Shown piece by piece: positions 1 to 64,000 of a stretch of 64,000 nucleotides of DNA. This stretch comes from Bilabrum cf. latius (taxonomy: Eukaryota), in the NCBI GenBank assembly GCA_965178125.1, contig OZ237765.1, forward strand, positions 620,001 to 684,000. Reading direction: 5' to 3'. The translations under genes were made by a program, and so were the position numbers. The number at the start of each line of letters is the position of its first letter. Position 1 is the first letter of the stretch. The notes below the pieces were generated by a model, which had not been told where the DNA came from, ran no database searches, and saw nothing but the letters and a program-made list of their open reading frames with translations.

Positions 1-1
1 C

Positions 2-3000
2 GCGAGCGTTGCTCCTCGTCAAAGAGGGGCTCGTGCTTCAATACGAAGGTCGACAATTTTTGGTGGCCCGAGAAAATCTAGTACGACTACGGCGACGAGT
101 AGTGGTGGTGTCGAGACTCGCAGAAGTTCCCAGTCTCTGAGGGAGTCCAAGTCTTAGCCGACACTAAAACGCCGTGCGTCTGCCGCAGCCCCCAAGAAGT
201 CCATCACTGGGCTTGCAAAAGGAGAGGACAGTCTGCCTGAAAACGTCAAGTGGGAAGCAATGCCAGACGAAATCTACAAACGCTGGAAGCAGAGCCTGTT
301 CCAGCACGTAGTCAGCGCAGCTCTCCGCAAGATGCCTCCGAAACCTGTTGAGCCCTCGAAATGGCTGTTCGAGACCGAAGATTAGTACATGCAACGGCGT
401 CGGAAATTCAAGGAAGCTGCAAGCCGCTATCCAGCCGATTGCAGGCGGCGTATCAAGCAATTGAGCTAGGAAGTGCGGAGAGCCAGCTCCCATGGCATTG
501 GCGCCAAGCGTGATCGCGCTCTGTTCGAAAAGGAGCTGCTTGAGAAGCCCTATGCTACGATTAGTGGTGGCGACTGGATCTACTGGATTGCGAAGACCCT
601 GTGTTGGCGTTGCCACGCAGAGGTTCGCCTCTACGAGAAAGCAATGCAACGAGACGCGGTCCGACGCTGGCTGATGCACGCAAGGATGCAGAAGCGGCAG
701 TCAATGGAGCCAGTTGAGCGGTATGACCCTCTTGAGGTGGTTCAAAAGGCCACGACAGGACCGTCATCGAGCCCGTTGCCGTCATCAAGAACGACAGCAA
801 AGGGAGGCGCTGGCAACACAAAGTCAGGATCCCACAATGATGATGATGGTGATGGTGATGGTGAGGTGATGGAGGCTCCATCAAGGAGGGTCCGGAGGCA
901 TACTCGGCTTTCTCTCTTTGATAACTCAGGACACAGTGACTCCTGGCGGCAGATGGTGCAGAGCGGGCGGCGTTCCATGGCCACAGACCTAGGCATGCCC
1001 GACCAACAGTCTGTCAATGCATCCGAAAGCAAGGTGGAAAGCAAGGGGGCGGGCGGCGACTCGTATTCAAGCTCGAAACCATCCGAACGGTTCATTGACG
1101 AAGCACGTACGCCGTTGGGGTTAGCAGCCTCCGTTCCTGTATGGGTTCCCGACAGTCCTGTGCAGCAAGTGCTCCCCCGAGCCAGGCGCGCGGACTCCAT
1201 CGGCTCGACAACGAGCTTTGACAGCGAGCTCGACATCGATGAGGAGAATTACCCACTATTGGCGCCGTCCATGCGCGATCTTCTGGGTGCAATTGACGAT
1301 GGACTCAACGTTTTTGCCGACTACGACGATGACAAGGGCGCACCCGGCGAGCGCAAAACCGAGGCGGTGAGGCAGGTACCGGCCGTCTAGTACCAGTACG
1401 ACAATCTGCTTAATCGGCTTGAGCTGCTTGCGATTGGAACTGCAGCTATCTCTCTTCTCATGGTGCTCGTGGTGGAGGTGGAAAGGCAGGTGCAGAGCTT
1501 AGAGGCCTATGGCATCGGCATCGGCATTGATACTCCAGCCACCTGGGTCATCATCATCAGCAACATAGGTCTGATCATATTTGCCATTAGCAGCTTCTGG
1601 TAGGAGTTTAGGGGCTTCGTGGCGAGTGCATTGAGTGCAGGAACACTAGCAATGGGTACCGCTGGTTCCAAGCTCGACGGACCGTGCCAGGTGTGCGGGT
1701 CAGTGCTGGGCAATGCAGCTGCAGGGTTTGCGTACATTTTCTGCTGCATCTGCATATGTTCGTCATTCTGCAAGAGCACATTGACCAAGCCACGATTCCA
1801 TGGGGCGAGCCGCCTTGGTCACGGCTATATGTCTAGCGGCCCCACCTTGACTGGGCATCCGGTGGGTCGGGGCACTATCGGCCCCTCCTTGGCTGGGCCC
1901 CCGGTGGGTCGGGGCACTGGTGGCCCTAGGTAGGCTGAGACTCCTGTGAGTTGGGGCACTGGTGGCCCCACCTTGACAGGGCGCCCGGAAGGCCGAGACA
2001 CTGGCGGGCCCGCCTGGACTAGGCGCGCGGTGCGTCGGGACACTGCGGCCCCCACCTTGACTGCGCGCCTAGTAGGCCAAGGCACTGGCGGTCCCACTTG
2101 GACTAGGCGCGCAAGGAGTGTCGGAATGCTGACTTTTGGTTTGAACAACCCAATCCTTGAGGTCCAACAAAGGCAGGGACAGTTTGAACAGGAACAGGGG
2201 TATGCGGAGTAGTTGCAGAAGGAAGACGAGAGACGCTGCGGTCGTACTTCCAGTGAACACGGATCTAGGACTAGGACAGAGGCAACGAGTTTCAATCCTA
2301 TGGGTACTGGTCAGGAGAGAAACGTGACTATGCACGGCGCGTTCACTCGCGTGAGATCCGACGCATGCGTGGAGCGCGGCCGTGAAGCTACCGACGACGA
2401 CGGGTCCCAAGCAGACGAAGAGCCCCACGTCAGCCCTGAGGCTGAGTCCCAAGCAGACGAAGAGCCCCACGTCAGCCCTGAGGCTGAGTCCCAAGCAGAC
2501 GAAGAGCCCCACGTCAGCCCTGAGGCTGAGTCCCCATTGATGGCATTCATGAGCCGAGGCAGGCCCAGCTCACGGGGACTGCAAGGCTCGGACAGCGTCA
2601 GAAGCTTAGGCTAGAGAGCTTCCCCGCGGTTTTATGGGGTCCGTGAGGGCGGTCAACATGGCGGTAGTGATGATGGCAGAGATACTCGCGACGAGACACC
2701 AGTGGTTTCATCCGGGTCGCCTGCTACTACCGCTAAGTCAAGCTCATTGCCAGATCGACCACGGTCACGGACGGGCAAAACGAAGAGGAACAAGACTAGG
2801 ACTAGACGCACCGGGATTGTCACAAAGGCGGAAGGAGACAAGCTTAAGCGAGCTGCAAAAATGCAGAGCATACGCATGAGGTTTGAAACCAAACCAGGAA
2901 AAACTCGCGGTGATACTCCATCCCTGAAGGATCTGAAGGCGGCAAAGAAGAAGCCGGCAAAGAAGAAGCCGGCAAAGAAGAAGCGGGTCGTGCCACGCCA

Positions 3001-3004
3001 GTGA
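2..3004 (+). CDS. 5'-partial membrane protein with low-complexity, repeat-rich C-terminal tail (about 1000 aa visible; TAG read as sense)
   Basis: One frame is open from base 2 to TGA 3002-3004, broken only by TAG at 155, 383, 467, 1388, 1601, 1931, 2210 and 2612. It joins ORFs 473..1390, 1619..1933, 1946..2212, 2213..2614 and 2702..3004. Two hydrophobic segments lie at ~1420-1600 (LELLAIGTAAISLLMVLVV; WVIIISNIGLIIFAISSFW). Confidence 0.75.
1837..2112 (+). repeat. Degenerate ~45-bp coding tandem repeat (GTGGPTLTGRP-like units, about 6 copies)
   Basis: Recurrent ggcactgg(t/c)ggcccca/ccttgact motifs at roughly 45-bp spacing, in frame with the upstream CDS. Confidence 0.7.
2405..2534 (+). repeat. 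Perfect 42-bp coding tandem repeat x3 (SQADEEPHVSPEAE)
   Basis: tcccaagcagacgaagagccccacgtcagccctgaggctgag at 2405, 2447 and 2489. Confidence 0.95.
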
Positions 3005-3930
3005 CGAAATCTGTGGACCAAACCAAACCTGCAAAAGGTAAGCAATCGTCGGCGTGGCGCGCAAACGCAAGACCTGCAACCTAAGGTGCTAGATCTAGCG
3101 TGGACATGCCGTTAGGCTCCGCAAATGGCGATTCCGTCTGTGCCTCGCGGAGTGACCGTTCCAACGATTTCCGAATTGCCTGAATCCAGATTGCCTTCGG
3201 AGCCACTGGCAGGCGAGAACACCTTGTGTGCGTGGCTCAGCGAGTGCACACTGTGTGACCTGAGGTGTACAATTACCTGTATACCATGCTTTTAGCCTTT
3301 TGGTCTTTGACCGTCCAAAGGAGAATTTATACCAGCTGATTTGATTTTGGCTTATACTTGCATTTGTTTTTCTCTTTCAAAACCACTATCCAAGAAGGAT
3401 TAGATCTCATATCAATATCAGTGAGCAGTGATTACAGAATGTACATTGTCCAGCACCGTATCGGATCCTATGTGACCCCCCCCCGCTAGGGCAGACAGTC
3501 ACACATCCGGGTGGTTGCAGATAGACTGCATGGAGACCCCATCCTAAATGTTATCAACTACAAAATGGCATGCGCTGCCCCCCAGCGCCCGAATCCATAC
3601 CCGGGATGGATTGAACATGGCTCAATTGCCGCTCAAGTCCAACTGTGACCTCTCAACTTCTTCATCCGCTTGTGGTCGGGTGATCCGATCCCTGGCATAA
3701 GTCAGTCATTACCCACACGTCCACACCTCTACCTGACCATCAAGTGTCCCCTCCTTCGAATTCGTGACATCAAAGTTGATGACCCCGCCAATCATCTCCT
3801 CCTCAACTAACACCCTCACCCCTTCTTCGCCCACCCCTAGCCGCCGTTCCTGTGCGTACCTCACTGACCTGGCCTCATCAACCGTGCTCGCTCTGCTTCG
3901 CCTCACTAGGTTGCATCTGACTGTTCACCT

Positions 3931-3972
3931 CGAGCGGGTACTGCACCCAACGAGCGGGTACTGCACCCAACG
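3931..3972. repeat. Intergenic 20-bp perfect tandem duplication
   Basis: cgagcgggtactgcacccaa at 3931 and 3951. Confidence 0.9.
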
Positions 3973-4099
3973 CGCGACCTCAATCTCAGAGACCTAATTG
4001 ATCGATCTCACCTACCAACATCTGGATGTGACACCTGAAGCTAGTTCTGCCTCCTACGCGCGACTTGAAAAACAGAGATCTTGTCGGCCTCAGCAGCGA

Positions 4100-6841
4100 T
4101 CAAGACCTATTCGCCTCCGTTCTAACCAATAGAACTACATCAAAAACGCCAGCGCCGCCTAACTACAACTGCCCGTCGCACGGGACCGCAAAAGACGCAA
4201 AGGACTTGCCTGCCTTATCTTCGAGCTAGTTGACTACAACTGTTAGCGCGTCCACTGCACATCTTGTTCTGTCAAAGAGCAAGCTGCACGAGCACACAGC
4301 GACTTGCTCGCCATCCCGAGGAGCAAGAGTGGCAATACCAGTTGCCGCAGCTTCTGCAGCACCTGCAAGGCCCATACCATCGGCCGCCATGCATGGCTCC
4401 ATTCGGATGCCCACAGCTACCAGTCCTGCACCCCGACGCACTCCTCGCACTGCGACATGCCAATTTGGGGCAGAATCTACTGCGGGGCCCGTGGCCGAGT
4501 ACTGCACCCCCAGACCGGCCTCCCGTACGTCTGCCGGCTCATCGTCAAGCCAATCGGGATCCTGCACAGACAACTTGGACGCAAAGCACAGCTCCGACTC
4601 TGCAAGCGCAGCCCGTGGTAGGCAACCGACGGTAGCCACCACTAAGGGAAGCAAGCCAGCTTCACCAGCCGTACTTTCTGCTGACCAAGCATCGGGCACG
4701 CAGCCGCTCTTGACCCCCTCATCGAAATCCGGTCCGAGTTCCCGAGAGTTCAGGTTCTCGATCAGCGACTCCTACCCAGCAGCAGGGCCGGAAACTATGG
4801 CATCGCTTGCAATAGCTTCGTCCTCTGCCCAACCTGCCCTGTCGGCAGATAGCATACGCACGCCAGCTGCTCGATGTGCCGCCATCGCTGCACTCAGCAC
4901 ACTACCCGATTCATCCAGCTCGCCATCGAATGCCGTACCGTCGCTTCCCTTGTCTCCGGGTCCACAGCCACACATGGCTTGAACCAGAGTCACCAAGTCA
5001 GCGTCTGTCATTATCACTGGAGCACCACCCTTCGCGCCGTCCTCACATGAATCAGGGATACTAGAAGCTAAGCCGCCTGTGGGCATGCTCTTTACACCAG
5101 GTGCGTCACATGTCGCCTTGAACAGGACGCCGCCAAGGAGCAGGTCCAGGGACGAACCCATCGCGTGCAAGACACGCCCGTTGCTGCGCATCAGCAGCTT
5201 GACCTGATCGATGCAGCCGCCACCTACCATCTGCATCGTCTCCGGTACCAGCCCGATCTGGCCCGCGAGCAGCACCGCGCCTCTCGACCTGTTTGCCTGG
5301 GCGTACGGCCCGATGCAGGAGGGTGCCCATCGCGACCATGACCTCACGTGCAGCACCTCCCTCTGCATCTTGTCACCACGTGCCACCGAGGCGCCAGACC
5401 CGGGGTGCACCCTCACCGAGACTGCCACGTCTCCGCTGCCACCCGGCATGCCGCATTGGATGCAGGATCGGGACGGCGGGAATGACCTAAAGTACTTGCA
5501 GTACTCGCTGTTGATGTCCTTGAACCGCGCCATGTCCCGCACCACGAGGCGGACATACACTGCGTCAGCGAGAGCCTGCATGACGTCATCATGACTCAGA
5601 TCGGACGGTGACCCAAGCTCGCTATCACGCCGCTCTGCGTGAATTCTGGCGCCTGCCGCCCGTAGCAGCGCACCGATTTGCTGTGAAGCGGACGGCAATG
5701 CGGATCCGCATTTTCCATCAATCGATCGTCCAGCAGCACCTGCCGCGCTGCCGGTTGCACCGATTCCATTGAAACAGGCCACCACGTGGAACGATGCATC
5801 CTTGCTTGTGCGGGTGCTGACCGATACCTACACGCTATCCGCGGCATCGCGTGACGCTGAGCAGGAGGGGGTTGCGGCGGCAGCCACTTCCTCCGCGGAC
5901 TCGGGGCTTGCCGCAGCTGATGCTGCAGAAGAAGGAGGACCGGACGGTGTGGAGGAGGCGGCACCACAACCTGTTGCTGGCCCGCTGGCTCCGACGGCCT
6001 TACTCTCCATCGGCAGCCCCAGTGGTGTCAGGGGCTCGCCCCCAGGCACGCTGACTGCTCTAGCCTCTAGGATGGCCATGTGCGAGTCGGGCGCGAACTC
6101 GTCCTTGCTCCGGTCGATTCTCTCGTGCCTCACAAACTCAACGCGCCCCCGCTTGAACAGGCCGGGGCAGTACCTGCAGAATGTCTCGTACTCGCCCCCT
6201 TCACCGCACGGGTTGAGTCCGAATGAGCCCTCCCCTTCCAGCAGGTGCTCGGCCATGCCTGCGATCGACTGGCCGACATGGGAGGGCTTCAGGCCGTACG
6301 ATGCCACCTTGATGAGGACTGCGTCCAGGCCGCTTGTAATCATGTCGCGAAGCAGCGGGGGCTGTCGTCGCCTCCACATGTACCCGAGGGATACCATCCC
6401 AAGCCGGCTGCAAACGTTTTCAACGCGTGTCCGCTGGTAGCTGCTCAGGATTGCTCCTGACGATACAGCCTGTGCTTCCGGAAACATACGTTTGCACTCT
6501 CTAAGAAGCTCGAACATGTCCTCAACTTCGTCCTCCTTTGCTCCAGCACCGGTTGCCGAAGAACTGGCTGCATCATACTGGACACCCGTGGACACGGCTT
6601 TCCCTTGTGTTGGCCGGCGAACCAATGGTACACCGATTGCTGCACCTAGTGCCTCGATTGCGGTGTGTCCCACGGTCTAAAACATGTAGCTATCCAGCTC
6701 TTGGATTGTGGCACCAGAATCCTCTCCATCGATTGGAGGGTGCAAGTTTGCAATACACACAACATGGTGCCCCAACCGCTGACATTCTAGCAAATTATAG
6801 ATGCTATCTTTGCCACCACTTACAAGTCCGATCACCTGCAT
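4100..6841 (-). CDS. DPH6: Diphthine--ammonia ligase (diphthamide synthetase) with C-terminal RidA/YjgF-like domains, ~913 aa
   Basis: Runs from ATG 6841 (MQVIGLVSGGKDS, PP-loop) to TGA 4102-4100 in one frame, with TAG at 6677, 5828, 4772, 4226 and 4163. Motifs: ELDSYMF*TVGH, SSGAILSSYQRTRVENVCSRLG, PCGEGGEYET, and the RidA-like LHVRSWSRWAPSCIGPYAQA...AGQIGLVP. Confidence 0.95.
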
Positions 6842-6930
6842 CCTGCTTCTATTACAATGGCAGAAGTACACAAGGTACCAGACTCCGAATTGACCGACGA
6901 GGTCCAATTTAATTTGCCATTGTAGTCAAA
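6842..6930. promoter_or_regulatory. Very short (89-bp) divergent intergenic region, probable bidirectional promoter
   Basis: Lies between the inferred ATGs of DPH6 (-, 6841) and the next gene (+, 6931); AT-richer than the coding flanks. Confidence 0.5.
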
Positions 6931-7991
6931 ATGCAGGATAGATTTCGGTCGAAAACAGATGCGTCGGTATGTTTCATCATATACCTAGCCTTGCTAGCCA
7001 TAGATTGGCGTCTCTATTCTAATTCGGGCATGATTTCAATTACTTGGTACAAATTTTCGCTTGAGTTGATGTATCGCAGCTAACGTACTATAGAATGCCA
7101 GGAAATGACCTCATCAAGTATATGACAGGTGCATGGAAGAGGAATCTTGTCTGGAGATAGTTCGGAGGCAATTTTGACCTCATGAGTAGCGCTTCTACTC
7201 ATATCGTGGTTGAGCCAGTGCAACTGAAAGGGGGAGGAGCATCTCAAACAATGCAATGGTACTTCGGACCGAGCTTGCATGCAGATGAATTGCGATAGGG
7301 CATTCTGGTAAAGGTGCAGTCTGATGATAGCGACCAGCAGCTGTTGCAGGTCTGGCACCGGTCCTAGCAGGGTCTAGGTCATTTCCATGCGCAGTACGCG
7401 GTAATGGTTTTCAACTTACAGATGGACGACGGTGTTGTTGTGACAACCTGTCGTGCCATTGACGAGGACACGATGGCGGTGTGCACGGTCGACGTGAATG
7501 CTAGCCAAGCGCCCCACGTCATGTACGGCAACATGTTTCGAATCAAGCCCGAGGTGTACAGGGCGCTGACTGAGGAAGTAACCGCGCCTGCCCTCGAGGA
7601 TGGGGGAATAGGAGGGAGCGAGCCATCGGCAGGAGTAGGGGCTGCATCCTCCCGGGACGTGGACTCAAACTGGGTAGGAGGGCCCATGGAGCAGGCAGGG
7701 GCTGCCAGTGGCTTGGGCATGGGGGCGGGCAAGTCATTAGCGGGGCCGTCACCTTCGGAACAAGAAGAGGAAGAAGCAGCGGGAGCAACCGGTGATCCAG
7801 CTGCAGAGGCTGGTATTGCTGCACGGGGAGGAGCGTCGAATGAAGGCGAAGCGCTGGTCGCAGCAGCTGACTCGGCCAGCCGGGAAGGAGATATAAATGC
7901 TGGCGGAGCAGAAAAGGACAGAACAGTTGCAACAGAGGAAACCAAGGAACAAGGCGCCACTGAAGATGACAAATCCACCGAGGATGACTAA
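6931..7991 (+). CDS. Hypothetical protein, join(6931..6966,7080..7991), with acidic C-terminal tail
   Basis: ATG 6931, then a phase-0 GTATGT...CGCAG intron (6967-7079). The frame is then open to TAA 7989-7991 with TAG at 7158, 7296 and 7365. The globular-looking part reads GAWKRNLVWR*FGGNF...RAIDEDTMAVCTVDV...YGNMFRI. Confidence 0.7.
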
Positions 7992-8173
7992 GTGTAGATC
8001 TATTAGTTCATAGTTTATCCCGGATTTTGCCATTCCAAATTTCCGAATTGTTTTGAGTACGTGGCCGACCCGCCATTTTCATTTGGTAATTACACGTTAT
8101 TGTCTACCGAGCGGTTGTCCTCTGGTAGAAATATCACCCATTTAGCGGTCCATGGCAACGATCGTGGCCTTGG

Positions 8174-11100
8174 TCACCCTAAAGGCGCCACCTTTGCCTT
8201 GTTTCCTCCTCCCACGTTGACGTCGGTCTGCGCCCCGCTCTGCATTTCTCGCGTTGCTTCCTTGATCGCTGCCTGCAGAGCCAAGTGATTTAGAAGCAAG
8301 GACTCGGGAAGAAGCACCAACATCTGCCTCGCCGACATCAGAGGCAGCTAAAGCAGTTTCAGCTACGAAATGTAGACCAGGGTCGCGACCGCAAACAGAC
8401 CCACGAACACCCACGTCGCGATCTCGATGTTGCGTCCAGTGTCGTGGAGCCTGGCCATCATGCTGAGGTAGAACCGGGCGATGGTGACGTCAAGGGAGTG
8501 CTGCACGTAGGGTGACATCATGTCCCTGAGCTTGTCGGCCTCGTACAGGGCGTACTCAGCGATGGACAGACTCGACACAGTGCGGTTCAGTCCAACAAGC
8601 TGATCTGTTGATTGTGTTGTCAAGCCGGTTGTACTGGTCTGAAGCCTCCTCACGCTGCTTCCGGCCCCATGATAACCAGATTCATACATCGGTTTGCTCT
8701 TCGGGGCTCGCAGCCTCGAGGTACGGGCGCGGAGAAACCGAGGTGTGTTGAGGTCTGTCTCGCCCAGCACGTCCTGCACCTACCCGCCGCCCGTGATGTT
8801 GCTATACACGCGGGCAGCAAAGTCTCTCGCCTCGAATGACCACGAAGCCACGGCTGACACGAGACCCTCGGCGATGATGCCATCTTGCAGGGAGCGACAG
8901 TCCTCAATCACGGGCTGCACTAGCCGAGGGTCGGATGGAGGAGGGCGCAGGTCTTGATTTTGGCTCTGCTGCACGATGGCATCCACACTGACAGACAGGT
9001 ACTGCATTGGTATGCAGCCATCTCGATTAAGCACGTTGTATACCTCCTTCTCTGTAGTATCACGGCCGTCGTCCCGGATGCCACCCGCCTGAGTATGCCT
9101 GAGCGGTGTCTCGTACAGCCTGTCGCCCTTCTCGCCGTCTGCGAAGATTAGCATGTCCGCGCTGGCCTCTGCTCCCGTTGCTAGCATCGAGCTAAGCTGC
9201 TCGATGATTCGAGTCAGGGTGGCAATCTTGGACGCCCGGTGCTCAATGCTGGCCTTCCGTGATGTCTGGTTGGCAGTCGGGTCATGGTAGTACGCGTATA
9301 GATCTTCTGCCATTGCCTAAGCATTCGTGGACAGCAGCTGGGATCTGGCCTGGATGGATTGAGTAACGACTGCTCGCTTGGTGAGCGTGCCTATATCGTA
9401 GCCCAGGCTGGTCTGAATAAGCAAAAGAGCCCCGGCAAAGACGAGAATGGTGGAAACTGGGAGCAGCAGGCAAGCAATGGACCGGCATACGAAGGTAGAC
9501 GAGTTCGAATGGCTGCGCATGTGCTCCCGCGCATCCGTTAGCGTTCGCTGCTGGACCTCGTAACGTGACTGACGCTTCTACCTTAGAGCTGAAGATCGGC
9601 TAGGGGAAGCGCTCGAGATAGCAGAACCACGCCTTCCTCCGAGCTACAAGGCGTCATCATTGTTGGCAGTCGCAGTGGCAGCAGAGTTCGGTGCTTCTAA
9701 GCCGTATCCGTGACCACTTGGTATGATGGACACACGGCCGCGCTGGGGGCTGTCGCTGCTGTCGCTATCAGACTCCGCGTTCTCATCCTCCCAAAGCTCC
9801 TCCTCTAGATCGCTGTCTTGCATGCTGCTGTCGCTCCCTAGCACTGATTCGCTTTCGCTGAGCACCTTCTCGAGGCTCTTCTGCGAGTACTGCGCCAGCC
9901 GCTTGGCGTGGGTCTGCGAGATCAGCATGAAGATACGCAGCACCTGGTCTGTCTTCTCGCCCAGCTGACGAAGCAAGATCACGAACGACGACCCGCCCAA
10001 GATCAGCATCACGCCAGTGGTCACCGCCCCAAACAGAAGCACCTGAATGCCATACTGCTCAATGTTGGTCTCGAGCCGAACCTTGTGCCTCCGGGTGGCA
10101 TACGACATCATCAGATCCACCTCCTCGGCGTTCTGCACCACGAATTGCACGTCCCGGATGGACCGCGATACGGCGTCAGTCGCCCCTTTGCCCACTCTGC
10201 GGAGGGCTGCCACGAGGTCACGCAGCTGCTCTTCGACTGTCTTGAACTGGGTGCCACCTCCGGACAGGCCGGGTAGCTTGATGGGCAGCTCTCTGGTGAT
10301 CTCGAATGTGTCGTAGATGCCGGCCTCCTGGATCGCCTCTTGCAGCCTGCCGTGAGTGTCCTGCACCTCGTCGGCATCCAGCAGCATCAGGTGCTGCAAC
10401 GCAACTGGATCGTGAATCTCCTGCCTGTGCACCAGAGACATGTTGAAATTGGTCAGCTGTCGCGCTGGACTTGAACCTTGTCTGTGCATCTGGTTGGGGT
10501 AGTCAGGGTACACAACCTGTCCATTCATCACCACCTCGTACGGTGATACAAGGTCGATGTCATTCCGGTTCGCACTCCACACGAGCTTGTTCTCAGCACT
10601 GAGAAAGGCTAGCTGCCGGCGGCCCGCAAGCCAGACGGTGTTGGACATCTCTTGCAGCACGTGAACGAAGTTGCGGGTCCAAAGCGTCACCAGCACGCCC
10701 ATGACGAGCACCACGAGGGCCTGCACCCCGAGAAAGCGGTTTGAGATCCGGATCTGGGACTCGGTGGTGCTGGCCGCCATCTGGGCCGCAGTACCGAGTG
10801 CGCTACGACCAGCAATCGAGGACGTGCTATACTCCGAAGGCACCGAACCGGTGCCAGCTGCGTACGCGCCGGCCCTGTCTCCGTTGCTACCTCTGCCCTG
10901 CTTGACGGAAGCAATCTGAAGAGAAGTAGAATGGCGGCGCCCTGCAAGGCTTGCACCCCCGCTAATTCGTTTGGCTTCTCTACTCCCCCCTCTGTCAGAT
11001 CGCCCCGCACTACCGCGTCGTACCGCCCACCTCGCAGATGGCCCTGGTGTTGCAACGTATGCACCGGTCTCGAAAGTGATGCTTCTGCCAGCCTCAGATA

Positions 11101-14100
11101 GCAGCTGACTGGCCGAAGTCTCGTCTGCGCTGCCATTGGATGGCTCCAGCGCCATGTTGTTGGTGCTGGAAGATATGGGTCTCTTTCGTGACAGCTCCGA
11201 TGGTGGCATGGACTGCACTACGCTGGTGGGGTCTGCTCCAAAAGCAGATGAAGCCGGCCTGTTCCTAGGCGTTGACGCTTCGCTGCCTGCCTTGCCCCCC
11301 GAGTCTACATGGCCTTTTGGCGACTTCTCATGCTTGGCTGGCACGTCCTATTCGGCCTGGGCCTAATGTAGAGCATACGCTGGAGAAGACACGGTGCTTC
11401 TTAAGCTAGCAATGTGTCTCCAGGCCAAAACGTGCAGGCGACCGTGCTCTGGGATGGCGGCCACTTGCACGTGCCCCAGGACCACCACATCGCCCTGCGA
11501 TCCGCGCACTGGGATAAGCCCAACCTGGTGCAAATTCCGCATTGAATCAATATGTACCCGGTTTGCAAGCTCGCCGGACGTCGCTTCCGCTACTGCCGCA
11601 TGCCTGCTTCTGCTTCTCTTGACCGCGTGTCTGGGCTCTCCGCCAAGACCACTGCCGTTTGAGCTAGAGGCACTGCCGGGCCTTTTATGCAGATGCTTTG
11701 TAGAGCCTGCCTCTACAGCTGGACCTCCTGCACTTTCTGAGTGGCCATGTGCCCCGGAGGCGTCGTTCCTCGTGCCTTCACCTGCCCTGCCTTCTTCCTC
11801 GTCGTTCCTATGTCTGGTCCCGGTCCTGATCCTGTGCAGTCCGAGGCACTGGTACACATCGGACACGCCCGGCGTCGCAGCGATAGACTTGATTTGCTCC
11901 GTGCTCAGCTCTCGTTCTTCTTGGAACGATGCCTCCACGGATGGGAAGAACTGCGCCATGCTGATCACATCTGACTCTAGGTCTTCCGCATCCAGCCCAA
12001 GCAGCCGCAAGGAACCAGCCGATGCGGAATAGATCTGGAAGTTCTGCTGCGATCCACCGAAAAGCAAAAAGTTCTGCTCTGTCGCAATCTCGGATATTTC
12101 CGCGGTGAAGCGAGGCTCGGCCGTGACCTGATCCGGAGGTGCCTCGCTCACGGCCAGCCATATAGGCATGATGGCCCCTCCACGCCTACGCCCAAACAAC
12201 ATTCTGCTTTGACCAACTACCCTGCTTTTTTTGTTTTTCCTCTAAAATGCCCGCAGTAGCTTGTCGTGGACAGCGTCGATCGGGCTGGGGATGATCGTGC
12301 TGACGTTTTGTCCCACCAGCTGGTGGTGGGCGCACTGAAAAAGACGGCACGATGACTAGGAGGCATGGATAATCTCTCCCATGTTGGATGGCTTACCCGA
12401 GATGGTAATCGTGGCAGCAGATTCGTCGAATGAGGGCCTGTCCTGCTGCACCGCCCCGAAGCGCACGGATACGACTCGCTTGGACCTCTGCTTGCGAGCC
12501 TGCTCTTGCACGCGCTGGGCCTGATTGTGCAGCTCGTTGACTCTGGGCTAGTCTGCCCTGAAGTCAGACAGGTAGCTCGCGTACTGGTGCAGCAGCACCG
12601 CGTTGTCACGCTGGAAGCTGAAGAGCCGGCGATAGGCGCTATCCGTTCGCTCGATCGTGTCATGCAGCGTTACGCTCGTGTCCATCAGGTTTGCCAAGTC
12701 GGGGCTGTCCACGGTGAGCTGGGTAAACAGACGGACCAGCAGTCGGTACGCCACGACTCGCAGCTGGGCAGTCTCGCGGAGGGCAGAGTCGAACAGCACG
12801 CGGTCGAAAGAGCTGAGCCCGACTCCTTCCGTTTCCCGCATGTCCCTCACTCGCTGGGCGATGTAGTACCTCGAGTCGAGAGCGGGGGAGCACTTGAGCG
12901 CCTGCGACAGTGCAATGCACTCCCTGTACCGATACCGGCTGGTGGTCCGCTCGAAGATAGACAGCCCGATGAAGGCCTGCTCGTTGGTGGAGAACGTCTC
13001 CGCCGCGCCCTCGTACGCCCTGCGCGCCTCGTCTTCCAGGAGCTGTATCTCGGCCTTGAGTTGCTCAGCGGATAGGTGCTCGGCGTTCTGCAGGTGCACG
13101 CCACGGTAGTCTGCGCTGCCGATCATGGATCGAATCTGCGCTCTCCTCGCCGCCTGGCCAGTCGGCTGCCCCAGGGATTGCGCGGGCACGCTCTGACCGA
13201 CTGCGGGAGCGGGAGCGATGTCAGCTGACGCATCTTTGCTGCTTGAGCCTGTACCAAAATCACGAAAACTGCCCTAATGAGCAACCCTGCGCCTCCCAGA
13301 CATGCCTGGATCATTCAACTGACTGTCGACTTCGTTCGAACTCCAACGCGTGCGCGCTGCAGAGATGGTGTCCAGCCCTGCCTCCTCGCGCTCGCTCGTT
13401 GCTGAGGATCTCTCAGATACGGCTCGTTCCAGCATCTGCTTCAGGATGGCCCGCCGCTGCAGCCGCCGCCTTCCCCACAGGTGCATATCGCTCACCGAAG
13501 TGCACTTCTGCAGGGGCTGCTGACCCACTGCACTTAGCCGGCGACTGACCACGCTGAAGATCAGCAGCGCAGTGACAGGAACTCCGTACAGCACGCCCAT
13601 CGTGGCTGCCTCTGTGCTGGCGTACTGTGCCACGAGGAGGCTGGCCGCGGCAGTGGCGAATGCAGCCCCCGATGCAGCGAAGAACGCGTTGACGTCGCGG
13701 TGCGTGTAGGGTGCCCAGGTCGAGAACTGGTACACCTTGGCAATGCCAATGAACAGGAGCAGGAGGGTGAATCCCGTCGTGCCAACCACGAGGTCACCAA
13801 TGATGGCGTACGTGAACGAAAGCCCCAGCTTGAGCGCTACGTTGAGTACTGCAGCCCGTCCGGTGCTGATGGCCCCCCACGCCTGTGAATCCGGGCGGCG
13901 ATCGACGAAGATGGCCGCCACAAAGAGTGACAGAGCACTGAAGCCCAATATGAGTACAGAGAAAATTGTAGATAGTACCATGTGCGCCGGCGAGCCGCAC
14001 TCTATCGAAGTACGTAACCAGCTCTCGCTGTCGTCAGGACAGCTTGCCCCCCGCAGTAGAAATCCAGCCACGGGCAGGAATAGTACCCCTGTTGACGCCG

Positions 14101-14527
14101 AAGCTATCAATCGAAGCGAGTGGATGAGAAATGGAGTCTATGGAAGATCTAAAACAAAGTTCCGCGCAGCGTATACTGCCAGCCCGAGAAATCCGGCTAC
14201 GAACGACGCTGCGACTGACAACACCACGAGGTAGGCAGTTGGGTTCGTTTGGGGATCAAACGGCTGGCTGAGAAAACTAATGCTCGCAACAATAGGAGCG
14301 AATAGTCTGGTCTCTGTCCAAGGCAGCAAGGGAGAGTCGTTCATTACGAACGACAACGTCTGAGCTTCGGAAATGAATGCCATCATGGCGTACAGCCACC
14401 GAGAGTCGTCTTGAAGCTCCCGGCTAAACGTGAAGCCAAGTCCAAAGAGACCTTGCAGTGCGGCGTGGTACATGCGCTCTAGCACTGATTTTTCCGCGTC
14501 ATCGTGTCTGAGCTGATGCGATGTCAT
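8174..14527 (-). CDS. PAS-domain multi-pass membrane protein, TmcB/TmcC-like, ~2117 aa, single exon
   Basis: Runs from ATG 14527 to TGA 8176-8174 in one frame with 13 TAGs (14138, 13274, 12548, 12356, 12242, 11363, 11348, 9644, 9578, 9317, 8780, 8363, 8348). It has an N-terminal multi-TM block, a helical region (LLHQYASYLSD), a PAS domain (GEIIHAS*SSCRLFQCAHHQLVGQNVSTIIPSPIDAVHDKLL) and further TM pairs. It ends with RQMLVLLP, a motif I associate with this protist family. Confidence 0.85.
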
Positions 14528-14962
14528 CTTGGGTGCCTGCACTGTGATCGCCTGGTCGCTCACTGGTAAAAATGCTCCTCAGTGTGATCGGCGCCTTTTC
14601 TAATCCCTATCTCTTCAAAAGAGAAGCACCACTACCTAATTATTTGAGGATTTGAATATCGGCTGTGATTATCTTTCGTTGACTGAGAAAATGCGACACG
14701 TGCCAGGGGCCTTCTGCGGGCTGGTCCATTCGTTCCGCCGGTAATTGCGCGCGGCGCCGATTGCTCAGATCGTGGCCTGGTATTCCGGTTGAGAAAATGC
14801 TGGAGGGACAAGCAGAAAAGTTTCTAAAGATGGAGCGGATCTAACGTACTAAAGTGGTAGGTCAACAGTATCGACGACGATGAGTCAACGACCTCCTTAC
14901 ACAAATTTCATAATCTTGGATTTCAAAGCAGACACCAACACCAACTGCGACATTTATGTTTA

Positions 14963-17900
14963 TTATCGGGAAGCACCGGCCGGCGAGCCTCCCCCATCCA
15001 TGGCAGCTTGTGACTTCTTCTTGCGCGCCAGTAGCCGCGCAGCCCCAGTCAACCGCCTGGAGGGGGAGGCCTTGGCCGGCGAGGGCGACCCCGAAGCCGC
15101 AACACGACCCGCTGGAGACTGCTTCGACTTGCTTGGATCTCCCAGCCTGCTCTTGAGCACAGCCGCTGCCTCGGCCGCGAGACCCCTCTGCAGATTGGCA
15201 CCTCGGCCGCCGCTGCTGCTACTGCCCCCGAGCCCTCGCTTGATCGTGCCCCCGAACAGCTTTCCTCTCACCGTGCGCCGGCTGCGAGGAGGAGTCGGCT
15301 TCCTTCCGCCCGGGGTCGGGGGCGACACCCCGTTGCTACTGCCTGCCCTGGCGGCAGCCTGCAGCTCCCCTTTCTGCAGACGGATGGTCAGCTGCCTGCG
15401 GGCCGCGTCCACACCGCGCCTGAGCTCCTCTGCCATCCCCCTGCCCCTACCTCCTGCACCGACCTTGCCGCGGCCGCGCGGCCTGGGCGCCGGAGGGGAG
15501 CCGAGCTGGGGCGCGGGTGGCGTGGCGGTTCCGCTGGGCTCGCTGCCGCGGCGCCCCACGGCTTTCCGTGCACTGCCTGCAGCGGCGACACCCGGGGACA
15601 AACCCAGTGCGGGCGACTCTAGAGATCCATCGTCGTCGTCGCCACCGTTGCCATGCATGGCAACCTGCGCCCCGAACGCATCCTCGTCTGCAACAGATTG
15701 CGCGTGCAGTGTCAGTTTCTGCCGCAGCGTGCCCGAGGCAGCGAGCCGCTTGGCTCTATCCTGCCTCTTCTTCTTGCCCGCTCGTAGAGCCTTGGCTCGC
15801 TTCCGCGCTTTAGCTGCGGATGCGTCAACTTTTGTGCCCTTCGCAGCAGACCCGGGATTCCCTCCGGATGATGCAGCTGCAGCGGCTTCCGCCGCCTTTT
15901 TCCGCTTCTTCATCTCCCGCTCTCTTGCGCTTGCCAGCTCCTGTCCGAAACTCGCCAGCATCCGCACTGCAGCAAGGGGGTCTCTTTCCAGCGTCTTGTC
16001 GGCGAATCGAGAGCTGAGCGCCTTGAGGGCCTCCAGCGCCTCGTCCAGCGAACCCTTGACCCCGGCAAGAGCCTTCTCGGCAGCCTCAATGAACGGGATG
16101 CCTGCGGTCTTCAGGCGGTCGGCCGGGCGAGGGGGCCCATCCACTGCCCCGCCTTGATCCGCCTCATCCTCCTCCTTCGCACCCCCGATCCCACCCCTGG
16201 CAGCGCTTGCCTTCCGCACAGCCCCCGCAACTCCCCTGACGTCGCCCTCGAGCTGCTGCATGACTGCCTCCAAATCGTCCAGGTGGATCCGGGACGCCTC
16301 CACCACCACCTCAAGATCTTCCGGCAGTGCGATGCACCCTGCAGCTTGGAGTAGCTCGCCCCCGGGGGACACGAGGATGGCCTGCTCCTGCGCGCCTTGC
16401 GCCGGAGGAGGTTTTGACCCTTCCGGCAGCATGCCCGTTGCTGGGCTTGCGCTCGCCCGGGCGATCACATCTAACACGGACACCTTGGCACCGTCCAGTC
16501 CACCCGTGGTTTTCGTCGACCTGAGTTTCTCCAGTGCTCCTAGCTTGAAACCGCGGGCCTGTCCGCGGGAGGTACCTGCGTTCATCCTGTTGCCCGCGAA
16601 GAGGACCAGCCTCAGGACGGCAGGCAGCGACTTGCTGAGCCGGATGGCCCGCGCAGCCGCAGCCAGGGTGTCGACCTGTTCCCGCAGAGGAGCCAGCACC
16701 GGGTCTGCGTCGCCGCTCGGTGGCTCGGGGAGGCTGTCTGGCGGCAGGTCCGCCGACAGTCTGCGGGCTAGCTGCATCAGCTGCACCCGCTTGTGCGCTT
16801 GGGGCACTGACATGGTTTCCACCACGAATCGCTCCACCTCTCCTAGTCGAGTGGGATGGTGTTCCGGGCCCCCCTGTCCCAACCACTCCGTCACCTGCTC
16901 CTGCTCTTCCAGCGTTCCCAGCAAGGGGCCCAGCAGTTCCAGCTGCTCGTCCGATATACCCTGGCACTGCAGCAACCTATCCCTAGCCTGAATCGGTGTC
17001 AGCTTCAGTCGATGCAGAGCGATCTTTGCGTTCTGCTGCCTCTGCTGCGAGAACAGCGTCACCTTCTCGACTTTGGCGGCGCTGGAGCGCGAGCTGACGG
17101 ACGCGGCATCCGAGCCCGCGCCGCTGGCGGCACCCGACGGCGTTGCCTTGCTCCCGGGTGTCTTCACCTTTTTCGCGGCACTTGCTTTCTTCTTGAAGGC
17201 CTCGTCAAACCATTGCACGGGCAGCTCGTCACCTTTTTCCTGAATCTCCGGCCAGATGCTGCCCTCCGCCACGGCTTGCCTGTCGGTGATTTTCATCCAG
17301 TGGAATGGCTACATCTTGTGGGCGGGCTTGGGCTTGGGTGCGGCCTTCGGGGCGATTTTCCCGGCGGCTCCGGGGCGCGCACCACCACCGCCTCGGGGTC
17401 CTGGCCTGGCGCCCCCGGGGCCTGGCCGCGCCCTGGGTCCTGGGCGAGCAGCTCCCGGCCCGGGTCTCGGGCGAGGCCCCGGTCGGCTAGCCCCTGGTCC
17501 AGGCCTCCCGCCACGTGGTCCCGGCCTGCTAGCTCCTGGTCCTGGGCGAGCTCGGGGTCCAGGTCTCCCGGCTCCAGGCCCCGGTCGGGCCGTGCCAGGG
17601 CCAGGCCGAGCGGTGGGCCGCGGCCTTCCCGGCCTGCCCGGGCCTGCTGCTCCTGGACCAGGCCTAGGTCTGGGTCGAGCAGGTCCTGGCAGCACCGCAG
17701 CACTTGGGGTGCCTCCGGTAGCGGAAGCGGCTGCGGTGTTGTGGTTGGCAGCCTGCTGTGCCTGTTCCCTGGCTTCATCCCGCTCCTTTCTGGCCTAGAT
17801 GGCGGCTTTCTTGGCCGACTCCGCGGCTGCCTCCGCCTCTGCCAGCTCTGCTTGCACCTGCTCCGTCCGCTTGGCTAGCCGCTTGGCTTCCTGTAGCTGC

Positions 17901-19459
17901 TCCCTAAGCGATTCCAGCTCTGTGCGCGCCTGCGATAAAGCAGTGGCGTCGTTACTTGTTGCAACACCAGCCTTTGACGGCACGACACTCGTAGAAGTTG
18001 TGCTAGCACCGCCATTGGCTGCAGCCCGCCTGAGCGAAGCGTTCTCTTCCTGCAACCGTCGGATCGCAGAGAGTTCGTCCAAAGAAACCGATGGGATCGA
18101 GCCGTCCTCCTCCTCCAAATCACCACCCAACTAGCCGCTCCCACCAATACCGCCGTCGCTGCTGCTGCTGGAAGATGCCCCGCCAGCCCCCATGACAGCG
18201 CCGTGCACAGCCTTTTGGACGCCCCCCCACAGCCTTTCGCTCACCTGGCCCTGGCCCCTTGGGATGGCCATGAGCAGGTGCAGCACGCTCAGCAACCGCT
18301 GGATCTGCTTACACTCCGCCGCACCGCTGAGAACCTACGTGAAGGCAGCCTGCGGTGAGCCCGCCTCCCGTCCCGCTGATCGCATGACCTCCTGCTGATC
18401 CCTTGCCCTGGCTCTGTCGAAGGCCTCTGTCTGCTCCACGACCTGAGCAAGGGCGGAGGAGAGATCGCCGGCGCTTCCATGCCCCTCCTCGTCGTCTCCA
18501 TCGTCTTCGCCCTCCCATTCAACGCTACCCGCCGCTGAGCCAGCCCCGTCGTCATCCCCATCCTCGTCTATCTCCCCCAGCACGGCCAATGCCAGGTCCG
18601 CCCCTTCCACCAGGCCTTCCTGCGCGGCCCGGATGCCCGCCAGGTCCAGCTGGGAGCGTACCTCCACCCGGTCCTGCAGCCCGTGGGGAGCCGCGCGCAC
18701 CAGCGTGTAAACGAGGGAGAACACGGCGGCGCGGGCTCGCCAGTGTGACGAGTGAGACAGCTGCCACTCCTTGGCGGCCGCTTCGAGGTCCCGGGACCGA
18801 TACCCGGTGGGCACGCGCCCGTCGGCGATCTCTTTCGTTTCATCCATTTCGCGCCTGGGCACTGCCATGGCTCGGATGAGAGAGGCCAGCGGCGCTCTGG
18901 ATGCAGGATCAGATGTGAGGGCTGGGGCAGCAGCCGGCGGGGTCGCTCGACCTGCAGCTGATTCGTCGCTCTCGCTGTCGGAGTCCTGTTCCTTGGCGGC
19001 GCCGCGGAGACCCATTCGTGCAAGCAAGGCATCTGCTGCGGCCTCATCATCGTCTTCTTCTTCTTGGTCTGCCCCCGTGTCAGCCTCGGCAAGCGCCTCG
19101 AGACCGAGCAGCGCGTGCGAGTGGAACCCCGGCATAGCCGCCACAACGCCCACAGCGTCCGCGCCTAGTCTCCTAACGTTCGCGTTGGGAGATCGGAGAC
19201 ACAGGGCAAAGGCGTCCACTGCATCTTGGCAGTCGGCCATAGCGACCAACGCCTCCTGGCTGCGATCGCTTGCCTGCCTAAGGCCTCGCAAGAACGAAAT
19301 CACGGCGCTCTGCTCGTCAAGAATGGTGGATCCCGCTGCAAGCTACAAATCAACGGAAGCAGCGCTGATAACCACACTCGCGTTGTCCGGCGCCGTGGCC
19401 AATTTTTCTGTGCAGTCGTTCAGTCGTTGAGCTACGGCTGCACTGGCATGAGATACCAT
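14963..19459 (-). CDS. Formin (N-terminal helical/FH3-like region, coiled coil, Pro/Gly/Arg-rich FH1-position segment, FH2), ~1498 aa
   Basis: Runs from ATG 19459 to TAA 14965-14963 with TAG at 19343, 18335, 18131, 17795 and 17309. FH2 motifs: KM*PFHWMKI...SIW, QRQQNAKIAL, LVLFAGNRMNAGTSRGQARGFKLGALEKLRSTKT. Confidence 0.92.
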
Positions 19460-19870
19460 AGCTGGACTACGTAGTCCCGTACGGGCCTCTCAGCGTGCTT
19501 AAACCTATTCAAATAGTATCCAATACAATAGACTACAATTGTCACAACAATAAACGAGAAATACGAGGTAGTTTCCCCTTGGCCAATTTTTCTGTGTAGT
19601 TGCGTGCACTTAGGTGCCGACAAATCTTGAGCAACCCAATTCATCCATAACAACGGCCCCACAAATAGATAAAAGGTTCAGTATGGACCCCTTGGGCCTT
19701 CAATAGGATAGTAGACTAGTTAGAGGTGGCATTCTTGACGAGGTGAGCAACAAAACAGCGTTTGTGGACCACTGGACGGCAGTGCTAATCTGCTAGTTCG
19801 ATGCTGCACTCCACAGGCTCTTCCGACTAACCGACTCGCATTCACTATTGCAACTCTGTATCATAGAGAA

Positions 19871-22800
19871 ATGCATGACCGTCTCAGTTGCGTCCCTGCA
19901 CAGTGCTTGAATTCATCGCCGCAGGTGCTGGGCATTCTGAATGGGTCTAGGACCATTGCACCTCAGCAAGCAAAAGTTGGAGGATCAAACGATGCAGGAA
20001 GTACTGCAGTAGGACGCCTTCCTACGTCTAGTTCGCATCCCGATTCCTTGGCCACTATGGGAAGCGGGGGTAGCGACCGCCGCGGCGATGCTACCTCCGC
20101 ACGAGCGAGCAGGGCAGAGGGGCAGCCAGTCGCCATGGGGTCGTTTCGCAGGCCAGTTCTCTCCGCTGCATCTCATGGCTCTGCCGGATCAGGAAGCGCC
20201 GGCCTAGTAGCTGCCTCGATGGGTCGAGCAGGTGCTCGCTCCGTCGGATTGCTCACCCCGTCTGCCTCCGCCGGGCTGCCTGACAGCTCTGCGTATGGAT
20301 CCGAGGTAGACCCTGACATGACGGCGATACAGGCTGCGGCTGGCGCTGGAATTGTGGCCGGCTCAATGGGCGATGGAGAGCAGTTGCGACCGGGCAGCGC
20401 ACAGGAACATAGCCGCCGAGGTTTGGGTGCCGCGCAGCAAGGCAGTGCACCCAGGCTGCCGTCCCCACCGCCCCGGCACTCGTCATTTCGGGGTGACAGC
20501 ACATCCAACGCGGGCACGCATGTGCGCAACCGGTCTCAATCCATTCAACTAGGAGCCAGCGGTGGTCTGTGCGGAAGCGCTGCAAGCAGCCCCGCCGGTG
20601 CCAGGGGGTTACAACCGCTACAGGGACGGGGATAGACACGAGCTGGCGATCCCAGCAACGCTCACCGCAGGGAGCACAGCGCTGGCGGCACCCTTGACGC
20701 GCAATCCCCCGCGGGTGGGTCAGCAGGCCGAGCGAGGCCGCGCGCCAGCACCGACACGCCCTAGGGACTCGGAATGGTAAGACCGTTTCCGGCGTCCGGC
20801 AGAAGCTCCGCAAATGCGCGGCGCCTCCCGGCACAGTCGCCCCCTGTTCTTGCCGGCTCAGTCGCGGTAGGAAACAGCGTCCAAGGGAGGCGAGCCACGG
20901 CAGCTCTCGTGCCTGGCATGGGCGGAGGACCGCTGGAATCGTCGGGGTAGCACCCCTCGGGCACCGGTTCCCAGCAGCAATCGATGCAGCGGAAGTCCGT
21001 CCAGCTTGAAGGGAGGTACATGGGGTCCTCGACGAGGAGCCTGGCCATGGGTCGAGGGGGCGGGGGGCGTGAAGGGAGGGCGGGAAGCGGCAGTGGTAGC
21101 GGCAGCAGCGGGCACGGCGTGGGCAGCCTGGGTGCTGGCGGCGCCGCGCAATCCCGGGGAGGTTCCGCGAGGCGAAGGGGCGTGCTGCCTATCGTGCCGT
21201 TACGAGAGATCGCCGCGCTCTCGACGATGCATCGCATGGTGGCGCGGCTGGACCGCAGCAGCAGCAAGGAGGAGGACCAGGACTAGGGCTAGCATGGAGG
21301 CTCTGGTTCCGGTGCAGGACGCGAGCTCATCACACGGCCCGGTGACCCCAGCCCGGATGCGGCGCGGCGCCACGCACTGAGTCTGTGGGCCCGCGGGTGT
21401 GTGGCTCGCGCCGGGATCAGCCGAGTCCCATCGCTGGATGTGGAGGGCATGCCTAGGATCGGACCAGTGGAGTCCTGGCAGCTCGCGATGGGAGCCGTGC
21501 CTAGCGTTCCGACGGGGGAGCAAGGGGAAGCGGGGGCGGTCGCCCGAGGATCGGATTAGTCCAGCGGTGAATCCGATGTAGGACCTCGCTTGGACACCCG
21601 CCCTCCCATCACGGACATCGTCCTGATTCCTGCAGGGCCGGGGGCCGGCCACGCGCATCGCCGTGGAGTGGCAGGCGCGGGCGCTCCAGCTGGAGGTGAA
21701 GGCACCGCAGAAAGCATGGCTGGCGGCGTGGACGAGGTGGTTGCGTGGGGGATTGTGGCGGTCGGCAGCGATGCCGTCGTCGCTGACCTGTCGCTAGGCG
21801 GCAGTGCAGATCCTGAGAAGACCCGCGGCGGTCGCCGGAGTCATGCCACCTCAAACAGCCACTCTTCTCTGCTGCTTGGCATATGCAGGGATTGGACGAG
21901 GCCGCCCGTGACCGGAATCGCGCTGCTGGATCTTGACGCCGGCGATTTCATGCCTCCTGGGTTCGAGGCGGTGTGCGCCCTCGGGTCGGGCACACCGGTC
22001 GTGGTTGGTGGGGCCGGAACCGTCACGGGTAGCAGCACAAGCGGTCACCGCCAGGGTGCAAGGGGCAGACGGGCCAGTCAATCCGCTGGGGAACAAGGAG
22101 GCAGACCGCTGTACCTCTGCAAGGTGCACGGGAACGGGGCTCCTCTCATGGACGTCGGGGTGCTCATGGTGGGGACGCACCACCCCATGGTGGACAGTGC
22201 CGCGGTTGCTTCAAGCGAGGCGCTGCCGCCCTGCGTGCGGCACATACCCGAGTCCTACCTGCCCTATCGGGCACCCCGCTCGAGCAGCAGCAGCGGCGCG
22301 GGGCCGGACGGAGCGCGGCCCAGCCAGGTGGAGCTGCCCTCTGGATGGGCCATGCTGGGGTCAACCTACACAGGTGCTGCGGCGCAGCTGGTCAGCGGAA
22401 CCGGGGATGCGCGGCGGCGCGCCTACCTGTGCTACCGCAAGGACCTTTCGCATGTCAGGAGCCTGGCGCTCCGCAGCTCACAGGATGCAGCGCACGATAG
22501 TGCAAGCGCCGCGACGGCGTCCAGGGGCGGGAAGCGAGCCGAGCGGTTGGGCGGGGCCAGGGCCATGTGGCTGGCCGGTGCATCCGCGCCCAGGATTCTC
22601 ACTTGCTTCCGAACGGATCCAGTGTCTGCCAGCGCAACCGTTCTATCCTGTCCCTGCAGCGCAGCAGACGGGCCTGGTGCAGCTGCGCGGCTGGCTACCC
22701 CGAAGTCGACCGTGACCACGCCCACGGCTGGCAGTGCGCTCACGGGCGCGACGCCAGGGATCGGGCTGGGGTTAGGGACCGCACCCACAGAGTTCAACTC

Positions 22801-25800
22801 GGCGCCCGGCACCATGCCCGCTGATCGTGCTCGTGTGACGAGTGAAGCTGGCCCGCACCGAACCTCGTCTGATGGAGCATCGCCAGCCAGTGCGGCGGCA
22901 GCATCTCCAGGGCAGGCACAGCCCGGGTCTCTGCTCGGAGGCAGGGGCATGGGCCGCACGCCTAGGAGCGGATCGGACGATGCGGCGGCGGGGCGGTCTA
23001 GAAGGGCCCTTGAGGTTCATGAAGGTTCGCTCGAAGCAATCATGGAGAGCCCCCCCCGCAGGCATGGCTCTTCGTCTGACGCACGCAATGCTGCAGGAGG
23101 AAGCAGCACGACCCTAGAGAACCTGGCACAGTCTGAGGCTACGGATTCCACAGCAGGTGCGTCTGGTGGCCTGCACGCAGCGGTCAGACCTACATTGGCA
23201 GGCCCGATGCAAGGGCAAGAGTTGGGCACGGATGGGACGGAGCTGGTTCGGCCCGGCAGCACTTCCGCGGGAAGCACGGGCTCCAGCCCTCCTCCAAGCC
23301 CTCCCCCCAGCGGTAGGGAACAAGAGCATCAGGGAACGCCGCCTAGGGATGATTCGTCGGATCCCCCTTCCATCGATCGGGGACGCAGCTCGCCTTCCAT
23401 CGGCCCTGCCATTCGTCATGCGCCGGAAGCCTCACCCTACAGGCGCCGGCTAGGCACACGCGTGGGTGAGGGGCTGGGCATCGAGGGGTTCGGAATCGGG
23501 GGAACTGGAGCCAGCGGCAACCGTGCTGCTGGGGGCGTGTATACAGCCGGGAATGGTGCCACCGGGTCCGCAGCAGTGGTACAGTTCAATCCGGGAAGCA
23601 GCCCCTCTGGCGCTCACGGCTCCACGGTGAGCATGTGGGTCCCCGGGAGTCGGATGGGGCAAGACAGAGAGGCTGGTGCCAGCCCCGTTTCCTCGACCGA
23701 CATGCGGGACGGAAGCTTGGACCACAGCCGCATCTAGAGCGGAAGCAGGGCGAGGGCGGAGACGGGCAGCTCTGCAGGCAGCGGGGGCTAGTCCAGCGGT
23801 CTTGCACTGTAGGACGAGCAAGACCCTCGGTTCACCGTGCCGCCCGCCTCTGAATTGCCTCACCAGCGGCTGCCAGCTCACTCCATCGGCTCCCAGAGCA
23901 GCGGGACCAGCATCGGCACGAAGACCAAGAGCTCCCCGCAGATGGGCCAGCCGAGACCACTACCTCCTGGGGCTGGGCCTGTCGCGCATGCTCATCTGCG
24001 CGTTGCAACGAATTTCGACGGAGGGGCAGCCACCAGCCCCCTGCCTTCTACTTCCTCCGGGCCTGGTTTACGCGGCTCTCCTGCCAGCAACGCAGGAGGC
24101 GCGTTCAGGCCGAGGCTAGAGTCGGTCGGGTCTGCAACCTCGAGTGGTCGTGGGGGCACTGGCACTGGCACTGTCTCAGGGCCAGGGGCTGCCGATGCAC
24201 TTGCTGCGGCAAACCGTCTGCTGGCGAGTGCGTCGGTGCGGTTTCGGTCGCACACTGGCGGCAGCTCTGCCATTGAGGGCGACGTGCACCACGATGACAT
24301 CGACCCAGCCGTGGCAGCAGCAGTTGGCCTCACCCCGGAGGACGAGGGTCCTGACGATCTTGCGTTTGGTGGCAATGGGGCCGTCGAGGACGGAGCAGGA
24401 GGGCACCGAGTGCTCCGTGGCGGCCCACGCCGCAGGGTGTCCATCGGAAGGCAGCTATCCTCCGGCGTAGGCGTGGATGCGAAAGGCGCCAAGGTCCCCC
24501 GTAGGGACGCAGCGGGGCAGCTCTTGGCACGATGGAGGTGGCTGTGGCACGGCTGGCAAGGTGGGTACGGAGGCGTCAGCACGCGCGCGCTGGCACTATG
24601 CGAATCGGCGGCGGTACTCCCCGGCGACGCGATGCCCCTCCTACCCTCTGCCGCAACCGCTCGATTCGCACCTTTGTTACTAGGTTTGTACTCTGGCGAT
24701 TTTCGTGCGGTGCGAGCGTGCATTGAGTCGATCTAGAGTGCCATTAACAGTGGTAGCGGGCAAGCGGCCGGCTAGCTGTCAAGAAGCATGAGCTCGCTCG
24801 TGCATAGAGCGCTGCAAGGATCCAGCGGGGGCCGTGCTGGGACATCTGGTCAGCAACCAGGGAGTTTCACATCCTACCGGAATCGTACTAGCGGATCGGT
24901 GCGGTATGACTGGATGTATGGTGGACCGGATGCGCAGTCCATCCACGGGACGCTAGGCGTGGTCGATGTCACGATTGCTTGCTTGCTCGACGCGGTAACG
25001 CCATCCCTGTGCGACCTGGCCGTGCCTGCGATGGGTCTCGCTGTGGCTGCAGTGCACGCCGGTGACGCTGTGGTGGGCTGGGGCCTGTCCCAATCGAGTT
25101 CCGGCGGCTGGTGGGCGGCCCGCACCGTCACGCTAGGCAACAACGAGTCGGCACGAGCTGGCCCCAGATCGTCGCGAGGCCTAGAAGGCACTATGACTCG
25201 CGCTGGCACAAGCCCAGCTGTTTTCGGAAGCAGCGCCCAGGGAGCCGGCACTCTGCATCGGCACAGCACGCAGGTGCTTCCCAGCGGCATACGGATGCGC
25301 GGGCCCGGCATGCACCCGCACACTCTGTACAGGTGCTTGTCCCTGTCCCTTATGGCAGTGACCACCCTCGCCCACAGGGAGGCCATGATACGCGTGGCTG
25401 CAGACTGGGCACGGTCATTGGGTGCCAAGGGCATCGCAAGGAGCGCAGACATGCAGCTGAGGCAGCTCCGTGCGAGGGACCAGCTCAGGGCAGCGACCAG
25501 GGCTTTCCGCAGGTTCAGCTGCGCGGTGGTCAAGGCGGCGGGGGAGGCCGTGGTCGCAGCATGCAGGAGCGGGCCTGTCTTTGTCGCGGATGATTTGCTT
25601 GCTGATCCAGAGGATGCAGCGAGCAGCAAAGCGGCTGAGGGCGACATTGGAGGAAGGCCGGGCTCGGTCTAGAGCGGGGGCAGCGGAAGCGATGGCAATG
25701 CGTACGAGGAGGCAGAGACTGCTGGAAGAGTACGCTTCGCCCCCAGCACCCCGTCTGGTATTGCTCCTGGCCAGGGCGATGACTAGCCTGAACATGGAGC

Positions 25801-28800
25801 GCTTCATCACGACAGTGGAGATCCGGACGCCACGAGCGGTGCTCCGCCGCGCTGGACCCACGACCCCGTGGCCGATGCCAGTGCTGCGTGCGGCATGCTG
25901 CCGTATGACGCAGAGGAGGCGCTAGCGCTGGCAAGCATGCTGGCTAGAGCTGTAGATCGGGCGGAACGTCGAGCAGCCGCAACCGCTGCTGCCGCAGTGC
26001 CCCGCGGCCGCGGGCCCGGCGTGGGTGCGGCTCGGCAGCTGGCCCTCACTCCAGCAGGCCCCAGGAACGGCCAAGCAGCCCTCGTGGCACAGCGGTCTGG
26101 ACTTGCGCTAGGTACTCCAAAGGTGACGGGTGCAACCCGCCCGTTCCATGGGTCTAGTGTTGCTGCGTATGTGCCTGGTGGGGCGCACCCGGGAGCTAGA
26201 CCTTCATCGCTATCTAGCCTGTCGCTTGGCAGCCGGGGCAGCGAGGGCTCTTTCACCCGGGGCGTGGGTATTCCAGGAGGAAGCGACAGATCGCTTTCTG
26301 CGGTGTGGAATTACGTTCTCGCGCTCGCGGCAGCCGATAGCCGGCTCGCCAGGGTTGTAGCTGATGTGGGGCAGTTTGCCGCGACAGCAGGCATCGCGAG
26401 CGGAGCATAGGCAGAGCTTCAAGCCGTGCTAGGCAGCCCGCTGCCCTTCGACGACGACGAAAACGACGAAAGGGGTGAAAGTCGTGCTGGAAATGGGGGC
26501 AACACTGCCGCACAATTCCTCGCGGCCGCTGATCGGAAGCACCAGAAGTCCACCGGCCTGCTCACTCGAAGAGACGCGAAGGAAGGCACGCCCGAATCGG
26601 GCACTTCGTCCGTGACGGATGCAGCCTCTTCCGCTGGAACAAGAGCATCACCGCGGGCAGGTGCGGGCTTGCTTGAGTCGCCTCGGATCAGGCGTGCTGG
26701 TGCCTCGTCACTACTACTCGAGGGAACGAGCAAATCCGTCTTTGGGGCGTCGTTCCGGGTCAGGCGACAGGCGAATGACCCAAACGAAAGTGGTACTGTT
26801 GAGCATGGACGCAACGGCAGCGGTAGCGGCAGCGGCAGCATCAGTAGCACAGATGCGCAGTCTAGCGGCGCACACAAGACAATCGGCGACAGCCTCCGTG
26901 GCAGTGGCCTGCCGTGGGCCTCAAGACCGGAGCGGTGGCTGCACGGGAGCACTCGCGGTCCTGGTATCGCGGTGGTTCTGCAGCTGGCGGGCATGTGTGC
27001 CACCGAAGAAGGGGCAATGGCGCAGGCAATACATGCCGCGCAGCAGCAGCAGCAGCAGCAGGACAACGGCGCTAGCAGGAAAGGGAGCATGCTATCGAGG
27101 GCGTCAAGGGTGATATCCGCCATGGCCCAGCCAAGCACGCCTCTCGGACAACTGGGCGGCCGGAGCACTCGTCACATCGGTAATCATGCACCGGGCACAG
27201 CCGGTCCTGCAGCAGGCGGCTCACCATCCCCCGCCAGTCCCCGGTCCTTCCTCTCTCGCCTTGCATCGGCCCGTATCCTGGGGGCGAGGGCGACGCCGCC
27301 TATGGGACCTCAGGGCGCAGGCATTGCCGGTGATGGTGTACCTGCAACGGCCAGCAAGGCTATCTCAACAAGAGGATCGTCAGGGACTCTGAAGGTAGCA
27401 TTGGGGCGAGGCGGTGCGTCTGCCCAGGCCGTCGCAATGGAAGACGGGGGCAGCACCGGTCTGCATGGGCTGGGCGTTGGACAGGTCGGCAGGGTCGGCA
27501 GCTCACTGAGCCGCCTGGTGAAATTCAAGGCGGCTCAAGGTAGCATGTGGGACAGGGCGGGTGGTCGGCTTTTGCGTCTCGCGAAAGGCGCCGTCCGGGG
27601 TCGTGGTGGAGCCACGGGCGATTTCGTGGCGAGGCTTCACCGGCGCGTGACGAGCATTATGCTGCCATTGGATTCTAGTGTGTCGCGTCGGGGGGGGGCT
27701 GGGTCTCAAAAGAGCACATCGCTGCGAGATGCGGGGTTTGTGCGATCACGAGTGGCGGATGCATTCTGCTTGCTGTGCGCTCTGTGTCGGGTAGTGACGG
27801 CGTCCCAGCTGGCTAGTTCCAGCACCGGGGTTTTCGGCTCGGAGGGCGCATCCGCAGTGAGCGTGCTGTCGTGCTTGGACTCCCTAGCCTGCTGCTTGGA
27901 GTCCCCGGCACTGGCCGCCGCCACGCCGCGCTCTCCCCCCTTGCTTGCTTGTCTCCGCGGAGCCGTTATTCCCACTATCCTGGGAGTGTTCTCCGCGGCC
28001 AGGGCCGGCCTCGCTGCCGGACGCGGAAGCGGAAACGGCGGCAGCACTGCACGAGGGGGTCGTGCGGGGGGGGTGTCCAGGGCCAAGAGCGCCCTTCGGA
28101 TGCCATCAGGGGGGGCCTGGCGGCTCGCGCTCAGGTGTCTGGAGGCGCTGTGGGCGCTGCACCGGCGGTGGATTAAGCCAGAACTGCACGCTATCGTGAG
28201 CACGGTCCTTCCTGCTGCTCTTGGCTCCTCGGCCGGGCTGCCCTCGAGGCAATCCGAGGTGTTGAGCATGGTCCATCGGTGGATTCCGCTGCCGACTGAC
28301 ATCTGGGGCATGTACCTGAACTTCGACCTCTACGGGCCCCACGGAGCCCCGGGGGCGCGCGCACTCCGGTCCCTCGCTGATGCTGCGGCGCGAGCACTCG
28401 TGGACCGCACCTAGCAGAGGTACATGGCCCCGACCGCGACGTCTGAGCAGGACGCTGTAGCAGATCTTCTGGCTATCAAGTAGCAGCAAGGCAGCGGGTC
28501 GGGGTCTGTGCGGGCCCCCCGGCGAGCGAGCGAGATGGGTGGAAAGCCAAGTGCCAGCCACAGCTCGAGTGAGGGCGAGGCCAAGCATGAGAGCAACGAC
28601 TTGGACCACGAGTCGATCTGGCAGCAGCCGTCAGAAGTGCTGGGCGAGGTGGGCGATGCTGCCCTACTTCGGGCCGGCGATTCAGTGGCACAGCTGGTCT
28701 CGTACCAGCGCAGGTGCGCGGCCATGATCAGCGAACTTCTCCGACCCGTAGCCGACGCTGCCGGGACGCTACACCTGCACCTTCGCGACACCAGCAGTGG

Positions 28801-31800
28801 CGGGAACGGCTAGAACGGTCAGCAAGGGGGACCTTCAACCGTAGGCCCTGCCTCAGGTGGTGACAGCCCACCCTCACCCGCGCTAGGCTAGGACGGACAC
28901 ACCGGCACACCGGGAAGCCTCTCCCTGGGGTCACCGGGACGGGGGCTGAGCACGCCGCAGCAGCCTCGGCATGGGCAGGCGAGCGGTGCCCACCCGGCGC
29001 CGTCCACAGCCCAGGCCAGGGTTTCGTCTGGCAGGGTCGGACTCCTCGCCGGGGACTCGGACGCAGACTCTGCCAGGAGCACGCCCCGCGGTGCGGGAGG
29101 GCTATCGATACTGTCTCTTCCCGCAGGAGCAACCGAGGCAGGCAGCGAGCCCGGGGCCAGGGACTCCAGGCGAGGTACGCCGCATTCGACCTCTCCGCCC
29201 GTGTCCAGGCGAGCGGCGGACGGACCGGACCTTGGAGGCTCGGGGCGGCCCGGGCATAGGAGGGCACGAACAGCGCCAGACACATGGACGTACCCCGAAG
29301 GTCTCGCCGGCGCTCTCGATGGCGGTGCCCATGGCGGCAGTGACGTCGGTGATGCCTCCAGCGCCCCCGGCATGGCAAGGAGGATGGGCGGCGAGAAGGC
29401 ACTGTAGACGCCGTCTCTCCCTTCCAGGGCTGGCCAGCACGATGCGGGAGAGGCGGGCTCGCCGCTCATTCGGGCACCGAATCCAAATTCCCAGAGTGGC
29501 ATGCTGACGAGTGTTGAAAGCGGGACGCGGATCACCGGCGTGGGTCCCACTGGTCCTGCCACGAGTCACGCAGGCGCTGTGACGCCCAGGGCACACGGCA
29601 GCCCGCTGCGAAAGGCTGTATCGGTGCGACTTCCTTCCCCTCTGATGGGTGGGATGCTGGCGGGTGACGGTGGAGGGGAGAGGCCGGATCCACCCAGCGG
29701 AAAGAGCAGCGCGGCCTCACTACGGATACGCGTTGGGAGCGGTAGCGGGCTCGCTGGCGCGAATGCGCGCGGTGTCTCAGTCTCCCAGCGCCTGCCTCGG
29801 TTCCTGGTGCTGCCGCGCATGCAGGAGCCGGACGAGAGGGATGCTGATTTGAGGCGGCTGGAGCAAGCAATCGACAAGGCAGTGGCCATCTGTGAGGAGA
29901 AAGAGAGCCTCAGGAAGGCGCTATTGCACCTGATGAAAGAGGGCGTCATCGCGCCAATGGAAGCACTCGAGGAGGCTGCAGGGCGGCTCGTTGAAAAAGA
30001 GGCCGCCGCAGCCAGACCGTCCTTTGCGTCAGGCAGGCAGGACTCAGGAGAAGCACATGGTAGTGCCAGCCGAAAAGACTTGGACGACATGCTAGCCCAA
30101 GAGGGTGTAACCAGTGTGAACGATGACGACGATGGCGAGGGTGGGCCTAGTGACCGTGGCGATGGCGAAGACGATGCCGATGACGATGCCGGCTGGGACT
30201 GTATCGGTACAACCGGCAAGCCAGGCTAGCAGAGTGGTGAAAACCGTGACGGGGATGACAGTGGAGATGATGACGGTCTCCTGGAAGCTCCTCCGCTCGC
30301 GCAAGTTGACGAAGGCGACAAAGTCGCCCGTACCACGGACGGACAGGATGGAAAGGGCACGCGGGAGCGCGCTCCCAAGCCGCGCGCTAGCAAGGAATGC
30401 GTGGAGGATGTGGTGGAGATGATCCGCTACCTGTCGCAGGCGGTGGGCGAGGCCGCGGTAGGTGATTTCATCTCGGAGCCTGGCAAGAACGACCTGGAGG
30501 CTGACCTCATCCGCAGCTGCAGGTGGAGGATCATCGCCTCTCTCGATTTCCGGGACCTTCCATTCGACGCCGCGCTCCGCAAACTGCTCACAAAGAGCGG
30601 GTTTAGGCTACCAGGCGAGGCACAGAAGATCGAAAGAGTTGCGCAAACGTTCGCGCAGGTGTACGCGGCGCAGAACCCGCACCCTCAGCGCAGGGAGGAG
30701 CGTCGCCTGGGAAGCGGCTCAGCAGACAGCAAGGCACACTAGGGCCACTAGAAGGAGGAGTCGCGCACATCCAAGCCGGAATCCAAAGCACCTACCGAAG
30801 AAGAAGATGCAAGCAGCAGCAGCGGCAGCGGCAGCAGCAGCGGCCATGGCGGTACGAAGACTCCGCAGCCGCTCGCTTTGGCCCTTCCTGACGGCCGGTT
30901 GTATCCCTACAACGAAGACGTCCCATTCATCCTGTGCTACTCCCTGATCATGCTCAACACGGACGCGTACAACCCAGCCATCCGAGAGGACCGTCGGATG
31001 ACGCTCAAGCAGTTCCTGTCAAACAACAGGGGGGTTGACCAGGACGAGAACTCCCAGCCGAGGGACCTGCCCGTGGCATTCCTGTCGCACCTCTACGCCG
31101 CGATCAAGAAGGAAGAGATCAAGGCGCTCAAGATGGCAGCTCCCGCGCCGGCACCAAAAGACGCGTCTGGCAGGGCAGCTCAGGAGGCGGAAGAGGCCAG
31201 AAAGAACGCAAACCTGGCAGCAGATGCTATCCTGGGCAACGCTTCCACGTTCGGCGGTGACGTGGAGGCAGCTGCGGCACACGCCTCGAGTCGCCTTGAG
31301 GTGGTGCTCGAGTCCAAGCACCAGTGGCTCGTGTGCCCATGGCGGAGGGCTACTGGCAGGCGTGTGCTCCGATGCCTGGTGCGAGACCTGTGGCCGGCTG
31401 TGGACCGGGTCATGAGGTTCGTGGGCAACCTCAGCGAGTCGCCCATGCCGCAGCACATGATGCGAAGGGGTGACCCGAGGAACGACGGAATCGCGCAGAA
31501 GCACTGCCTGGATGCGCTCAAGCACGCCCTGACGGCCTTCTTGTTCCTTGGGCTGGCCAAGCAGGCCACCGAGGCGGCCGGCTTGCTCGCCCGCATCGAG
31601 GAGCTGTACGCGCCGGCCATGTCGCCCAATCCGTCCGCCAATGCGCTGCTCGACTCGTTCGGGGCCCACGGAGTGGGCGGGGCCCAGGCCACCGAGGGCG
31701 CGGGGGGCGGGAGTTCCTCGCAGCGGGGGAGGCAGTCGCCCTGGTTCCGGTTTGTGGTTGCGACCGCGCTGCAGTCCCAGGCCGAGGCGCAGGCTCGGCA

Positions 31801-32977
31801 GTCGGGCAAGCTGGCCGGTGCCGCCGCTTCGGGCGCCGGTGCCGCGACCGGTGCCGCCCCTCCGTCCGGTCCTTCTTTTGGCCCTAGGGGCTCGGGCCCC
31901 TCCCCCGCAGCCGACCCTGTGCTGGACGCTGTGGCCGTGGTGCACACGGTGGTGAGCGAGGTGGTGGCAGTGGCCTCCACTCGGTCGGACGAGATGAACC
32001 TCCTGCTGACCGCGGGCAGATTCACGGAGGAGGCCCGGGCCAGGCTAACCAACGACAGGAGGAGAAGGGTGCTGCACGAAGGGGCCCTGACCAAGTTCGC
32101 GAAGGGCGGGAGGGGGTCTGCGAGGCAGTATCGGTTCTTTCTGTTCACGGACCTGCTGGTGTACGGGAAGGAGGGCTGGAGGGGCCGCTCCCTCGTGGCC
32201 CACCAGGTCATTCCCGTCCACGACGCGGTGGTGGGGATCGACCCGGAGCCGTTATTGTCCCGGGGCGTGCCCGAGGGCTGCGGCCTTCGGATCCGCACGC
32301 AGGTGAAGGACCTGTTCCTCGTCGCCCAGTCCCCCCGTGAGTCCGCCGAGTGGTCCAGGCGGGTGCAGCTGGCTGCTAGGGAGAGAAGGCGGGCCATGGG
32401 TCTGTCGCCCATGTCGCACGAGCTGCCGAAGGGAGGAAGGACACCTGGGGAACAATCGCACTCGTCACAGGCCCGTCCGGTTGCTGCACCCCATACTGGG
32501 GGGCAAGAAGAGCGGGAGGGCAGTAGGAGCAGAGCGGGGTCTGGGCCTTTGCTTGGGGCACCGGCATCCCGGGGAGATGGCGCAGGCGAACAGGTCGGTG
32601 GGACGGGTGGCGCACAGCCGGGGAAAGGGCAGCACGAGCGGATGAAGCGGCTCAAGGCGGTGTTCCGGCTCGCTGTGGCTGCCTCTCGTCCGCTGCTGTC
32701 CGGGGGGAGTTCCGCTGACTCGCGCGGCGCCCCGATACGGATCTCGGACGGGGACAAGGCGCGGCTGTACGGGCTTCACATGCAGGCCCTGCAAGGCGAC
32801 GCCAAGGAGGGCAGGGATGGGGGGGGCGGTCGGCCCGAGGCGCTGCAACGGGCGTGGCGGAGCCTCGCGGGGATGAGGCGGCGGGACGCGATGCGTCGGT
32901 TCATCGCAGAGATGGACCGAGTGGCGCCCTGGTGGAGGGCATCGGCTGCCGAGGGGCGGGATGCGGCAGGGCGGTGA
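19871..32977 (+). CDS. Giant Sec7-domain ArfGEF with MABP-like, HUS-like, Sec7, PH and acyl-CoA-binding (ACBP) domains, ~4368 aa, single exon (start could be ATG 20057)
   Basis: A 13.1-kb frame with no TAA or TGA until TGA 32975-32977, and about 22 internal TAGs. MABP-like repeats (PPITDIVLI; PPVTGIALL..PPGF; PLYLCK; AYLCYRK) lie at ~21600-22445 and a HUS-like GMYLNFD at ~28310. Sec7 motifs FRLPGEAQKIER (~30600) and YSLIMLNTDAYNP (~30940) follow. A PH domain (LHEGALTK..RFFLFTDLLVY..EWSRRV) is at ~32070-32390 and ACBP (LYGLHMQALQGD..AWRSLAGM..AMRRFI..PWW) at ~32640-32940. Confidence 0.88.
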
Positions 32978-33130
32978 GGGTGACGGCAAGAGTGACGTGT
33001 TGTGGTGGCTGCAGATGGATGTGGTCCGACAGGATTCTATCCCATGAATCCGTGCAATATCCGAATGAAATAGATGGCTGCGATCAATTCGTCTGCGGGC
33101 TTGAAGCCCCTCCAATGCCAAGGTGCTCCC

Positions 33131-34561
33131 TCATGTCCTCGCCTTCTTGGCCGGACGCTCGTCCTTGCCCTTGCGCTTCTTTTTCGCGTCGATCGCCTTG
33201 CTCACGAAGTCCCGCACGACCCAAAATGTGGCAGCGTCAATACCATCGATGTCGATTTCAATGTCATCAGCATCAATCTGCGATCAGTGGCGAGCAAAAC
33301 TGTAGGATAGGGAGTCCCTGCTAGACAAGAGCTAGCCAGTGCAGCATCAACCGATTCGGAACCGTACCTTTCGAATGCACCGTTCGCAGCGCTGGTCCAA
33401 TATCTGTACGACTTTGCCTAGGTCCTCGCTGTTGATGGCGTAGATCGACTGGGCGAACGACTTCTTGTCAGCAAGGCCAGGCTGCCTGCGAGAGTTGGCG
33501 TGGCTAGAAGGCAGCTTGCGTTTCCACAGTTCATTCGATGCTGCTTATTATACATATTGTATTCAAAGTCACATATGCTTACCTGGTCTCCTCTTGGGCT
33601 GCGTTGAATGGAAAACAAGAGCAACGAATGCGAGCGATAGCATGCACAGTGGATCCCCAGCATGCCAGCAATTGGGTTAGTGCGCTCACGAGCTGAGTCA
33701 CGAATCTTCTTGAACTTCTCCAAAAAGGTCCTCTTGAAATCCTATGCGAGCTGGTAGTACTCAGATCCATCCTGCAGATTCATTTTGAGCAGGCAAGCAA
33801 TTGAACCTCAATAGGGACATGCACGGCTCAGGATGGACCATCACGATATCACGAGGCTCACTCGGTTGTAAATCATGCAGTTGTCCCAAATGAGGAGCAT
33901 GTCCTGCTCGAATTCTGCTACTGAGCTGTACTGACCGGCCTCCATTTTTTGCTGCGAAGCTTGCAACAGGGGCTAGTAGAACATGTGGCTTTCAAGTAAG
34001 TCATCTAATGCCCTCTAACTAATGTCATACCACGCATAATAGTCACATGTAGCCATTGGTACGATAAGGGGTCCGTAGGAACAGCAAAATTAGTGCTTGC
34101 ACGGCGTGTCAAACTTACCAGCATGGTGCCGAGGTCCATCGGATGCTTCACAAGCTTGGGATAGTCATTCAAGCCCCATTTCTTCCATGGCACCGGCTCC
34201 AAGAAAGGTGCTGCAAATGAAAGGATCGAATGAAAAGACTCAGAAACAGCATTGGCGAGGCGAAAGAGCAATCGACCTTTGAACCAGGTCGACACGAATT
34301 CGTTCCAATATCAACGTGGATGGGCTGCACTAAGCTTGCCGCGACCACTTGGCAAGCATCATCAAATTGTTCTTACCGGCCTTGGGGTGCTTCGTAAACC
34401 AGGAGAGGAGCTTAGCACACTGCGGGTGGATTTGGAACGGAGCGACAACCATCGACCTCTGCGATGTGCTCGACGCGAAAATTCCGAGCAAAATCGCTAG
34501 TCAGGGGCCTCACTTGATCCATGGCTGCATCTAGGCTACCAGTCGATGAGGATGCTGCCAT
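33131..34561 (-). CDS. Single-bromodomain plus extra-terminal (ET) domain protein (BET/GTE-like), ~211 aa, 8 exons
   Basis: Exons 34561-34514, 34419-34377, 34210-34119, 33951-33862, 33771-33690, 33598-33583, 33485-33368 and 33277-33131. All introns are GT-AG and phase-consistent (636 nt total). Bromodomain: PFLEPVPWKKWGLNDYPKLVKHPMDLGTM...IWDNCMIYN. ET: DIEIDIDGIDAATFWVVRDFV. One TAG (33742); ends in TGA. Confidence 0.88.
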
Positions 34562-34677
34562 AATTTTGCTAGTATTGAGCTTGATCAGGAACTTGCTTCA
34601 GCCACAAAACGCACGCAACCAACAAATCCACGAAAGATAGCACTGCCGGAGACAGTCCTGTGCTTCAACTAGACACG
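34562..34677. promoter_or_regulatory. 116-bp divergent intergenic region, probable bidirectional promoter
   Basis: Between ATG 34561 (-) and ATG 34678 (+). Confidence 0.45.
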
Positions 34678-35376
34678 ATGGCGTAAGAGTGTTTCCTTGT
34701 ATGTCATTTGTTGCTTGCGCTTGGCGCGCATGCACTGCCACCATAATGATCTCCTTGAACCTACCACACAGATCGAAGGTGTTCGACCCCGCCTCTGCGA
34801 ACGATCTCTTGACGCGAAGTGAGATTGCGACGGATTTCGTATCCCCAAATGCTATTTTGAAACAGTGATCGCGAGTACCTTTGCTTTTCTGCCGTCTCGT
34901 GGGGTGCAGGAAGCCAGTTCGTATCGGCGCAGTTCCAAGCATAGGCAAGTACCACCTTAAGTGATCCTGCGCAACTTAATGTGGCATTGATCACTGTTGA
35001 TTCGAGCAAGATCCCGACTGCAGCTGCGGGATTGGCTTCTGCTGCGGCTTTGGCCGAGGCCGGCATCGCAGCTTACCACGAGCCGGCCACCAGTCCCTCC
35101 AAGGCAAAGTCCCCAGACTCAAGCCCGCTCACCGTGCCAAGGTCTACGGCGTCGTCATCAAAAGCAAGCGCACCACCAGCTTCGAGCGCCAGCAAGTGGG
35201 GCCGCGGCCCGGCAGTCGCTGCAAAGGGTGGCGCAGGGGGCGGGCCTGTGCGAGCAGCAGCAGTGGGTGCGCGAGCAGGTGCCCCAAAGGCAGCACCAGG
35301 TGCGGGCGGGGCTAATACGGGGAGTTGGAGAGGTATGGGAGCTGGATCAGGGGGCCGTGGGGCAAAGCGAGGCTGA
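34678..35376 (+). CDS. Small Ala/Gly/Ser-rich hypothetical protein, join(34678..34682,34772..34818,34910..35376)
   Basis: ATG GC|GTAAGA...CACAG and A|GTGAGA...GTGCAG introns are phase-consistent. It translates as MASKVFDPASANDLLTRRSQFVSAQFQA*ASTT... with one TAG (34942) and ends in TGA 35374-35376. Confidence 0.6.
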
Positions 35377-35630
35377 GCGCGCGTCACAGTGCCAGTGGCC
35401 CAGGTGCCGCTCGCACGGGATCATCATGCATTCGCGCTCTCTCTGGGGAGATCTATTGATCTTCCGTGATTCTGAAATGAAAGCATAACACTCTAGTTTC
35501 CAATGAATTCGGTGCCCTGCGAGCTAACATCCAACGGTTTTGGTTGGCATTTATGCCGTGGCATTGAAGTCTGCCTTCTTTGCTGCCTTCCTTGTAGGCC
35601 TATGTTTTATGTACAAGCCATCCATTCGTG

Positions 35631-36735
35631 TCATGTAGCAGCCCCAGCTCCTGCCCCTCCCGGCGATGCACCAGCACTGGCCCCTCCAGTGGCAGCCCCC
35701 TCTGCCCCCCCCGCGGCGGCCTTCCTGTCCTCCGCCTCCTCTGGCAGTGCCACCACCTTCTTGCGCTTGCCCAGCGCGATGAGGTCGAGCACCCCCCTGC
35801 ATGCCTTCCTCGCCTCTGCGTCCTCCTTCGTCAGCCTACCAAGGAACCTCGCTTCCAGGCCCAGAATCCGGGGCCCGATCTCGTCTTCCTTGATCATCTT
35901 CATCCTGCCGGCCCGGATGTCCTCCGAGTCGGCCAGCAGCGCAATGCCCTCCACCCCCTGCAGCAGCTGCCTGTCGCTCAGCCCCGCGTGGTGCCTGCAC
36001 AGGAACCCCGCCAGCAGGCCCAGCAGGTTGTGCTTCTGCACCTCCGCGCACACCCGGCTCTCGTCCACCCTACCGAGCCCCTTGCCCAGTGCCAGTGTCC
36101 ACTCCAGGCAGCATGCACCCAGCTTGGGGTCCAGTTTCTCGGTGGGCGCGACCTCCAAGCTAGGGTGCCTGATCCTTTGGGCGAGGATAGAGGCCATGGT
36201 CTGCACGAGCAGCTGGGGGGAAGTCACGTGCAGGCTCTCGATGTGGCCGAATGAATTGGACAATAGGCGGCCCATGCCGTACTCGAAGCTGTCGCTGAGT
36301 GCCTTGCCAGTGGAGGCATCGGTGCTCGCTTTCCCGGCAGGGGCAGCTGCTCCTGCTGCTCCGCTGGCGCTGGAAGCGGCGGTAGATCCAACCGAGGGGA
36401 CTGCGGCCTTGGCGGCGGCGGCTGTTGCCGCTGTCTTCTCGGGGTCAACTGCGTCTACATACTGCTGCGTTGCCCGAAGGAGCATGTTGTTCTTGCCCTC
36501 CTCCAGCAAGAACCTTAGCGCAACCTCCTCGCACTCCCAGAGCGTTGCCCCCTCTTTCTTTGGTAGTTTTCGCTCCTGCAGTTTAAAACGGTGTCAACAC
36601 GGTGTCGGAATACTGCACTATCACATGCTCGATGGGGTAGTTGCGAATTTCGTAGTCCTTGTTTTAGCTCACCATCTCGGAGATGTTCGCAATCCGGACC
36701 AGAGCCTTCGCCATGGATTGCCAAGCTGAACTCAT
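35631..36735 (-). CDS. Hypothetical helical protein, complement join(35631..36575,36673..36735)
   Basis: ATG 36735, then a phase-0 GTGAGC...CTGCAG intron (36672-36576), continuing into ORF 35631..36509 (LWECEEVALRFLLEEGKNNMLLR...). Ends in TGA; no internal TAG. Confidence 0.75.
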
Positions 36736-37198
36736 GAATGGAAAGCAGCCCTACGAAATGAGAAGCGCCAATTGGCGACAGTAGTGATTATTGACGACAT
36801 ACGCAGCGACATGCACCCCATTGAACTCAGTGATGCCTCACCAAGTCGCGGATTTTCGATCGCAAGTCATCTTGCAACTTTGTAGCAAGCGAGCCTAGGG
36901 AGTCGCTTGAATGGCTTGTCTTGTATGAAGATGCCCCCGCCATGGCCTCTGTGCCGGATCGCTTTTGAACGTGTTGCGATCAACGAACTTTGCATCGCAA
37001 AAACGAACCTTCCCAATTGGCGATGAAATCCACCAGAATTTCATTTCCTGATCTCTGTCATTCAAGTCGCATAATTATTGTGTTTATCTTCTGCACTGGT
37101 GTATTCATAGTGTTGATACACTAAGGCTGAGCTTGAAATAGCTGCTTTGTCAGTGCTTTAGCTGTATCCATTGGAGTTCAGGTCCAACAAACTCAGAA

Positions 37199-40100
37199 AT
37201 GCAGCCAGCCAGTTTGAGTGCGTGGGAGAACGATATCCTTTGGCATGGGGAAGATTTGCAACACTCATAGATTCGCGTAGATACGGAAGGCTTGCATGCC
37301 CAACGCCAGAAAGAACGAGAATCAAGGCGTAAGTCATCCAAGCAGAGAGGCGCGCGGTCGAAAACGTCCGCCTCGCGGAATGTGAAAGGCAACCTCTCCG
37401 GAGCTAAACCCCCATTTTCTCGGAGTGAGAGCGCCATGAGTGCCGGTCTGAGCCTGGGTCCAGTCGCCACCCTGCAGCGGCAGACTTCCATCTCGTCCAC
37501 TTCGTCCCTGCCTGGTCCCGTGGGCGCCCTCCCGAGCGCCCGCCAGCCCTCCATGATCTCCGACAAAGACTCGGTGGCCGAGAGCGTCGCTGATTCCATC
37601 GCGTCTGGGACGCCTCGGCTGGGCTCCGTGGGGCACTTGGGCTCGTCGAGCTCCTTGCTGCTGCCCGGCGGCGGAGGGGCGTCGCCATCGGGTGCAATGC
37701 ACGGCGGTGCAGGGCTCGGCAACGCGTCTCTCCTGAGGCGCGGCATGGAGTGGGCCAGCCGGCTGCAGGTGCACTCGTCACTCGCCGCACAGGCCGCCTC
37801 GCCGCACCCAGCCCAGGCTCGCGACACGGCCTTCCTGCTGGCTGCCCTGCAGTCTACCGACCTACACTCCCTCGGGGGCATGGTCAAAGGGAGGGTCCGG
37901 GGCGGAGACTGGGCGAGGGCCGTGCTGCCGCCCGTGGTGCGAGCACGCCGCGATCGAGGCATCGCGGGCAAGAAGAGGGCAAGAGGGGCCACGGGGCCGC
38001 TCGGGAGGTGGGACCCGTGCGGTGTGACGAGTGGGGGGGCAGCCGGTGGCAACGATGATACCCGAGACTGGACGCTTGACGTTGACTTCGGCCTGCCTGA
38101 CAGTTCCACGGGCACTGGCACTGGCACTGGCACTGAGAGCGATGACAGCCAGGGCTCTAGTGGATCTGAGCTGCGTCACGCGGGTGGAGACGCTCGATAT
38201 GCAATCAATTCAGGCATGACGTATGATCGCAGCACTCGTCACACCGAAGCAGTCACGATCGACCTGAACGACCCCGAAGTGGCCCGGATGGCGCTGGTGG
38301 CGTCACCGGCGGAGGACCCATTCGACCCCTTCGCCGTTCGGGCGACCGGCGCGACGAGTGAGTGTGGCGACGGTGTGACGAGTGATATGAGCAGCCTTCC
38401 CGTGTGGCGAGTGCGCGACGTGCGCCGTCGCCAGCTGCAGGCCATGCGCGCCCACCTGTCCGGCCTCCAGCCAACTGGGTAGGCCGAGGGGGGCGGTGGC
38501 GTGGCAACTGCCGACTCGGCGCACAGCACCATCCACCACTCTACTCCGGCGATCGACCTGGCCATGGCCCCTCTCGAGCCGACGCTGGCAGACTGCAGGG
38601 AGGTGTACCGCACCCCCGCACCGGGGTACGTGCACCCCCCGTCTGGCGAGGTGATCCGAGTGTCGGCCAAGCTGCGGGCAGCGGGTGCCGAGTCAGACGG
38701 GGCCGCTGGTGCGAGCCTGGGGCTGGGCGGGGACGATGAGGACGAGGACTAGGAGGACGGGGCGGGGGGCGGGGACTGGAACGCACAGGCGGGCAGGTCG
38801 GGCAGCTGGCTGTAGGTGAAGACGGTGGAAGACCTGAGCGTGTCCCAGGCGGGTGGCAACGTGGTGCTTGTCGAGTACACGGAGGAGAGACCGCCGGTGC
38901 TGCCCATGGCGGGGATGGGCTCGAGGCTGGTGACGTACTACCGCCGAACCGCGCTGGAAGATGCGGAGGCAGACCGCCGCGCGCGCGGTCTCTCTGGCCG
39001 GGGCGAGGGCGACGAGAACGCGGAGGAAGATGAGGAGGACGCCCGCGCCATCGAGGAGGCGGCCAGGCTGGGGGGCGCTCAAGGGGATGAGGCTGCGGAG
39101 GCCAGGCGAAAGGAGCTGGAGGGGAATCGATTCCGGATCGTCAAGGCGGACGAGGACGCCGTGTCTGTGACGAGTGAGGCGCTGGACGCAGATCTGGCGG
39201 GAGCCCTCGCCATCGACGCCTCCACGGCAAGACAGTGCGGCCACGGCCCGCTGCTGGGCGACGAGGAGGTGAAGAGGCTGGGGCTAGAGGCAGGAGGCAG
39301 CGAGGACACCGGTCGTGGTCGCCGCGGTAGGCTGCTGCTTGAAGACAGTGGTGGTGCTGAAGGCGGCAAGGAGCGGGCGAACTAGTCCGGTGCGGATGGA
39401 CGGGGCGGCGGACAGGCAGACAGTCGCAGGGGCACTAGAGTGCAGCGGCTGGGGCAGCTCGTGGAGCTGGACAGCAAGCAGATCTCGCCGCTGCTGGGCG
39501 GGGTGGAGGAAGGGGAGTACTGCCCTGCGATCTTCTCTTCTTTGCTGGTCGCACCGGTGGCCAAACACGACAGCCAGACGGGTGACTTTTTGGTCTGCAT
39601 CCGGCGCGTGCCTCGGCACAGGCGATCGGGCAGCAGCAGCAGCAGCAGCAGCTCTGCAGGAGCAGCGGGTGTTCAAGACACAGATGGGCCGGGTGACTCG
39701 TCTAGCTTCAAATGGGTGGCCACCATTCGCGAGATCCCAGAGTTGCTGGTCGCGGGGCAGGTGGAGCCCAAGCTGCCCGTGGCCGCGCCAGACGGCAAGA
39801 ACGTCTCCGCGATGCTGGACCTTTTCCTCTCCCACCAGCTGGCCAAGTTCATGTAGGTCTGCGGGGGCACCATGTCACCAGAGGTGGTGCAGGGTACCTT
39901 CCTCCGGACGTCAGCCCACGTCAGCCTGCGGAATGCCCTGGAGAGGGTTGCGTACTATCATGACACGGCCAAGCGATGGGTCGCGCGCGCTGCCTCCGAC
40001 GACACGAACCTTCGCACGCTGCGCGGCACCCTTACACCGGAGTAGGTGTGCCAGCTCCTTGGCATGTTTGCGGGCCTGCAGGCCCTTCGGGACGCGGGCG

Positions 40101-43100
40101 TCGTCGCATCGGCCATCATCGGGGCGGCGCAGACCAGCGTGAACCGGCTGAGCCACGCCATCGAAGTGCTCATGGATCGGCTGGACCCGGCCAAGATGGC
40201 GGAGAGGAGGCACGGCGTGCTCGGAGTGGTGGCGCAGGCTGCCAAGGAGAGGGATGCGCCGGACCCCCTGGCAGATCCGCTGGCGGGCATGGGTCCGTCA
40301 GAGGACCCTTTGCAGGCGGGGCTCAGGGACGCGGAGAGACGGTCCAGGATGGCGGCGGGCGGGGGTGCATTCTCAGGGGCAAAGTCCCTGGCCGCCCGTG
40401 TGATGACCCGGCAGGCCGCTCTGGGTGAGCTTCCCTTTGAGGAGGCAAAGGTGGTGGCGGCCAGTGCGCTGGAGGGCACTTCCAGGGGCAGGGCTGTGCT
40501 GCGGCGAAGGCTGCTGGAGCTGAAACGAACCAAGAAGGCATGCGTGGCCGTGCTTCGGCTGCTGCAGACCACTCCCTGGAACCTGACAGAGTCCTTCGTG
40601 CAGGCCACGCAGAAATCGGGCGGGGGCGTGCTGTCCCTCTCGGGGCCCCAGGGCTCTCTCGCCGGCGACCCGTCGGGCCGGAACCTGGGCTTCAGTTTCA
40701 TCAAGGAACCCAGCATGAAGAAGAAGACGGGCCAGAAGAAAGCAACGGTCAAGAGGGAGGGCACGGACCGGGACAGCCGCAAGCTCACCAAGGCACAGCT
40801 GAAAGGCATGCTACTGGAATACGGCATGGACCCTTAGGTCATCGCCAAGCTGACCAGGTGGGACCTGGTGCGGGCAGTCAAGGAGACCCAGGCGAATCTC
40901 GCCGACCGTCGCACGCTCGCAGGCCGCGGCCTAGCGTACGACGACATCAAGTTCATCAGTAGCACCCAGAAGACCCAGATCGAGCGGCAGCAGCTCAAGA
41001 AGAGGCACGCGCGTGCACTGCACAGGTCCCAGCTCAAGGCGCTCCGGAATGCAGACCCCCTCAGCAGCGGCTCTGACACGGGCAGCTCGGACGAGGACTC
41101 GGAGTTGGAATCGTCGCAGAATGGCAGGGACGGCAGGGCAGCTGGGAGAAAGGCTGCGATGCCGCCTGGCGGCGGCGGATCAGCAGGGGCTGCCACAGCG
41201 GGACAACAGCAAGGACAAAGCCGGGGGCAGGACCAGCACGCCGCGATTGAGGCGGACTTTGATCTGGGCGGGGACGATGATGCTGACGAGGGGGGCGGCG
41301 ATGCAGGTGGGAACGATCGAGGGAGTGCGGTGGGAAGCAAAGCCGGTGCCAGCAGCGTGGCGGGGTCTGGAGGCAGGGCCAGCCGTGGAGGAGCTAAGAA
41401 CAGCGACGACGACTGGGAACGGCGCGCAACGGGAGGCGGTATCGGGCTGGCCGACGTGGATGACGAGTACGACGAGGCTTTGGAGCTTGCAGAGTACAGG
41501 GCGGAGCTGAAAGGGAAACAGGCTGGGGAGAAGGGGGTCGGGGGCGGGGCGTTGGTGCGCCAAGGGGGTGTGGGCGGCGGCAAGAAGAAGCAGCCGATGC
41601 ACGTCACGATTCGCGTGCTGCCGCAAGACTTGGTGGCATTTTCGAACCCTTCGTTTGTCAATGCCGCGCAGTTTCAAGTCGACGAGGGTAGCGAATCAGG
41701 CAAGGCCAACGGCGGCGCGGACGGCCGAGCTGGCCAGAGCAGCAAGCGGCAGTCCAGACCTACGCTATCTGCTGACGATCTCCTTGGGGGAGACGCTCAC
41801 ATGCTGGACATGGACGGGGAAGGGGGCATACTCAGCATGGCAATGCCAGAAACCGACCTGATGGCATCGCAGGATAGCCTCTTTGACCCCGACGGTGATC
41901 TGGATGGTATGGAAGGTATGGATGGGGTGGCGTCGAGTATGCACCTAGGCAAGCAATCGAACGGCAGCTTGCGGCTGGATCTGAATGGATCGGGCCCGCG
42001 ATCCGAGTCTTCTTTCACTGACAGCGAGGATGAAGAACAGGACGAGCAGCATGGCAGTGGCGGTGCCGGCCCAATGGCAGTGTCGAGGTACGGCTGGGGC
42101 GCTGACGTGGACTCATCTGCAGCTACACCGCTGGTCGCGATGGACGCAGAGGCTCTGAACCGGCTCTCGCTCGAGCAGATCAAGGAGCGGGCGGGGTCAC
42201 CTCCCTCCGAGCACCACGTCATGCGTCGTACGGTACGGCGGATCGACGAGCAGGGCAGGGAGTGGGTCACGGTCACCTTCGAGAAGAGGAAGCACGCCAA
42301 ACTGGTCGCGTGGCTCAGGGGTCGATTCGGCCTGGACCTGCTGGTCCTCAGCAACAAGAAGAGGAAACAGCAGGCCGTGAAGGATTCCCAGGAGAGGATC
42401 AGGGACCTGTCTCGCCTGCAGGTGCTGTACCAGAAGGGCTTCCTGCAGCAGCTAGGGTTCACGGAAAGCTCGACCAAGGTGACGTACGTGAAGCTGGCGG
42501 GGGAGGAGACGGTGCCCGTGTGCACCCGCTGCCGGATGTGGGGGCACTAGAGAACGAACGAAATGTGCCCTCTGAACTTTTCGGGTGGCATAGGCGGCGC
42601 AAGGTCTCTGCACGGGCAGTCTTCGCAAAAGGTGGTGCGCCGGCCCGGGGGCCGCAAGGGCAAGTACTATGAAGAGGAGGAGGACGAGGCCGATTTTGAG
42701 ATCGAGGACGATGATGACGAGGACCTGGATCTGCCGGACGACAGTGAAAGCGGGACGGTGGCAACGGGCGGTGCGGGGTCAATGTCGGGCAAGTCAACCG
42801 GAAAGCTCTCGTTCAAGATCAACACCGCGGACATGGCCAAACACGCGGAGAAATCCACCACCATCCGGCTCGGCAGGCAGACTTCCGTAGCTTCGTCCAC
42901 TGCCGCGGGAGGCGCGGGCGGCAAGCCGAAGCCCAGGCCCATCGTGATTCACGAGGCCATGGGGGCCCGCCTCGAGCTGGGAAGGGAGCTGGAGCGTTTC
43001 TGCGTGAAGCTGCAGAGTGACGACACTTCCGGTTTGTTCGGCCTCAGGAGCGAGCAGCAGATCAGGGAGCAGGCGGCGCGGCAGGGAATCGGGGGCCGAG

Positions 43101-43516
43101 TGGTGGTGATGACCCCGTTGCACAAAGTGCTCGTCAGGGGCTTCGACGAGGAGGGGATCCGGGAGTACCAGAGGTGGAAAAGAGCGGCGGAGCGTGCCAA
43201 AGAGAACGGACTGGAGCTGCCCCCCGTGCCGACGGATGGTCCGCTGGCAATGCCAGTAGACATGGCTGGCGTCAAGCGCAAGTGCGCGAAGGGGGCCTAC
43301 AGCGGCCCGTATGAATTCCTGAAAGACGTGCGGAGGGTCGTGGATAGGGCTCGGGCGCACGGGCAGAGGCAGCTGTCCATGGGGGAGCCACAGAGGGGCA
43401 ACAGGGTGCTGCAGCTGGCATCGAGGATGCTCAAGGCAGCCGAGGCGGTCACGCGGCTGGCGCGCATGCAGGTCCTGGCGAAGGCAGTCAAAGCCGAGGA
43501 GCAGGCGGCACTGTGA
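37199..43516 (+). CDS. TAF1: TFIID subunit 1 (TAF1), ~2100 aa; start provisional, upstream exons possible
   Basis: One frame to TGA 43514-43516 with TAG at 37268, 38480, 38750, 38813, 39383, 39854, 40043, 40835 and 42548. DUF3591/HAT-region motifs: LVEYTEERPPVLPMAGMGSRLVTYYR, APVAKH..DFLV, VAGQVEP, TPE*VC, TPWNLTESF, GDPSGRNLGFSF, GTDRDSRKL..LTRWD. A zinc knuckle CTRCRMWGH*RTNEMCP and a C-terminal bromodomain-like segment follow. Confidence 0.92.
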
Positions 43517-43974
43517 GGGTGAGCAAGTGGAGCTTGACTTGTATTGGTAACATTAAATCAGGTGGGTCCCGCTGCTCGAAATCCGTTTGTTTGGTCGGTG
43601 GCGTGCAGTTTGGAATTGCCGCGCATTGGTTCCGCTAGATGGTCGCTTTACGTTACCAATCTAGTCTGAAGTACCCCAGTTACGGTCCTTGCTTGATAAT
43701 GTCGGTTTATTCTTTGTTGTTCCATTCAAGCGACTGCCGGTGAGTGCTCCGAACGAACGAACGAACTCCAGAATACCAGAATACCAGAATAATTTTAGAC
43801 TACTCCACTATACTAGCGGGCCAACACTGTGTGACTCCGCTCAGTCAGTTAGTGACGTGCACTTGAATGCAATATACAGATCGAGGTCGTGTTCCGCGAC
43901 TTGGAGCACACCAGCACACTTGATCATTACAGTAGATCGTGCTTAGCCTGCGGCCTGCTGAATTCCAAGTGAAA

Positions 43975-46900
43975 ATGATTTCAAGTTCATGTGTGCTTTT
44001 GCAGCTGATGCTTGGAACAGCCATGGCAAGCTGGATGCAGCCTTGGAGCCTGATGCAGGACGGAGGCAGTGGCCCGATGAACTCGACCGTGTTGCAGGCA
44101 AAATTCGACTTGAACCTCGAAACTTCTAAGGACTAGACCGTAAGCACGGTAGTTCAAGTAGGAGAGGAGGCATTGGTAGGCTGCATCGCCACGGATCACG
44201 GCAGAGAGGTTGCCATCGCTCGACTCGTACGTGCAAGTGGAAGCGAGGACGCAGCAGTGCCTCGGCTGGAGTTTGCCGGCCCTGGAATCGAGAACGGTAC
44301 CTTGTTTGTACCATTAGAGGATCATGCAACAGGTCTATAGGACGGATGTGACGCAACTAGCTCTTTCATCGCAGTGGGCGACGATCTCGTAGAGTTCGTG
44401 GCCAAGGCATCCAGCCCGCCCGTGACCGGCGGCATCCCGGCATGGACGGAGTACCGCTGGGAGGCAGCCAACGTCACGTCTGGAGAGATACATGCGATTG
44501 GGCACACCAATGCATTCGGGGAAGGCTCCGCCCTGGCTGATATCGAGGACGGATTCACCCCGATCAGCGGCTCCCACGTCAGCCTAGTGAACGGCACTGT
44601 GCGCTGCGTGGGCATGGAGAGAGAGAGCGAGACGGACGATGACGCAGTTGGGCGTATGTACTGCTGGGATACTCGCCTGCCGGCCGGCAACCAGATCGTG
44701 CATGTGGCCGGGGCAGACTTGGAGCAGGCCATGGCATGGGTGTGGGCGGACCGGTACCTGGTGACTTTGGGGCACATCAACTATGACCACGAGCTCTTCT
44801 GGACAGACATGTCGGTTGCTACGGCCCAGCCAAAGTTTGATTAGCTATCTGACAACACTGGCTCCATCTGGAGCTTCATGCCAGACGATATCGCAGACGG
44901 GCAGATCAGGGTGCTGTCAGACGACCTGCTGTGCTGGCTCACCGACACAGAAATCGTAGACGATGACCCAGGGAACAACAAAGTGCACTGCCACTCTATC
45001 TCCGCCAATAACACCTTCATCCTGGACGAATCGATTGAGGTGTATTCCCGTCGCAACCTCGCGGCTGCCGCCGTGAATGGGACCGTCTACGTGGCGGCAG
45101 GGGCCGCGGGGAGCGTATGGGCCTGGGAGCTCCCAGGAAACACCGTGACCAAGCTGGAGGACCATATCTCGCAGACCAGACCTTTTCAGGTCTAGGCCCT
45201 CGCCGCCGTCTCAGACGAAGCGGGCGTGCTGTTCGGATTCTATGCTGGTGACGGCAGCACCAGGAAGACCGCTGTGACGTGGAAAGTCGGCCAGGACCCG
45301 AAACCCATCGACGGGCTGGCCCTTGACGCCGAGCGAGAGGGATAGGCCGGGACTGCTGCTTTCATCGACGAGGCCGAGGACATCACTCCATGGAACGACG
45401 TGTTCGCAACGTTCCTTATGCCGGACATCCTGGTGCAGGTGAACCGAACGAGCGGCGCGGGGAGCATCATCCCAGGCACTGAGAATGCATATGTACCGAG
45501 CCACGTGCCGCTTCACGTCGAGTATGAGGACGCACAGGGGGGGCAAGCGCACGGTTTCCTGTTCTTCATGCAGCCTGACACGACGGACTACGGTGCTCCA
45601 GATGAGCTGCACTTCTACAGCTTCACCGACGAGCAGCCGGCGGTCGCCGCGGCGAAAACGTGTGAGCCTGGGCTATCACGGCAATTTGCATTCGTGGATG
45701 CGTCCCCCTTTGCTTCCGTGCACGAACTGACGGGGAGCGGAGCCAGAACGTCTGTTGCCATCACGCCGTACAAGCGTTCTAGCGGCGACGAGCTTCTGGT
45801 GATCAAACCCGCTGCGATTGCGGAGGCAGGCGCACGGGTGCCTGAGGAAGAGATCCTGTACAACCCCAGTCCCACATTCACTGGTGATAGCAGCAAGGTC
45901 GACTCTGTGTTTACCAGGCGTGATGATGGCGCCATGTGCACGGTGTTCGACAACGGCACGCTGCTCGACTATGCCTGTATCGTGGAGGGTCCCAGGGCCA
46001 GTGATGGCGCCGTCCGCCTCGATTTCGCATCGGAGATGCCTATGCACCCGCTCGTGGACCCTAATTCTGACCGAGCACTAGCGTACAAATCCCAGAGGCA
46101 ATTTGACCAGGTAGCCCGGCTGCAGTTCTACAAGCGTGGTCTCGGCAAAGGTTTCGTGCTCTTTGAGCAAGCGTCGTCGGCTGAGGCAGGCATGGAGCTG
46201 TACTACTTCGATGGACACCACTCTCCCGTCATGCTGGGCAGTCCTGGAGATTTTGGTTTTGTTCCAGAGGGTGCAGTGGAGGCCACGGAGGACGGGCACT
46301 TCGTCTACTTCGCCGCGTACTTCGGATGGCAGGACATACGGCGGGTCGTGGCAGACGTGTCCAACGGAACCTTTTCAAAGACAGGGACCTCTTTGAAAGC
46401 GGCCGAACCTTCCAATTTATACAGCAAGGTAGCTGTAGTGTACGATCGCTTCTTCGTTGACATCTTGAAGATCATTGACGAGGACGCGGCTGACGACATA
46501 GATGAGGTCAACGATCTAGTGGCCTGGGACACGCATGACTTGGAGGCTGGCCCTAAGACGGTGGGCGGGGGAAGTATCACGGATGATGAGATATCCGAGC
46601 TCTACAGCGAGTACGTCCCGAACATCTGGCAAGTACAGGCACTGATGGGCGGAACCACAGGCGAGGTTGTGTTTGGGATCAAACATGAGAAGAATGACGA
46701 CGCTGATGATTTGACCTCAGCCACATACGCGGCTGGCAATGAGAAAGCCATGCACTTCTTCCCTAACGGCACCTTGGACGACATCACGGATCTGAACGTG
46801 GATTTGGTGGGTGCGAGTCCGGGCGAGTGGTACCACGGCCCTAACGGCACCGGTGTTGTGTCAAGCACCACAGGGGAGCGGGGCGTGATTGCAGTATCGA

Positions 46901-48615
46901 GGTCAAAGCAAGGCGGGGAGTATGACATGACGCTTAGTCTGTGGAACTCTCGCGGGCTGAATGAGCCACTGGTGAACTTCACCGTGCCTGAAGACGTGCG
47001 GCATGCCTTTGTGCTGGATGATGAAGACGTTCTCATTATGACGGTCGCAGAAAGCGGCAGCGGCGGGGGAGGCTATCGGCGCATCCTGTACGACTACAGC
47101 TACGGGGTTCCTGCGGAAGTGCAGCTCGGACAGCTGCTTCATCTGGACGTAGTATCTGGCGAGCTCCTTGAAGTGGACTGCGAGTCGAGGTTTTTGCCAG
47201 TGAAGGAGGCCCCGCATATCAACCGCGTCGGCAGCGATGCCGTGTGCTGGGAACCGTACAGCAACGCTGACGGAGTGGACAACGACGTCGATCCCGTCAA
47301 CCAGCTGGTGGTGTGCTACTTTAAGGGAGATAACGAGTGCAAGGTATTTGACCTGGGCGAGGACACCATCGACGCCGGCTCGGTGCATCCTTTCGCGAGG
47401 GTGCCCAGGGCAGACCCCATGGACACCACTGTGGCAGTTGCCATGATTCTGGATGACGCCAAGCTGGGCTAGGAGCCCGCAATCATGGCTCTTGTTGCCC
47501 CGTCTCCAACTCCTAGTCCAACACCGAGTGCCAGCAGCAGCCCGTCCATCTCGCCCACTGCGAGCGTCAGCAGCAGCCCGTCCATCTCGCCCACTGCGAG
47601 CGTCAGCAGCAGCCCGTCCATCTCGCCCACTGCGAGCGTCAGCAGCAGCCCGTCCATCTCGCCCACTGCGAGCGTCAGCAGCAGCCCGTCCGTCTCGCCC
47701 ACTGCGAGCGTCAGCAGCAGCCCGTCTACGTCTCCGAGTTCCTCCGTGCTAGCAGGCGACGAAACCTGCAGCGACGGAGTAAAGAACGGCGTCGAGTCTG
47801 ACATTGACTGCGGGGACCCAAAGGACGACTCGTGCGCCCTGTGCTCGGAGGGGAGAGCATGCATGGAGACCTCGAACTGCGCCGGTGAGCTCGTGTGCTC
47901 GTCCGAGCTCGGTCGGTGCACCGTTGATGTGATCGAGGCCGGAGTCTACATCAAGGTGAGCGAGCTGCAGATCGGCGGCATAACCCCAGCCCAGTTCGTG
48001 AGTGACCTGCAGGGGCCCTTCAAGACCGCGGTTCGCGACGCCACTGGTGCCGAGCAGGTTATCATCGAGAAGGTGGCGGCAGCAGCAGGGGGTGGTGGTG
48101 GAGCTGCCTCGGGATCCGGCCGCAGGGCGCAGGGGTCTGCCGCTGCCGTGGACATCGAATTCTCCCTCCGCCTTCCCGAGGGTGCTGACGGCGCTGCGTC
48201 CGAGGCTCGGACGGAAGCGTACGTGCAAGGAACTAGCGGGAGCAGCAGTCTAGAGGCGGATCTGCAGGCGGCCGCTCCTGGCCTTCCTGGCCTCACCGTG
48301 CAGTCCTCGTCGGTCGTGATCGAGCGAGAGACGGTGTCAGGGAGCGTCAACAGCGGCGATGGCTCGCCCGGGGTAGACGGTGACGGTGAAGACAGTGATG
48401 GCATGGACACAATCGTAATCATCATCATTGTTGCAGCCGCAGTGGTGGTAATCGCCATCGGTGTGGGCACGTGGTGCCTGTGCCGTGGACACCGCAAGCC
48501 CGATCCCGGCAAGGCCACCGGAACAAAGTCCACTGGAGGGTCCAGCAATGGTGACCCTCGCCCGGCGTTCGTTTCCAACGAGGGCAAAGGCGCCTTTTCT
48601 AGCGAGATGGTTTGA
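43975..48615 (+). CDS. Type I cell-surface protein (signal peptide, large beta-rich ectodomain, Ser/Pro/Thr stalk, Cys-rich module, one TM helix), ~1546 aa
   Basis: Runs from ATG 43975 (MISSSCVLLQLMLGTAMA) to TGA 48613-48615 with TAG at 44134, 44338, 44842, 45193, 45343 and 47470. It has many N-x-S/T sequons, the motif CSDGVKNGVESDIDCG and the TM helix IVIIIIVAAAVVVIAIGVGTWCLC. Confidence 0.85.
47532..47726 (+). repeat. 36-bp coding tandem repeat x~5.4 (SSSPSISPTASV), mucin-like stalk
   Basis: cagcagcagcccgtccatctcgcccactgcgagcgt repeated from 47532 at 36-bp period. Confidence 0.95.
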
Positions 48616-48826
48616 ATTTCAAAATTGGGTGAGCTGGAACAGGGGCCCGGGATGGGGGGTGGGGACTTGCGTGCTGACTATGACCACCGATTTTTACTGC
48701 AGTACCCATGCTTGCGGTAAGCCTCTCCGTTCTGGGCGGTCAGACCTGGCCTGCCCCAAATCTGCCGGGCACCCACTCTGATATCTTCTCGATCCGATAA
48801 TCCGTAATCTATCTCGATCCGATCTA

Positions 48827-51800
48827 GTAGCGCCGCGCGCCTACTAGTAGTACAATAGCGTGAGCGGAACCTAATTTGGCGGCCCCGGACGGGAATCTGA
48901 AACTTTGCGGCACTCGACCTCCGTCCACGATGGGGGCATGGTGATTCTGTTGCAGCAAAAGTGAGTTTGTATGGTATGAAAATCGTTTGCCCGCGTTTGC
49001 GCCCGCTGAGGCTCGAAGCGTAGGCCGTTTGCCCGGTCTTCGTGATTTACGCCGTTTCCTGGCGTCGGCTTGCCGCCCGCTTTTCTCGGGCTACAGGCAA
49101 TTTTAGAAAAACTATATCTCCCATATTTTGAATTTTACCATAATAAATCGTCTAAGGGCTATCGTTCTCTGTCTTACGCAGATCTCGCGTAGCCCCCCCG
49201 GATTGAATGGAGATTGCAACCGAGCGCGGGCGCACATCTGCCAGCGCCTCTAGCGTAGCCAACTCTGGGTCCACGCTGAAAATTCCGCCGTTGATTAATG
49301 TAAGGTATTAATTTTATCCTTTCTAGACCGCATCTGGGGCGATGTTCCACTCAGAAGCCATCGCCACAACCGCAAGGTCGTAGTTTTTGGGGTTCGGGGC
49401 CGTGCGCGTTTGCACTGCGCTCGGCGTGTCTTGGTGGGGCGATATTTCTGTCGGGTCTATCACTTAGTTCTTGAAGTTTTAAAGAGATGTACCCAGTTTC
49501 GTGGATTTTGAAGATGATAGTTTTTTGCAATCGTCGATGCAAGTCGGAGCCTTTTCATGGGCTCGAACTGCGCGGTTTCCCACTTTTCTCCGTTTTGTGG
49601 CGATATGTGCAGCCCATTTTCCTACCATCACGTACGACGCAGAAATATTATTCTTTAGAGGAGAGCTTGGGGTATGACAGCGCAGGCACACCCGGGACTG
49701 GGGGCTCCGCGCTCGGCGTGCTGGCGGCCTGTCTGGTTGCCCTTGGCTTGTACGAGTACAACATAACTGGAACTCGGGATATCTGCCCCACACTTAAAGG
49801 ACTCGAGGCATGGCTCTAAGGCCGGGCAGGCGACAGAGATGGGGGCCTCTGCTTCTTCCGCGCCTGCTTTGTCTGCCTGGTTGCTTCGACTGCGGCCGCA
49901 CAGGCTCCGGGTAAAGGTGCCTCCGGCGGGGCGGACGACGGCTAGGCCCCGCCCCCCCTGACGTGCTCAGCGGTGTGCAGGCCCTGGGCGGGGTGGCGGG
50001 GCTGGGCATGAGGGCATGGCGCGCAAGGCACCGTCCGTGTCCGTGCTGGCGCTCGCCGTGGACCGGGCGTACGTGTCGCTGCTTGCGGCCGCGGTGCGGA
50101 CGGCGATGCCCCTGGTATAGAGAGTCTCGCAGGAAGACGTCCTCAGCGCCACCTGCGCCATGTGCCGGCTGCTGCGGTCGCCGAGCCTGATGGCGCGTGT
50201 CCGCTGCGGCGAGGCTGACAACGAGCGGTTCGCGCACAGGACCCCGAGGACGTGCTGCTTAGGGCCCTCAGGGATGCCGTGCGGCAGGAGCATGCCGCGC
50301 GCCGGACGGCGGCCTCGGACTACCTGTCTGTCGCCGAGAGGGGGCGAGGTGGGGGGCGCAGCGGAACGGACGGGGACGAGGAGGAGGGGGAGGCGGACGG
50401 GGGCGAGGAAGAGGGGGAGGCGGAGGCGGACGGGGACGGGGACGAGGAGGAGGGGGAAGGAGGGGGAGCGAGGATGGAGGGGCTGTAGAGGAGGCGGAGG
50501 CGGAATAGGCGGACGAGGACTCGCGCCGCATGGCAGGTCTCCGGCAGGACCTGGCGGGTACCGTGGTGGTGGGCCTGCGGATACAGGCCTGTTGCCTGGA
50601 GGGCATGGTATTCCTACTGCCCGCGCTGCTGGCTAAATGTGACGACGGGCTGCATACTGGAGAGCTTGCATTGCAACAGGAGGAGGCGCGGGCCTCGTGG
50701 CGGGGGCGGGTCGACGCCACTGTCAGCAAGTGGCTGCAGATCTCCCGCACCACCATCGGAAGAGGGAGCGGGGGCAGAGCAGGCGCGGCTGCAGTGGCAC
50801 CGCAGCAGCAGCAGTCGCAATAAGATATGGTCGCAATCGGATGCCGCCCCTGCGAGAGGCTCGAATCCTGCCTCGGACGGCACCATCAAGGGGCGGACGA
50901 GGGGCAGACGGGGGAGGGGCGCGGGCAACAGGGGGAGGAGCAGAGGCAGGGCGAGAAGGGGGAGGGTCAGGAGCGGAAGTCGAAGGTGGGGGGAGGCGCT
51001 TGCCGTGGAGGGCGAGGCAGGGGGTGGGTCCAGCAGCGAGGACGAGTACGAGGAAGGCTTGGCGGACGCCTCGAAGCGGTCCCGTGACCCCCAGCACCGG
51101 TCCTCTCGCAGATCGAGCCGAAGGAGGCTGCCCACGCAAAAGGGAATGGACTACCAAGAGACGTTTGCGAGAGCCATGGCGGAGGACCGGGGGTGGCTCC
51201 GCGAGGGGGGCGCGGCGGCCGCCGTGGCGGGCGACGGGGATGCAAAGGGCGCGGCTGCCGCGATGATGGACGCAGAATAGGGCGGCGATATCGCCCCCGA
51301 TCCGGTGGGCGAGGAAATTCCCGATTCCGAGGCGCAGATCGATGCCGAGGGGGAAGACGCGGAGGACGCGCCTCTGGCGGCCAGGGGGGCGGCGGCTGTG
51401 TTGGCCAGCAAGCAGACCTAGGCGTTCGACGCGATCGGAGGGAAGACGCCCCCAATGCTGCCAGACCCAGAAGAAGATATCTGAGCGCCCTGGTAGCTCT
51501 GGGGGCCGCGGGAGCGACGGCCTGGCGCGGCCTGCCAGGGCCGCAGCGGGGTGGCGGGACCCGTTCGGGTCGAAAGTCGGTACCTCTTCGCCCGGTCGGG
51601 GGCGCCCCTTCGGTTCGTGTGATAGATATGAGATCGAACAACAGGCTCCGCTCACGCGCATGCGGATGCAGCCGCTGGGGCGGCCTGCAGACGGCCGAGA
51701 GCGCGTTTGGACGGGCCAGCTAGAGAGGCTCTTTACGGCCGAACCAGCGCCACCCAGCCTCTCACACGGCCATAATCGAAAGAACATACCATAAAGAACA

Positions 51801-52091
51801 ACATATCAAAAATCTGCCATGGAGGCCATAGGAGGAAAAATTTGCCGGGCCCGCACATTACTGCTGCAGTGGTCGAGACAGTCGCGCCGCGCCGCCGGCA
51901 AATTTTCTGCCGCCGATCAAATCCCGGCGCAATCGACGCACACAGTCACAAAGAATAGGGTAGGAGCGTTTTTTTTCGCAGATGTACTCCCCGCCCGCTC
52001 ACAGAGGCACAGACGTGATCCGGGCGCCTCGCCGGCCGCGCGCGCGGCCAAATTAGGTTCCGCTCACGCTATTGTAGGCGCGCGGCGCTAC
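48827..52091. mobile_element. Candidate non-autonomous DNA transposon bounded by ~45-bp terminal inverted repeats
   Basis: 48827-48880 (gtagcgccgcgcgccta[ctagtagta]caatagcgtgagcggaacctaatttggc) is the reverse complement of 52047-52091 apart from a 9-bp insertion. ccgatc occurs at both outer edges (48819-48824; 52091-52096). No transposase was recognised inside. Confidence 0.6.
49660..51484 (+). pseudogene. Decayed gene fragment inside the inverted-repeat-bounded element
   Basis: Protein-like segments switch frame repeatedly (LGVLAACLVALGLYEY; VLSGVQALGGVAG; VLALAVDRAYVSLL; DVLLRALRDAVR; IQACCLEGMVFLLPALL; MDYQETFARAMAED). In-frame TAA occurs at 49817 and 50821. TAG read-through does not repair it. 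Confidence 0.55.
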
Positions 52092-52216
52092 CGATCGTGC
52101 CTCCTGCCCGAGACCGCACGCAACCTCATAATCTGGTTTCAGAGTATGAACTGAGCTCGTATCTTTCTATGCATTATTCTCGGTAGATTAGCCCCTTCGG
52201 AGGAAACCAAGGCGGG

Positions 52217-55200
52217 ATGCGACAACTTGTATCTATACTAGTACTTGTAGGGATAGAAAAAGCGGCGCTCCAGAGCGCCGAGCGAGTAAATGTGGAGATC
52301 GACATCACGGGAGCTCAACCAACGAGGTTCCGCCAGGCTCACGACCACGGCGGCCATCCGCACTCGTTCAATGACATGCATGAGTGCATCCACGATGATA
52401 TAATTGAGCACTACGAGAAAATTGGTGCCGGTTGGCCGGAGCCTGCCGAGCAGGCGTATGACAGGGAGCCTCCGCCGTACCCGGCACCCACGGGCGGCAA
52501 GCGAGCTCGAACGCTACAGGACTCCCAGAGTGACTATCAATCAATACGAATTCATGTTGATGTCTCCCGATTGTACCCCACCAAGTGAGCGATCTGCACC
52601 TGTATGCATGCCAGTGCGAGGAGACCTCGCGTACTGTGTGTGAACCTTGCTAAGCTGTAAGAGCGCCCAACCACCTTACGACACCCTAATGCATCAACAT
52701 TGCATTTCATCGCAGAGATAGACCGTACGCGTGCCACGGCATAACCGAGACATTCCGAGACACGTACTTCACGAAACTCGCCGGCGGAGCGTTTCCTCAG
52801 GAATTGCCGTGTTTGGAGGCAGACGTGATCACAGACGAGAAGCGAGACTTCTTGGTGAACAAATTGCTGCCAACTACAGTCCAATGGTTGCGTTAGGCCC
52901 TCTCCGTGCGGCCAGTGCAGGCGCCGCTGCGATTGCCAAGCACCATGTCGGCCGCGTCCTGCTACAACCACTGGGACTATTACGCGGGATTCGTGTGCTG
53001 CGACGACCAGATGATCCCGGAGCACAAGACGGATGGGATCTCGAACACCGATTACGTTATGCATGTCACCGCGCGGCCGGCCCGCAGCTCTATCGTGGCC
53101 TGGGCCTTCCCATGCCAGAGCGACCAGAACCGGAGGCCAATCTCGGGACAGATCAACTTTGTGCCGCACAAGATCGACACCTCTCCCGAAACCCTGCAGT
53201 CGAGTTTCATCAAGTCACTGCACGAGCTGTTCCACAACCTCGGATTCTCGGACTCGTTTTTCCCCTACTACCGCAAGCCGGGCACCAACCAAGCCATCGG
53301 GGGCGCCTACAGGAGCGTGCGATTCCCGCCCGGGCTGTAGAAAACCGCAAACACCTTCGTCATGGAAAACGCGGTAGAGAAAATGAAGGAGCACTTTGAC
53401 TGCTACAACCTCCCAGCCTCGCACGGGGTCGAGCTCGAGGACGGCGGGGGCGGCTCGACGATGGGCAAGCACCTGGAGGAGCGCATCTTCTACAACGAGC
53501 TGATGAGCGGCTGGATCAACCAGAACTCCAAGCCGACCCCGCTGTCGCTGGCTTTCCTGCAGGACAGCGGCTGGTATCAGGTAGACTACTCTGGCACGGA
53601 GAGCATGGGCTGGGGCAAGGGCGAAGGGTGCGATTTCGTGCTGAACCGTTGCGACCAGTGGCCCGACAGGTACTTTTGCTCGGTTCCGAACGAGGATGGG
53701 TGCTCGCCCGACCTGCTCTCCAAAGCCGTCTGTAACGCGTACAACTCTGGCGCGGCCTTCGAGTCCAAATTTCAGTACTTTCCCGACACCCCAACGAAGG
53801 GTGGCAAGTTTTCGGGGGCCGACTACTGCCCCTTCTACTCAGCGCGGTCCAACGGAGACTGCTCCTCTACCACGACGCCGCTCAGCTTCTTCTACGGGGA
53901 GTCGTCAGGGAGCGGGTCACGATGCCTGATGGGAGACTTCCAGCTGGCCAGCTACTCGAGGACGAGGGCCCACCACGGCGCCTGCCTCAAGACATCGTGC
54001 CTGCGCAATCAGATCATCACCGTCACACTGGCCCCGGGGCGGCCATACCAAGCGGTGGTGGAGTGCCCCGTGGAGGGCGGTGACGTCGATCTCGCCGCGC
54101 TGCCAGAGACGCAGAGCGACTGGGTGGGCGTCCTAAAGTGCCCCCCCTCCAGGCTGCTCTGCACGGGGGATCCCTGCGGCGTGCAGGACTGCAGCGGACA
54201 CGGGCGGTGTGTATCCGCCGATGGGTCTTGCTTGTGCAGCAGCGGGTACTACGGGCTAGACGAGTTCGCGTGCGACCGAAGGAGGTGCCCGGTGGGTCCC
54301 GACGGCACCGAGTGCAGCGGAAACGGGAACTGCGACTTCAGCACCGGCACGTGCACGGACGCGCAGGGCTTGCCCGGGTGCTTCCCGGGGTACAAGGGGG
54401 CAGATTGCAGCCAGCTGGGGTGTCCCGAGAGCGCAACACCGCAGTGCAATGACCCCATGGGGTGCGAGTGCGGGGCGCGGGGCGCCTGCGTGAACGGCAG
54501 CTGCGCGTGCCAGCCCGGCTACATCTCCAGCGACTGTTCCCTCACCGAGTGCCCAGGGACCCCGAGCTGCGGGGGCTCCGAGCGCGGGTCTTGTGACCAG
54601 CTGCACGGCCTGTGCGAGTGCGGCGTGGGTGTGGCTGCCTCTGGCTCGGGCGAGTCGGTGTACTATGCTGGGCCTGGGTGCGAGTACGAGATGCGCGGAG
54701 ACTCGAGGCCGGTGGCCACCATCCACTTCGACCAAGAGATGAATGCGACTACTGGGGCGATGTCTGGTCCCATGGCAGCCCAGCTGCCGCCGGAAGAGTA
54801 CTCCGTCTTCGAGTTCGACGTGCCCTCTGTCGAGTACGACTACCAGCTCACTGTCACTGCGACGTCCTGGAACACGACCGGAAGCCCACAGCCGCCTCAG
54901 GTTGTCGCAGCCTACGTCACATTCGGCACGCCCACCCTCCGCAGGCACCAATTCAGGGCCCAGGAGGTGAGCGGTAGCAGCACTCAGCGCAGGATAGTGT
55001 TTCAGAGCGAGGGCACCTCGGATGGCCCCTCGGTGTTCAACGAGGTGGGGACCATGCGGGTGGCCATGGTGTCCCAGGCCCGGACAGAGGTCAGCATCTC
55101 GCTCACAAGGGATGGGTGCGCCGTCCTGGACTGCGGGGAACACGGCAGCTGCGTGCAAGGGCAGTGCATCTGCAACCGACGGAGGGAGTCGGAGCGCCCC

Positions 55201-58200
55201 GCGAGCGTGTACGGGTACGCCGGACCTCTGTGCAGGGTGCTCGATTGCCCCGGCTCGCCCGACTGCGGCGGGGCGCGTGGCACCTGCCTGGCCCCCGACC
55301 CTAATGCGGAGTCCACGGTGGACCAGCTGTTCCCTCGGTGCCAGTGCGAAGAGTTGTTTGAGGGCGAGTCCTGCCAGAACTACGCCCTGCCTTCTGGAAC
55401 GGCCGTCTTCGGAGCCAGGCTTGACACGTTCAGTCCGTACGCGAGGTCCGACGACGGCGCGCCCTAGCTTACGGCGAGCCCAACGGGTGCAGGGTCCGTG
55501 ATTGTGGCAAACTACACTGGCAGCGTGGACGTCGGCGAGCAGTCGGACAGGCTCTTGATCGACCCGTCGGAGCTGCGTCGCTGCTGCGGCGTGAACGGCA
55601 GCGCGTCTGTGCTCGTTACTCTGGATGCGCGACAGAGCGGTGAGGGAACAGACCCCATGCTGCTGGCCCGCACGGATCTGCAGCCCACGCTAGAGGAACA
55701 CGACTACTTCGATGACACAGCATGGGCGCTCGGCAGTCTCGTGCACCAGATCCAGCTGACGGTGCGGCAGGGCGAGCTTGCCTTCGTCTCGGTGAGGAAT
55801 GGCAGGTACAGCACCCGAAGGCTAAAGTATTTCCTGTCCGTTGAGCTTGCCTCGGGCACGTGCCTTCCATCCCTGCAGAGCTGCTCTGGCAACGGCGTGG
55901 GCGACTGCCAGGAGAAGTGCAGCTGCAAGCTTGGGTGGGAGGGCGTGCGGTGCGACGTGCCGACCCCCGTGCTGACCAGCGGGACCGTCGCAACCACGCC
56001 AGTGCTGGCACCCGGCAACGAAGCGTTCTTCGTGCACGAAATTCCGGACGGCACCAAGGAGGTCAAGGTCTCCGCCAGGCGAGGCATGGCATCGGCGCCA
56101 GGTGCTCAGTTCGCGCTCAAGGCTGTGCTTGAGAGAAGCCGCAACGGACGTTCCCTTGCAAAGCTGTACAGCGAAGCTGCTCTGTACGATTACTCTGGAC
56201 AGACATCGGACAACGGCACCCAGCAGCTCACCATCGAGCGGCCCGACGAGTCCACCCGCTTCCTCTTCCTGTCTGTGAGGAATCTAAAGCAGGCCACCGG
56301 CGATGCCATCGTGGATCTTGCAGCCGTGTCGCACACGGCGTCATCGCTGGAGCCGTGCGAGGAACGGGAGTCTGCAGACGAGTGCGGACAGCGGCAATGC
56401 AGCGGAAGGGGTATGGTGCTCGTCCGAAACGGGGAGCCATTTTGCGAGTGCGAGTCCGGGTGGGCTTCCTCCACGCGGTGCGCGTCCCCAAGGTACTCCA
56501 GCTTCTCCAAGATCCAAGAGGCCGCGCAGGAAGTAGAGTACCTCTGCTCCATATGCGAGTCGGAGCTGTCACTGGAGGCGGGCGAGCTGGCCATCCTAAA
56601 GGTGCCGCCCCCGCTGCAGCTGGGAAGCACGCTGACGCTCGAGGTGCAGGGACTCCTCAGCGCGACAGGCGAGGGCACTCCCGGAAACGCTACGAATGGC
56701 TCGCTGCCAAGCGGGATGGGGTCCAGACGGCAAAGGCGAAGGGCCCAAGTAGCGATACCAATCGACAACGAGGCGGAACAAGCTGCGGGCGTGCAGACGG
56801 TTGGGGCTGTAACACTCATGGCCACAAGCACGCTCCCGAGGTCCATCTCCGATTTCACCACCATCAGCAGCACAGGTGCAAACGCTTCCATCGAGATCCA
56901 GCAGAGCTCCGATGCCTCGAGCGTTTTCATCGCAGCGCACGCGCATCGCAGCGGAATCTTCCGCGTGAGGGCGTTCAAGACGAGGGTTCCGTACGAAGAG
57001 CTGCCGGAGGAGTACTTCGTCGAAGAGGTGGTCAAATGGGTGCTCGGGACGTCGCAGGGCAGAATCGTCCTGGGCATGGCAAGCACCTTCCTGGTAGTGG
57101 TAGTCTTTGGCTGTATCTTCGACACGTGTGCTCCTGATGCGGTCAGGCACTGCCTGACGGGGGGGGGCAAGAACAAGTCCGACCAGGCCGCGAGGAAGCT
57201 GAGGCACCAGCGGGTCGTGGCCGACGTCACGTCAATGCTCTCGCAGCCCTCCGTGCGGAGGCTCGTGTCGAGAAGGAGCATGGGAGGGTCCCAGCAAGGA
57301 CTGGGTGCATCGCACGGTGCGGCAAGTGCCAACGCAAATGCTCGCGGCGGAGTCCCATCAGGCGGTGAAGGTGGCACTGCTAGGGCTCAGCGGGTGGAAT
57401 CGAAGAGCGCGCTCAGCGCTGACGCGAAGCTCATTGATGGTCGGTTCCACGCTGGCCAAGGCTCGCACGCTGGGGGCCTCGAGACCAGTTTGGGCTCGAG
57501 TATTTCGGATGCAGGGCAACTGCAGCACCATGTGCAGTCCGTGAGGGCTCTCGATATGGACAGCGAAGACTCTCTTCCCTCTGATACAGACTCCGACAAC
57601 GACGATGACTTGGATCTGCAGCCACCCAATTCCAACTTTGGTGCCGGTTCCACTGATGAAGTTCCCCACGGCATGGATGGGGACATACCGGCCAGCACGC
57701 TAGCAGTCGGAGCCACACAGCCGCAGCACGTGCATGTTCACATCCAGCCGGGGCAAAGCCCGCTCGTTTCATTGCAGCATCGATCCGCATCCGGAGCGCA
57801 TGCTGCAGGTCCTCAGCATTCGTCCTCTCGAGGAGGCAGAATCTAGGCAGCCAGAGAAAGGCAGCAGTAGCGGCACTCGCAGCAGCAGATCCCACTGAAC
57901 CCGCACAGCAACGCTGGAGACAGCCTAGCTGGCTCGGCCCCGTATCCAAGCTCAGCCTATAGCGGACTCCCACCCGGGATGTCTGGCTCTGCACCGCTTG
58001 CTTCCGTGCCAGGTGGCGCTTACGGCGGCGGTGGGTACCCCGCTCCAGGAGGTTACAGGAGGTACGTCCCCAGAAACAGCACCGCGCGAGGATCTAGTCA
58101 AGGGGGTCGAGTCCTTTCAGGGAGCACGTCGCCAGGGCGTATGGGTGCGGCATAGTCGCAGGCTGAGGCATACAAGGCCTACCGTGGGGCTGGGTCTGGC

Positions 58201-58254
58201 AAGAGAATGGGGAGCCGTCGGGCAGCAGGGTCGAGGCGGCGGCGGCTTGGGTGA
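52217..58254 (+). CDS. Leishmanolysin/GP63-like M8 zinc metalloprotease with EGF-like repeats, TM helix and long cytoplasmic tail, join(52217..52584,52716..58254), ~1968 aa
   Basis: Hydrophobic N-terminus, propeptide HECIHD, and a 131-bp GTGAGC...CTAAT...CGCAG intron. Catalytic motifs: HELFH, ELEDGGGGSTMGKHLEERIFYNELMSG, LAFLQDSGWY. Multiple CSGxGxC EGF-like units and the TM helix IVLGMASTFLVVVVFGCIF follow. TAG at 52894, 53338, 55465, 57844, 57868 and 58153; ends in TGA 58252-58254. Confidence 0.92.
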
Positions 58255-59043
58255 GCTTTGCTGGAATCAGGGTTGGGGATCTACGGCTTCTGTAATTTAA
58301 GTGAACTGAGGAAAGCATGTTTCAAACTGCCGGAGTACTACAAGTTATAATGTTTAATGCGGTGCAAAATTAATTTTTAATAGAACAGAAAGCATCCAGG
58401 ATAGCCCCCGGTCCCGCGGACCCGCAGGGCCTCTTCTCGAACGACTGATCCGAATTCTGCACCGGTTCATCTCAATGCGGGCTATACCTCTGTCCCCGGG
58501 CACTACGAGTCCGATCGGATGTACACACCACTCACCCAATGCGCTGCATCCAAGGATGGCTTCCCGTCCTTGTTCCCCGCCCTAGGGTCCGAGTGCGCTG
58601 CTCCCTGCATCACCACCTTGCCCCTGTCCTCTCAGCTTGTACGCACAGGCCCTAGCTGACCTGCCATGCGCCCCGTCTATAAACCCGCCTGTCGGCCCTC
58701 TGCGCGCTACTGGCCATGCAGCCCGCTACCACACGCGTCTCCCTTGTGCCTAGCACCTGGAGCCCCCTTCCTCCAGCTGTGTTCTCTCATTGACACCGCA
58801 CTATCGTCGCATGTGCCGGTGCCCCCCTCTTGTTCCTTTCCACCCCTGTCCGTCTGCGCCCACCTCGACTTCCGGCTAATCTCTGCTGCCCGTCGCTTCA
58901 ATCCTGATGTCCAAGCACAAATACCAAATGGCTGCGGTGGATACAGCACCACTAGGATCCAAAATAAAACAAGCCTATCGGACATTCTGTGTATCCGGAT
59001 AAGCATGGATACACTGCAGGTAGCTCTTCCCATTCGTCTGGGA

Positions 59044-62000
59044 TCATTCCATGTCATTTGGAGCGGCGCTTGCTTCCTTGAGTACCTTGACGCATTGCTC
59101 GTGGCCCCCAACCTGAGCTGCCTCCAGTGCAGAGATTATTGGACCGCCGGGTGCTATGCTCCCGTGCGCATCCAATCCACCAGCCAGCTTGCCCAGTCGC
59201 AGCCGCTTGCCCAGCTCTAGCGGTCTACCCCTGGCCGCCGCCCCAAACACCAGCCGAGCGTCCCTCTGCGCCTCGTGAGCCCTCCGAAATGCCATCACCC
59301 GTAACCGGCGGGATGGCTCCAGATACCTGACACTTCTCATGCGGCTGGCCACTTTGCAGACTCGAAAAAACTCGCACACTGCTCCGATCCCGCTGCCGCC
59401 TTCTTTCACTGTAACAATGATACAGTTAAACGAGGCCACGGCTGGCACCTTCTCAACTATATTCAAAGCGGTCGCAGGATCTGAAAGATCGGCATCGTCA
59501 GGTATATGCTTGCCGACGTGTTGGCGGATCACAGGTAGCATATCAATTGACGGCAAAAACTCTTGGCGGGCCAGCAAGAGGCACGTCTCAATGTCTGCGT
59601 GCTTTGCGGCGAAATCCGCAAGCACAAGGGGCGGCTCAGGGTAGTGCGGCTCCCGCTCCTCGTCTTCCTCTTCTCCTTCGCGTTCCCTGTCTTCATCGTT
59701 GCGTTTGATGCTGAGGTCCCTGCACATTGCAAACGGGCTTGCTCCCACGCTGAGCAGCACGGAAGCGCAGCTGTCGTAGAAATGCTTGCCCTAGTCTACC
59801 ACGTCGCAGTCAATGTAGGAAAAAAATACCTTTCTCGCTACTATCGATGCAGCCAGCAGCCTGTCCAACGCTTCCCGAGGGATAGGCTGACCAAAGGCCG
59901 AAGCAACAGTGTATAACACGTTAGGCAGCCCAGCAGCAGCTAGTACAAAAAGCGGCATGTAATCTTCAAGCCCACGAGCGTACTCCAAAAACATTTGCGG
60001 CACTTTGCTGCGTACAGTAGGCTAGGCCCCATGTCGAAGCAACAGCTGAACACATGCATTCACCCGGTTCAAAAAGTCCTGCGACATAGAGTCACCATCA
60101 TGCCTCAGATTGTGTACTTCTTCCCACAGGCTCGACAAATTAAGTTCTGGATCCCCACCAGATTCTAGTACCCATTTCAAAACCGTTGCATTGCCTCTGC
60201 TCAGCAAAGCGCTTGAGGCAGACGAGCCATTAGTGCTGCAGTCGCTGACAGATTCTGTGGAATCGACCGAGCATCTTGACTCGATGAATCGGCTAGCAAG
60301 TCTCACAGACAAGCAATCGCTGGTACATAGCTTGAATAGTGGGCCATCCTCATGGTTTACGATTTGGTCCATGTCTACACCGTGGTGAAGAAGCACTTGC
60401 GCACAACTAGGTAGGCCGGCATTGGAGGACGTACCGTGCTCGAAAATATCCACCAATCCATCGTCTATGACCCAGAGCGGATGCTGAGCTATTGCCTTAA
60501 CAGCCTCGAGTTGCCCATTCGATACTGCTTCTTCAAGGCACATGTTGAGTACCAGTGATAGGGTAGTGACCCGCCTAGTCAAATGGTTGCAATCCAACAG
60601 CTGAACCAGGCGAGCACAATCGCCGTGTCGAGACAAAATGATCATCAGCACTTCTAGCACCGTGAGAGTATGCTTGTGTGCCTGATCATCATATTCGCAA
60701 TACCACGAAATTTTCCCGCTCCAGTCCAAGCATTTCAGGTGCACTCGACTAGTCACCGGAGCATCAAGAGAAGCACCTGCCTCGAGCAGAATCTCCACTG
60801 CCTCCAGCCTCTCGTAGGCACAGGCCCACTGCAGTGGGGTGGACCCGGCTGCATCTATCGCGTTGATGTCCAGACAGCCGCTCCTGTGCAGATGATGAAT
60901 CAATATCCGCAGCATGCAAAGATCGTTGCGACGGATTGCCATGCGGATCGGGCTGCACTCATCGCTGTCCAGCACAATTGATCGCATACCTTCATAGCTT
61001 CTTTGCTGGTGGTATGCAGCCTCACTAGTAAGTTCGTCATACAACGCAGACCCAATGCTGCCATCGTCGCTGCCCCCGTCGTCGCTGCCCCTGTCGCCGC
61101 TGGCCCCATCGTCGCGGCCCACATCGTCGCTGGCCCCATCATCGCCGTATGCACCTTCGCCCTCTGTGCAGGAATTGGGGCTGTTAACATGAATGGATTC
61201 TGCCGGTCGATCGTAAAGTATGCATGCCCTCAATCCGATCGCCCAAAGCTTTACGTCCGTGCGAACACTCGACAAATTACTCGGGTCTCGGTCCCTATGT
61301 CGCTCTGAAGACCCACTGTAGCTCGTAAAGCTCTCCGCCAGCTCACGGACAAGCATCCATTCTACAAGATCATACTGCTACAGATACACAGCCAGAGACA
61401 GACCAGATAGCGTGACTAGTCTCCTGTTCGAATCTGGACCGCTGCTGGCGATGGAAATTGCGTCGTTGTCGTTGAAACCCCACTGTTTTGTGCACCTTAC
61501 TGCTGCCTCTCTAGCCCTCTTTAGAAAGTAGGGCTCTACAGTACAGTGGGGTGATGGGACTGACGACCATGCAGGACTCAAACCGTTTCGCTGTATTGAA
61601 TCACTTGCAGCTTGATCCGTTGCAGCCTTGGCCCTTGAAGGGCATATAGTGTTGTCAATCTCGAACTTGATCCTCACGAGCGGATCCACCCCGGCTTCCA
61701 TCAGCATGCGCGCATCGCCCAGTCGCCCTTCCCGAATGCACCACAGCAGCATTGCCGTGTCTCGGATAGGGCTATCACAGGGATGGCCGTGCTTGTAGAA
61801 AGCCAGCTGTGTGGCTTTGTTGGGAGACTGCATGGCTAGCTCAACCGACGCCGTTGCTTGCGTCGTGGTTCGATTGGTCCTGCGCCGCTCAGGGCTCGAC
61901 ATTTCGACCCGCGCATCCAGCGTCAGGTCAACGACCTACTCCGCATCGGACGCTCGGCAGGCTTCTTGAGGAAATTCACCGATTGAGAATGCATCCACAG

Positions 62001-63999
62001 TATTCGGCAACCGCTTGAATCCATCTGTATCTAGCCTCGGCAGCGCGACGTCCGTTCTCGTCCATCCTCTTGCCATCAAGGACTCAAACACAGGGTCTGG
62101 CTCACCGTCCAACGACTGCGCGCAAGCACCAACGGCCTGATCCAGGGCCTATAAAGCGGCTTGGGCGACGTGTGGCTCCCGTCTGTGGGCCCACCGCCCT
62201 GCACCGCACGACAGATCCTCCAGCTCATGCACCAGCACGGTTCCAATGACGGTGCTCATGGAGTCGCACGAGGCTTTGCGCAGGTGAATATTCAAGCAAC
62301 GCACTAGAACACGCCCAAGGCTGCTAGCAATCCGCCACGCGTCCACCGTAGTGGACTCGGCTAGCAACCGGATGATACTTTCAGCAATAGCCATATCGCC
62401 CTCCATGAGCACTCGGAATAGGGTCACCTCAACGGCTGGCATGTCCACTGCAAACACCGCATCCGGCCACAGGTCGTGCCACATGCCCATCTGTTTTGCG
62501 AGAAACACCCGGTGCAAGCACCACCATCTCTCCGACGAGAGTATCCAGCCTCTGCTACAGGGCTGCCCCAACTACGGCAGGCAGCGCGTGTGCAGCCCCG
62601 GCCACACATCATACTTCAGGATCCACTTGATCAGTACGGCAAACGAGCAAGCGAGCTTGTGTTCGGAGATGCGGTCTCCTCGTGGCTTGCTGTGTTGGCG
62701 CTTGTCCAGCGCAAAAGCAGCATCAGCGCGCATTTGGCGGTAGCCCCTGGCATCGTACGAAAGGCAATCGGGATACTTCTTGGAGCTTACTTGATACAGT
62801 TGCATCCGCGTGCGTCGAGCTACAGCAAGGGTATCCCCGTCGCAGCTCAAAGAGTCCTGCATCAGACCTCTGCAAACGGCATCAGCAGGATCTCGATCCA
62901 CAGCGGCCGAGTCTGCTGGCATGCATGCTCCTGATGGATCGGCACCATGGCGCAAGAGAATCTAAAGAGCAGAGCCGCTATTAAATTTCAGGCAAACTTG
63001 CACTAGCGTTGCACCTAACGCCGCGTCATCAACGTCCAACCCTTGCTCTAGTAGGAGATCCATACTCTTTCCCTAGTCAGCGATGCAAGCCATCTTGGCT
63101 GCAAGCAAGAGGGTTGATGCTGCTGGGTCCCGATTGTATGGTCCTACTGGTATCTTGCAGCAGGAAAGTGGAGGAATGACCCGACGTGAACACGCGATAT
63201 GCAATGCGAGCCGGAGACACTCTTCATCGCCATTCGCTGCGGCAATCACCATCTCTGGCATGAGAGCCAGCCAATGCAGTCCCCTGTCCCGTAGCCCTAC
63301 ATTTGCAATAATACCAAGAACAATCAGGTCATCCCGAAACCCGGACCGGCTGTCTACGATTTCGCATCCTTCTTCGAGATTCTCAGGCATCCAGTGCCTG
63401 GCGGAAGGCAGGGCAACGCGCAACCTGTGGTGTAGAATGTGGCGCTGGATTGCCTCGAGTTCTCTCACTGTTAGCATCTGTATGTAACGCTGCGGATGTA
63501 AAGACGCCCTACCTCTCCAATCGTGCTCAGCGTATACAAATGGCAACGCGCCAAAGAGGCGGTTGGGCTTGGTGCCTGCCTGGGCGCACATGGAGAGCAC
63601 CAGGGAGGGCGGGCCCTTGGGGCCCCACACGAGATTGTTGCAGCGATCTGCCCGGAACTCGTCCTGCATTCCAAACCGAGTTGGCAGCAGCTCAATGGTA
63701 TCCGTATCAGATATCCGGTCGCCATGACGAATGAACGCGTGCATCAAAGGTTCAAATATCCTCCCACTCCCGGTACCAAAGCACCGCTGCAGCTGGGCAT
63801 GCCACGAAGTGTCGATCAAGGACAGGTCAGCTCCCTTCGCAAGCAGACCACGGACGGCGGACTGGACCTGCCTGTCTGGATTCGGCTGCAGCTAAGCGGC
63901 ATAGCGGTGACTATCCTCGTCCTCATCCTCGTCCGAATCTTCGTCCTCATCCTCATCCTGATCCTCCAGTCTACCAATCTCTGTCTCGTTGTCCTCATC
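59044..63999 (-). CDS. 5'-partial ankyrin-repeat protein (>1650 aa)
   Basis: One frame from the window edge to TGA 59046-59044 joins seven track ORFs across about 9 TAGs. Ankyrin motifs: DINAIDAAGSTPLQWACAYERLEAVEILLEAGA, AL*ILLRHGADP, VQLLLRHGA*P. Confidence 0.85.
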
Positions 64000-64000
64000 G

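Follow-up and report, generated by a model that had tools for sequence, protein, structure and literature searches.

When stop codons are reassigned, UAA and UAG almost always shift meaning together, and the UAR = Gln code (ciliate-type, table 6), in which UAG means Gln as here but UAA does too, is also found in ulvophytes, hexamitids, oxymonads and aphelids. NCBI table 15 likewise reads TAG as Gln, an assignment shared by crAss-like phages that recode amber, although in a setting of bacterial RF1/RF2 as opposed to the eRF1 that operates here. Lineages in which UAG alone has changed are few. In the passages of McGowan et al. 2024 (PMC11687900) that deal with them, they are exLh, Iotanema, Scotinosphaera, Protocruzia and five phyllopharyngean ciliates, with no stramenopile among them, and the codon table itself is therefore already known. 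Some of these uncouple UAG from UAA as here but give it another meaning: UAG is Leu in the rhizarian exLh and the TARA phyllopharyngean ciliates and Ser in Scotinosphaera, and the two codons are likewise uncoupled in the ciliate PL0344, where UAA is Lys and UAG is Glu according to the relevant part of PMC10553269. As far as the consulted sections of these reports go, the known CUA tRNAs of UAG = Leu, Ser or Glu systems are nearest to the tRNAs of the encoded amino acid.

The very same table (UAG = Gln, UAA a stop) is described for the fornicate Iotanema spirale, a member of an unrelated supergroup, in the parts of Panek et al. 2017 (PMC5304391) devoted to its code; its eRF1 N-domain is altered too, its dominant stop is UAA, and its CUA tRNA was predicted to be a mutated tRNA-Gln(CUG). 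UAG alone has also become Gln, with no sign of a dual meaning, in the ciliates Hartmannula sinica, Trochilia petrani and Protocruzia tuzeti, where UAA makes up 87-98% of stops; a suppressor tRNA went undetected in H. sinica and T. petrani (PMC11687900, passages on these species).

The stretch of DNA analysed here (the window, 64,000 nucleotides, G000:C31:620001-684000 of a 48.6-Mb, 111-contig assembly) comes from a nuclear genome in which, judging from sequence comparisons, UAG very probably means Gln while UAA and UGA are the stops. Unlike in Iotanema and the three ciliates, the stop mostly used is UGA. A CUA tRNA was found here, and it is Tyr-like; unlike the UAG = Gln ciliates, the genome is GC-rich (55-68% in the window) and has TTAGGG-type telomeres, seen at 3/4 contig starts inspected.

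The Dph6 gene and its TAG codons

The codon that drew attention to the window lies in a gene for Dph6 (diphthine-ammonia ligase) on the minus strand (4100..6841), which reads as a 913-aa frame with five TAG codons, needs no intron and ends with TGA (4100..4102). The frame matches PF01902 (E 3e-25) and PF01042 (E 6e-11), and it has the features of eukaryotic Dph6, that is, the PF01902 domain, the SGGKDS and GEGGEYET motifs and a fused C-terminal RidA-like domain, an architecture that is the same in the homologues returned. The preliminary description, which had called the enzyme otherwise intact, thus holds once TAG is read through. It had quoted a 36-mer encoding ELDSYMF(TAG)TVGH, which is indeed found on the minus strand, occupying 6665-6700; its coordinates, 6662-6697, were three bases (one codon) too low, and that span reads LDSYMF*TVGHT. 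With the ATG at 6841 as the first codon, the TAG (6677..6679) is codon 55, and the frame stays open from there to the TGA.

That this residue should be Gln was the central claim of the same description, and it stands: in a MAFFT alignment of the best 120 of 1394 homologue matches, spanning fungi, animals, plants, oomycetes, Cafeteria and discobans, the column is Q in 120/120. Flanking columns are almost as constant or equally so (D50 and S51 in 120 each, T56 in 108, V57 in 117 and G58 in 118 of the 120). PF01902 had been proposed as the arbiter, and here the outcome is split, since the model alone does not separate the candidates (97.0 bits with Y, 96.4 with Q, 96.2 with E and 95.2 with L at the site) while the column of eukaryotic homologues does. 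In two archaeal-type PDB homologues the residue is His which, together with the indiscriminate model, confines the invariance of Gln to the eukaryotic Dph6 family. The alignment thus supports the reading of codon 55 as the invariant Gln of an ELDSxMxQTVG motif in an intact gene. The deposited Dph6 of Cafeteria is a full-length protein of 895 aa, which is consistent with a standard code in that organism.

The other four TAG codons are uninformative for residue identity: codon 338 (5828..5830, minus strand) falls in an unconserved linker, codon 690 (4772..4774, minus strand) in an unconserved region, and codons 872 and 893 (within 4163..4228, minus strand) outside the coverage of the homologue alignment. 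By itself, the Dph6 site would have been insufficient evidence for TAG = Gln, because TAG also occurs elsewhere at conserved Leu, Pro and His columns: one in eRF1 (L in 111/112 homologues) and two in Prp8 (P in 118/119, H in 118/120). These can be argued to be substitutions to Gln, which is one base away in each case.

TAG in the window and across the genome

All nine long genes of the window, which are non-overlapping and fill most of it, contain in-frame TAG (80 after the first ATGs), and their terminal stops are TGA in eight and TAA in one. At the low-coordinate end of the window is a long plus-strand frame with no Pfam match (2..3004; seven TAG downstream of its first ATG and a terminal TGA), and between these two convergent genes sits a short element (3660-3995) with many contig matches, high depth and loose ends, which is probably a dispersed repeat. 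Head to head with Dph6, across a gap of 254 bases, is a divergent frame of 298 aa with no Pfam match (7095..7991, plus strand), with three TAG and a terminal TAA. Two minus-strand genes follow, one TmcB-like (8174..14527; 2117 aa, 13 TAG, ends TGA) and one for a formin with an FH2 domain (14963..19459; 1498 aa, five TAG, ends TAA). On the plus strand are then a Sec7/ACBP gene (19739..32977; a 4412-aa frame with 22 TAG), a DUF3591 gene with a TAF1-like product (37199..43516; 2105 aa, nine TAG), a gene for a predicted surface protein with no Pfam match (43975..48615; 1546 aa, six TAG) and one for an M8 (leishmanolysin-family) peptidase with EGF repeats (52690..58254; six TAG in frame), and an ankyrin-repeat gene on the minus strand (59044..63999; nine TAG in frame) closes the window; these last five all end with TGA. 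The longest ORF of the window is 792 aa under the standard code, 807 aa when TAA is read, 981 aa when TGA is read and 4412 aa when TAG is read. On other contigs, reading through TAG gave the longest ORF in 16/19 evenly chosen 10-kb stretches. In 38 long ORFs, TAG represents 312 of 2762 Gln-family codons (11.3%).

Dynein heavy chains allow the meaning of TAG to be read from many sites at once. For this, 38 stretches covering 19 loci were translated with every stop codon, of whichever kind, replaced by X and aligned to 150 external dyneins, a column being taken as conserved at 80% or more. Well-aligned TAG sites numbered 63, and the 27 in conserved columns faced Gln (22), Glu (4) or Val (1), with none at any conserved Trp, Ser, Lys, His or Asp column; TAA and TGA occurred at no aligned site of this stop-masked alignment, and in 28 dynein search matches the internal stops were exclusively TAG. 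The profile log-likelihood for TAG was +77.0 for Q, -16.4 for E and -59.2 for K (a Q-E gap of 93), and the same method gave back the standard residue for 61/61 sense codons. TAG is also found in frame in Prp8 and eRF1 outside the window, as it is in the dyneins, and at position 48 of eRF1 it occupies a column that is Q in 110/112 homologues. TAG is thereby shown to be a sense codon genome-wide that behaves in alignments like CAA/CAG.

As for termination, a C-terminus was considered fixed by homology when at least three full-length homologues agreed, for which 13 of the 19 dynein loci qualified, and in 13/13 the stop sits exactly there, being TGA in ten, TAA in three and TAG in none. Prp8 and Dph6 end with TGA, which is the dominant stop of this genome, and UAA is also a stop since eRF1, the formin and three dyneins end with it. 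A UAR = Gln code (table 6) was considered and rejected, ORF lengths, dynein sites and gene ends all speaking against TAA being read as Gln.

The code is probably not confined to this one genome. In the eRF1 fragment of a metagenomic relative (L114), which shares 81.6% nucleotide and 92% protein identity with ours and differs by 99 synonymous changes over 236 codons, a TAG stands where the present genome has CAG (Gln), and the gene ends with TGA where ours ends with TAA. This exchange, on the basis of a single codon, suggests that the code is common to at least two diverged organisms.

Decoding machinery and rival readings of UAG

An Rfam search retrieved one tRNA gene whose anticodon is CUA, present in a single copy and flanked by genes that carry TAG (G000:C23:907607-907679; 69.8 bits on RF00005, clean cloverleaf). 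A pattern scan yielded no tRNA with a UUA anticodon, only the CUA gene being genuine among nine CUA/UUA matches; since such patterns miss intron-bearing or atypical genes and 63/780 tRNA candidates were scored, another UAG decoder could be hidden. A second 'cta' call by ARAGORN (L227, relaxed threshold) is spurious, as it needs a 12-nt intron. A tRNA-Gln-like pattern with CTA had zero matches, and the motif of the CUA tRNA is absent from viral contigs. This tRNA quite likely decodes UAG and, owing to C34 in its anticodon, would leave UAA alone.

When it is set against 24 further nuclear tRNAs arm by arm, the CUA tRNA shares 20/24 bases of its acceptor and anticodon stems with tRNA-Tyr(GUA), a level reached by 0/267 pairs of tRNAs for different amino acids, as against 12/24 for Gln(CUG), and neither tRNA-Gln exceeds 12/24. 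Two other ancestors fit poorly, namely tRNA-Trp(CCA), with 10/24 stem bases, and tRNA-Gln, the origin predicted by Panek et al. for Iotanema. Over all four stems the match with Tyr is 29/42, which 4/267 unrelated pairs attain, and a pattern search of the nuclear tRNAs gave no convincing tRNA-His, which leaves descent from tRNA-Tyr likely but short of demonstrated. Between themselves the two tRNA-Gln isoacceptors differ greatly (9/24 stem bases shared), tRNA-Gln(CUG) has an A-A mismatch in its acceptor stem, and tRNA-Tyr has no intron.

Escherichia coli tyrosine suppressors with G73 insert Gln. The CUA tRNA has G73 too, against A in tRNA-Tyr, and its D stem is identical to that of Gln(UUG) at 8/8 positions (7/8 for Glu). 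In the sections of Giege and Eriani (PMC9976931) on these two systems, the eukaryotic Tyr determinants are A73 and C1-G72, bacterial Gln determinants include G73, G2-C71, G10, U35 and A37, those of eukaryotic Gln are blank in the review table, and amber suppressors of other tRNAs are said to accept Gln in E. coli. The CUA tRNA carries all five of these bacterial Gln elements, lacks G36 and retains C1-G72. The genome encodes a GlnRS (L109) whose N-terminal domain is the eukaryotic one, and this cytosolic enzyme would charge the CUA tRNA, aided by U35, G73, G2-C71 and the Gln-type D arm. Descent from tRNA-Tyr(GUA) and not from tRNA-Gln, through a change of G34 to C and identity changes, is the slightly favoured origin; the amber suppressor so derived would have switched identity by A73 becoming G73, a new G2-C71 pair and a Gln-type D arm.

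One eRF1 was found (L001), with three GT-AG introns; two further loci (L002/L003) look like pelota. Compared to 112 homologues, this eRF1 retains GTS, E55, NIKS and YxCxxxF. It departs from them in four places, with ARGN instead of TKAD ahead of GTS, a Val replacing the Ser of TASNIKS, a His replacing a Lys in the loop of YxCxxxF, and a TAG (Gln) at the position of human Leu69 (numbering by offset). The changes thus lie beside GTS and at Leu69, unlike the T32G of Iotanema (eRF1 part of PMC5304391), which is within the GTS that is intact here. The same part of that paper places L69A in exLh eRF1, the very position altered here, and Panek et al. cite raised UAG read-through for that mutant. It is reasonable to suppose, with rather less assurance than for the tRNA, that N-domain changes including Leu69 to Gln and those preceding GTS caused this eRF1 to lose UAG recognition. 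Two unrelated eRF1 (L170, L174), which have in-frame TAA and TAG and on sequence grounds belong to a UAR-reassigned code, have Gln at the Leu69 position as well.

Could the Dph6 TAG never be translated, being an artefact, part of a pseudogene, edited in RNA or the end of an intron terminating in TTTTAG? This hexamer does look like a 3' splice site, and introns do occur in the genome, be it the three in eRF1 or those of canonical GT..AG type at the 5' ends of two window genes on the plus strand (6965-7079 and 19740-19923). An intron at this position was the alternative raised in the preliminary description, and it fails, since the invariant D50-S51 would be lost with every candidate ending at the TAG, save one of an implausible 7 nt. 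At 6677-6679 no alternative base is listed in contigs of four read runs, which come from four studies, and one contig of run X5 covers 3371-6830 free of mismatches, gaps and joints; among the contigs listed, none of X7 or X6 bridges the TAG. One intron each is skipped in contigs of X7 and X5 (that of X5 being 19740-19923), and none at the TAG. These skips hint at spliced RNA in both runs and at the survival of the Dph6 TAG in mRNA; none of the runs is on record as RNA, and the continuity of the X5 contig is therefore a hint, short of proof. An artefact would also have to accommodate 80 TAG in nine genes, with no TAA or TGA inside conserved blocks, and a tRNA with the matching anticodon, which makes this whole class of explanation exceedingly improbable.

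Equally improbable is that UAG means Leu, as in exLh and the TARA ciliates, or yet another residue. Leu is suggested by the TAG at Leu69 of eRF1, but this position is itself altered in exLh (PMC5304391, eRF1 part) and is Q in the UAR-reading L170/L174; TAG is found at 0/1855 conserved dynein Leu columns (counts not de-duplicated), which largely refutes it, and the CUA tRNA has a variable loop of 5 nt as opposed to the long arm of tRNA-Leu. More serious, yet still improbable, is ambiguous decoding, in which UAG would be mostly Gln with some Glu (or Tyr) because a mosaic CUA tRNA is seen by more than one synthetase. TAG is in excess at Glu columns (4/27 versus 14/383 for CAA/CAG, Fisher p = 0.024), the anticodon loop of the tRNA is one base from that of tRNA-Glu(CUC), its D stem is close to Glu, as noted above, and its acceptor stem equals that of Tyr at 12/14 positions. 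However, CAG too replaces Glu at such columns (14 cases), GAG becomes TAG by one mutation, so that new Glu-to-Gln substitutions would be expected to be TAG-rich, TAG is at 0/483 conserved Tyr columns (again not de-duplicated) and the invariant Gln of Dph6 tolerates it. Finally, since eRF1 keeps GTS, E55, NIKS and YxCxxxF, some recognition of UAG as a stop could remain, giving a context-dependent codon, which is improbable. No sign of such a dual meaning was seen in a small sample of gene ends (13 dyneins, eRF1, Prp8 and Dph6), none of the dynein ends being TAG. Within the final 50 codons of the 38 long ORFs, TAG is no scarcer than elsewhere (6/65 versus 241/2082).

The host and the significance of the code

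The host, a single-celled, marine-type eukaryote, is in all likelihood a stramenopile and probably a bicosoecid, going by gene trees that are quick, bootstrap-free, supported by SH-aLRT only, rooted for drawing and built on subsets of 113, 43 and 38 rows, with the query a long branch in all three. In the Prp8 tree (38 rows) it is on the oomycete/ochrophyte side of a split (SH-aLRT 100), outside the oomycete and ochrophyte groups; in the eRF1 tree it is in a nine-row group with Bicosoecida sp. CB-2014 (SH-aLRT 99), and in the Dph6 tree in a 12-row group with Cafeteria roenbergensis (SH-aLRT 91), loosely with the Cafeteria clade and outside it, each group having one named member. Eight best matches of the dyneins were looked up, and all five with a taxon name were oomycete. 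Prp8 itself (L058) has a long low-complexity N-terminal extension, an insertion of ~130 residues and substitutions at near-invariant positions.

Contig C12, which uses the TAG code, carries a tandem array (C12:942000-1030000; L035, L036) of short (1700 nt), highly divergent 18S genes, with ten near-identical copies or part-copies. They do not match the FISH probes of Cafeteria burkhardae, Caecitellus, MAST-4 or MAST-7, those of Cafeteria and Caecitellus being mismatched at 6 and 7 of 18 bases. A second, different 18S (1802 nt), which we take to be dinoflagellate-like, is on C95, an 18-kb low-complexity contig (L034, L061, L062), and probably belongs to a co-assembled second organism. The mitochondrial contig (C111, L053-L056; 38.4 kb, 24% GC) reads UGA as Trp (code 4) with a UCA tRNA, the code also given for Cafileria mitochondria in the corresponding part of PMC6723347. 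It encodes an atp1-like gene, very long rps3/rps4-like ORFs, several unknown ORFs and only 11 tRNAs (ARAGORN), nearly all genes being on one strand.

Searches of open-access literature showed no nuclear code variant in a stramenopile, and term look-ups in PMC11412368, PMC10120064, PMC12574857 and 10.64898/2026.07.28.741278 returned none. As far as this literature shows, what is new is (i) a stramenopile host for UAG = Gln, (ii) the combination of UAG = Gln with UGA as main stop and a GC-rich genome and (iii) a CUA tRNA that has been identified and whose nearest match is a tRNA other than tRNA-Gln; the depositors of the assembly may already have noted the code. Taken as a whole, an undescribed stramenopile code (UAG = Gln, UAA/UGA stop) in at least two related species, served by an identity-switched CUA tRNA derived from tRNA-Tyr(GUA), is a tentative proposal, with chances slightly below even.

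The value of this genome is that the assembly of 48.6 Mb is largely telomere-capped and holds the tRNA, eRF1 and GlnRS genes, which earlier cases of UAG = Gln lack, and that it offers a way to test where the UAG-decoding tRNA came from and by which eRF1 residues UAG is told apart from UAA. Annotation with the standard code cuts short the majority of the long genes in this lineage, and that would hide the lineage in protein databases. If its tRNA did arise as proposed, a natural switch of tRNA identity would underlie the reassignment of a stop codon in a eukaryote.

Follow-up and report, generated by a model that had tools for sequence, protein, structure and literature searches.

The TAF1 locus and its neighbours

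The window, i.e., the whole stretch of 64,000 nt that was analysed, carries a coding frame for TAF1 on the forward strand together with several other long genes. When TAG was read through, nine frames of 941–4,412 aa were obtained in the window, whereas the longest frame with TAG as a stop reached 792 aa. No tRNA genes were found within it. The features were the following ("same code" refers to the reading used for TAF1):

4100..6925, minus strand: diphthamide synthase plus RidA domains; same code, 5 TAG, stop TGA
8174..14578, minus strand: PAS/TmcB-like membrane protein; same code, 13 TAG; member of a paralog pair in the TAG/CAG swap test
14963..19489, minus strand: formin (FH2); same code, 5 TAG, stop TAA
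19739..32977, plus strand: Sec7-PH-ACBP protein; same code, 22 TAG, stop TGA
37199..43516, plus strand: TAF1 frame of 2,105 codons, ended by TGA; nine TAG within it, and RNA contigs showed no intron
37268..37270, plus strand: in-frame TAG 1 of TAF1
38480..38482, plus strand: in-frame TAG 2 of TAF1
38519..40864, plus strand: DUF3591 (TAF1 core), in four stretches with long low-complexity inserts between them
38750..38752, plus strand: in-frame TAG 3 of TAF1; outside all listed RNA contigs
38813..38815, plus strand: in-frame TAG 4 of TAF1; covered by RNA solely near contig ends
39383..39385, plus strand: in-frame TAG 5 of TAF1
39854..39856, plus strand: in-frame TAG 6 of TAF1
40043..40045, plus strand: in-frame TAG 7 of TAF1, PE[TAG]VC; the human TAF1 residue is Gln, and a partial second copy has CAG
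40835..40837, plus strand: in-frame TAG 8 of TAF1, GMDP[TAG]VIAK; Glu in homologs
42521..42574, plus strand: zinc knuckle CxxCxxxGH[TAG]RTNEMCP; zf-CCHC_6 14.5 bits, below cut-off
42548..42550, plus strand: in-frame TAG 9 of TAF1, in the zinc knuckle; Met in homologs
43253..43354, plus strand: bromodomain-like remnant, 18.2 bits, below cut-off
52690..58254, plus strand: peptidase M8 plus EGF repeats; same code, stop TGA, 6 TAG counted over the stop-to-stop frame

The TAF1 frame ran from the ATG at 37199 to the TGA at 43514-43516 (6,318 nt) with zero frameshifts, and the rough chance of a frame of this length free of TAA and TGA, calculated from the off-frame rate, was 7e-19. The original prediction of nine TAGs in this gene was borne out exactly, three of them lying within 40030..42570, while a tenth TAG, at 37139, was upstream of the ATG. 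The peptides that it had quoted were also recovered: LTPE[TAG]VCQLLGMFAGLQALRDAG (TAG 40043-40045), GMDP[TAG]VIAKLTRW (40835) and GH[TAG]RTNEMCP (42548). The identity of the gene as TAF1 was upheld by domain alignment, since DUF3591 matched with 172 bits against a cut-off of 25, and human TAF1 matched the frame at E 1e-19. The matches to the zinc knuckle and the bromodomain were sub-threshold, but appeared in the order expected for TAF1. The N-terminal TBP-binding domain (PF09247), found in most of the listed plant TAF1 homologs, gave no Pfam match in the frame at E up to 0.1.

Public contigs were then compared with the gene. Runs X5-X7 were treated as RNA because GT..AG and CT..AC segments were skipped in them and spanned in X8; this status was drawn from the splicing pattern, and the run records label none of these runs as RNA. 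The spliced contigs showed zero differences at seven of the nine TAGs, i.e., the TAGs were unedited. In run X6, one contig (depth 4.5) carried a G>A change at 40045, which would turn TAG 7 into TAA.

It could be argued that the TAGs are removed in RNA by U-to-C editing or splicing, or that they are assembly errors or the marks of a pseudogene. A second TAF1-like locus does exist approximately 65 kb upstream, and rare variants may be lost from contigs. Nevertheless, in spliced contigs of other runs the TAGs were retained with 0 differences and 0 gaps, and C-to-T errors would be expected to produce in-frame TAA and TGA as well, none of which occurred in ten dynein frames of >4,000 codons each. 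Furthermore, it was the second copy that was broken: it was 5'-truncated and frameshifted, with 6 TAGs in its first frame, and dN/dS between the two copies was about 0.12 (434 filtered codon pairs). An explanation of this kind is therefore extremely improbable. This locus was the sole other TAF1-like copy found, and it was itself TAG-bearing. The claim that TAF1 is not a pseudogene was thus correct, the gene being a single frame without frameshifts that is transcribed with its TAGs, and glutamine is most likely the residue that TAG encodes.

The further claim that TAF1 gives independent support for Gln was overstated. Among the three TAGs cited, PE[TAG] alone fitted Gln, since the GH[TAG]RT site was Met in 42/47 homologs and the GMDP[TAG] site was Glu. 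Even the "conserved PEQ" glutamine held only in part: human TAF1 and the broken second copy had it, whereas it occurred in 0/46 motif-bearing homologs, which were mostly from plants.

Reading of TAG across the nuclear genome

The reading of TAG appears to be a feature of the whole nuclear genome and not specific to TAF1. In 507 kb of sampled stretches, TAG was present in 32 of the 36 long ORFs, of which 30 ended in TGA, with a coding GC of about 60%. The meaning of the codon was examined in ten dynein heavy chains, where TAG fell at Gln in 17 of the 30 columns that were at least 70% conserved, followed by Glu (4/30). In the same columns the control codons CAG and CAA stood at Gln in 256/428 and 26/38 cases, respectively, so that the 13 TAGs off Gln were comparable to the 40% of CAG, within a small sample. 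The log-likelihood for TAG was +39.6 for Gln vs −41.3 for Lys, and the same test assigned 61/61 sense codons correctly. In paralog pairs, 19 well-aligned TAG sites were available, and the opposite codon was CAG or CAA at 10 of them and TAG at 2. In eRF1, which had two in-frame TAGs and a TAA stop, one TAG was at the near-invariant Gln44 (Gln in 82/85 homologs). Additionally, a locus of a related species (L120) carried TAG at a position where the present genome has CAG; only one TAG was seen there, and TAG in the match was also seen at 3/79 other loci.

Judged from such comparisons, the probable identity of TAG as Gln rests on the dyneins, eRF1, the paralog pairs and an integrase, and not on TAF1. 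TAG was the rarest of the Gln codons, with shares of 137/2,172 in the dyneins, 9/99 in TAF1 and 4/133 in Prp8, the last gene being uninformative for the code test because it had 4 TAG in 2,791 codons.

It is very unlikely that TAG stands for Glu, Leu, Tyr or Lys instead. Glu stood opposite TAG in the 4 dynein columns mentioned above, position 69 of eRF1 is Leu in 81/85 homologs, and the tRNA(CUA) described below has C1-G72 as its first pair and an acceptor stem resembling that of tRNA-Tyr. Against this, the likelihood gap from Gln to the next residue was about 81, Tyr was found in zero of the 30 columns, the variable arm of tRNA(CUA) is short, which argues against Leu or Ser, and the paralog codons opposite TAG were mostly CAG or CAA.

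These results indicated that nuclear UAG is a third Gln codon, with UAA and UGA still acting as stops (NCBI table 15), and that TAF1 is intact and expressed in that code; we give this reading a probability of about 0.92. A leaky or dual-purpose UAG, translated as Gln but occasionally terminating or serving as the stop of a minority of genes, is rather unlikely. It would agree with TAG being the least used Gln codon in host genes, with the single copy of tRNA(CUA) found, and with an eRF1 that retains T32, E55, NIKS, S70 and YxCxxxF. Nonetheless, the dyneins ended 10/10 at the homologous C-terminus with TGA (8) or TAA (2), a small sample rather than a genome-wide one, and neither eRF1 nor Prp8 ended in TAG. 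No TAG depletion near stops was detected in the 36 ORFs, unlike in the context-dependent codes of Condylostoma and Blastocrithidia. Moreover, much termination would be intolerable for genes carrying 22–36 TAGs.

The putative decoding tRNA and eRF1

A nuclear tRNA(CUA) gene with a complete cloverleaf was found at G000:C23:907607-907679 (69.8 bits), about 100 bp downstream of an ORF with 18 TAGs. It shared 50 identical positions with tRNA-Tyr, 49 with tRNA-Gln(UUG) and 44 with tRNA-Gln(CUG), its similarity to the Tyr, Gln(UUG) and Glu tRNAs being roughly equal. A search with an anticodon-arm pattern missed this gene and gave 19 matches, 2 of them true tRNAs (both Gln(CUG)), and a relaxed ARAGORN run, which produced many false tRNAs, was disregarded. 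The search for the GlnRS domain PF04557 gave no match anywhere, and its controls were likewise blank.

In the mechanism that we propose, this dedicated tRNA with anticodon CUA would read UAG but not UAA and would presumably be charged with Gln, and an altered eRF1 N-domain may have lost or weakened the recognition of UAG, any eRF1 change having a putative causal role. The codon pattern, the tRNA gene, the eRF1 substitutions and the unedited transcripts are the parts of it seen directly. For a putative link between I35V in eRF1 and variant-code ciliates, the literature search yielded no paper. A second eRF1-family match (L022/L023) is presumably a pelota-like protein.

As far as the available parts of the sources describe, reassignment of UAG alone to Gln is rare, being known from Iotanema and three ciliates, Hartmannula sinica, Trochilia petrani and Protocruzia tuzeti (PMC5304391, PMC11687900). 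As here, Iotanema spirale uses UAG alone for Gln, retains the UAA stop and requires a tRNA(CUA); however, it is a fornicate and not a stramenopile, its tRNA(CUA) was predicted and, in the text available, never found, its eRF1 carries T32G where T32 is kept here, and the origin of tRNA(CUA) from a mutated tRNA-Gln(CUG) proposed for it is not obvious here (PMC5304391). Hartmannula sinica and Trochilia petrani likewise use table 15 with no sign of dual meaning in the account available, and have TAG at conserved Gln in 58–70% of cases, vs 57% here; nevertheless, they are ciliates with mostly UAA stops, whereas here the coding sequence is GC-rich and TGA dominates, and a suppressor tRNA was described as undetected in their assemblies, whereas the tRNA(CUA) gene was found here (PMC11687900).

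Placement, virophages and significance

The organism appears to be a marine flagellate and a bicosoecid stramenopile, the latter as suggested by one nuclear gene tree and the best sequence matches. In the dynein tree, a quick search on one gene (27 rows, 1,614 columns), it was sister to the Cafeteria clade with an SH-aLRT of 100, and Cafeteria roenbergensis was the closest named relative in the dynein and eRF1 searches, with about 70% protein identity. The 18S on C12 was short and divergent. Mitochondrial UGA=Trp and an integrated mavirus are shared with C. roenbergensis, whose nuclear code we infer to be standard since the dynein and eRF1 sequences deposited for it are of full length, and a variant code is mentioned only for mitochondria in the available part of the source (PMC6972860). 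A literature search covering few subscription journals and no supplements found no earlier report of a nuclear code change in a stramenopile or bicosoecid.

The genome also contains endogenous mavirus-like virophages that use the same code, with TAG as Gln. Their major capsid protein matched the mavirus-type 6g45 (E 2e-10) and 3j26 (E 5e-6), and their rve integrase scored 60 bits. A Pox_A32 search gave no match, which carries low weight as the virophage elements were found afterwards despite that blank. Neither the tRNA(CUA) motif nor anything closely related to the virophage capsid was found in any viral contig. Virophages depend on a giant virus; as those found here are in the host code, the lineage is a candidate host of giant viruses reading TAG as Gln. 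To our knowledge, marine code-15 giant viruses have no known host. Integrated DNA viruses in the variant code of the host are also described for the endogenous viral elements of Streblomastix strix (host code TAR=Gln), unlike which the present elements are mavirus-like virophages and TAG alone is reassigned (PMC10120064, in the part available).

We tentatively propose that a changed nuclear code is here seen for the first time in a stramenopile and is common to a small clade near Cafeteria, with a tRNA(CUA) not derived from tRNA-Gln(CUG) and virophages in the same code, and that a giant virus with TAG=Gln should infect the lineage, making it a possible host for the marine code-15 giant viruses. 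If annotated in the standard way, the majority of the long genes in this lineage would be fragmented. The virophages provide a handle on code matching between virus and host, and the gene of the putative decoding tRNA, missing for Iotanema, Hartmannula and Trochilia in the available parts of the sources, is now in hand (PMC5304391, PMC11687900). With a contiguous genome, the tRNA, an altered eRF1, transcripts and a relative with a presumably standard code (Cafeteria), the uncoupling of UAG from UAA would become directly testable.

TAF1 and its in-frame TAGs

The nine in-frame TAGs claimed for TAF1 in the original prediction were borne out, all of them lying in a single frame that is closed by TGA. 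The window covers C31:620001-684000 of the 48.6-Mb eukaryotic source assembly.

TAF1 features (window coordinates)
37199 (ATG) to 43514-43516 (TGA), + strand: TAF1 frame, 2,105 codons, nine in-frame TAGs
37268, 38480, 38750, 38813, 39383, 39854, 40043, 40835, 42548, + strand: the in-frame TAGs

The chance of a frame as long as this was roughly 7e-19 at the off-frame TAA+TGA rate. The gene was identified by alignment to DUF3591 (172 bits) and by its match to human TAF1 (E 1e-19); the zinc knuckle and bromodomain matches were both sub-threshold. This copy is intact and the observation is real.

A DUF3591 search yielded one further locus, in which the first part of DUF3591 was absent, the first frame held six TAGs, and a frameshift and a peptidase-M8 tail were present. 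At this place (C31:586140-597568, loci L016-L017), which lies some 25-35 kb before the window begins, a paralog of the window's PAS/TmcB gene was followed by the frameshifted TAF1 piece, which lacks its 5' part and is joined to the tail of the peptidase M8 gene. The arrangement is an old rearranged duplication.

Contigs from four sequencing runs (X5-X8) were compared with the gene. None of the runs is on record as RNA, and X5 is labelled 'probably DNA'; X5-X7 were treated as transcripts because, in genes near TAF1, they skip GT..AG and CT..AC segments that X8 spans. The X5 contigs covered most of TAF1 with 0 differences and 0 gaps, bridging 7/9 TAGs firmly and one more near a contig end, with 38750 outside the listed pieces. 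Against this picture of unedited TAGs counts one X6 contig (depth 4.5) with A for G at window 40045, 34 bases from its end, which changes TAG to TAA. Small spliced genes adjoin TAF1 at window 35696-36957 (- strand) and 34818-34910 (+ strand); the plus-strand frame of 417 aa at 35476-36729 probably represents an antisense shadow.

Since the second copy is broken and itself TAG-bearing, the contigs retain the TAGs, and dN/dS, which was computed between the two copies, was ~0.12 (434 filtered codon pairs, a filter that biases the value low), TAF1 is not a pseudogene, as had been argued. The conservation of the PEQ site stood only in part: PE[TAG]VC corresponds to PEQCC in human TAF1 and the second copy has CAG there, but Gln occurred in 0/46 motif-bearing homologs, mostly plant. 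The two other TAGs cited aligned with Met in 42/47 homologs (GH[TAG]RT) and with Glu (GMDP[TAG]). Hence TAF1 gives weaker independent support for Gln than was claimed.

Probable genome-wide reading of TAG

No frame in the window exceeded 792 aa when the standard code was applied; with TAG read through, nine frames of 941-4,412 aa appeared, containing 80 TAGs past their first ATGs and, in most, ordinary domains. The TAG reading is not a feature of TAF1, and the underlying feature is genome-wide. A frame of ~6,600 codons with 69 TAG also enters the window from upstream (C31:603214 to window 3004); a Pfam search of its window part gave no confident match.

The 507 kb sampled comprised the window with its flanks, three 50-kb blocks taken blind, the block around the tRNA, and the loci of dynein and Prp8. 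Filtering by codon score and overlap reduced 126 candidate frames (at least 500 codons each) to 36. TAG was present in 32 of them, the stops were TGA (30) and TAA (6), and no TAG depletion close to the stop was found in these ORFs.

To assess the residue encoded, ten dynein heavy-chain loci from among those found (47,063 codons, 137 TAG) were set against 120 homologs from a single subfamily. Of the TAGs, 63 lay in columns covered by at least 30 references, and 30 of these were in columns at least 70% conserved: 17 for Gln, 4 for Glu, 3 for Arg, 2 each for Asn and Leu, and 1 each for Lys and Ala; at conserved columns, Gln faced CAG in 256/428 cases and CAA in 26/38. Gln reached a log-likelihood of +39.6, against -41.3 for the runner-up; applied to sense codons, this score assigned 61/61 correctly. 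All ten frames reached the homologous C-terminus, stopping at TGA (8) or TAA (2). Additionally, the 19 well-aligned TAG sites in paralog pairs near the window, a count that leaves out poorly aligned sites, faced CAG (8), CAA (2), TAG (2) or other codons (7). It is very probable (about 0.92) that the organism is a bicosoecid that reads UAG as Gln throughout its genome.

This code is NCBI table 15, already known elsewhere: UAG-only Gln is given for Iotanema, Hartmannula, Trochilia and Protocruzia in PMC11687900, which detected no suppressor tRNA in either of its own Gln cases. No stramenopile nuclear case was found in the literature searched (main texts, mostly outside subscription journals).

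Putative decoding components and affiliation

Candidate decoding components
C23:907607-907679 (L025): tRNA(CUA), 69.8 bits, full cloverleaf, short variable arm
C35, L021:1069-2941: eRF1, 439 codons including the stop, four predicted exons, stop TAA

One tRNA(CUA) copy was found, ~100 bp downstream of an 18-TAG ORF; the tRNA set is incomplete because 63/780 candidates were scored. The tRNA(CUA) was identical to tRNA-Tyr at 50 positions, to Gln(UUG) at 49 and to Gln(CUG) at 44, the first pair (C1-G72) and acceptor stem being tRNA-Tyr-like and base 73, the D arm and the T arm tRNA-Gln(UUG)-like. In the eRF1 gene, one TAG falls at Gln44 (Gln in 82/85 homologs) and another at position 69, where 81 homologs have Leu and 4 have Gln. 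The protein retains T32, E55, NIKS, S70 and YxCxxxF, and its N-domain changes were G29A, N30D, I35V, R47A, S60V, N129S and K130H, positions 29-30 resting on a predicted splice junction. Under the two-part scheme of section 9 of PMC5304391, the CUA tRNA would read UAG only and eRF1 would favour UAA/UGA.

The best named matches of dynein and eRF1 were to Cafeteria roenbergensis (~70% identity), and in a quick dynein tree (26 references chosen from 120) the organism branched next to the Cafeteria clade as its sister, with SH-aLRT 100. The 38,401-bp mitochondrial contig (C111) used UGA=Trp and carried recognisable genes on one strand and 10 tRNAs by ARAGORN; what we take to be nad11 was apparently split. 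Mitochondrial UGA=Trp is also described for Cafeteria and Cafileria (PMC6972860, PMC6723347).

A metagenome eRF1 exon from a related species (L120; 92% aa, 81.6% nt identity) stops at TGA and has TAG at a single site, which is CAG in this genome. In-frame TAG also occurred in 3/79 more distant metagenome eRF1 loci (L176, L180, L162; 55-67% identity). An eRF1 record labelled Symbiodinium sp. KB8 (P0176) ranked beside Cafeteria in the eRF1 search, a position suggesting that the record is contaminated with bicosoecid sequence. A 17.9-kb contig (C95; L008, L214-L215) carries an rDNA unit whose 18S, presumably dinoflagellate-like, is unlike the main one on C12; it probably comes from a co-occurring organism.

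Virophages in the same code

AT-rich inserts on several contigs were mavirus-like virophages written in the TAG=Gln code.

Endogenous virophage
C5:~266000-291000 (L216-L218): mavirus-like, ~25 kb, AT-rich; related copies on C3, C7, C9 and C25

The C5 virophage encodes a capsid, an rve integrase, a primase-helicase-like gene, DNA methylases and a tRNA-Met, and presumably also a protease, a penton and an ATPase. Ten of its genes contained 51 TAG in 4,091 codons, with stops TAA (6) and TGA (4), and the integrase P[TAG]TNG aligned with PQTDG and PQSSG. A search with the capsid returned 11 matches, six at 97-100% identity and five at 21-23%.

According to PMC13524828, every giant-virus isolate was obtained from a host with the standard code. 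No direct link to giant viruses was found when viral contigs were searched for the tRNA(CUA) motif and for close relatives of the virophage capsid. Given its virophages, this lineage may be a host of giant viruses that read TAG as Gln.
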